NCBI GenBank assembly: GCA_964413025.1
Contig: CAYPRG010000004.1
Location: 1 to 35,451, forward strand
Source: an uncultured Planctomycetales bacterium
Lineage (GTDB): Bacteria > Omnitrophota > Gorgyraeia > Gygaellales > Profunditerraquicolaceae
Direction: 5' to 3'
DNA length: 35,451 nucleotides
Shown: positions 1-35,451 of the stretch, piece by piece
Numbering within the stretch: position 1 is the first letter of the stretch
Layout of the letters: every line of letters begins with the position of its first letter
Notes under the pieces: generated by a model
What the model saw: only the letters and a program-made list of their open reading frames with translations
Told to the model about the DNA's origin: nothing
Databases searched by the model: none
Program-made: the position numbers and the translations under genes

Positions 1-96
1 ATACAGGTAACTATCGGAAATACCGTAATCGATGGCTCGCTAAAGAAGCAGCTTGATGATTTAAAAGAGAAATTAATGACAGTCAGGGTGTCCTAA
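1..96 (+). CDS. atpH: F1 ATP synthase delta (OSCP) subunit, 3' end only (partial at the window edge)
   Basis: An open frame enters from the left edge and stops at TAA 94-96, 1 nt before atpA. The tail [25 protein letters not shown] resembles delta-subunit C-termini and sits in the canonical atpH-atpA position. Confidence 0.6.
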
Positions 97-97
97 T

Positions 98-1615
98 ATG
101 GATTTGAAACCGGAAGAGATAACCTCGGTAATTAAGAAAGAATTGGAAAAATATAAGACCCGCCTGAAGTCTGAATCCGTAGGCACGGTTATTCAGGTAG
201 GCGATGCCATTGCCCGTATCTATGGGTTGGATGACGTGATGATGTCTGAGTTGGTGGAATTCCCCGGTAATGTCAGAGGCATGGTTTTAAATTTGGAAGA
301 GGATAGCGTGGGGGTGGTAATTTTCGGGCAGGATAATCCTGACCGTAACATCAAAGAGGGGGATATTGTAAAGAGGACCGGAGAGATCGCCCAGGTTCCG
401 GTGGGGGACGCGCTTATCGGCAGAGTAGTTGATGCCCTGGGTATCCCTGTTGATGGTAAGGGCCCGATAGCCACGGATAGGTATAGGCCGCTGGCTACCC
501 ATTCGCCAAATGTGGTTGACCGTCAGCCGGTCAAGGAATCGTTGGAGACCGGCATTAAAGCAATAGATGCCATGATTCCTATCGGCCGCGGCCAGCGCGA
601 ATTAATCATAGGAGACAGGCAGACCGGAAAGACTGCCTTGACAATTGATACCATAATCAATCAGAAAGGTAAAGGTGTCTATTGTGTATATGTGGCCATC
701 GGCCAGAAATTAGCCAGTGTAGTGGCGGTAGCCGAGACTTTAGAGAAATACGGGGCGATGGATTATACCGTTATCGTCAGCGCTCCTTCCAGCGCTTCCG
801 CATCACAACAGTATTTAGCGCCTTACAGCGGTTGCGCCATTGCCGAAGAATTCTTATATTCCGGCAGGCATGCATTGGTAATATATGATGATTTGTCCAA
901 GCACGCCCAGGCATACCGGCAGCTTTCGCTTTTATTGAGGCGGCCGCCGGGAAGAGAAGCATACCCGGGGGATATATTTTATCTGCACGCGCGGCTATTG
1001 GAGCGGGCGGCAAAATTAAATGATAAATTAGGCGCGGGTTCCCTGACCGCGATCCCTATAATTGAAACTCAGGCAGGAGACATCACTAGTTATATCCCCA
1101 CAAATGTCATCTCGATTACGGACGGGCAGATCTATCTGGAGAACGACCTTTTCTACGCGGGGGTGCGCCCGGCGGTAAACGTGGGGCTTTCGGTGTCGCG
1201 CGTGGGCGGAAAAGCCCAGGCAAAGGCCATGCGCCAGGTAGCCGGCAAGCTGCGTCTGGATTTGGCGCAGTACCGCGAGTTGTTGACTTTTACCCAGTTC
1301 GGAGCCGAAGTGGATAAGACCACCCAGGCTCAATTGAACCGCGGCGGAAAAATGGTCGAAGTATTAAAGCAGGAGGAATATGATCCTCTGCCGTTGGCAA
1401 AAGAAGTAATGATTATTTACGCCGGGATTAATGGTTTCCTGGATGATCTACCCGGTGCGCTGATAAAGAAATTTGAGAGTGAATTTTACGTTTTCATGGA
1501 GAAGAACCATCCCGGCATAGAGGAAGATATAGCTAAAAAGCGCCTCCTGGACGACGATTTAATACCGTTACTGGATAAAGCTATCAGGGAATTCAAGGAG
1601 TATTTTACTAAATAA
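98..1615 (+). CDS. atpA: F1 ATP synthase alpha subunit
   Basis: 505 aa with Walker A GDRQTGKT and alpha signatures ITDGQIYLE and [14 protein letters not shown]. It is followed by gamma, beta and epsilon in canonical order. Confidence 0.97.
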
Positions 1616-2469
1616 TGGCAGAATCTCTTAAGCAGATAAAAAACAGGATACGCAGCGTCGGTAACACCCAGAAAGTCACTCACGCCATGGAGATGATCTC
1701 CGCGGCTAAGTTAAGGCCATTGGAAAACAGGCTTCCTGCTCAAAGCGTATATTTTTTGAGCATAGAAAAATTATTAAAAAAATTAATGCCTTGCCAGGTC
1801 TCTGCGGTTCACCCCCTGATTGAGGAACGCCAGGAGAAGAAAAAGACGGCCTTTTGCGTGATTGCTTCCGACGCCGGGTTATGCGGGATGTATAATAACA
1901 ATCTCTTACGTTTAGCCGACGCCTTTATGAATCAAAGAGGGCAGGATAATATTTTATTGATCAGCGTAGGTAAAAAAGCCTTAAATCATTTTAGAAAAAA
2001 AGAGGTCAGTATCAGGGAGAAGTTTGTGGAATTAAACGGGCATTATTCGGATGAGCTGTGCGATAAAATTTTAAATACCCTGATGGATGCCTACGTCTCC
2101 GGGCAGGCGGATGAGGTTTATATCGCTTACACTTCTTTTATTTCGCCGGTGAGGCATAAACCGGTTATAGAGAAAATATTAAATATAACAATGCCCGCGG
2201 ATGAAGACAGCACGGGTTACCTGTTTGAGCCTGATGTTAAGAGCATCCTGGATGAACTTATACCGGCGTATCTATCATATAAAATGAAATCAGCGATTTT
2301 AAATTCATTTGCTTCTGAGCAGGCGGCCAGAATGGTAGCGATGGGCGAAGCAACCAGGAATGCCGATGAACTGCTGGATGACCTGGTTTTATCCAGGAAT
2401 AAATTAAGGCAGTATAACATTACCAAGGAATTACTGGAGATTATATCTTCGGCAGAAGTATTAAGATAG
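1615..2469 (+). CDS. atpG: F1 ATP synthase gamma subunit
   Basis: 284 aa. The N-terminus IKNRIRSVGNTQKVTHAMEMISAAKL and C-terminus LSRNKLRQYNITKELLEIISSAE are typical gamma coiled-coil ends. It overlaps atpA by TAATG. Confidence 0.93.
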   Translation: MAESLKQIKNRIRSVGNTQKVTHAMEMISAAKLRPLENRLPAQSVYFLSIEKLLKKLMPCQVSAVHPLIEERQEKKKTAFCVIASDAGLCGMYNNNLLRLADAFMNQRGQDNILLISVGKKALNHFRKKEVSIREKFVELNGHYSDELCDKILNTLMDAYVSGQADEVYIAYTSFISPVRHKPVIEKILNITMPADEDSTGYLFEPDVKSILDELIPAYLSYKMKSAILNSFASEQAARMVAMGEATRNADELLDDLVLSRNKLRQYNITKELLEIISSAEVLR

Positions 2470-3894
<1,425 letters not shown>

Positions 3895-3897
3895 TTT

Positions 3898-4149
3898 ATG
3901 CCTAAACCGTTCAACCTCATTATTATTAGTCCCGATAAAATCGAATACGAAGGAAAAGTTATATCGGCGGTAGTTCCTGCCGCCTTGGGTTATTTAGGTA
4001 TATTAGCCAATCACGCTCCCCTGGCGGCAAACCTGGCCAGCGGAAAAATAATCCTGCAGGAGGAATCCGGGGAAAGAAAGATTTTTTACCACAAAAGCAA
4101 AGGATTCCTGGAGATCTTAAAAAACAACGTCACTATAATTCTAAATTAA
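3898..4149 (+). CDS. atpC: F1 ATP synthase epsilon subunit, short form (N-terminal beta-sandwich only)
   Basis: 83 aa. The segment ISPDKIEYEGKVISAVVPAALGYLGILANHAPL matches the epsilon N-terminal domain, and the gene lies immediately after atpD. Confidence 0.85.
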   Translation: MPKPFNLIIISPDKIEYEGKVISAVVPAALGYLGILANHAPLAANLASGKIILQEESGERKIFYHKSKGFLEILKNNVTIILN

Positions 4150-4190
4150 TCCATAAGAATATTTTGGCGGTAAAGAAGGAGGGGTTTTAG

Positions 4191-4808
4191 ATGACTCTTT
4201 GGCAATTAGTTCAGTTTGGCGGTTTCACTATGTATATACTTCTGACTGTTTCGGTGCTCTCGCTTGCTATTATCATCGAGAGGTGCGCTTATTACCGGCG
4301 CAGGTCCCGGATCAAAAGAGAAGAATTTATGAGGCAGGTAAGCGCGGAATTAAGAAATGGCAACCTGAAGAGGGCCTTGGAAATATGCAAGGATAACGAT
4401 ACGCCCTTTTCCAGCGTGGTCCATTCGGGCCTTAATCTTCACGGCCACAGCGAAGTGGTAATATCCAATACAATGGAGAGAGAGGTAACCATAGAAACAA
4501 CCAGGTTAGAGCGGTTTACCAGCATCGTCGGCACCATCGGCAGCACCGCTGTTTATATCGGGCTTTTTGGGACAGTTTTGGGCATAATCAGGGCTTTTCG
4601 CGATATCGCAGCCAGCGGTTCAGGCGGAATAAGCGTGGTCATCAGCGGCATATCTGAAGCTTTGGTCTGTACGGCCATGGGGCTTTGCGTGGCTGTGCCG
4701 GCAGTTATTGCCTACAATTATTTCGTGAAAAGAGTAGACAGTTTTATTACCGATATGGAACTTTGCGCGTCGGAAACAATGGACCTTTTGACCATTAAGC
4801 AGAAATGA
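4191..4808 (+). CDS. MotA/TolQ/ExbB-family proton-channel protein
   Basis: 205 aa with three TM segments. It carries the family motifs GLFGTVLGIIRAF and ALVCTAMGLCVAVPAVIAYNYF. An AAGGAGG Shine-Dalgarno sequence lies upstream, and the gene overlaps the next gene by 4 nt. Confidence 0.85.
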   Translation: MTLWQLVQFGGFTMYILLTVSVLSLAIIIERCAYYRRRSRIKREEFMRQVSAELRNGNLKRALEICKDNDTPFSSVVHSGLNLHGHSEVVISNTMEREVTIETTRLERFTSIVGTIGSTAVYIGLFGTVLGIIRAFRDIAASGSGGISVVISGISEALVCTAMGLCVAVPAVIAYNYFVKRVDSFITDMELCASETMDLLTIKQK

Positions 4809-5215
4809 ATATTAAATCCCGTAAGCAAAAATTAGTCGCAGAAATAAATATTACCCCGTTTACCGATGTCATCCTGGTTCTACTGGTAATATTTATGATA
4901 ACTACGCCTTTAATCACCCAGTCTATGATTAAAGTCAAGCTTCCTCAGGCAAAAAGCGGCGTCCCGGTTGAAGCCGGCAGGCAAATACAGGCAGGTATTA
5001 CTATAAGCAATGAGGGTTTGATTTATCTTGAAGAGAAACTTGTCACTAGGAAAGAACTCAGAGAGAAAATTGCCCTGATACATGAGGATAATCCGGGGTT
5101 AAGCGTTATTTTACGGTCGGACAGGTTGGTACAGTTTAAAAATATCGTGGGGGTCTTAGATATCTTGAGTGAATTAGGTATCAAAAACCTTAATATCGCG
5201 GCAACAACCGAATAG
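4805..5215 (+). CDS. ExbD/TolR-family protein
   Basis: 136 aa. The N-terminus INITPFTDVILVLLVIFMIT contains the conserved TM Asp, followed by a periplasmic domain. It is translationally coupled to the ExbB-like gene. Confidence 0.85.
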   Translation: MNIKSRKQKLVAEINITPFTDVILVLLVIFMITTPLITQSMIKVKLPQAKSGVPVEAGRQIQAGITISNEGLIYLEEKLVTRKELREKIALIHEDNPGLSVILRSDRLVQFKNIVGVLDILSELGIKNLNIAATTE

Positions 5216-5235
5216 TAGAAAGGAGAGAAGTAAAA

Positions 5236-7515
5236 ATGTTTTCTTTGCAGGCAACAATGTTTGAGTTAATTTCAATTTGGGGGGTTCTGGTCATCGCTTT
5301 CTTAGGCTTAGGATATGCTCTTTTGTTGAGGGCCCAAATCCTGCGCCAGGATAAAGGCACGCCCCAGATGCAGGAAGTCTGGACTGCTATCCGTACAGGA
5401 GCGGATGCTTATCTGGGCCGCCAATTAAAGACTATACTACCCTTAATTTTCATTCTTACGGGTGTTTTGTTTTTTTCGGTTTATGTCATACCTCCCAGCG
5501 AAGAGGCATTGCAGCGTTTCGCAAAATACAGCCCGGATATGGTCAGGCTGATTGTCGGGATAGGCCGCGCCGCAGCATTTATCATGGGCGCGACTTTTTC
5601 ATTAATGGTCGGGCAGTTCGGGATGCGTATGGCGGTTGAAGGCAACGTCCGCGTGGCGTCAGCTTCAAGAAGAAGTTTTTCCGAGGCCTTGAAGATTGCT
5701 TACCGCACCGGAACTATTACCGGTATGCTTACCGATGGTTTAGGCCTTTTAGGAGGCTCGGTTATTTTTATTATCTTCGGCCTGGCTTCACCGGATGTCC
5801 TTTTAGGTTTTGGTTTTGGCGGCACGCTCCTGGCTTTATTTATGCGCGTGGGCGGCGGCATCTATACCAAGGCAGCTGATGTCGGGGCTGATTTGGTGGG
5901 AAAAGTAGAAAAAAATATTCCCGAGGATGACCCCAGGAATGCCGCGGTAATCGCGGATCTGGTGGGAGATAACGTCGGCGACTGCGCGGGTATGGCCGCT
6001 GATATTTTTGAATCATATGAAGTTACCATTGTCTCCGGATTGATATTAGGCGTGGCGTTGATTGGCATCACCGGAGAGATAAAATGGATTATTTTTCCTT
6101 TACTTGTGCGCGGCATCGGCGTCCTTTCTTCGATTGTCGGCACCTATTTAGTTAAAGGTAAGAAGGGAGAAAAAAGAGGGGATGCTCTCGGCAGTATTAA
6201 CCGCGGCTTCTATGCTTCGGCCGCGATTTCCCTGGTGGCATTTATGTTTTTGGCTCATTATTATATGAATGAGTGGAGGGCTTTTTTCTCGGTGGCTGTA
6301 GGTATTTTGCTGGCTATTGTTATCGATGAAATAACAAAATACTTTACCCATACCGCTCACGCTCCGGTGAAGGAGATCGCCGCGTCTTCCAAGACAGGTT
6401 CAGCTACTTTGATTTTACGCGGGCTCTCAATAGGTTTTGAGTCTTCCGCCTGGCAGTTTATAGTTATTGCTTTTACGATCCTGGCGGCAGTTCTGATCTA
6501 TTGGGGACAACCGGTAATATTTGTCCTCTATGGTGTGGCTATGACCGGTATCGGGATGCTTACTCTTACCGGCAACAACGTGGCTATGGATTCTTTCGGG
6601 CCTATTGTTGATAATGCCAACGGCATAGGCGAGATGACACATATGGATAAGGAATCGCGCCAGATTATGGCTGACCTTGATGCGGTAGGTAATACTACTA
6701 AAGCTATCACCAAGGGAGTGGCAATCGGCTCTGCGGTAATTGCCGCGGTATCCCTGTTCGGTTCATTCCTTACTGATGTAACCAAAGTACAGATGCAAAT
6801 GGGCATAGCTGAAAATCTACGCCTTCTTGTTACAGGCATACGCGTTTCCGAGCCGATAGTTTTTGTAGGGCTGCTTATCGGCGGAGCAATTCCTTGTTTA
6901 TTCTCAGCTTTGACTATTAATGCAGTGACAAAAGCCGCTTCTTTAATTGTGGAAGAAGTGCGGCGTCAGTTTCACATCCCGGGGTTAATGGAGGGTAAGG
7001 TCAAGCCTGACTATAAAAAAGCAGTGGATATCTGCACAGTTTCAGCGCAGAAAGAGTTGATTGGCCTGGCATTAATTGCAGTAGTCAGCCCGCTCTTAAT
7101 GGGTATGCTTCTTGGAGTTGAGGCTTTAGGCGGATTCCTTGCCGGCGTAATCCTTGCCGGCCAGCTTTTAGCGGTATTTATGTCCACAGCAGGAGGCGCC
7201 TGGGATAATGCTAAGAAAACGATAGAAGACGGGTTGTATGGAGGGAAAGGTTCCGAGGCACATAGAGCGTCGGTAGTCGGAGATACGGTCGGCGACCCCT
7301 TAAAGGATACCTCTGGCCCGGCATTAAACCCGATGATCAAAGTAATCAATCTGGTGTCGCTTTTGGCAGCGCCCATTCTTATACATTACCGCAGGACTGA
7401 CCCGGGTGTTATTTTTGCCATGGTGATATGTACTCTTTTAATAGGCGGAGCAATCCTCTATTCTAAAAATGGAAGATTAAGTTTTAAAAAGGCAAAGGCG
7501 GATTCCGCGTGGTAG
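5236..7515 (+). CDS. hppA: Membrane-integral H+-translocating pyrophosphatase, K+-independent type
   Basis: 759 aa and polytopic. It carries DVGADLVGKVE, DNVGDCAGMAADIFESY, GGAWDNAKK and GDTVGDPLKDTSGP. GNTTKAITKG (6688-6717) has Lys/Thr at the K+-dependence determinant. Confidence 0.95.
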   Translation: MFSLQATMFELISIWGVLVIAFLGLGYALLLRAQILRQDKGTPQMQEVWTAIRTGADAYLGRQLKTILPLIFILTGVLFFSVYVIPPSEEALQRFAKYSPDMVRLIVGIGRAAAFIMGATFSLMVGQFGMRMAVEGNVRVASASRRSFSEALKIAYRTGTITGMLTDGLGLLGGSVIFIIFGLASPDVLLGFGFGGTLLALFMRVGGGIYTKAADVGADLVGKVEKNIPEDDPRNAAVIADLVGDNVGDCAGMAADIFESYEVTIVSGLILGVALIGITGEIKWIIFPLLVRGIGVLSSIVGTYLVKGKKGEKRGDALGSINRGFYASAAISLVAFMFLAHYYMNEWRAFFSVAVGILLAIVIDEITKYFTHTAHAPVKEIAASSKTGSATLILRGLSIGFESSAWQFIVIAFTILAAVLIYWGQPVIFVLYGVAMTGIGMLTLTGNNVAMDSFGPIVDNANGIGEMTHMDKESRQIMADLDAVGNTTKAITKGVAIGSAVIAAVSLFGSFLTDVTKVQMQMGIAENLRLLVTGIRVSEPIVFVGLLIGGAIPCLFSALTINAVTKAASLIVEEVRRQFHIPGLMEGKVKPDYKKAVDICTVSAQKELIGLALIAVVSPLLMGMLLGVEALGGFLAGVILAGQLLAVFMSTAGGAWDNAKKTIEDGLYGGKGSEAHRASVVGDTVGDPLKDTSGPALNPMIKVINLVSLLAAPILIHYRRTDPGVIFAMVICTLLIGGAILYSKNGRLSFKKAKADSAW

Positions 7516-8144
7516 ATTTTTTCTTCCATATTGATAAGTACCTGGCCGCCATTATTCAGAATTTTGGCGCCGGGTCTTATCTTTTGCTTTTTGCCATTGT
7601 CTTTGCCGAAACCGGGCTTGTGGTCACCCCATTTTTGCCCGGCGATTCATTGCTTTTTGCCGCGGGGGCTTTCGCTGCCATCGGATCGTTCGACCTATTT
7701 TGGCTTTTTGTGGTTTTGTCGGTGGCAGCGATTCTCGGCGACAGCGTTAATTACGCGATAGGAAAATACTTCGGTGAAAGATTATTCCGCAACGAAAAGT
7801 CCAAGATTTTCAAAAAGGAATACCTGAAACGCACTCATGCTTTCTATGAGAAATACGGAGGAAAAACCATCGTTATAGCGCGTTTTGTACCGGTGATACG
7901 CACTTTCGCCCCTTTTGTCGCCGGAGTAGGGAAGATGAACTACTTACACTTTTTTTTCTACAATGTAACCGGCGGTTTATTGTGGGTCTCAAGTTTTCTC
8001 TTCTGCGGGTTTTATTTTGGAAATACGCCATTGATTAAAGAGAATTTTTCAATGGCTATCTTTGTGATAGTGATACTTTCAATTCTTCCCGGGATAATCG
8101 AGTTTTATAAGCACCACAGGCGCAGGCGTGCAGCTGGAAAATGA
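7509..8144 (+). CDS. DedA-family membrane protein
   Basis: 211 aa with a GTG start overlapping the hppA stop. It carries the DedA/SNARE-associated motifs FAETGLVVTPFLPGDSLLF, GKTIVIARFVPVIRTFAPFVAG and MNY..F..YN..GG..W. Confidence 0.85.
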   Translation: MVDFFFHIDKYLAAIIQNFGAGSYLLLFAIVFAETGLVVTPFLPGDSLLFAAGAFAAIGSFDLFWLFVVLSVAAILGDSVNYAIGKYFGERLFRNEKSKIFKKEYLKRTHAFYEKYGGKTIVIARFVPVIRTFAPFVAGVGKMNYLHFFFYNVTGGLLWVSSFLFCGFYFGNTPLIKENFSMAIFVIVILSILPGIIEFYKHHRRRRAAGK

Positions 8145-8815
8145 TAGCTTTCGCGGCATCTTTTATTTTGGTGGTCTTTGCCGAAATGGGGGATAAGACC
8201 CAGCTTTTGGCAATGGCTTTTGCCATGAAGTACAGTATTTATAAAGTGCTCTTGGCAATTTTTCTCGCCACCTTATTGAGCAATGCTTTTGCGGTAACCG
8301 CGGGCCACCTTTTGACCGCGGTTATGCCTATAGACATTATTACTTTTGTCGCCTCCTTATCGTTTATATTTTTTGGGATATGGACTATTCGGACAGAGAA
8401 GCTTGAAGGGCAGGATAAGAAAGCATCAAAATTCGGCCCCATACTTACCGTGGGGATCGCATTTCTTCTTGCGGAAATGGGAGATAAGACTCAGCTTGCT
8501 ACGATAAGCCTTGCTGTAAAATATCAAAATATATTCGGCGTGCTTATGGGTACGACCCTTGCCATGGTGGCCGCCGACGCTATCGGCATAATTTTTGGCA
8601 GGGTAATACATAAGCGCCTGTCTGAAGAAAAGATCAAATGGTTTGCCGCGGTTATTTTTGTATTATTCGGCCTTAGCGGAGTTTACGGGGTGTTATCCGC
8701 CAGGCTTGGGTCATTATTGCATATCTGGGGTGTTATTTTGTTTATCAGCGCATGTTCGGTTTGCGGGCTGTATTATTTTTCGCGGCCCCAAAAAAATCCT
8801 AAAAAGAGGGTATGA
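8141..8815 (+). CDS. GDT1/TMEM165 (UPF0016) family cation (Mn2+/Ca2+):H+ transporter
   Basis: 224 aa. The signature E-x-G-D-K-T occurs twice (AEMGDKTQLLAMAFA and AEMGDKTQLATISLA), one in each internal repeat. The gene has an ATGA overlap with dedA. Confidence 0.85.
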   Translation: MIAFAASFILVVFAEMGDKTQLLAMAFAMKYSIYKVLLAIFLATLLSNAFAVTAGHLLTAVMPIDIITFVASLSFIFFGIWTIRTEKLEGQDKKASKFGPILTVGIAFLLAEMGDKTQLATISLAVKYQNIFGVLMGTTLAMVAADAIGIIFGRVIHKRLSEEKIKWFAAVIFVLFGLSGVYGVLSARLGSLLHIWGVILFISACSVCGLYYFSRPQKNPKKRV

Positions 8816-9726
8816 TGCAGATTTTGTTATGGGTGGGTTTTATTCTTTTTGTCCTGGTTATGCTGGCGCTTGATCTGTTTGTTTTCCACCGTAAGACCCA
8901 TGAGGTTAAGGTAAAAGAAGCCCTTCTCTGGAGCGGTTTTTGGATAGCCCTGTCGTTAGTTTTTAATCTGGGAGTCTACATCTGGGGCGGTAAGCAGCAG
9001 GCGCTGGAGTTTTTAACCGGGTATTTGCTTGAGAAATCATTAAGCGTAGATAATATTTTTGTATTTTTAATGATCTTCTCGTATTTCAAGATACCGCATA
9101 AATACCAGCATGAAGTTTTATTCTGGGGGATCCTCGGCGCTCTTATCATGCGCGGCGCTTTCATCGCCGGAGGCATTGCTTTAATCGAGCAATTCCACTG
9201 GATAATCTATGTGTTCGGCGGGTTCCTGATCTTTTCCGGGATCAAAATGGTTACCGATAAGGACAAGGAGATCCACCCTGAAAAAAGCCTTGTCCTGCGC
9301 CTCTTTAACCGGGTGATGCCGGTCACAAAAGGGATAGAGGATGGAAGATTCTTTGTTAAAACTTCCGGGCGGTGGTTTGCCACTCCGTTATTTGTAGTCC
9401 TTTTAGTGGTCGAAACCACCGATGTGATGTTTGCCTTTGATTCTATACCGGCTATACTGGCTATTACCCAAAATCCGTTTATCGTTTATACTTCCAATGT
9501 TTTTGCGATCTTGGGCTTGCGCGCCCTTTACTTTGCCTTAGCCGGAGTTATGCAGTATTTTCATTACCTTCATTACGGGCTTTCCCTGATACTGGTTTTT
9601 GTGGGTTTAAAAATGCTTTTAGCGGAGATATATAAGATTTCGGTAGGTACTTCATTGTTAGTTCTTGCTTTTATTTTAACAGTTTCAATTATTGCTTCAA
9701 TGCTTTGGCCCAAGAAGGCTAAATAA
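8812..9726 (+). CDS. TerC-family integral membrane protein (Alx/MeeF-like putative metal exporter)
   Basis: 304 aa with the TerC motifs EKSLSVDNIFVFLMIF and ETTDVMFAFDSIPAILAIT, and the segment NVFAILGLRALYF. It overlaps the preceding gene by 4 nt. Confidence 0.85.
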   Translation: MMQILLWVGFILFVLVMLALDLFVFHRKTHEVKVKEALLWSGFWIALSLVFNLGVYIWGGKQQALEFLTGYLLEKSLSVDNIFVFLMIFSYFKIPHKYQHEVLFWGILGALIMRGAFIAGGIALIEQFHWIIYVFGGFLIFSGIKMVTDKDKEIHPEKSLVLRLFNRVMPVTKGIEDGRFFVKTSGRWFATPLFVVLLVVETTDVMFAFDSIPAILAITQNPFIVYTSNVFAILGLRALYFALAGVMQYFHYLHYGLSLILVFVGLKMLLAEIYKISVGTSLLVLAFILTVSIIASMLWPKKAK

Positions 9727-9741
9727 AGGAAGGAGCAGGCG

Positions 9742-10368
9742 ATGTTCTTCAAATTTTTTCCCAATGAGTTCAATTTTTTTGACCTTTTTGAAAAGCAGGT
9801 AAGTTGCGCGGTTGACGCGGCAAAGTATTTTAAGGAATTAGTGCTTAAAGGCGTTTTTGATGAAGCGGCGATACAGAAAATGGGCGCTATCGAGCATCAG
9901 GGGGATGATGTTGCTCATACTATAATCGAGCAACTAAATAAAACTTTTATCACGCCTTTTGACCGGGAAGATATCCATCGGCTGGTAAAAGAACTTGATG
10001 ATGTTATTGATATGATTAACACCATTGTCAGCCGGATGAGAGTCTATAAACTGTCGGGAGTCAACAAAAACCTGGTAGAATTTGCTTCTGTTATTGAGGA
10101 ATCGGTTAGCGCGGTAGCCTGTGCGGTAAAAGCCATGCGAAATATGAAAAACTTAAAGGTAGTATCCAATGCTTGCGTAGAGGTAAACCGCCTGGAAAAT
10201 GTCGGTGACTCAATGAGGGATGAGATGCTGGCAGAGTTGTTTGAGAGAGAGAAGGACCCTATTGCGGTGATCAAATGGAAGGAAATCTATCAGGACGCGG
10301 AGACCGTCCTTGATATCTGCGAAGATGTCGCTCATGTAGTGGATTCCATACTTGTAAAACAAGCTTAA
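9742..10368 (+). CDS. DUF47 / PhoU-like Pit accessory protein
   Basis: 208 aa, helical. It carries FITPFDREDIHRLVKELDDVIDMI and WKEIYQDAETVLDICEDVAHVV, typical of YkaA/DUF47 proteins encoded directly upstream of PiT genes. Confidence 0.8.
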   Translation: MFFKFFPNEFNFFDLFEKQVSCAVDAAKYFKELVLKGVFDEAAIQKMGAIEHQGDDVAHTIIEQLNKTFITPFDREDIHRLVKELDDVIDMINTIVSRMRVYKLSGVNKNLVEFASVIEESVSAVACAVKAMRNMKNLKVVSNACVEVNRLENVGDSMRDEMLAELFEREKDPIAVIKWKEIYQDAETVLDICEDVAHVVDSILVKQA

Positions 10369-10371
10369 ACT

Positions 10372-11355
10372 ATGACCCTAGCCATTTTGTTATTGATAGT
10401 GCTTGCGCTATTATTTGATTTCTTAAACGGATTCCATGATTCGGCAAATTCCATTGCCACAATCGTTTCTACCCGCGTTCTTTCCCCGCGCCTGGCGGTT
10501 ATCTGGGCAGCTTTTTTTAATTTCGTGGCTTTTCTTTTTTTCGGCCTGCACGTAGCAAACACTATCGGCACGGGAATTATCGATATAACGATTATAGATA
10601 AAGGGATTATTTTCGGGGCGTTGGTCGGCGCCTGCGGTTGGAATATTATTACCTGGTTTTTTGGCCTGCCTACAAGTTCTTCCCACGCTTTAATCGGAGG
10701 GATGATTGGAGCTGCTTTAGTAAAGGCTGGCTCGGGCTCCTTGATATGGCAAGGTATTTCAAAAACAGTTATATTTATATTCGTTTCTCCGGTATTGGGC
10801 CTTATTCTGGGATTAGGATCCGGTATTATCGTCTATTGGATATTCAGTAAAAGCGCGCCCTCAAAAGTTGACCATATTTTTAGAAAAGGGCAATTAGTCT
10901 CCGCAGCATTTTATAGCTTGGGCCATGGGGGTAATGATGCGCAAAAAACCATGGGTATTATTGCCAGCCTTCTTTTTAGCGTCGGGCTATTGGGCGATAA
11001 ATTCTTCATACCTTTTTGGGTGGTATTGATGTGTCATGGCGCTATTGCGTTAGGCACGATGTTTGGGGGTTGGCGTATAGTTAAAACTATGGGGCAGAAG
11101 GTAGCAAAACTCAAGCCAGTAGACGGGTTTTGCGCCGAAACTGGCGCCGCGGTCACCTTATTTATTTCTTCGGCATTCGGCATACCTGTAAGCACTACGC
11201 ATACCATAACTGGCTCAATCATGGGCATAGGTTCGTTGAGACGGTTAAGCGCGGTGCGCTGGGGAGTCGCAGGGAGGATCGTATGGGCATGGATTTTAAC
11301 CATACCGTGTTCGGCGGCAATATCAGCTTTGGCCTATTCTTTGGTCAAACGGTAA
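10372..11355 (+). CDS. Inorganic phosphate transporter, PiT family
   Basis: 327 aa. The PiT signature occurs twice: GFHDSANSIATIVSTR at the N-terminus and GHGGNDAQKTMGII in the second half. It also carries PVSTTHTITGSIMGIG. Confidence 0.9.
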   Translation: MTLAILLLIVLALLFDFLNGFHDSANSIATIVSTRVLSPRLAVIWAAFFNFVAFLFFGLHVANTIGTGIIDITIIDKGIIFGALVGACGWNIITWFFGLPTSSSHALIGGMIGAALVKAGSGSLIWQGISKTVIFIFVSPVLGLILGLGSGIIVYWIFSKSAPSKVDHIFRKGQLVSAAFYSLGHGGNDAQKTMGIIASLLFSVGLLGDKFFIPFWVVLMCHGAIALGTMFGGWRIVKTMGQKVAKLKPVDGFCAETGAAVTLFISSAFGIPVSTTHTITGSIMGIGSLRRLSAVRWGVAGRIVWAWILTIPCSAAISALAYSLVKR

Positions 11356-11376
11356 TAATTAATAGGGGAGTTTGGC

Positions 11377-11414
11377 GGTCCTGATAAACAATATTAATCA
11401 GGACCATTTTTTTT
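11377..11414 (+). terminator. Rho-independent terminator ending the atp-to-pit gene string
   Basis: A 9-bp perfect stem (GGTCCTGAT at 11377-11385 pairing with ATCAGGACC at 11397-11405) has an 11-nt loop and is followed, after one A, by a run of eight T (11407-11414). Confidence 0.75.
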
Positions 11415-11445
11415 AGAGTAGATAGTTAAAAGAAGGAGGCTAGAG

Positions 11446-11841
11446 ATGGGGGATTTAAAAAGTTTGTTTCAGGAGGCTGATTGGAAGACGGAAAAACATG
11501 TGCCGGTGATTGAGGCGCCTGATAAGGCAAAAAAACAAGAGGCAGTAAAAATTACGGTGAGCGTGGGAAAAGAGATTCCTCATCCTAATACCACCGAGCA
11601 TCATATCCGCTGGATTACGGTATTTTTTCATCCTAAGGGAGAAAAATTTCCTTACCAGATAGGCAGGTTTGAATTTAATGCTCATGGTGAGTCGGTGCAA
11701 GGCCCCAATACCAGTACCATTTATTCCCTGCCGATTGTAACTTGCAGTTTAAAAACAGAAAAAGCGGGCACTATCCTTGCTTCTTCGTATTGCAATATCC
11801 ACGGCCTATGGGAGAGTGCTTTAGAATTAGATGTCGAATAA
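11446..11841 (+). CDS. sor: 1Fe superoxide reductase (neelaredoxin-type)
   Basis: 131 aa with the complete ligand set in the canonical order: E16-K-H18 (EKHVPVI), H46/H52 (HPNTTEHHIRWI) and C116/H119 (YCNIHGLW). An AAGGAGG Shine-Dalgarno sequence lies upstream. Confidence 0.9.
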   Translation: MGDLKSLFQEADWKTEKHVPVIEAPDKAKKQEAVKITVSVGKEIPHPNTTEHHIRWITVFFHPKGEKFPYQIGRFEFNAHGESVQGPNTSTIYSLPIVTCSLKTEKAGTILASSYCNIHGLWESALELDVE

Positions 11842-11866
11842 GCCAATATAGGTTAGGAGGCAAACA

Positions 11867-12370
11867 ATGAAGGTTGCTATTTTAGTGGAAGATTACTATC
11901 AGGTGTTGGAGGCGTGGTATCCTTATTTACGTTTGCGGGAAGAGGGGACAGGGGTGGTTTTTGTGGGGACAGGCAAGAAGGAATACAAAAGCAGGGAAGG
12001 TTATCCTGTAACGGCAGATATGGCTGTCCAGGAAGCAAATCCGGATGATTTTGACGGAGTAATTATCCCGGGGGGCTACGCTCCTGATATTTTGAGAAGA
12101 TACAAAGAAGTGGCTGCTTTTGTTAAAGGTTTAAACGAAAAACATAAACTAGTCGCGGCGATATGCCACGGCGGATGGGTGCTGGTATCCGCTGGAATAT
12201 TGAAAGATAGAAAGGTCACGGCATTTTCTGCGATAAAGGACGATTTAATAAACGCCGGAGCTTCTTACCAGGATGACGAAGTGGTTGTTGACGGGAATCT
12301 GGTTACTTCCCGTAACCCCTATGATTTACCTGTTTTTTGTAAGGAGATAATCAAATTTTTGAAAAAATGA
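11867..12370 (+). CDS. DJ-1/PfpI-family protein (deglycase/protease-like)
   Basis: 167 aa with the nucleophile elbow AAICHGGWVL, and the segments DGVIIPGGYAPD and VVDGNLVTSRNPYDLP. Confidence 0.9.
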   Translation: MKVAILVEDYYQVLEAWYPYLRLREEGTGVVFVGTGKKEYKSREGYPVTADMAVQEANPDDFDGVIIPGGYAPDILRRYKEVAAFVKGLNEKHKLVAAICHGGWVLVSAGILKDRKVTAFSAIKDDLINAGASYQDDEVVVDGNLVTSRNPYDLPVFCKEIIKFLKK

Positions 12371-13287
12371 AAATGTTTGATTTAATTATCATCGGAGCCG
12401 GTCCGGCTGGCATCACCGCCAGTGTATACGCGGCGCGGCAAAGGCTGGATTTTCTTGTTATTACTAAAGATATAGGCGGGCAGGCGGCTTTAAGCGGTGA
12501 TGTAGAGAATTACACCGGGTACCAGTTTATTAGCGGCCCGGAATTAGCCGTAAAGTTCGAAGAACACATGCGTAAATTTGATTTTGAGCTGAGGGAAGGC
12601 GAGGAATCTCTGGATATTAAAGAGAAGGCCGGAGTTTTTGAGGTCACTGCCGATAAAGGTACATACCAAGCCAGGGCTGTGATAATCGCTTCCGGAAAAA
12701 AATCAAGAGAGCTTGGCGTGCCGGGTGAGAAAGAATTTAAAAATAAGGGGATTACTTATTGCGCTATTTGTGACGGACCGCTTTTCTCCGGAAAAGACGT
12801 GGCGGTTATAGGAGGAGGTAATTCTGCTCTGGACGCGGTAATACAGCTGATAAAGATAGCGCGGAAAGTCTATGTTATTAATATCGGCCCGCAGCTTGGC
12901 GGCGATATGGTGGCGCAGGAGCAAATTTATAGCAGTAAAGTTGCGGTTGTCTTAAACAATTCTCAGGTGACCGCTGTCTTAGGGGAAAAAATGGTTAATG
13001 GGATTAGAATCAATCGGGGTAGCAAAGAAGAAATATTGCCTGTTCAGGGAGTTTTTGTGGAAATCGGTTTAATCCCCAATACGGATTTTGCAAGGAATGT
13101 AGAAAAGAATACTTTGGGAGAGATTAAAGTTAGTTGCCGTAATGAAACAAATATCCCCGGAATTTTTGCTGCCGGGGATGTCACCGATGTTCCGGAAAAG
13201 CAGATTATCATAGCTGCCGGAGAAGGCGCCAAGGCAGCCTTAAGCGCTTTTAAATATTTAGCGTATCAGGTTAAAAAGGCGGTCTAA
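12367..13287 (+). CDS. Thioredoxin-reductase-like FAD-dependent disulfide oxidoreductase (no recognisable NADPH signature)
   Basis: 306 aa with the FAD motif IIGAGPAGITASVYAAR, the redox CxxC CAICDG (12760-12777), a second dinucleotide fold VIGGGNSALDAV, and GIFAAGDV. The HRRxxxR region is replaced by VYVINIGPQLGGD. Confidence 0.8.
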   Translation: MKMFDLIIIGAGPAGITASVYAARQRLDFLVITKDIGGQAALSGDVENYTGYQFISGPELAVKFEEHMRKFDFELREGEESLDIKEKAGVFEVTADKGTYQARAVIIASGKKSRELGVPGEKEFKNKGITYCAICDGPLFSGKDVAVIGGGNSALDAVIQLIKIARKVYVINIGPQLGGDMVAQEQIYSSKVAVVLNNSQVTAVLGEKMVNGIRINRGSKEEILPVQGVFVEIGLIPNTDFARNVEKNTLGEIKVSCRNETNIPGIFAAGDVTDVPEKQIIIAAGEGAKAALSAFKYLAYQVKKAV

Positions 13288-13290
13288 ATT

Positions 13291-15264
13291 ATGACAATGG
13301 ATCATGCGTGCTGCCAGGGGCATATGGTCGGAGATTTTAAAAAGAGGTTTTGGATATCCTCCGTATTAACCCTGCCGGTTCTTATTCTCTCCCCGATGAT
13401 CCAGGAGTTCCTTGGCCTTGGAGAAAAGTTCAGGTTCTCCGGGGACCTGTATTTACTTTTTCTTTTTTCTTCACTTGTGTTTTTTTACGGCGGCCGGCCT
13501 TTCCTTAAAGGGTTGTTTGATGAAGTAAAAGGTAAACAACCCGGGATGATGACTTTAATCGGGTTGGCGATTACCATAGCTTATGTATATAGTGCCGCGG
13601 TTGTCTTCGGGCTTATCGGGACAATATTTTTCTGGGAGTTGGCCACTTTAATCGATATTATGCTGGTCGGCCACTGGATAGAGATGAGCTCTGTTTTAGG
13701 GGCATCAAAAGCACTTGAAGAATTGGCCAGGCTTATGCCTCAGGAAGCGCATAAATTATTTCCGGATGGTAGCATGAAAGATGTGCCGCTGGGTGAGTTA
13801 AATATTAATGACAAGGTTATTGTGAAGCCCGGAGAAAAAATCCCTGCCGACGGAGTGGTAATCGAGGGGCAGAGTTCAGTCAGCCAGGCTCTTTTAACCG
13901 GAGAATCTGCGCCTGTGTCTAAAAGAGCAGGAGTAGAAGTTATAGGGGGTTCCTTAAACGGCGAAGGCTCTTTGATTGTCGCGGTTAAAAAAACCGGTAG
14001 GGACTCGTTTCTTTCTCAGGTAATTGAATTAGTCAGGCAGGCTCAGCAAAGTAAATCCAAAACCCAGGACCTGGCAAACCGCGCCGCGCTTTGGCTGACT
14101 ATAATTGCGTTATCATCCGGGGCAATAACTCTTTTTGTTTGGCTGGTGATAATAAACAAGGATTTCGCTTTTGCGCTGGAGAGAACGGTAACGGTCATGG
14201 TGATTACTTGCCCTCATGCTTTAGGTTTAGCTATTCCGCTTGTAGTTGCCGTCTCGACTGCATTAGCGGCAAGTAACGGTTTGCTTATTAGGAACAGGGT
14301 TGCTTTTGAAAAGGCAAGAAATATCCAGGCGATCATTTTTGATAAGACCGGGACTCTCACTCAGGGTAATTTTGGCGTCACCGATAAAGTTCTTCTGGTG
14401 AAAGATATTGATGAATATGAGCTTTTGAAATATGCCGCATCTGTAGAATCACACTCCGAACATCCTATCGCAAAAGCAATTGTTTTATCCTCCAGGGATA
14501 TTCTCCCGGTTGAAGGTTTTAAGGCTATACCGGGTCAGGGCGTTGAGGGAGTAGTCAGGGGGGAAAATGTCCTGGTGGCAAGCCCTGGTTATCTGAAAGG
14601 GAAAAATATATTCGTGGATGATAGAAGAATAGAGAAACTTTTTCTTGAGGGCAAGACAGTAGTTTTTGTGATGATTGATGAAAAAGTAAAAGGCGCTATA
14701 GCTCTCGCTGATTTAATCAGGCCGGAATCCAAAAAAGCCGTTTCGATGCTTAAAAATATGGGTATCAAATGTATGATGCTTACCGGCGATAATAAACAGG
14801 TCGCGCAATGGGTGTCGGAAGAGATTGGGCTGGATGAATATTTTGCCGAGGTCCTGCCGCAGGAGAAGGCAGCTAAGGTAAAAGAGGTCCAGCAGAGAAA
14901 TTTAGTCGTGGCAATGGTAGGCGATGGGGTGAATGACGCTCCTGCTTTAGCCCAGGCAGATGTGGGAATCGCTATCGGCGCGGGGACTGATGTCGCAATT
15001 GAAGCCGCGGATATTATTTTGGTCAGGAATAGCCCGCTTGATGCCGTAGCCATAATCGGGCTTGCACGGGCTACTTATAAGAAGATGGTCGAGAATCTTA
15101 TTTGGGCTACCGGATATAATGCCCTGGCCATACCCCTTGCGGCAGGGGTTCTTTTTAATTCAGGCATACTTCTTAGCCCTGCCATGGGGGCGGTACTTAT
15201 GTCTTTGAGCACGGTTATCGTGGCGATTAACGCAAAAAAGCTTTCTTTTGCAAACAGGGCGTGA
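13291..15264 (+). CDS. copB: P1B-type heavy-metal (copper) transporting ATPase, CPH (CopB-like) subtype
   Basis: 657 aa with TGES, the TM6 motif CPH (14209-14217), DKTGTLT, SEHPIAKAI, GDGVNDAPAL and VGIAIGAGTDVAIEAADI. It has no ferredoxin-fold HMA domain, only a short N-terminus MTMDHACCQGHM. Confidence 0.9.
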   Translation: MTMDHACCQGHMVGDFKKRFWISSVLTLPVLILSPMIQEFLGLGEKFRFSGDLYLLFLFSSLVFFYGGRPFLKGLFDEVKGKQPGMMTLIGLAITIAYVYSAAVVFGLIGTIFFWELATLIDIMLVGHWIEMSSVLGASKALEELARLMPQEAHKLFPDGSMKDVPLGELNINDKVIVKPGEKIPADGVVIEGQSSVSQALLTGESAPVSKRAGVEVIGGSLNGEGSLIVAVKKTGRDSFLSQVIELVRQAQQSKSKTQDLANRAALWLTIIALSSGAITLFVWLVIINKDFAFALERTVTVMVITCPHALGLAIPLVVAVSTALAASNGLLIRNRVAFEKARNIQAIIFDKTGTLTQGNFGVTDKVLLVKDIDEYELLKYAASVESHSEHPIAKAIVLSSRDILPVEGFKAIPGQGVEGVVRGENVLVASPGYLKGKNIFVDDRRIEKLFLEGKTVVFVMIDEKVKGAIALADLIRPESKKAVSMLKNMGIKCMMLTGDNKQVAQWVSEEIGLDEYFAEVLPQEKAAKVKEVQQRNLVVAMVGDGVNDAPALAQADVGIAIGAGTDVAIEAADIILVRNSPLDAVAIIGLARATYKKMVENLIWATGYNALAIPLAAGVLFNSGILLSPAMGAVLMSLSTVIVAINAKKLSFANRA

Positions 15265-15265
15265 T

Positions 15266-16162
15266 ATGAAGGCGGGAAAATATATTATCAGGGCTTTAAG
15301 GCTGCCGTTTCTCTCCGCAAGCATACTCCCTTTTGTATTCGGTTCATTGATTAAGAGTGATAATTTTAATTTTTCCGGATTTTTTCTCGGGCTTATCGCC
15401 GTGGCAGCCACGCATCTTAGCGCCAACCTTATCAATGACTATGCGGATTCAAAGAGCGGGGCAGACTGGCAGGATTTGAATTTCTATAAATTCTTCGGCG
15501 GCTCAAAATTAATCCAGGAAAAAATATTACCCGAGAAATTCTATCTCAAGGCGGCAGTGATTTTTGCCTTGATAGCAGGCCTTTGCGTGGTTTTGCTTTC
15601 GTTTTTCCTTAAGAGCCTTTTTGTTTTGTTTATTTATTTAGCCATAATCATACTAAGCTGGTCGTATTCAGAAAAGCCGCTGCAGTTTTCCTATCATCGG
15701 CTGGGAGAAATTTTTATATTCATCCTTTTCGGGCCGGCCCTGGTCATGGGCGGATATTTTATCCAGACAGGAATATTCCCTGATTTGAGGAGTTTCCTGG
15801 CCTCGGTTCCCTTTGGGCTGTTTACTACCGCTATTCTTTTTGCCAATGAGGTCCCGGATTTCCTTGATGATAAAAAAGCCGGGAAATTGAACTGGGTAAG
15901 TATTTCCGGGCCTAATCAGGCATTTTTGCTGTATTATTTATTGATGATTATGGCTTTTTCAGCTATATTATTAAATGTGTCTTTGGGATACTTTAAGCCC
16001 TGGGCTCTTCTTGCTTTTATATTCATCCTGCCGGCGGCTAAAGCGGGAATTATTTTAAAGAATTATCCTGATGATAAGGCGCGTCTGGTCAATTCTTCCA
16101 AATTGACCATTGCAGCCCAAACACTGGCGAGCCTGGTTTTAATTGCAGGGGTAATAATATGA
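15266..16162 (+). CDS. UbiA-family aromatic prenyltransferase, MenA-like
   Basis: It is polytopic and has two Asp-rich motifs, NLINDYADSKSGAD and NEVPDFLDDKKAGK. I prefer ATG 15266, 1 nt after the copB stop, over the TTG at 15248 used in the ORF track. Confidence 0.7.
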   Translation: MKAGKYIIRALRLPFLSASILPFVFGSLIKSDNFNFSGFFLGLIAVAATHLSANLINDYADSKSGADWQDLNFYKFFGGSKLIQEKILPEKFYLKAAVIFALIAGLCVVLLSFFLKSLFVLFIYLAIIILSWSYSEKPLQFSYHRLGEIFIFILFGPALVMGGYFIQTGIFPDLRSFLASVPFGLFTTAILFANEVPDFLDDKKAGKLNWVSISGPNQAFLLYYLLMIMAFSAILLNVSLGYFKPWALLAFIFILPAAKAGIILKNYPDDKARLVNSSKLTIAAQTLASLVLIAGVII

Positions 16163-17286
16163 TTAAAGTTGTAATCATCGGGGGAGGTTTTGGAGGCTTA
16201 AGCGCTAGCCGAAGGCTTTGCAAATCAGGGATTAAGCTTGAGGTAATCCTCATTGACAAAAAGCAAACCGTGGATTTCCTTCCCATGCTGCCTGATTGCA
16301 TAGGTAGAATGTTAAGTCCTGATTTTTTAAGCTATAGGATTGAAGATCTGGGGGGCAAGCTAGGTTTTAATTTTATAAATGGAGAAGTAATTACGTTGGA
16401 TTTAGATAAGAAGGAAGTTTCTGTTAATTCAGAGGGCTTGAAATATGACTACCTGATTATAGCCAGCGGCTCCGAGACCAACTTCTATGGAAACCAGGGT
16501 ATCAGGCAATATGCCTGTGTTTTAGGTGGGGTAAGCGATGCCAGAAAGATGGTTGATAGATTAAGCCAGGGTAAGTTTGATAACTATGTTGTCGGCGGAG
16601 GCGGTTATACCGGGATAGAGGTAGCTACTAATTTAAGGCTGTTTTTAAATAGGAACAATAAAAAGGGTAAGATAGTTATTGTTGAGCGCGCGCCGGAGAT
16701 ATTAGGGACACTTCCGGAGTGGATGAAAGAATATGTCGTTGATAATTTACGGAGGCTAGATATTGAAATCTCCGTTAATAATACTATTGATATAATAGAA
16801 GAGCGAAGGATTCATCTGTCCGAAGGGAAAACCCTGGATAATACTTTTGTGGTGTGGACAGCGGGAGTAAAAACCTCTAGTTTTATCCAGAATTTAAAAG
16901 TAGATAAAAATCCTCAAGGCAGGATCAAGGTAGACGAATATCTGCGCCTGAATAATAATTGTTTTGTTATCGGAGACGCGGCCAGTTTTTCGCATCAGGA
17001 AGGTATTCTAAGAATGTCGGTGCAGTTTGCTATTACCCAGGGGGATTCCGCGGCGGAAAATATAATCAGGGGTATAAAGGGGCTTGGCCTTCATAAATAC
17101 AAAGCGCGGGATTTAGGATATATCATCCCTATGGCTAATAACCGGTCCTGCGGTAGCATTCTAGGCTTAAATTTTAAAGGATCTTTACCGACGATACTCC
17201 ACTTTATCATGTGTATCTACCGTTCTTATGGCATAAGGAATAAAATCGGCATAATAAAAGATTTGTTGAAAAACAGGTGCCTTTGA
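16159..17286 (+). CDS. Type II NADH dehydrogenase (NDH-2)-like FAD/NAD(P)-binding oxidoreductase
   Basis: 375 aa with two Rossmann motifs, VVIIGGGFGGLSA and VVGGGGYTGIEVA, plus VIGDAA. It overlaps the prenyltransferase gene by 4 nt. Confidence 0.75.
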   Translation: MIKVVIIGGGFGGLSASRRLCKSGIKLEVILIDKKQTVDFLPMLPDCIGRMLSPDFLSYRIEDLGGKLGFNFINGEVITLDLDKKEVSVNSEGLKYDYLIIASGSETNFYGNQGIRQYACVLGGVSDARKMVDRLSQGKFDNYVVGGGGYTGIEVATNLRLFLNRNNKKGKIVIVERAPEILGTLPEWMKEYVVDNLRRLDIEISVNNTIDIIEERRIHLSEGKTLDNTFVVWTAGVKTSSFIQNLKVDKNPQGRIKVDEYLRLNNNCFVIGDAASFSHQEGILRMSVQFAITQGDSAAENIIRGIKGLGLHKYKARDLGYIIPMANNRSCGSILGLNFKGSLPTILHFIMCIYRSYGIRNKIGIIKDLLKNRCL

Positions 17287-17354
17287 ATATAGCTTTGTGA
17301 TTATCTGTGTTTGTATCGCCTTGATGCTTTTGGGCCCGGGAAAATTCAGCATAC

Positions 17355-18110
17355 ATGCTAAATTTTAAATCTATAAAAACTCGATTAATCCTCTATCTGG
17401 CTTGTTTCGCTGTTTTTTTGTCGATCGAGCAAAATGACGCTATGTTACTGGCTGCGGTATTTATCGCTGTTATCTGGAGCCTGGCGGTAGAGTCAGCGTT
17501 TTTGTATTTGAAAACAAAAGCCTTTCAAATCAGCGAAAGCTCTATTATCACCGGTTTAATTGTAGGTTTTGTATTCTCTAACGGTCAGTCCTGGTGGGTA
17601 TTGGCATTAGCTTCTTCGCTGGCAATCCTTTCAAAATATTTAATACGTTTTAAAATAAGGCACATATTTAATCCTGCAGCCTTGGGAATATTCTTGGCTA
17701 TTATTATTTTGGGAGCCCCTACGGAATGGGAGGGGACTTATTTCTGGTTTATAGTTTTGCCTTTCGGGATTTATTTCGCGAAAAAAATCAGGAAGATGGA
17801 GATACTTGCCGGCTATACGGTTGTTTTTCTGGCGCTGTTCGGAACCCAGGCGCTCTTCCAGAAAACCCCTGTCTGGCATATCTTTGGCTACCTGAATTAT
17901 TTCTATTTATTTGTTATGGTGATCGAGCCTATGACTACTCCTGTAAGGCCGTTGGGAAAGTTTCTTTTCGGCGCTGGCGTTTCCGCGCTTGTTTTTATCC
18001 TGACTGAACTGGGAGTTAGGTTTGACGTTGAACTCTTTAGCTTGTTAGCGATGAATATCGCTGTCCCGTTATTAAATATGATACCGCATAAAGAAGGAGG
18101 CAGGGTATGA
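17355..18110 (+). CDS. RnfD/NqrB-family-like integral membrane protein (orphan, short)
   Basis: 251 aa and polytopic. The segment SKYLIRFKIRHIFNPAALGIFLAII resembles the conserved (K/R)HIFNPA motif of RnfD/NqrB. I saw no flavinylation (S/T)GAT motif, and no other rnf/nqr genes are present. Confidence 0.5.
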   Translation: MLNFKSIKTRLILYLACFAVFLSIEQNDAMLLAAVFIAVIWSLAVESAFLYLKTKAFQISESSIITGLIVGFVFSNGQSWWVLALASSLAILSKYLIRFKIRHIFNPAALGIFLAIIILGAPTEWEGTYFWFIVLPFGIYFAKKIRKMEILAGYTVVFLALFGTQALFQKTPVWHIFGYLNYFYLFVMVIEPMTTPVRPLGKFLFGAGVSALVFILTELGVRFDVELFSLLAMNIAVPLLNMIPHKEGGRV

Positions 18111-18457
18111 AAAAAATAGGATTATTGCTGGTGTTATTTTTCGGGTTTACTTGTGCGGCATATGCCCATCCGCCGTCTGATATCAAAATAACCTTTGATG
18201 CCAAGACAAAAATGCTGCAGGCGGTGATTATGCATGGCGTGAGTAATCCCCGTAGCCATTATATCAAAAAAGTGGATGTGGGCTTAAACGGCAAAGAAAT
18301 AATCGAGCTCGATTTCTCCCGCCAGGACAATAATGAAAGCCAGGCTGTTACTTATCTCATGCCCGACGTAAAAGACGGTGATATTATTTCCGTTGAAGGC
18401 TATTGCAGCATAAGCGGCAAACTGCAGAAGGCAATCAAGGTAAAAGCAGAAAAGTAG
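18107..18457 (+). CDS. Small secreted protein of unknown function with a SOR-like His/His/His/Cys pattern
   Basis: 116 aa with a Sec signal peptide MKKIGLLLVLFFGFTCAAYA. The gene has an ATGA overlap with the upstream gene. The mature part begins HPPSD and contains MHGVSNPRSHYIKKV and EGYCSISGKL. Confidence 0.6.
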   Translation: MKKIGLLLVLFFGFTCAAYAHPPSDIKITFDAKTKMLQAVIMHGVSNPRSHYIKKVDVGLNGKEIIELDFSRQDNNESQAVTYLMPDVKDGDIISVEGYCSISGKLQKAIKVKAEK

Positions 18458-18501
18458 CACGCCCCCCGGTGTTAAATCATTTTTAAATCCGAAAATTAAG
18501 C

Positions 18502-18555
18502 TTGACAGTCAGCATATGATATGTTAGATTATTCGTGTAAATCATACATATCATA
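18502..18555 (+). promoter_or_regulatory. Sigma70-type promoter with a flanking inverted repeat (probable AbrB-type operator)
   Basis: TTGACA (18502-18507), a 17-nt spacer ending in TGT (extended -10), then TAGATT (18525-18530). A perfect 10-bp inverted repeat, TATGATATGT (18515-18524) and ACATATCATA (18546-18555), brackets the -10 element and the likely transcription start. Confidence 0.6.
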
Positions 18556-18590
18556 CTAATATGCTTCATAAAGAAAGAAGGAGAATCCAA

Positions 18591-18836
18591 ATGCAAAAAT
18601 TTCCTATGCCCATGCCTATGCCTAAGGTTTTCGGAGCGGTAACTATGGGAGAGCGGGGACAGATTGTAATACCCGCGGATGTAAGAAAAGTCTATGGTAT
18701 TAAGCCCGGGGATAGGCTGATTGTTTTTGCTAAGGAGGGAGCGCCGATCGGGCTGATTCCGGCGCAACAGTTCAGCCAGTTTCTGGAACATGCCGCAGAA
18801 ATGCTGGCGCAATTCAAAAAAATCAATAATGCCTAA
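18591..18836 (+). CDS. AbrB/MazE/SpoVT-family DNA-binding protein
   Basis: It has a swapped-hairpin SpoVT-AbrB domain, ERGQIVIPADVRKVYGIKPGDRLIVF. I prefer ATG 18591 (AAGGAG 7 nt upstream) to ATG 18561. Both share the stop at 18836. Confidence 0.8.
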   Translation: MQKFPMPMPMPKVFGAVTMGERGQIVIPADVRKVYGIKPGDRLIVFAKEGAPIGLIPAQQFSQFLEHAAEMLAQFKKINNA

Positions 18837-20106
18837 AGCGAAATTCGCACTGATAATTCTATTTTTTGTGTTTTTTGCCTTGGGGTCCGCGGATGCCCAG
18901 GAAATCCTTAGCTGGCAGGAGTGTATCAAAGAGTCAGCCAAGAACAATCCTGATTTAATTGCCGCGCAAGAAACCATAAAGCAGTATGAGGCTACTAAAA
19001 AGATTACCGCCAGCACTCTTTATCCTCAGGTGGACAGCAATTTGAACGCTTCAACCGCAAGAAGCGCAAGTAATGAAACTCCCGGTACTGTTTCTGACAG
19101 CTACACATACGGTGTTTCGGGAACACAGTTGATTTTTGACGGATTAAAAACCGTCAATGATGTAAATGCCGCCAAGGAGAATATAAAGGCTTCTCAGCAG
19201 GGCTATAAATTTACTTCTTCCGAAGTCAGGCTAGGCCTGAGGACAGCTTTTATCAACCTGCTCACCGCCCAGGAATTAATCAAGGTCACTGAAGATATCG
19301 CCAGGATAAGAAGAGAAAATTATGAACTCATTTCTTTGCGTTATGAATCGGGGTTGGAACACCGGGGGGCTCTTTTGACCGCGGAAGCGGATCTGGCCCA
19401 GGCGAACTTTCAGATTGCCCAGGCAAAAAGAGACATAGAAACAGCGCAATGGCAGCTGATGAAAGAGATGGGGCGTAAAGAATTTAAGCCTGTTTCGGTA
19501 AAAGGGGATTTTACAGTGGTTGACTCGGCGAAGAAAAAACCGGATTATGAGGCTTTAGCAAAAGATAATCCTTCTCTGCAACAGTTAATTGCCCAAAAGA
19601 ATGCGGCCGAATTTGGGCTTAGGTCTGCTTATGCCGAATTTTTTCCTACCCTTTCCGGCCAGGCCGGGGCCAGTAAGGAAGGCACACTTTATCCGCCAAG
19701 GGGGAATAATTGGAATCTTGGGCTTGTTTTGTCCATGCCTATATTTGAAGGAGGTTTGCGGTTGGCTCAGGTGTCCAAGGCAAAGGCGCTTTTGAATCAA
19801 CTTCAGGCTAATGAAAGAAGCACAAAAGATGGAATCGTGGTGACTTTAGCCCAGGCATGGGCCTCTCTGCAGGATGCCGTTGAAACGGTTGATGTCCAAT
19901 ATAAATCGCTGATTGCTACCGAGGAGCGCTCTAAAATAGCCGAGGCCCAATATTCAACCGGTTTTATTTCTTATGATAACTGGACGATCATTGAAGATAA
20001 CCTTGTTAGTGCAAAATCAGCTTATTTGAATGCCCAGTCGAATGCCTTGACTGCGGAAGCGAGTTGGATCCAAGCGAAAGGAGAAGTGCTTGAATATGCG
20101 CAATAA
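18829..20106 (+). CDS. TolC-family outer-membrane efflux protein
   Basis: From ATG 18829 the product starts with a signal peptide, MPKAKFALIILFFVFFALGSADA. It shows the duplicated TolC repeat pattern (LYPQVD...; FFPTLSGQAG...) with long coiled-coil segments. Confidence 0.85.
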   Translation: MPKAKFALIILFFVFFALGSADAQEILSWQECIKESAKNNPDLIAAQETIKQYEATKKITASTLYPQVDSNLNASTARSASNETPGTVSDSYTYGVSGTQLIFDGLKTVNDVNAAKENIKASQQGYKFTSSEVRLGLRTAFINLLTAQELIKVTEDIARIRRENYELISLRYESGLEHRGALLTAEADLAQANFQIAQAKRDIETAQWQLMKEMGRKEFKPVSVKGDFTVVDSAKKKPDYEALAKDNPSLQQLIAQKNAAEFGLRSAYAEFFPTLSGQAGASKEGTLYPPRGNNWNLGLVLSMPIFEGGLRLAQVSKAKALLNQLQANERSTKDGIVVTLAQAWASLQDAVETVDVQYKSLIATEERSKIAEAQYSTGFISYDNWTIIEDNLVSAKSAYLNAQSNALTAEASWIQAKGEVLEYAQ

Positions 20107-21067
20107 AAAATTAAAAATAATTTTTTTGGTATTAGCTATAGCGGCCGTCGCGGCAGTAGTTATTTGGAAGGCCAAAAGTAAGGGCGCAAGCGATGAGATA
20201 ATCCAGGAGATAAGCCCGTCTATAGGTGAAATAAAAATTTTAATTTCTACCACTGGTTCGGTTTTGCCTGAAAACCGCCTGGAAATAAAACCTCCGGTTA
20301 ACGGCCGGATTGAAAGCGTATTGGTGGAGGAGGGGGCGAAGATCAAGCAGGGGCAGGTGTTGGCCTGGATGAGTTCTACCGAGAGGGCAGCCTTACTGGA
20401 TGCCGCGCAGGGTCAGGGAGAAAAAGAATTGAATTATTGGAAAGAGGCCTATAAGCCAATAGCTTTACTTTCTCCGATTGACGGTGAAATAATCGTGGCT
20501 ACAACACAACCGGGACAGACTGTTATTACCAGCGACGCGATAGTGGTCTTGTCTGACCATTTGATCATCCGGGCTGAAGTTGATGAGACCGATATCGGCC
20601 GGATCACCAATAATATGGCTGCCTTTATCACTCTTGATGCCTACCCGGATGAAAAGATAAAAGCCAGGGTTGACCATATTTATTACGAATCCGAAACCGT
20701 CAACAACGTCACTATTTATAAGGTCGACCTGACCCCTCAGGAAGTGCGGCATTTTTTCCGTTCCGGGATGAATGCTTCCATAGATTTTGTGCTCCAGGAT
20801 AAGAGCGGTATATTGATCATCCCGGTTGACGCGGTTTATAAAGATGAAGAAAATTACTGCCTGATAAAGCAGCCTAACGGCAAAGAGCCGGCAAAGGTCC
20901 GCGTGGAGCTGGGGATAACAGATGATAAGAACATAGAGGTAATTTCGGGGGTAAGCGAAAAGGACCGTTTGATTGTAAAGTCAAAAAAATATTTCCTTCC
21001 TGTAAGCAGCTCTGGCAGCAACCCCTTTATGCCCTTTGGCAGAAAAAAAGAATCGGCCAAGAAATAA
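20096..21067 (+). CDS. macA: Periplasmic adaptor (HlyD/MacA membrane-fusion family)
   Basis: It has an N-terminal TM anchor, a lipoyl-like hairpin (VNGRIESVLVEEGAKIKQGQVLAWM ... SPIDGEII) and beta-barrel/MP domains. The start is ATG 20096, or TTG 20090 as in the ORF track. Confidence 0.85.
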   Translation: MRNKKLKIIFLVLAIAAVAAVVIWKAKSKGASDEIIQEISPSIGEIKILISTTGSVLPENRLEIKPPVNGRIESVLVEEGAKIKQGQVLAWMSSTERAALLDAAQGQGEKELNYWKEAYKPIALLSPIDGEIIVATTQPGQTVITSDAIVVLSDHLIIRAEVDETDIGRITNNMAAFITLDAYPDEKIKARVDHIYYESETVNNVTIYKVDLTPQEVRHFFRSGMNASIDFVLQDKSGILIIPVDAVYKDEENYCLIKQPNGKEPAKVRVELGITDDKNIEVISGVSEKDRLIVKSKKYFLPVSSSGSNPFMPFGRKKESAKK

Positions 21068-21071
21068 AAAA

Positions 21072-23042
21072 ATGATAGAGCTGAAAAATATATCCAAGAG
21101 CTATCAAATGGGCAAGGTGGAAGTAAAAGCCCTGCAGGGAGTTTCTTTAAAGATAGCTCCCGGAGAATTTATAGCGATCATGGGGCCTTCGGGTTCCGGT
21201 AAATCCACGCTTATGCATATTCTGGGTTTGCTTGACAGGCCTGATTCAGGGGAGTATTATCTGGGGCAAAAAAAACTTAATGGCCTTTTAGACGATGAAT
21301 TAGCGGCTGTACGCAACCGGCTGGTGGGTTTTGTTTTTCAGCAATTTCACCTTCTGCCAAGAATGAGCGCGCTGGAAAATGCGGAACTGCCTTTAATATA
21401 TGCCGGGAAGCGCCACCTTAAGGAGCAGGCAAAAGAGAAGTTGGAAGAAATTGGTTTAGCGGACAGGATAAATCACCGGCCTAATGAGCTTTCCGGAGGC
21501 CAGCAACAGCGGGTAGCCATTGCCCGCTCACTGGTCAATGATCCCTTGATTATCTTTGCTGATGAGCCTACGGGAAATCTTGATTCAAAAAGTAAGGAAG
21601 AAATAGTCGTTATCCTGAAGGGTTTGAACGATAAAGGTAAGACCATCATTATGGTCACTCATGAAAGCGAAATGTCGGTGCACGCCAAACGGATCATCCG
21701 TATCTTTGACGGAAAGATTATTTCTGACGAAAGGCAGGGAAAAGTACCCAGGCCTCCTGAAGAGGGCCAGGCAGACCAAATTATTGCTACGGTGTTATCA
21801 AAGCACGAGAGGAAAGTAAGGGGGATCCAATTCTTAGAATACCTGCAGCAAGCGGCTCAGGCGATGGTGTCGCACAAGATGCGTTCCTTTCTTTCAATCC
21901 TAGGGATACTGATCGGAGTTACCGCGGTGATTGCCATGCTCGCCGTAGGGACAGGAGCGAAGGAATCTATTGAGAAGCAGTTATCTTCTCTAGGGTCAAA
22001 CCTTATTTTAGTTATGCCCGGTTCCTCAAGGGTGCATGGGGTTTCTTCCGGGGCAGGAGGGGTGACCCGTTTCGTATTCCAGGATGTGGCGGCGATTGAA
22101 AAGCTTCACGGTCAGGTAGTAAGAGTCAATCCTTCGGTCAGGGGGAAAGGGCAATTAGTCTATGCCAACAAGAATTGGAGCACTCAGGTAGAAGGGAATG
22201 GAGTGAATTATGCCCCTATGCGCGCGGCAATCCCCACAATAGGGAGGTTTTTTACTGAAGAAGAGGTAAAGAGGAGGGATAAAGTCGCGGTGCTGGGGAT
22301 GACGGTAGTGAAAGAACTTTTCGGGGATAGCAACCCTGTCGGCGAGACCATAAAGATAAATCTGATTAATTTTAAAGTTATAGGGATACTGCCGGAGAAA
22401 GGGGCGGGAGGTTTTCATGACCAGGACGATGTGGTGGTTATACCGATCACCACCGCTATGTACCGGGTGTTCGGCAAAGATTACCTTGATTCAATTTCTG
22501 TTGAGGCTAGCAGTCCTGATGTGATAGATGAGGCTCAGGAATCCATAGCTAATATTATTGATAAACAGCACAATTTGGATACTGAAGCTGAAAAAGATAC
22601 TTATCAGATACGGAATATGTCGGATATTAAAACCACCCTGCAAGCCACTACCAAGACAATGTCGCTGTTATTAGGGGCTATCGCGGCCATATCGCTTTTA
22701 GTCGGCGGCATAGGCATTATGAATATTATGCTTGTTTCAGTGACCGAACGCACGCGCGAAATAGGTTTACGTAAAGCAATCGGGGCGACCAATAAAGATA
22801 TTATGGTTCAATTCCTTATTGAGTCGGTATTGATGTCTTTTCTCGGCGAGGTAAGCGGGATCCTGCTTGGCAGCGGCATATCCATGATGATCACTATTTT
22901 TGCCGGATGGAGCGCCAGGGTATCTATGTCTTCGGTAATCCTGGCAACTACATTTTCTCTGGGCGTAGGGGTGGTCTTTGGCCTCTGGCCTGCCCAAAAA
23001 GCCTCTAAACTTGACCCTATCGAAGCGCTAAGATACGAATAG
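21072..23042 (+). CDS. macB: MacB-type ABC transporter (fused ATPase plus FtsX-like permease)
   Basis: It has Walker [10 protein letters not shown], the ABC signature [13 protein letters not shown] and Walker [13 protein letters not shown], then a four-TM permease with a large periplasmic loop and the motif [14 protein letters not shown]. The start ATG 21072 lies 4 nt after the macA stop. Confidence 0.92.
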
Positions 23043-23057
23043 CCGCAATTAATTTTC

Positions 23058-23086
23058 TTGACAGGTTTATCAATTTTTGTTAAATT
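23058..23086 (+). promoter_or_regulatory. Candidate sigma70 promoter between macB and the hydrogenase operon
   Basis: TTGACA (23058-23063), a 17-nt spacer ending in TGT, then TAAATT (23081-23086). The architecture matches the 18502 promoter. The caveat is that it lies upstream of a terminator-like hairpin. Confidence 0.4.
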
Positions 23087-23095
23087 ATTAAGGTT

Positions 23096-23122
23096 AATCA
23101 CTCTTTAGGGAGTGATTTTTTT
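23096..23122 (+). terminator. Intrinsic terminator-like hairpin (macB operon terminator or hydrogenase leader attenuator)
   Basis: An 8-bp stem (AATCACTC at 23096-23103 pairing with GAGTGATT at 23110-23117) has a 6-nt loop and runs into a tract of seven T (23116-23122). Confidence 0.55.
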
Positions 23123-23184
23123 GTTCCCGCCGGTTAGTCTTATTATCCCATTGATAGAGATAATAAGGAGGTAGTAGTTCTTAT

Positions 23185-24630
23185 ATGAGATACGAAGCTA
23201 TGCTTTCAGCTACAATTTTTGTCCCGCTTTTGGGGGCGTTTATCCTTCCGCTTATAGGAAGGGTTTCTGTCCGCTTGCGGAATTTCTTTGCCTTCTGCTT
23301 TATTTTTGCCGCCTTTATTTTTTCTTTAAGCATGATAGGACCGGCCCTGTCAGGTAAAACTATCACCATTAATAGAGAACTGGCCATGGGGTTTAATTTT
23401 GTATTTTCCGCCGATATCCTGGCGGTTTTCATGGCCTGTATGTCGTCTTTGGTCAGCACGGTAATCATTTTGTATTCCTTTGGATATATAAGTCATTATG
23501 AGAATCAAAATGAATATTATTCCATGGTGGTGCTGTTTTTTGGCGCGATGATGGGCCTGGTTTTCTCGGGGAATCTGATTTTACTTTATGTATTCTGGGA
23601 GATTACCGCGATCACCAGCTGGCGCTTAATCGGTTTCTTCAGGGAGAAGACTCATGTATTGCGCGCGGATAAGGCATTCCTGGTTACGGTATTCGGAGCG
23701 GTGCTCATGCTTATTGGTTTCATCAGCATCTATCAGCAGACAGGTTCGTTTGACCTGGGCGTGATTAAGGAAAGCGCGAAAATAAACCCTATTTCAAATT
23801 TAGCTGTTGGTTTAATATTAGTGGGCATACTTTCCAAGTCGGCAACCCTGCCGTTACATACCTGGCTTCCTGACGCCGGCGTTGCTCCTTCTCCGGTTAC
23901 GGCGCTGCTTCACGCCGCGATCTTAGTCAAAATAGGAATATATGTTTTTGCTCGGCTTTTTATAGCCACTTTTTCACCCGCTGAATTTTGGCATACAGTT
24001 GTGCCGATAATAGCTGCTGCCAGCGCGCTAGTTTCGGCGGGAGCCGCGCTCGTTGAAACCGACTTAAAGAGGATCATCGCCTATTCTACTATCAGCCAGA
24101 TAGGGTTTATCTTTTTTGGATTAGCGGTAGGAAATGAAATTGCCGTGGCAGGAGGGTTATTGTATATACTTATGCACGGCATAGCCAAAGCCGGGCTTTT
24201 TCTTTGCGCCGGTATTATCGAACAGAATACAAAGACTAAAGATATCACAAAGTTAGGCGGGCTCATGGCTACCATGCCGGTTACCGCGGTTTCTTTCTTA
24301 TTCTGCGCCTTTTCGGTAATGGGCATTCCGCCTTTCGGAGGATTCTTCAGCAAATATATGGTTTTTGCCGGAGCAGTCAATGGCGGGCAGATTTGGATCG
24401 GTTTTGTGTTTTTGTTGGGTGCTGTAATGACCATACTTTATCTTTTCAGGGCGTTTAATTTAATATTTCTCGGCGAGGCAAATATACCCGGGGTGAAAGA
24501 AGCCAGTCCGACAATGGTTACTAGCGTAGCTATATTAGGCGTGTTTTCGTTACTCAGCGGCATTTTTATCTGGTATCCGGCTAAATTTGCTTTGCTTGGG
24601 GTTTGGCAGATGCTGGGGATAGTCAAATGA
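23185..24630 (+). CDS. Hydrogenase membrane subunit, NuoN/NuoM/MrpD-like antiporter-type subunit 1
   Basis: 481 aa and polytopic, with proton-antiporter family motifs FWEITAITSW, SKSATLPLHTWLPDAGVAPSPVTALLHAAILVKIG, MHGIAKAGLFL and PPFGGFFSK. Confidence 0.85.
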   Translation: MRYEAMLSATIFVPLLGAFILPLIGRVSVRLRNFFAFCFIFAAFIFSLSMIGPALSGKTITINRELAMGFNFVFSADILAVFMACMSSLVSTVIILYSFGYISHYENQNEYYSMVVLFFGAMMGLVFSGNLILLYVFWEITAITSWRLIGFFREKTHVLRADKAFLVTVFGAVLMLIGFISIYQQTGSFDLGVIKESAKINPISNLAVGLILVGILSKSATLPLHTWLPDAGVAPSPVTALLHAAILVKIGIYVFARLFIATFSPAEFWHTVVPIIAAASALVSAGAALVETDLKRIIAYSTISQIGFIFFGLAVGNEIAVAGGLLYILMHGIAKAGLFLCAGIIEQNTKTKDITKLGGLMATMPVTAVSFLFCAFSVMGIPPFGGFFSKYMVFAGAVNGGQIWIGFVFLLGAVMTILYLFRAFNLIFLGEANIPGVKEASPTMVTSVAILGVFSLLSGIFIWYPAKFALLGVWQMLGIVK

Positions 24631-26456
24631 CGGAAAAATCCTTACTCTTACCTATTATATTACCTTTATGCGCGGGTATCATTGCTCTGATATTGCGTAA
24701 AAGGTTCCGCATAATAATTGAAACAATCGCGTTATCCGCTACTCTGGCAAATCTTTTAATCGCCATAGCCTTATTCAAAAGTAATTTTAGTTTTTCTCTT
24801 CCCTGGGCGGGATTGGGGTTGGATTTTTCGCTCAGGATTTATCACTTCAGCGCTTTTATCGTTCTCTCCGCGGCAGCTTTCGCGTTTTTGATTACTTTAT
24901 ATTCTATGGTATTTATGCGGGATAAGCCCTGCTTAAACCAATTCTACGGTTATTTCTTGATAACTCTTGGCCTTGCCAGCGGCGCGGTGCTTGCCGATAA
25001 TCTGGTGATCATGCTTTTTTTCTGGGAAGGTTTATTATTGACCCTTTTCGGCATGATTGCTATAGGCAACAAGAATGCTTTTAAGACCGCTACCAAGGCG
25101 TTTATTATCATCGGTATAGCTGATTTATGTTTTATGCTTGGCATCGGGCTCACCGGCCACCTTGCCGGCACGTTAGCTATGTCTCAGATAAATCTTCCTC
25201 TGGGGGGATTAGGCAGCATCGCATTTATTCTTTTGATGATTGGAGCGATCGCTAAAGCCGGCTCAATGCCTTTCCACAGCTGGATTCCTGATGCCGCCGT
25301 TGACGCGCCCCTTCCTTTTATGGCTTTAATACCGGCTGCGTTTGAGAAGCTCCTGGGAATATATTTTCTTACCAGGATCTCGCTTGACTTGTTCAAGTTG
25401 AGCCATGATTCCTGGATAAGCGTTTTGCTCATGGCCATCGGCTCAATCACAATAGTACTTGCGGTAATGATGGCTTTAATACAGAAGGATTATAAAAAAT
25501 TACTTTCTTACCATGCTATAAGCCAGGTGGGTTATATGATTTTAGGCATTGGTACCGCAGTTCCGGTGGGCATTGTCGGCGGGTTGTTCCATATGATTAA
25601 TAATGCGCTTTATAAGAGTTGTTTGTTTCTTACCGGAGGTGCGGTAGAGAAGCAGGCCGGTACAGCTAACCTGGAAAAGCTGGGTGGAATCGGGAAAAAG
25701 ATGCCGATAACCTTCGCCTGTTTTATTATCACCGCGGTTTCAATATCCGGAGTGCCGCCTTTTAACGGATTTTTTTCAAAAGAGCTGGTATATGACGCAG
25801 CGCTGGAGAGAGGGCTGATTTTTTATATTGCCGCGGTGGTCGGTTCATTCTTCACCGCCGCGTCGTTCTTAAAACTTGGGCACGCGGCTTTTCTCGGGAA
25901 AATAAGCGAAGAGAACAAAAAGGTTAAAGAAGTTTCTTTTTCGATGTTATTCCCTATGATCGTGATCGCCTTTTTATGTATTATTTTCGGGGTATTTAAT
26001 TCCTTGCCGTTAAATATGCTTATCCAGCCGATACTCGGAGAAACCAGATTAGAGGGGAAGGATTTCTCGGGATTTCCAACTAATTTTATGCTTGTGGCAG
26101 TTACTTTAGTGGTATTAATCGGGGCTTTATTGAATCATCTCTGGGGGGTAAAACGAAAAGGAAGCGGGCTTAAAGCTGTGGACCATATCCATTATGCCCC
26201 GGTTTTATCGACTATCTATGATAAAGCGGAAAAGAGGTATTTTGATCCTTTTGATATAGGTTTAAAATTTACCGGCGCGTTCTCAAAGGTTGCTTTCCGC
26301 TGTGATAGGGCGATAGATTGGTTGTATGATAATTTGACAGTTAAGTTGATTTTCGTATTCACCGATCAGATAAAGAAGTTGCATAACGGCAACTATTCGA
26401 CATATCTGATTTGGTCTTTGCTGGGGTTGGTTTTAGTTATTATTTTTTTAGTATAA
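24627..26456 (+). CDS. Hydrogenase membrane subunit, NuoL/MrpA-like antiporter-type subunit with a C-terminal extension
   Basis: 609 aa from ATG 24627 (ATGA overlap). It carries FWEGLLL, AKAGSMPFHSWIPDAAVDAP, NNALYKSCLFL and PPFNGFFSK. A roughly 100-aa largely polar/amphipathic tail ends in a final TM (YLIWSLLGLVLVIIFLV), as in the NuoL lateral helix and anchor. Confidence 0.85.
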   Translation: MTEKSLLLPIILPLCAGIIALILRKRFRIIIETIALSATLANLLIAIALFKSNFSFSLPWAGLGLDFSLRIYHFSAFIVLSAAAFAFLITLYSMVFMRDKPCLNQFYGYFLITLGLASGAVLADNLVIMLFFWEGLLLTLFGMIAIGNKNAFKTATKAFIIIGIADLCFMLGIGLTGHLAGTLAMSQINLPLGGLGSIAFILLMIGAIAKAGSMPFHSWIPDAAVDAPLPFMALIPAAFEKLLGIYFLTRISLDLFKLSHDSWISVLLMAIGSITIVLAVMMALIQKDYKKLLSYHAISQVGYMILGIGTAVPVGIVGGLFHMINNALYKSCLFLTGGAVEKQAGTANLEKLGGIGKKMPITFACFIITAVSISGVPPFNGFFSKELVYDAALERGLIFYIAAVVGSFFTAASFLKLGHAAFLGKISEENKKVKEVSFSMLFPMIVIAFLCIIFGVFNSLPLNMLIQPILGETRLEGKDFSGFPTNFMLVAVTLVVLIGALLNHLWGVKRKGSGLKAVDHIHYAPVLSTIYDKAEKRYFDPFDIGLKFTGAFSKVAFRCDRAIDWLYDNLTVKLIFVFTDQIKKLHNGNYSTYLIWSLLGLVLVIIFLV

Positions 26457-26472
26457 TAATAGGGGAGAGGTT

Positions 26473-27906
26473 GTGTATTCTTCGTTAATATTACTGCCGT
26501 TTTTCGGGGTGATAATTTTAAATCTGCCGTTTCGGGCATTGATGAGAAAGGCCGCTTTCTGGCTTTGCCTGTTGATAGTGCTTCTCCAGATTTGCTTAAT
26601 CCTTTTTCCTCAGATTTGCTGCTTTAGCGATAAATTGGATACCTTGGGCTCATTTTTTAAATTTGATTTTGCGGTGGATAACCTTAGCCGGGTGATGCTG
26701 TTTTGTATAGGCATAGTTTTGTTTACCGCGCTCTTCGTGCAAAGAAATAACTGCAGGGACGAGGAGAAGATTTTTAATTTCGTAAACGTTTCCCTTCTTA
26801 TTTTATGCGGGATGAACGGCGTGGTAATGGTAAAGGATATTTTTTCCTTGTATGTATTCTTGGAGATTACCGCGGTCAGTTCATTTATCTTAATCGCTTT
26901 TAATAAAGAAAGAGATGCGTTTGAGGGCGCGTTTAAGTATATCGTCCTTTCCGCGGTAGCCACGGTGCTTATGCTTGCGGCGATTGCTTTGTTTCTGGTT
27001 GTTTCCGGAGACACCGGTTTTAGTTCCATAAGTTCCGCCTTAAAGATTTCCCATGACCGTTTCTTTATCGGACTTGCCGTGGGCATCTTTCTTTGCGCAT
27101 GTTTTATCAAGTCTGGTTTGGTGCCGTTTCACGGCTGGGTTGCCGATGCTTATTCCAGCGCGCCGCCTGCGGTATCCGTGCTTCTGGCAGGAGTAGTGAC
27201 TAAGACAGTAGGTATATACACATTAATAAGAGTCGTAAATTCAATATTTGGTTTTAGCGATTCGCTCAAACACCTTCTTCTTGCGGTGGGAGCAATTTCA
27301 ATTGTGGTGGGAGCCCTGGCAGCTCTCGGACAAAAGGATTTTAAGAGGATGCTTGCCTATTCAAGCATAAGCCAGGTGGGCTACATTGTTTTAGGTTTAG
27401 GGACCGGCACCGCGCTGGGATTGACCGGAGCTATCTTCCATTTGTTTAACCACTCGATTTTTAAATCACTTTTATTTGTAAATTCCGCGGCTGTGGAGTC
27501 GGAGACCGGCACCAGGGATATGGATAAACTTTCCGGCCTGGCAAAAAAGATGCCGTTGACCGGAGTGACTTCTATTTTAGGGAGCTTGTCCTGCGCGGGG
27601 ATCCCGCCTTTGGCGGGCTTCTGGAGTAAATTGCTTATCATTATGGCTCTATGGTTATCCGGTTTTCACGGCTACGCGTTTATAGCGGTTTTAGCCAGCA
27701 TCTTGACCCTGGCATACTTTCTTTATTGGCAAAGAAGCGTTTTTTTTGGGATATTAAAAGAAGACTTGGTGAATGTAAAGGAGGCAGGTTTTGGGTTGGT
27801 ATTTCCTGCTTTGATACTTGCGGTGATAGTTGTAGGCGCAGGATTATTTTTCCCTTTCATAATCAATTATTTTACATTGCCAATTGGAAATATTTTAGGA
27901 GGATAG
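26473..27906 (+). CDS. Hydrogenase membrane subunit, NuoM/NuoN/MrpD-like antiporter-type subunit 3
   Basis: 477 aa with a GTG start after GGAGAGG. It carries FLEITAVSSF, IKSGLVPFHGWVADAYSSAPPAVSVLLAGVVTKTVG, FNHSIFKSLLFV and PPLAGFWSK. Confidence 0.85.
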   Translation: MYSSLILLPFFGVIILNLPFRALMRKAAFWLCLLIVLLQICLILFPQICCFSDKLDTLGSFFKFDFAVDNLSRVMLFCIGIVLFTALFVQRNNCRDEEKIFNFVNVSLLILCGMNGVVMVKDIFSLYVFLEITAVSSFILIAFNKERDAFEGAFKYIVLSAVATVLMLAAIALFLVVSGDTGFSSISSALKISHDRFFIGLAVGIFLCACFIKSGLVPFHGWVADAYSSAPPAVSVLLAGVVTKTVGIYTLIRVVNSIFGFSDSLKHLLLAVGAISIVVGALAALGQKDFKRMLAYSSISQVGYIVLGLGTGTALGLTGAIFHLFNHSIFKSLLFVNSAAVESETGTRDMDKLSGLAKKMPLTGVTSILGSLSCAGIPPLAGFWSKLLIIMALWLSGFHGYAFIAVLASILTLAYFLYWQRSVFFGILKEDLVNVKEAGFGLVFPALILAVIVVGAGLFFPFIINYFTLPIGNILGG

Positions 27907-27907
27907 G

Positions 27908-28396
27908 GTGTATCTAGATATAGTTATTCTTGCGGTATTACTTCTGACTTCGCTGTGGACGGTAATGACCAGAAGTATCTTGCGTTCCGCGATGGGCCTG
28001 GCGCTTACCAGCGTTATATTGGCTATAGTAATGTTCAGGCTGAATTCGCCCCTGGCCGCGGTTTTTGAGCTTTCGGTTTGCGCGGGGCTTATTTCGGTGT
28101 TATTTGTCAGCACCATAAGTATCACCCAGCCATACACAACAGAGGAAATTTTAAAGCGGATGAAGGATATGTTTGCCAGGTTCCGTTTTTTGCCGTTAAT
28201 CATATTGGTATCAGGGCTCGGGTTATTTTTTGTAAGCATAAAGCCGGCGATAAATTTACCTGCTCCGGAAGTAATAAAGGACGCCAGGGTGATATTGTGG
28301 AACTTCAGGGGCCTTGATCTGATGGGCCAGGTTTTAATATTGCTGACTGGAGTTTTTGGCATCGTGGTATTATTCAAGGAAAGGCTAAAAAGGTGA
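27908..28396 (+). CDS. Hydrogenase membrane subunit, NuoJ-like / MbhD-MbhE (MnhB-related)-like
   Basis: 162 aa with five predicted TM segments and a GTG start after AGGAGG. The N-terminal half (LAAVFELSVCAGLISVLFVSTISI) resembles NuoJ/MbhD TM3. The C-terminal segment NFRGLDLMGQVLILLTGVFGIVVLF resembles the MnhB-type motif. Confidence 0.65.
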   Translation: MYLDIVILAVLLLTSLWTVMTRSILRSAMGLALTSVILAIVMFRLNSPLAAVFELSVCAGLISVLFVSTISITQPYTTEEILKRMKDMFARFRFLPLIILVSGLGLFFVSIKPAINLPAPEVIKDARVILWNFRGLDLMGQVLILLTGVFGIVVLFKERLKR

Positions 28397-28713
28397 GCAG
28401 CGAGACTGTAAATTTATTCTTTTGTTATGGTTTTTTTGTAGCCATGCTTTTTGTAATCGGCATTTACTGTGTCCTGGCTACTTTTAATTTAATCAGGGCA
28501 TTGATCGGCCTGGAGATTTTAATCAAGGCAGTCACGCTTCTCTTAATAGCTGTGGGCTATATAACCGCTCATGAAGCCCTGGCTCAGAGTTTGGTGATTA
28601 CTTTAATAGTGATTGAGGTTGTGGTGATTACCATATCGGTAGCCGTAGTTGTCGGGATACACAGTTACAATAAATCGCTTGATGTGAGAAAAATAAGGAA
28701 CTTAAAAGGATAG
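28393..28713 (+). CDS. Hydrogenase membrane subunit, NuoK/MnhC/MbhG-like
   Basis: 106 aa with three TM segments. It carries NLIRALIGLEILIKAVTLLLI, which includes the conserved membrane Glu, and VITLIVIEVVVI. Confidence 0.75.
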   Translation: MSSETVNLFFCYGFFVAMLFVIGIYCVLATFNLIRALIGLEILIKAVTLLLIAVGYITAHEALAQSLVITLIVIEVVVITISVAVVVGIHSYNKSLDVRKIRNLKG

Positions 28714-28719
28714 AAAAAG

Positions 28720-29052
28720 ATGGAGAATTGGTTATTGACGCCGCCGGTTGCTTTTATCGTGATTTTGTTTGTTATCTGGCTGCTTTCACATTTACTTTCC
28801 AGGTTAGCGTTTAAGGCAGGAAAGCATTCTAGGGGTGAAGGCGAAGCCTATGCTTGCGGAGAGTGCAACTATGACAATATGGCCCAGCCTGATTATAGCA
28901 ATGTTTTTCCTTATGCTTTTTTCTTTACGCTTGCGCACGTGGCTACTTTAATCATGACTACCGTGCCTACGGAGACCATACAGTCGTTTGCCATGGTAGT
29001 CATATATATACTCAGCGCTGTATTAGGGCTGTATATTTTATTCAGGAAGTGA
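28720..29052 (+). CDS. Hydrogenase membrane subunit, NuoA/MbhI-like
   Basis: 110 aa with three TM segments. The loop motif AYACGE parallels the YECG/YESG motif of NuoA, followed by FPYAFFFTLAHVATL. The gene lies directly upstream of the NuoB-like gene, as in nuo operons. Confidence 0.55.
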   Translation: MENWLLTPPVAFIVILFVIWLLSHLLSRLAFKAGKHSRGEGEAYACGECNYDNMAQPDYSNVFPYAFFFTLAHVATLIMTTVPTETIQSFAMVVIYILSAVLGLYILFRK

Positions 29053-29058
29053 GGATTT

Positions 29059-29502
29059 ATGGGATTGATAAAAAAAGCGGTCAACTGGGCAAGGATTAAA
29101 TCCCCCTGGATACTGCATTTTAATACCGGGGCCTGCAACGCCTGCGATATTGAGATTATCGCCGCCCTTACTCCGCGCTATGACCTGGAACGTTTCGGGG
29201 TGATATTAAAAGGTACTCCCCGGCATGCCGATATACTGGTTTGCTCCGGCCCGGTGACAAGACAGATCGAAGATAGATTAATCAGGATTTATGAGCAGAT
29301 GGCTGAGCCGAAGTTTGTAATAGCAGTGGGCACCTGCGCCTGTTCAGGAGGAGTTTTTAAAGGTTGCTATAATGTAAAGGGGGGGATCAAGTCGGTTATC
29401 CCGGTATCGGCATTTATTCCCGGTTGCCCGGTAAGCCCCAAGGCAATAATTGACGGCGTAGTTAAGCTGTTAAGCAGCTTAGAAGAGAAGCCAAAAAAAT
29501 AA
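29059..29502 (+). CDS. [NiFe] hydrogenase small subunit, NuoB/HycG/MbhJ-like
   Basis: 147 aa with four Cys in the group-4 pattern: TGACNACDIEI (CxxC), GTCACSGG and PGCPVSP. Confidence 0.9.
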   Translation: MGLIKKAVNWARIKSPWILHFNTGACNACDIEIIAALTPRYDLERFGVILKGTPRHADILVCSGPVTRQIEDRLIRIYEQMAEPKFVIAVGTCACSGGVFKGCYNVKGGIKSVIPVSAFIPGCPVSPKAIIDGVVKLLSSLEEKPKK

Positions 29503-29515
29503 CTGGAGGATAGAA

Positions 29516-29995
29516 GTGCCTTACGAAGAAGATATCAAGCAGAAGTTAACAAGTAAATTTGCTTATCTTGAAGGCAATGCCAGGGTTACCCGGCCAAGGC
29601 GCATATTTTTAGAAGCCGGAGCTGAAAACTTCTCTGAAATTTTTGATTATCTGGTCAAGCAGCTGAATTTTACGCATTTATGCACCATTACCGGCCTTGA
29701 CGAACAGGATAAATTAAGTTTCATTTATCACTTGGCAGGAGAATCGGGAGTCTTGGTGAATTTAAAAACCAGCGTTCCCAAAGAAAACCCGGTATTAAAA
29801 AGCGTTATTCCGTATTTTGCCGGAGCAGAAATTTATGAAAGGGAATTAGTAGATTTATTTGGGGCGAAGGTGGAAGGCCTGCCCGCAGGGAACCGCTATC
29901 CTCTGACAGATGACTGGCCGGTTGGCCAGTTCCCCTTGCGCAAAGATTGGAAACCCGCTGCGGATAAAGAAAACGAGGTGGAAAAAGATGCCTGA
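29516..29995 (+). CDS. Hydrogenase subunit, NuoC/MbhK-like
   Basis: 159 aa with a GTG start after GGAGGA. It carries the NuoC 30-kDa family motif AEIYERELVDLFGAKVEG...PLTDDWP and overlaps the large-subunit start. Confidence 0.8.
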   Translation: MPYEEDIKQKLTSKFAYLEGNARVTRPRRIFLEAGAENFSEIFDYLVKQLNFTHLCTITGLDEQDKLSFIYHLAGESGVLVNLKTSVPKENPVLKSVIPYFAGAEIYERELVDLFGAKVEGLPAGNRYPLTDDWPVGQFPLRKDWKPAADKENEVEKDA

Positions 29996-31226
29996 TACAA
30001 ATAAATTTAAAATACCTTTTGGGCCGCAACATCCGGCATTAAAGGAACCGGAAAGTTTCAGTATTGCTTTAAAAGGCGAAAAGATAATGGGTGTGGATAT
30101 CCGCCTGGGGTACAATCATAGGGGGATAGAAAAGGCCTGTGAAGAGAGGACGTATATCCAGGACCTTTACCTGATCGAGCGTATCTGCGGGATATGTTCG
30201 CATTCTCATTCTACTTGTTTTGTCCAGGCTGTTGAGGAGATTGCCGCGGTGGAAGTCCCCAAGAGGGCTCTTTATATCCGTACCTTGATCGCGGAATTAG
30301 AGCGCGTGCATAGCCATCTTCTATGGTTGGGTGTGGCCGGGCATGAAATAGGTTTTGATACATTGCTTATGTATGCCTGGCGGGACCGCGAAGTAGTAAT
30401 GGATTTACTGGCGCTTCTTACCGGAAACCGGGTTAATTATGGCATAAATACTATCGGCGGAGTAAGGCGCGATATATCCGGCGAGCAGATAGAGGAGATA
30501 TTAAAGGGAGTAGGTATTCTTGAGGAGAGGACTAAATATTACATTGAAGTAGCCACTCAGGAAACTACCATTATTAAAAGATTATCCGGGGTAGGAGTAG
30601 TCTCTTATGAAGATGCCTTGAAATTAGATGCGGTAGGCCCGACCGCGCGGGCCTCCGGAGTAGACCGGGATGTCCGCCGCGATGATCCGTATGCGGTTTA
30701 TGGAGAACTTCATTTTGATGTAATTACTGATAAACATTGCGATGTCTATGGCCGGACTGTTGTAAGGGTAAAAGAGTTAATGGAGTCTTACAAGATAATT
30801 CGCCAGTGCCTGAAACAATTACCTGATGGCCCGATAGCGGTAAAAGTCCCGCGCAAGATTCCCGCCGGGGAAGCCATAAGCCGTTATGAGGCGCCCAGGG
30901 GCGAGGATGTGCATTATGTAAAATCAAACGGCAGCGAAAAGCCCGAAAGGGTTAAAGTAAGAGCGCCTACCCTGGCCAATGTGCAGGCAGTTAAGCATAT
31001 GTTGAAGGATAGGTTCCTGGCGGATATGCCGATAGTTATTGCCGCTATAGACCCATGTTTTTCCTGCACTGACAGGCTTATTTCCGTTAAAGGGGTAAAC
31101 AGTAAAAATAAAAAAATCATCACTTGGGAAGCCTTGCGTGCTTATGGTATAGATTGGTATAGAGGGCGCGGCATAGATTTTACGAAGATAAGTAATGATC
31201 TTAGAAAGAGGTTAGAGGGTATTTAA
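29988..31226 (+). CDS. Group-4 [NiFe] hydrogenase large (catalytic) subunit, NuoD/HycE/MbhL-like
   Basis: 412 aa from ATG 29988. The N-terminus FGPQHPA is NuoD-like. Both Ni-Fe cysteine pairs are present: RICGICSHSH (30180-30209) and DPCFSCTDR (31050-31076). A 49-aa C-terminal extension follows. Confidence 0.93.
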   Translation: MPDTNKFKIPFGPQHPALKEPESFSIALKGEKIMGVDIRLGYNHRGIEKACEERTYIQDLYLIERICGICSHSHSTCFVQAVEEIAAVEVPKRALYIRTLIAELERVHSHLLWLGVAGHEIGFDTLLMYAWRDREVVMDLLALLTGNRVNYGINTIGGVRRDISGEQIEEILKGVGILEERTKYYIEVATQETTIIKRLSGVGVVSYEDALKLDAVGPTARASGVDRDVRRDDPYAVYGELHFDVITDKHCDVYGRTVVRVKELMESYKIIRQCLKQLPDGPIAVKVPRKIPAGEAISRYEAPRGEDVHYVKSNGSEKPERVKVRAPTLANVQAVKHMLKDRFLADMPIVIAAIDPCFSCTDRLISVKGVNSKNKKIITWEALRAYGIDWYRGRGIDFTKISNDLRKRLEGI

Positions 31227-32167
31227 TGGCTGGAGCACTTTTTTCCATTTTAGTTTTTCCCGGGCTTTTATTCGTGAGTCTCTTCGGCTTGATCGCGGAA
31301 TTCATAGACAGGAAAATATATGCCAGGCTGCAGAACAGGGTAGGGCCGCCTTGGTTCCAGACATTCGCGGATTTCCTTAAGTTGTTGGGAAAAGAAGATA
31401 TCATTCCGACTGAGGCTAACCAAAAGATGTTTAGCCTGGCGCCGGTATTTGCCCTTACTTCGGTGGTAACGGTTTTTCTCTATATTCCTCTCTGGAAAGC
31501 CGAAGCCTTGTTTTCCTTCAACGGGGATATAATTATGGTGCTTTATCTATTGACTATCCCCACCCTGGCATTTTTTATCTGCGGCTGGTATTCAAAGTCA
31601 TTATTTTCCAGAATTGGCTCTGTGCGTTGTGTCATTCAGCTGTTTGCTTATGAGGTACCGCTTTTTATGAGCATATTGGCTTCAGCGTTATTAGCGGATA
31701 CATGGTCATTAAGGGATATGGTTGTTTTCTATACCAGGCACCCGTATTACTTTTTGTTTAATCTGATAGGTTTCGGGGTATCTCTGGTGGCATTGCTGGG
31801 AAAATTGGAGAAAGTGCCTTTTGATATTCCGGAAGCCGAAACAGAGGTGGTTGCCGGAGCTTTTACCGAATACAGCGGAAGGCTGCTGGCAATATTACGG
31901 TTGACAATAAACGTAGAAATGGTAGTCGGGGCCTCGCTTTTAGGAGCGGTGTTTTTTCCTTTCGGATTGGGGTTTGGCCCTTACGTAGGGTTTATTATAT
32001 TCATATTTAAGACCTTGATGATAATGGCCATGCTTTCATTATTGCGCACTATTGTGGCGCGTTTGCGTATCGATCAGATGATTGATTTTTGCTGGAAGTA
32101 CCTGGTGCCGCTTTCGTTTATTCAGTTATTGCTTAATCTTATTGCGAAAGGAATTTTGTCCCGATGA
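31226..32167 (+). CDS. Hydrogenase membrane subunit, NuoH/HycD/MbhM-like
   Basis: 313 aa and polytopic. It carries DRKIYARLQNRVGPP and EAETEVVAGAFTEYSG, hallmarks of NuoH. It has a TAATG overlap with the large subunit. Confidence 0.9.
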   Translation: MAGALFSILVFPGLLFVSLFGLIAEFIDRKIYARLQNRVGPPWFQTFADFLKLLGKEDIIPTEANQKMFSLAPVFALTSVVTVFLYIPLWKAEALFSFNGDIIMVLYLLTIPTLAFFICGWYSKSLFSRIGSVRCVIQLFAYEVPLFMSILASALLADTWSLRDMVVFYTRHPYYFLFNLIGFGVSLVALLGKLEKVPFDIPEAETEVVAGAFTEYSGRLLAILRLTINVEMVVGASLLGAVFFPFGLGFGPYVGFIIFIFKTLMIMAMLSLLRTIVARLRIDQMIDFCWKYLVPLSFIQLLLNLIAKGILSR

Positions 32168-32547
32168 GGCCCGGTAAAATGCTTAGAGAAGTTTTGGGTT
32201 CGTTTTTTAAGAAACCTGCGACTAATCTTTATCCCGCGGAAAAACTGGAGATGCCTAAGAATTTCAGGGGAAAGCTGGTTTTTTATCCTGATAAATGCAT
32301 CGGGTGTAAATTGTGCATGAAGGATTGCCCTACCGGCGCCATAACCATTAATAAAATCGGAGAGAAGCAGTTTGAAGCAGTTATAGAGCTGGATAAATGC
32401 ATATATTGCGCGCAGTGCGTGGATTCCTGCCCCAGGAAAGCCCTGGAAGCCACAAAAGAGGTTGAGTTAGCGCAGTTAGACGCCAAGAAGTTAAAGGTGA
32501 TTTTCAGTGGTAACCCTCAAAACGGCACTAAAAAAGAGACTCTCTGA
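32164..32547 (+). CDS. 2x[4Fe-4S] ferredoxin-type subunit, NuoI/HycF/MbhN-like
   Basis: 127 aa with two cluster motifs, CIGCKLCMKDCP and CIYCAQCVDSCP. It has an ATGA overlap with the NuoH-like gene. Confidence 0.9.
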   Translation: MRPGKMLREVLGSFFKKPATNLYPAEKLEMPKNFRGKLVFYPDKCIGCKLCMKDCPTGAITINKIGEKQFEAVIELDKCIYCAQCVDSCPRKALEATKEVELAQLDAKKLKVIFSGNPQNGTKKETL

Positions 32548-33004
32548 TTCCGGAAGAATTGCCCTGCTCGGCGTCGGTTCTGAATTAAGAGGCGATGATG
32601 CAGCCGGGCTCTTGGTAGCCGAATACCTCCGTAAATCCCCCCCCAAAAATATAAGACAAAAAAAACTTAAAGTTTTTTTTGGCTCAACCGCTCCGGAAAA
32701 TCTTACCGGAGAAATCAAGAAATTTAAGCCCGATTGCCTGATTATAGTTGATTCCGCTGATATGAATAGGAGGCCGGGTATGGTTAAGCTGATTGACCCC
32801 GATAAAGTCGGAGGTATTTCTTTTTGCACCCACCAATTACCCTTGAAGATATTAACGGATTACCTGGTCCAATCCATCGGTTGCGAAATTATAATTATCG
32901 GCATACAGCCGGGAAAGATTGATTTTGGTATAGTTCCCTCAAAAAAGATAGAAAGGTCTGCGAGGCATATTTCGGGAATGATCAAAGAAATTTTAAGAAA
33001 ATAA
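32507..33004 (+). CDS. hycI: Hydrogenase maturation endopeptidase, HycI-type
   Basis: 165 aa with a GTG start. It tracks the HycI pattern closely: LLGVGSELRGDDAAG, GSTAPEN, IIVDSADMNRRPGMVKLIDPD, THQLPL and GIQPG. The Asp/Asp/His metal ligands are present. Confidence 0.9.
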   Translation: MVTLKTALKKRLSDSGRIALLGVGSELRGDDAAGLLVAEYLRKSPPKNIRQKKLKVFFGSTAPENLTGEIKKFKPDCLIIVDSADMNRRPGMVKLIDPDKVGGISFCTHQLPLKILTDYLVQSIGCEIIIIGIQPGKIDFGIVPSKKIERSARHISGMIKEILRK

Positions 33005-33037
33005 AAGCGTATGGAGCATCAAAAAACGGAGGAAAAA

Positions 33038-34003
33038 ATGCAATTAAAAGAGATAACATTAAAAGATTTGATTACGGAACAATTCATTAAAGAGGAGGCG
33101 GATAATATTTCTTCTTTAGTGGGAGGCGGTTTGGCGATTAATGCTTTATCAGGCGGAGTGGATTCTTCCTGTGTTACTATGTTGGGCCATAAAGCGCTGG
33201 GGAAGAGGCTTCTGACCTATTTTATTGATAATGGTTTAATGCGCCAGGATGAGCCGCGAAAAATTGCCGAACTGTTTAATAAATCGGGCGTTAGCGTAGA
33301 AATTGTTGACGCGCAGGAGGAATTCTTTAAGGCCTTAAAAGGAATAACCGACCCCGAGGAAAAAAGAGAAGCCATTACCCAGACGTTTTATAAGGATGTT
33401 TTTGGCAAGTTAATCAAGAAAAGCGGGGCAAAATATCTTTTGCAGGGGACAATCCTGACTGACATCGATGAGACGGTGGCGGGGATAAAAAGGCAGCACA
33501 ATGTTTTTGAACAGTTGGGTATTGACCCTCAGGAAACCTTCGGCTATAAAATCATTGAACCCCTGGTGCGCTTGCGTAAAGACGGCGTAAGAAAAGTGGC
33601 GCTGGCATTGGGATTGCCGGAATCAATCTATAGCCGGATGCCTTTTCCCGGCCCGGCTCTTTCGGCAAGGATAATCGGGGAAGTAACCCCGGAAAAAATA
33701 AAATTAATCAGGCTTGCCACGGTCATTACTGAAGAAGAATTAGCTGCGGTAAAAGCTTTCCAATATCTGGCGATACTGCATCAGGACAGGGTGACCGGTA
33801 TGCGTAACGGAAAAAGAGATTTTGGATTGCAAATTGAAATCAGGTGTTGGGACAGCCTGGATGCGCGATCCGCCAAGCCCACAAAGCTGCCTTATGAAAC
33901 CCTGGACAAATTAGCCAATAGAATGGTGGTTGAGGTTCCGGGAGTAGTAAGCGTAACTTATAATATTGCTTCTAAGCCGCCCTCTACCATGGAGGCGATT
34001 TAA
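33038..34003 (+). CDS. GMP-synthase-like PP-loop ATP pyrophosphatase with dimerisation domain and no glutamine amidotransferase domain
   Basis: It has the PP-loop SGGVDSS, then FIDNGLMRQDE, TDPEEKREAI, LLQGTILTDIDE, EPLVRLRKDGVR and PFPGPALSARI, and ends in SKPPSTMEAI. I prefer ATG 33038 (GGAGG 5 nt upstream) to ATG 33011; both share the frame and stop. Confidence 0.8.
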   Translation: MQLKEITLKDLITEQFIKEEADNISSLVGGGLAINALSGGVDSSCVTMLGHKALGKRLLTYFIDNGLMRQDEPRKIAELFNKSGVSVEIVDAQEEFFKALKGITDPEEKREAITQTFYKDVFGKLIKKSGAKYLLQGTILTDIDETVAGIKRQHNVFEQLGIDPQETFGYKIIEPLVRLRKDGVRKVALALGLPESIYSRMPFPGPALSARIIGEVTPEKIKLIRLATVITEEELAAVKAFQYLAILHQDRVTGMRNGKRDFGLQIEIRCWDSLDARSAKPTKLPYETLDKLANRMVVEVPGVVSVTYNIASKPPSTMEAI

Positions 34004-34011
34004 GAAAATAA

Positions 34012-34068
34012 TTGACAATGGTTGAATTATGATTATAATTGTAAGTGAGCGTTTACTTACAATTATAA
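34012..34068 (+). promoter_or_regulatory. Sigma70 promoter with an overlapping perfect palindromic operator (probable TetR autoregulation site)
   Basis: TTGACA (34012-34017), a 16-nt spacer, then TATAAT (34034-39). A perfect 14-bp inverted repeat, TTATAATTGTAAGT (34033-34046) and ACTTACAATTATAA (34055-34068), has an 8-nt spacer and covers the -10 element and the start site. Confidence 0.65.
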
Positions 34069-34083
34069 CAAGACGGGTAAGCA

Positions 34084-34677
34084 ATGAGTAAAAATTTGAC
34101 TGTCAATCAACATAAGATAGTAGAAGCCGCCAGGAAGATTATAGTATCAAGGGGCATGGATAATCTTACTATTCGGGAAATTGCCAGCGAGCTTAAACTT
34201 ACAGATGGGGCTTTGTACAGGCATTTCAAGAGCAAAAAAGAAATAATCAGCCTGCTTATTGATGACATCGAAAAAACTTTATTAGCTACGGTTGACGCGG
34301 CAGCGAAAAAAAGCGACGAGCCTCTAAAGAAATTAGAAAATATTTTTTTATCGCATATTTCTTATTCCAAGCAGAGAAAAGGGGTATCTTTTATCGTTAT
34401 TAACGAGACCCTCAGCCTTAAAGATAAAAGTTTACAGCGTAAGATGTTTAATGTTATCGGCAGGTATTTGGAAAAAATCAGGCAGATACTTAAGGAGGGC
34501 GTGTCAGCCGGAAGCTTCAGGAGGAATGTCGACATAAGTTCTGCGAGTATTGTCTTTTTTGGGATTATACAGGCGCAGGTTATGCTATGGGCTATGAGCG
34601 GTTACCAGTATTCTTTTAAGAAAACATCTATTGAGCACTTGCTTGATATTTTTGAGAAGGGAATAATGTTTTTATAG
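34084..34677 (+). CDS. TetR/AcrR-family transcriptional regulator
   Basis: 197 aa. The N-terminal HTH is GMDNLTIREIASELKLTDGALYRHFKSKKEII, followed by an all-helical C-terminal ligand domain. Confidence 0.9.
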   Translation: MSKNLTVNQHKIVEAARKIIVSRGMDNLTIREIASELKLTDGALYRHFKSKKEIISLLIDDIEKTLLATVDAAAKKSDEPLKKLENIFLSHISYSKQRKGVSFIVINETLSLKDKSLQRKMFNVIGRYLEKIRQILKEGVSAGSFRRNVDISSASIVFFGIIQAQVMLWAMSGYQYSFKKTSIEHLLDIFEKGIMFL

Positions 34678-34704
34678 CAATAAACAATAAAGGGAGGTGG
34701 TGAA

Positions 34705-35094
34705 ATGCATAGAGGGTTCACTTTGCTGGAATTAGTAGTGGTTGTTATTATCTTAGGCATACTTGCGACATTAGGTTTCACCCAGTATACCAAGATGGTG
34801 GAAAAAGGGCGGACTTCTGAGGCTAAGCTGGTCCTCGGCCAGATTCGTTCCGCCCAGCAAGCTTATAATATGCAATATGGAGGATATACTACCGTTATTG
34901 GCAATTTACCGATACAGCCTCCTACGGCCTGCGGAGCTAGCGGCAACCATTATTTTTCTTATAATGTAAGCGCTACTACCGCAACCGCCAGAAGATGTAC
35001 TGCTAACGGTAAGCTTCCCGTCGCCTCTTCGCAGTACAGGTTGACTTTAACTTACGGGACGGGCGTGTTTGGCGGCACTGCTGGTTATTATTAA
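34705..35094 (+). CDS. Prepilin-type N-terminal cleavage/methylation domain protein (type IV pilin or T2SS pseudopilin-like)
   Basis: 129 aa. MHRG|FTLLELVVVVIILGILA is the class III signal with Glu at +5. It has a small globular C-terminus with two Cys. A GGGAGGTGG Shine-Dalgarno sequence lies upstream. Confidence 0.85.
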   Translation: MHRGFTLLELVVVVIILGILATLGFTQYTKMVEKGRTSEAKLVLGQIRSAQQAYNMQYGGYTTVIGNLPIQPPTACGASGNHYFSYNVSATTATARRCTANGKLPVASSQYRLTLTYGTGVFGGTAGYY

Positions 35095-35137
35095 TACCTA
35101 GTAATAATTTTGTAAAAGATAGAAGTTTAATTATTTT

Positions 35138-35173
35138 GCCGTAAGGTTGATAGCCTCAATCTTACGGCTTTTT
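35138..35173 (+). terminator. Rho-independent terminator after the pilin-like gene
   Basis: The stem GCCGTAAG (35138-35145) pairs with CTTACGGC (35161-35168) and can be extended with one mismatch (GTTGA/TCAAT). A TTTTT tract follows (35169-35173). Confidence 0.7.
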
Positions 35174-35270
35174 CATGAGAAATTAAGCTGTTAAAAGCCG
35201 CTGTTATGTAGTAAAATGAAACCTGAGTTAGGGATATTTTTTTAAAACGAAGTAAAATCAAGGAGAAACG

Positions 35271-35451
35271 ATGGAGATGGCTTTTGGTTTAACTTTTCCG
35301 GGAGAGTTAAAAGACGAATCGGTAATCTGTTATCTATGTAAAAATTTTGATATTGAATTGAATATAATCGAAGCCTCTTTTTCTATGTCCGCGGGCTGGG
35401 CAATTTTAAAAATATTGGGCAATGAAAAAGAAATCAAAAAAGCTTTTGACT
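35271..35451 (+). CDS. NIL-domain protein, 5' end (partial, runs off the window)
   Basis: ATG 35271 lies 6 nt after AAGGAG, and the frame stays open to the window end. MEMAFGLTFPGELKDESVICYLCKNFDIELNIIEASFSMSAGWAILKILG resembles NIL (MetN C-terminal-like) domains. Confidence 0.5.
   Translation, partial: MEMAFGLTFPGELKDESVICYLCKNFDIELNIIEASFSMSAGWAILKILGNEKEIKKAFD

Follow-up and report, generated by a model that had tools for sequence, protein, structure and literature searches.

In Pyrococcus MBH, the lateral helix HL spans one subunit and sits on MbhI; in complex I, it spans three subunits and sits on NuoL (PMC8165549, PMC7684303). 11-subunit complex I enzymes have no C-terminal cysteine pair (PMC3144371). 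For the Ech2 enzyme of T. kivui, ferredoxin-dependent H2 evolution coupled to H+ translocation was shown (PMC9356269). Under standard conditions, the redox span from ferredoxin to H+ is only ~36–86 mV (PMC9356269). Mbh has a Mrp-derived Na+ module (MbhA/B/C/F), and Hyf (FHL-2) has three antiporter-like subunits. The family to which the gene cluster described here belongs has already been catalogued as HydDB group 4g or 'Mbh-Mrp type' (PMC10066038, PMC8542988, PMC6349859, bioRxiv 10.1101/765248), and its members routinely show the gene order reported below. Therefore, it is a biochemically uncharacterised family rather than an unknown one: with regard to a preliminary description of this DNA, the cluster does fall into a known subgroup, but not into a characterised one.

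Organization of the gene cluster and its conservation

The window analysed (35,451 nucleotides of an Omnitrophota contig) contains a cluster of twelve genes at positions 23185–33004, all on the plus strand and separated by intergenic gaps of −41 to +16 nt (Table 1), which agrees with the packed and overlapping arrangement described before. The genes encode eleven structural subunits and a HycI-type maturation protease in the order AP1-AP2-AP3-J-K-A-B-C-D-H-I-protease. For AP2, the tabulated ATG is probably the start codon rather than the TTG at 24603 assigned by the ORF tool (617 aa).

Table 1. Genes of the hydrogenase cluster and sequence features of the large subunit
Feature	Description	Length	Position	Strand	Assignment based on
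AP1	Antiporter-like, 14-TM type, no C-terminal extension	481 aa	23185..24630	+	Pfam
AP2	NuoL-type antiporter-like	609 aa	24627..26456	+	NCBIfam NuoL models, end to end
AP3	Antiporter-like, NuoM/NuoN/MrpD-like	477 aa	26473..27906	+	Pfam Proton_antipo_M, 230 bits
J	NuoJ homologue, 5-TM, corresponding to MbhD + MbhE	162 aa	27908..28396	+	Pfam Oxidored_q3
K	NuoK/MbhG/MrpC homologue, 3-TM	106 aa	28393..28713	+	Pfam Oxidored_q2, 59.9 bits
A	NuoA/ND3 homologue, 3-TM	110 aa	28720..29052	+	Oxidored_q4, family-level match
B	Hydrogenase small subunit, NuoB/MbhJ-like	147 aa	29059..29502	+	Pfam Oxidored_q6, 106.8 bits
C	NuoC/MbhK-like	159 aa	29516..29995	+	Pfam Complex1_30kDa, 83.4 bits
D	[NiFe] large subunit	412 aa	29988..31226	+	Pfam Complex1_49kDa and NiFeSe_Hases
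D, N-terminal Ni-Fe motif	RICGICSHSH		30180-30209		Translation checked
D, C-terminal Ni-Fe motif	DPCFSCTDR		31050-31076		Translation checked
D, C-terminal extension	Directly after DPCFSCTDR	49 residues	31077-31223
H	NuoH/MbhM-like membrane anchor	313 aa	31226..32167	+	Pfam NADHdh, 251 bits
I	NuoI/MbhN-like, 2x[4Fe-4S] ferredoxin-type	127 aa	32164..32547	+	Pfam Fer4 families
P	HycI-type hydrogenase maturation endopeptidase	165 aa	32507..33004	+	Pfam HycI

Pfam, NCBIfam and family-profile searches identified homologues of NuoA, B, C, D, H, I, J and K together with three L/M/N-like proteins, the inventory proposed in the preliminary description. [quoted passage not shown]

A survey of related genomes, as suggested earlier, revealed the identical operon order in 80 of 80 fetched loci long enough to show it. 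These loci were mostly from Omnitrophota, the other labels being Elusimicrobia, Saganbacteria, Spirochaetota, Bacillota and Myxococcota, and large-subunit identities ranged from 63 to 87%. The gene order is thus not a matter of chance. The nuoA-B-C-D-H-I order noted before is present, but it does not discriminate between enzyme types because mbhI-J-K-L-M-N follow in the same order. In some Bacillota loci, hypF and hypD adjoin the operon.

Neither MrpE/F/G-like genes nor Fdh-, CODH- or HycB-like genes were found in the cluster, and none was conserved beside it in the relatives' loci, which extends the earlier report of their absence from the cluster to the relatives' flanks; the Na+ module of Mbh is missing here. 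The operon could in principle provide the hydrogenase half of a formate- or CO-dependent hydrogenlyase (like FHL-2 or Coo), with the dehydrogenase gene at another genomic location. Hyf and the group 4b formate/CO systems typically have three antiporter-like subunits (PMC13582414), and among E. coli proteins AP1 and AP2 scored best with HyfD and HyfB. We consider this assignment improbable, since genes for Fdh, CODH, HycB and HyfA are absent from the operon and none is conserved beside it across the 80 loci, C and D are separate, unfused genes, unlike in Hyc and Hyf where they are fused, and the operon is self-contained with a composition that is constant across phyla.

The catalytic module and its membrane anchor

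Translation of the large subunit gene placed both Ni-Fe motifs exactly at the coordinates given for them previously (Table 1). The Ni-Fe cysteines were kept in all orthologues compared (73/73 for the N-terminal and 62/62 for the C-terminal motif). The C-terminal extension, 38–50 aa long in the orthologues except for one of 71 aa, is presumably cleaved off; the likely protease P scored 48.5 bits with the Pfam HycI model (cut-off 23), and its gene is located at the operon end in most loci that reach that end. In addition, D contains a hydrogenase-type 'PALKEPE' segment after the N-terminal GPQHP motif. In a PDB search, MbhL was the best solved relative of D (2e-98, 333 bits), followed by HycE (1e-82) and Nqo4 (2e-65).

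The small subunit B contains cysteines C26/C29 (GACNAC), C92/C94 (GTCACSGG) and C122 (PGCP), that is, the CxxC...CxC...C arrangement corresponding to the CxxC...C...C pattern recognised earlier; four of them are predicted to ligate one proximal [4Fe-4S] cluster. With a score of 154 bits, B exceeded the cut-off of the NCBIfam NuoB subfamily model, and it gave 120 bits with HyfI and 101 bits with NuoB from E. coli. C scored ~79 bits with the NCBIfam FpoC and NuoC models. In subunit I, two Fer4 stretches were matched, with almost equal scores to E. coli HyfH (56.6 bits) and NuoI (56.1 bits); it presumably serves as the electron entry point. That ferredoxin would be the electron donor is suggested by this NuoI/MbhN-like subunit and by the missing partner gene, though the gene of a partner may lie at another locus. 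The anchor H was most similar to MbhM (137.5 bits) among solved structures, followed by NdhA (124), NuoH (117.5), MbsM (83) and HycD (79); with the NCBIfam NuoH model it gave 230.5 bits versus 98.8 bits for E. coli HyfC. By sequence similarity, the catalytic module (B, C, D and I) and the anchor H were thus shown to be of the hydrogenase type, closest to Pyrococcus Mbh.

On the NCBIfam NuoD equivalog model, D reached 355.7 bits, just below the cut-off of 360 (E. coli HyfG: 207 bits). This score, the JGI annotation of many orthologues as NuoD, NuoA or NuoL, and the presence in the window of genes for a UbiA prenyltransferase and an NDH-2-like protein, which could point to quinone synthesis by the organism, would fit a quinone-reducing 11-subunit complex I (NDH-1-like or Ehr-like) in which the cysteine motifs are mere relics. 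Such an enzyme is very improbable: all four Ni-Fe ligands and the cleavable extension are kept by every orthologue, a dedicated HycI protease is encoded in most loci, the small subunit has the hydrogenase-type CxxC, and 11-subunit complex I lacks the C-terminal cysteine pair (PMC3144371). The conserved cysteines, the extension and the HycI gene in the operon likewise uphold the view of the preliminary description that the enzyme is a genuine hydrogenase.

Small membrane subunits and antiporter-like subunits

The preliminary description had proposed profile searches with the 162-aa and 110-aa proteins, and these assigned them as NuoJ- and NuoA-like. J itself scored 32.8 bits with Oxidored_q3 (cut-off 33.2), and all 22 orthologues examined matched this family (best 1e-12), 20 of them also matching MbhD. 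From the PDB, the J family profile retrieved MbsD (7e-11), MbhD (4e-9) and E. coli NuoJ (8e-5); the predicted TM positions nearly coincide with those of E. coli NuoJ, and E54 is invariant. J is therefore assigned as a 5-TM NuoJ/MbhD homologue. With the single A protein, the match to Pfam Oxidored_q4 (NuoA) had an E-value of 0.012, and the searches gave nothing significant. Oxidored_q4 was, however, matched by 29 of 30 close and 33 of 52 distant relatives, and a profile built from distant members of the family aligned over the full length with Nqo7 (1.6e-5), ND3 (2.6e-5) and E. coli NuoA (1.3e-4). By these profiles, A is a remote yet significant full-length NuoA/ND3 homologue. Its AF2 model comprises TM1 (8–29), an unstructured loop (30–62), TM2 (63–81) and TM3 (87–108). 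The TM1-TM2 loop carries Y44-A-C46-G-E; Y44, A45, C46, G47 and H73 are invariant, and the Asp and Glu in TM2 of NuoA are replaced by His and Ala. Among PDB entries, K matched MbsG (1e-10), MbhG (1e-8), NdhE (3e-8) and NuoK (4e-6), and its two membrane glutamates, E41 (the counterpart of NuoK E36) and E75, were retained by 73/73 orthologues.

All three antiporter-like subunits matched Pfam Proton_antipo_M. AP1 (250 bits; Proton_antipo_N, 29 bits) is similar to NuoL, to HyfD and to the N-terminal region of MrpA, with best scores among E. coli proteins to HyfD (190 bits) and then NuoL (178 bits). AP3 scored 235–282 bits with the NCBIfam MrpD, NuoM and NuoN models. AP2 residues 13–616 aligned to 4–609 of 615 positions of the NuoL models, and its best PDB match was Nqo12 (172 bits); homologues are 608–612 aa long. 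Alignment assigned E139, K218 and K390 of AP1 to the TM5 Glu, TM7 Lys and TM12 Lys of NuoL/M/N, AP2 has E142, K218, K393 and D174 (equivalent to NuoL D178), and E131, K213 and K386 are conserved in AP3; the channel Glu and Lys were thus shown to be kept in all three sequences. Taken together with the NuoA, NuoJ and NuoK homologues and the NuoH-like anchor, every complex I membrane subunit has a homologue here by sequence.

Architecture of the membrane arm

The C-terminal end of AP2 consists of TM15, a long lateral helix and TM16. In the AF2 model (pLDDT 83.7, pTM 0.82), helices were present at 487–511, 519–535, 541–585 and 590–608, the lateral helix comprising 45 residues. It matches the lateral helix of E. 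coli NuoL in length, and TM15 and TM16 are spaced 85 aa apart, compared with 80 aa in NuoL. Foldseek aligned the model with MrpA, NuoL, NdhF and ND5 over ~640 columns (TMq 0.73–0.80) and with MbhH only over 522 columns, the core alone. Natural AP1-AP2 fusions in the relatives P0304, P0318 and P0348 indicate that the two subunits are adjacent.

From these single-chain features, on which a complex-I-type geometry rests, it appears somewhat more plausible than otherwise that the arm is arranged as H, A/J/K, AP3, AP1 and AP2, with the lateral helix of AP2 as the clamp. Against this stands that the catalytic and anchor subunits are closest in sequence to Mbh, whose peripheral module docks differently. 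With the same subunits, the peripheral module and H/A could dock beside an antiporter-like subunit with J/K distal, as in Pyrococcus MBH/MBS, in effect an Mbh without the Na+ module and with MbhH multiplied. The closeness of D and H to MbhL and MbhM would suit this arrangement, as would that of the N-terminal half of J to MbsD/MbhD rather than NuoJ and that of K to MbsG and MbhG; furthermore, J-K-A-B-C-D-H-I mirrors mbhD/E-G-I-J-K-L-M-N, and AP2 also aligns over its full length with MbsH'. It is nevertheless unlikely, at perhaps a minor share of the probability, as A shows NuoA homology across all three TMs whereas its family profile covered only TM1 and the loop of MbhI (E-value of 0.051 versus 1.6e-5 for Nqo7), and the lateral helix is found on an antiporter-like subunit as TM15-HL-TM16 with NuoL spacing, whereas MBH has it on a small subunit (PMC7684303).

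For B, C and D, Hyf is the closer match, with MbhL closest to D, whereas for H and K the scores with NuoH and NuoK exceed those with HyfC and HyfE. An intermediate character is thus visible in the scores. The earlier placement between energy-converting hydrogenases and complex I holds for architecture, not for phylogeny.

Proposed coupling and energetics

The most likely function is that of a reversible ferredoxin:H+ oxidoreductase, predicted to pump ions via a complex-I-like arm, with T. kivui Ech2 as a functional analogue for the coupling. Reduced ferredoxin would dock on I, and electrons would move from the clusters of I to that of B and on to the Ni-Fe site of D, where 2 H+ would be reduced to H2. 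The reaction may be sensed by a cluster of interface loops, namely the loop of A that carries the invariant YACGE, the β1-β2 loop of D and the TM5-6 loop of H. The signal would then travel along a charged axis formed by acidic residues of H, A, J and K and the three antiporter-like subunits, driving the export of H+ (or Na+).

Because the enzyme should be reversible, ferredoxin could also be reduced with H2 at the expense of an ion gradient. A span of 36–86 mV cannot pay for four protons per H2; hence, three options arise: only some of the channels pump, the stoichiometry is a different one, or the enzyme runs mainly in reverse. In the last case, ion inflow down the gradient, via as many as four channels, would power electron transfer from H2 to low-potential ferredoxin, which would then feed reductive metabolism such as the Wood-Ljungdahl pathway. 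Ech-type enzymes are reversible and operate in this way in methanogens and acetogens (PMC9356269), many 4g-bearing Omnitrophota are predicted acetogens (PMC10066038), many channels are a better fit for an uphill reaction that draws on a gradient than for a weakly exergonic pump, and gradient-generating machines (H+/Na+-PPase, F-ATPase) are near neighbours in the window and in relatives. Predominant operation in this direction is possible, though the less probable option: the papers on metagenome-assembled genomes that address the role of the enzyme assume H2 evolution for redox balance (PMC8542988, PMC6349859, bioRxiv 10.1101/765248), and the window contains no Wood-Ljungdahl genes. As a [NiFe] hydrogenase with counterparts of all eleven core complex I subunits, the enzyme is a living example of the type regarded as ancestral to complex I.

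Gene cluster and subunit assignment

The region 23185-33004 contains twelve genes on the + strand with intergenic gaps of -41 to +16 nt, and their products were assigned by Pfam and NCBIfam searches to three antiporter-like subunits (AP1, AP2, AP3), three small membrane proteins (J, K, A), NuoB/C/D/H/I-like subunits (B, C, D, H, I) and a protease (P). The Pfam families of the group 4 hydrogenase subunit set were present (Oxidored_q6, Complex1_30kDa, two Fer4, NADHdh and three Proton_antipo_M), with one [4Fe-4S] site in the NuoB-like small subunit, and the core inventory of complex I was complete, with homologues of NuoA, B, C, D, H, I, J, K, L, M and N and a predicted NuoL lateral helix. No further ORF, such as one for MrpE/F/G or MbhF, was found inside the packed cluster. 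The preliminary description had proposed a cluster of twelve packed genes and an eleven-subunit inventory of the complex I type; the former was confirmed by the gene arrangement and the product assignments, and the latter is supported by the Pfam/NCBIfam matches, by family profiles and by an AF2 model of AP2.

The mechanically called ORF of AP2 starts with TTG at 24603 and overlaps AP1 by 28 nt. Because the homologues are 608-612 aa long, the true start is most likely ATG 24627, giving an ATGA overlap with the AP1 stop codon. A promoter-like site and a hairpin upstream of the operon can be taken as suggestions only, and a promoter/terminator scan of the region gave counts not above the shuffled expectation.

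Coordinates and assignments of the hydrogenase gene cluster and of further features in the window
Feature	Position (nt)	Length (aa)	Assignment
ATP synthase and pyrophosphatase region	98-7515		atpA, atpG, atpD, atpC-like ORF, exbB/exbD-like genes, membrane pyrophosphatase
atpC-like ORF	3898-4149	83
Membrane pyrophosphatase	5236-7515
Oxidative-stress trio	11446-13287		Desulfoferrodoxin/neelaredoxin, DJ-1/PfpI protein, thioredoxin-reductase-like flavoprotein
Candidate quinone-related module	15248-18457		Four genes, see text
Prenyltransferase	15248-16162		UbiA family
Flavoprotein	16159-17286		NDH-2-like
Promoter-like site	23058-23086
Hairpin	23096-23117
AP1	23185-24630	481	Proton_antipo_M, antiporter-like
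AP2	24627-26456	617 or 609	Proton_antipo_M, antiporter-like
AP3	26473-27906	477	Proton_antipo_M, antiporter-like
J		162	Oxidored_q3 (NuoJ), 32.8 bits (cut-off 33.2); MbhD, 20 bits
K		106	Oxidored_q2 (NuoK)
A		110	Single sequence: no significant match in Pfam/NCBIfam
B		147	Oxidored_q6 (NuoB-like small subunit)
C		159	Complex1_30kDa (NuoC-like)
D		412	Complex1_49kDa and NiFeSe_Hases (large subunit)
RICGICSHSH of D	30180-30209		N-terminal Ni-Fe motif
DPCFSCTDR of D	31050-31076		C-terminal Ni-Fe motif
H		313	NADHdh (NuoH-like)
I		127	2x[4Fe-4S] protein
P	32507-33004	165	HycI-family endopeptidase
PP-loop protein	33011-34003		PP-loop / GMP-synthase C-terminal domain
Sigma-70 consensus	34012-34039		TTGACA, 16 nt spacer, TATAAT (12/12)
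Regulator	34084-34677		TetR family

Ni-Fe site and maturation

Translation of the large subunit D placed both Ni-Fe motifs exactly where the preliminary description had located them. All four Ni-Fe cysteines are present and conserved, and the motifs are kept in the orthologues (N-terminal 73/73, C-terminal 62/62). D extends 49 aa beyond the C-terminal motif (38-50 aa in orthologous large subunits, 71 aa in one), the HycI-family gene lies in the same operon, and D is predicted to be cleaved C-terminally by this endopeptidase. Cysteines, extension and protease gene together support the earlier reading of a genuine hydrogenase. A quinone-reducing complex I with relic cysteines was rejected, as all four residues are present and conserved; the 11-subunit complex I enzymes are devoid of the C-terminal cysteine pair (PMC3144371). 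Hydrogenase-related complexes of the Ehr or Mbx type have lost the Ni-Fe cysteines that D retains.

Comparison with solved structures gave Pyrococcus furiosus MbhL as best match of D (2e-98, 333 bits), followed by HycE (1e-82) and Nqo4 (2e-65). For H, MbhM scored best (137.5 bits) with NdhA, NuoH and Nqo8 close behind and HycD far lower. Among E. coli proteins, Hyf subunits scored higher for B, C and D; H was closer to NuoH (117.5 bits) than to HyfC (92 bits), and K closer to NuoK (30 bits) than to HyfE (4.8 bits). The NCBIfam NuoD model gave 355.7 bits for D versus 207.4 for E. coli HyfG, and the NuoH model 230.5 bits for H versus 98.8 for E. coli HyfC. By its active site and predicted maturation the enzyme is a hydrogenase, with an Mbh-like core and a complex I-like membrane inventory.

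Antiporter-like subunits and the lateral helix

AP1, AP2 and AP3 all contain the TM5 Glu, TM7 Lys and TM12 Lys of NuoL/M/N, and AP2 in addition has the NuoL-specific Asp (D174, corresponding to D178). AP2 aligned end to end with the NCBIfam NuoL models. Its AF2 model (pLDDT 83.7, pTM 0.82) ends with TM15 (487-511), short helices, a 45-residue helix (541-585) and TM16 (590-608), and the TM15-TM16 spacing is 85 residues versus 80 in E. coli NuoL. Foldseek matched the model to MrpA, NuoL, Nqo12, NdhF and ND5 over approximately 640 columns (TMq 0.73-0.80), and the match to MbhH was limited to the 14-TM core. The last 167 residues by themselves retrieved nothing relevant when searched against PDB sequences. 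AP2 is of the NuoL type; homology of its predicted lateral helix is indicated by the full-length alignments, the AF2 model and the hydropathy spacing. Complex I has the longest lateral helix, extending along three antiporter-like subunits, and MBH a short one carried by MbhI (PMC8165549, PMC7684303).

AP1 and AP2 are fused (approximately 1000 aa) in the relatives P0304, P0318 and P0348, one of them labelled Margulisiibacteriota, with loss of the first one or two helices of AP2. These natural fusions suggest that AP1 and AP2 are neighbours in the complex.

Small membrane subunits

K matched MbsG, MbhG, NdhE and NuoK in the PDB, and its membrane glutamates E41 (NuoK E36) and E75 are kept in 73/73 orthologues.

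For the J family, Oxidored_q3 was matched by 22/22 members (best 1e-12) and MbhD by 20/22. The family profile retrieved MbsD (7e-11) and MbhD (4e-9), both over the first three helices, and E. coli NuoJ (8e-5) over residues 10-109. The five predicted helices of J lie at nearly the positions of E. coli NuoJ, and E54 is invariant. From these matches, helix positions and E54, J is assigned as a NuoJ-type fusion of Pyrococcus MbhD and MbhE rather than as an Mrp-specific subunit.

Single-sequence searches with A, encoded at 28720-29052, in PDB, Pfam and NCBIfam gave nothing significant (Oxidored_q4, E 0.012), and family profiles alone were successful. Oxidored_q4 was matched by 29/30 close relatives of A, many of them called NuoA by JGI. 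A family profile searched against 1.84 billion representative proteins retrieved 192 clusters, nearly all of approximately 100-115 aa, and a second profile was built from the more distant half. This second profile matched Thermus thermophilus Nqo7 (1.6e-5), ND3 (2.6e-5) and E. coli NuoA (1.3e-4) across all three helices, and MbhI only at E 0.051 over TM1 and the loop; 33/52 distant members matched Oxidored_q4. The invariant Y44-A-C46-G-E of A aligns with P-(Y/F)-E-(C/S)-G in the TM1-TM2 loop of ND3/NuoA, and the cysteine, counterpart of the ND3 loop cysteine, is invariant across the NuoA-like family. At the acidic TM2 sites of NuoA (D79 and E81 in E. coli) the family has an invariant His73 and Ala (A75). 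The AF2 model of A shows TM1, a 33-residue unstructured loop and a TM2-TM3 hairpin; a Foldseek search with it (pTM 0.47) gave no meaningful match, with ND3 chains only at E ~8-9. Pfam and the family profiles identify J and A as homologues of NuoJ and NuoA, as proposed initially, and not as Mrp-specific proteins.

Distribution, gene order and flanking genes

A distribution scan with the NuoA-like profile, using one genome per GTDB species, found 85 genomes, from which 80 loci were fetched. Most belong to Omnitrophota, among them Ca. Velamenicoccus archaeovorus LiM, whose genome is complete; submitter labels of the others comprise Elusimicrobia, WOR-1 (Saganbacteria), Ratteibacteria, Verrucomicrobia, Pelobacter, Brevinematales and Spirochaetota, several Bacillota, and Myxococcota. 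The phylum labels of several loci are doubtful (Patescibacteria, Planctomycetales, Rikenella). The order AP1-AP2-AP3-J-K-A-B-C-D-H-I seen in the window recurred in all sufficiently long loci, with the protease gene following I in most loci that reach the operon end. Large subunits of related loci are 63-87% identical to D; in V. archaeovorus (locus L049) the identity is 79% and the operon is the same.

Clustering of the flanks of the 80 loci revealed no conserved partner (MrpE/F/G, Fdh, CODH, HycB). Such genes are absent from the cluster itself, as noted initially. Frequent neighbours in Omnitrophota loci are an exbB-exbD-H+/Na+-pyrophosphatase trio and ATP synthase genes, and some Bacillota loci have hypF and hypD upstream of the operon. 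The trio lies directly downstream of the hydrogenase operon in 17-18 related loci and approximately 16 kb away from it in the window; given this adjacency, the trio and the hydrogenase genes tend to travel together.

Further features of the window were recorded. The PP-loop protein gene begins 6 nt downstream of the protease gene, with which it may share a transcript; its position is not conserved in related loci. A perfect sigma-70 consensus lies just upstream of the TetR-family regulator gene, and promoter-like sites overall were not above chance. The UbiA-family prenyltransferase gene overlaps that of the NDH-2-like flavoprotein, which is followed by genes for a 251-aa membrane protein of the RnfD/NqrB family and for a secreted protein of 116 aa that matches no Pfam family; these genes may form a quinone-related module. 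The lineage is usually described as fermentative or acetogenic. The oxidative-stress trio fits an oxygen-exposed anaerobe.

Comparison with known systems

P. furiosus MBH (group 4d; PDB 6CFW) is the best solved relative of D, H and K (MbhG). J matches MbhD with its N-terminal half, the genes follow the MBH order D/E-G-...-I-J-K-L-M-N, and both systems have unfused C and D subunits, no dehydrogenase partner and ferredoxin as donor, the latter being a prediction for the cluster enzyme. MBH differs in having one antiporter-like subunit instead of three, separate MbhD and MbhE proteins instead of one NuoJ-like protein, and the Mrp-derived Na+ module MbhA/B/C/F (MbhA/B/C corresponding to MrpE/F/G), which is absent from the cluster. 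Its lateral helix resides on MbhI, whereas that predicted here resides on the NuoL-like AP2 (PMC7684303, PMC8165549), and A is a full-length 3-TM NuoA homologue that matched MbhI over TM1 and the loop only. The enzyme thus shares the closeness to MbhL/MbhM with the Thermococcales-type group 4d and lacks its Mrp module and its single antiporter with the MbhI helix.

All eleven homologues of the 11-subunit NDH-1 core (NuoA-D, H-N) were found. A, J and K have the TM topology of their Nuo counterparts, and the predicted NuoL-type lateral helix is of equal length; both NuoK glutamates, the NuoJ glutamate, the antiporter Glu/Lys set and the order A-B-C-D-H-I are kept. Unlike complex I, the cluster has Ni-Fe cysteines and predicted protease processing of D instead of quinone binding, a CxxC small-subunit motif, and His and Ala in place of the NuoA TM2 Asp and Glu; the J-K and L/M/N genes are located upstream, not downstream, and the catalytic subunits are closer to hydrogenases.

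Hydrogenase-4 of E. coli and Pectobacterium (Hyf, FHL-2; group 4a) also has three antiporter-like subunits, with a long C-terminal extension on HyfB; FHL-2, with its arm of five subunits, figures in the literature as a link to complex I (PMC13645896). Among E. coli proteins, AP1 matched HyfD best and AP2 HyfB. In Hyf, however, NuoC and NuoD are fused in the large subunit, and HyfA and a partner formate dehydrogenase are present, whereas C and D are separate here; no HyfA-, HycB- or Fdh-like gene was found in the cluster, and Fdh/HycB genes are not conserved beside it in the 80 loci. Hyf has HyfE in place of separate NuoJ and NuoK and no NuoA homologue, and H and K scored much higher with NuoH and NuoK than with HyfC and HyfE.

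The concept is shared by the heimdallarchaeial 4j/4m/4p/4q hydrogenases, which combine a NuoBCDI-type peripheral arm, bearing a catalytically competent Ni-Fe large subunit, with a complex I-like membrane arm and are predicted to form H2 from ferredoxin; a 2024 preprint predicts complex I-like Ni-Fe hydrogenases with shorter arms in Heimdallarchaeia (bioRxiv 10.1101/2024.07.04.601786). Ech2 of Thermoanaerobacter kivui, the 4g enzyme found to have been characterized biochemically, shares the HydDB label 4g with relatives of the cluster enzyme and catalyzes the reaction proposed here, reversible ferredoxin-dependent H2 evolution coupled to H+ translocation (PMC9356269, PMC13582414). It has eight subunits (A1, A2, B-F, HycB2), with NuoA, NuoJ and NuoK homologues not described (PMC9356269). 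Group 4g is a polyphyletic, loosely clustered set (PMC13582414), so a shared label does not imply a shared architecture. Ech (group 4e) has six subunits including one antiporter-like subunit and does not match the eleven structural subunits found here. A lead from Kuenenia 'HOX' as hydrogen:quinone oxidoreductase was dropped, since HOX denotes hydroxylamine oxidase in the papers found.

Discussion

The enzymes of V. archaeovorus and other Omnitrophota have been classified as HydDB group 4g (PMC10066038, PMC8542988), and related ones of Saganbacteria and Elusimicrobia as 'Mbh-Mrp type' (PMC6349859, bioRxiv 10.1101/765248). A literature search found no published description of NuoA/NuoJ homologues or of a NuoL-type helix in this hydrogenase family. 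The family is already catalogued and uncharacterised, and its complex I-like inventory appears not to have been spelled out before for bacteria. Orthologues carry varying public names (NADH-quinone oxidoreductase subunit D/A/L, formate hydrogenlyase subunit 3, MnhD, membrane-bound hydrogenase subunit alpha, Mrp, Mbh, hypothetical protein). Such conflicting names matter for annotation, as does the use of Pfam PF00346 matches as a 'complex I' marker in Omnitrophota.

Current thinking traces complex I back to the union of a membrane-bound hydrogenase with an Mrp-type antiporter. To our knowledge, no hydrogenase of this lineage with an arm of several subunits has been solved other than Pyrococcus MBH, whose arm contains fewer pumps than that of complex I and whose peripheral module docks elsewhere. 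An 11-subunit ancestor carrying Ni-Fe was postulated by Moparthi and Hagerhall, in whose view NuoA and NuoJ seem to be missing from hydrogenases (PMC3144371). Relatives of NuoA were not found in a COG-based analysis from 2026 either (PMC13399641). In the MBH and MBS structures MbhD/E/G/I are already structural counterparts of NuoJ, NuoK and the NuoA loop (PMC7684303, PMC8165549). The initial interpretation, an architecture between energy-converting hydrogenases and complex I, is supported by the Ni-Fe site, the Mbh-like core and the membrane subunits of the complex I type.

From the list of parts and their conserved residues we infer that electrons would pass from ferredoxin via I and B to the Ni-Fe site of D, where H2 would be made; the loop cluster formed by A, D and H, the acidic residues of H, A, J and K, and the three antiporter-like subunits would couple this reaction to ion export. 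The process is expected to be reversible. We moderately favour a complex I arrangement over an Mbh arrangement, because A is homologous to NuoA over its full length, because of where the predicted lateral helix sits and how long it is, and because AP1 and AP2 are fused in some relatives. It is a more tentative proposal that the membrane arm has true complex I geometry, with H, A/J/K and three antiporter-like subunits clamped by the NuoL lateral helix.

Under standard conditions the span from ferredoxin to H+ is a matter of tens of millivolts only (PMC9356269). That is too little for forward turnover to move one proton per H2 through each of four fully coupled channels; the enzyme may instead run in reverse, work at a lower stoichiometry or exchange ions.

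The family is widespread, strongly conserved and strictly syntenic over several bacterial phyla, and it joins a bona fide Ni-Fe site with homologues of every core membrane subunit of complex I and a predicted lateral helix of NuoL length. Two questions can therefore be put to a concrete bacterial system: in what sequence the events of complex I evolution took place, and how many ions the low-energy reaction from ferredoxin to H2 can move. If the complex I geometry is true, the proton-pumping arm would have been assembled, or been able to function, on a hydrogenase before quinone chemistry, and the enzyme would be a tractable model for how three or four ion channels are coupled to a reaction with a very small driving force, be it by fractional stoichiometry, partial Na+/H+ exchange or obligate reverse operation.
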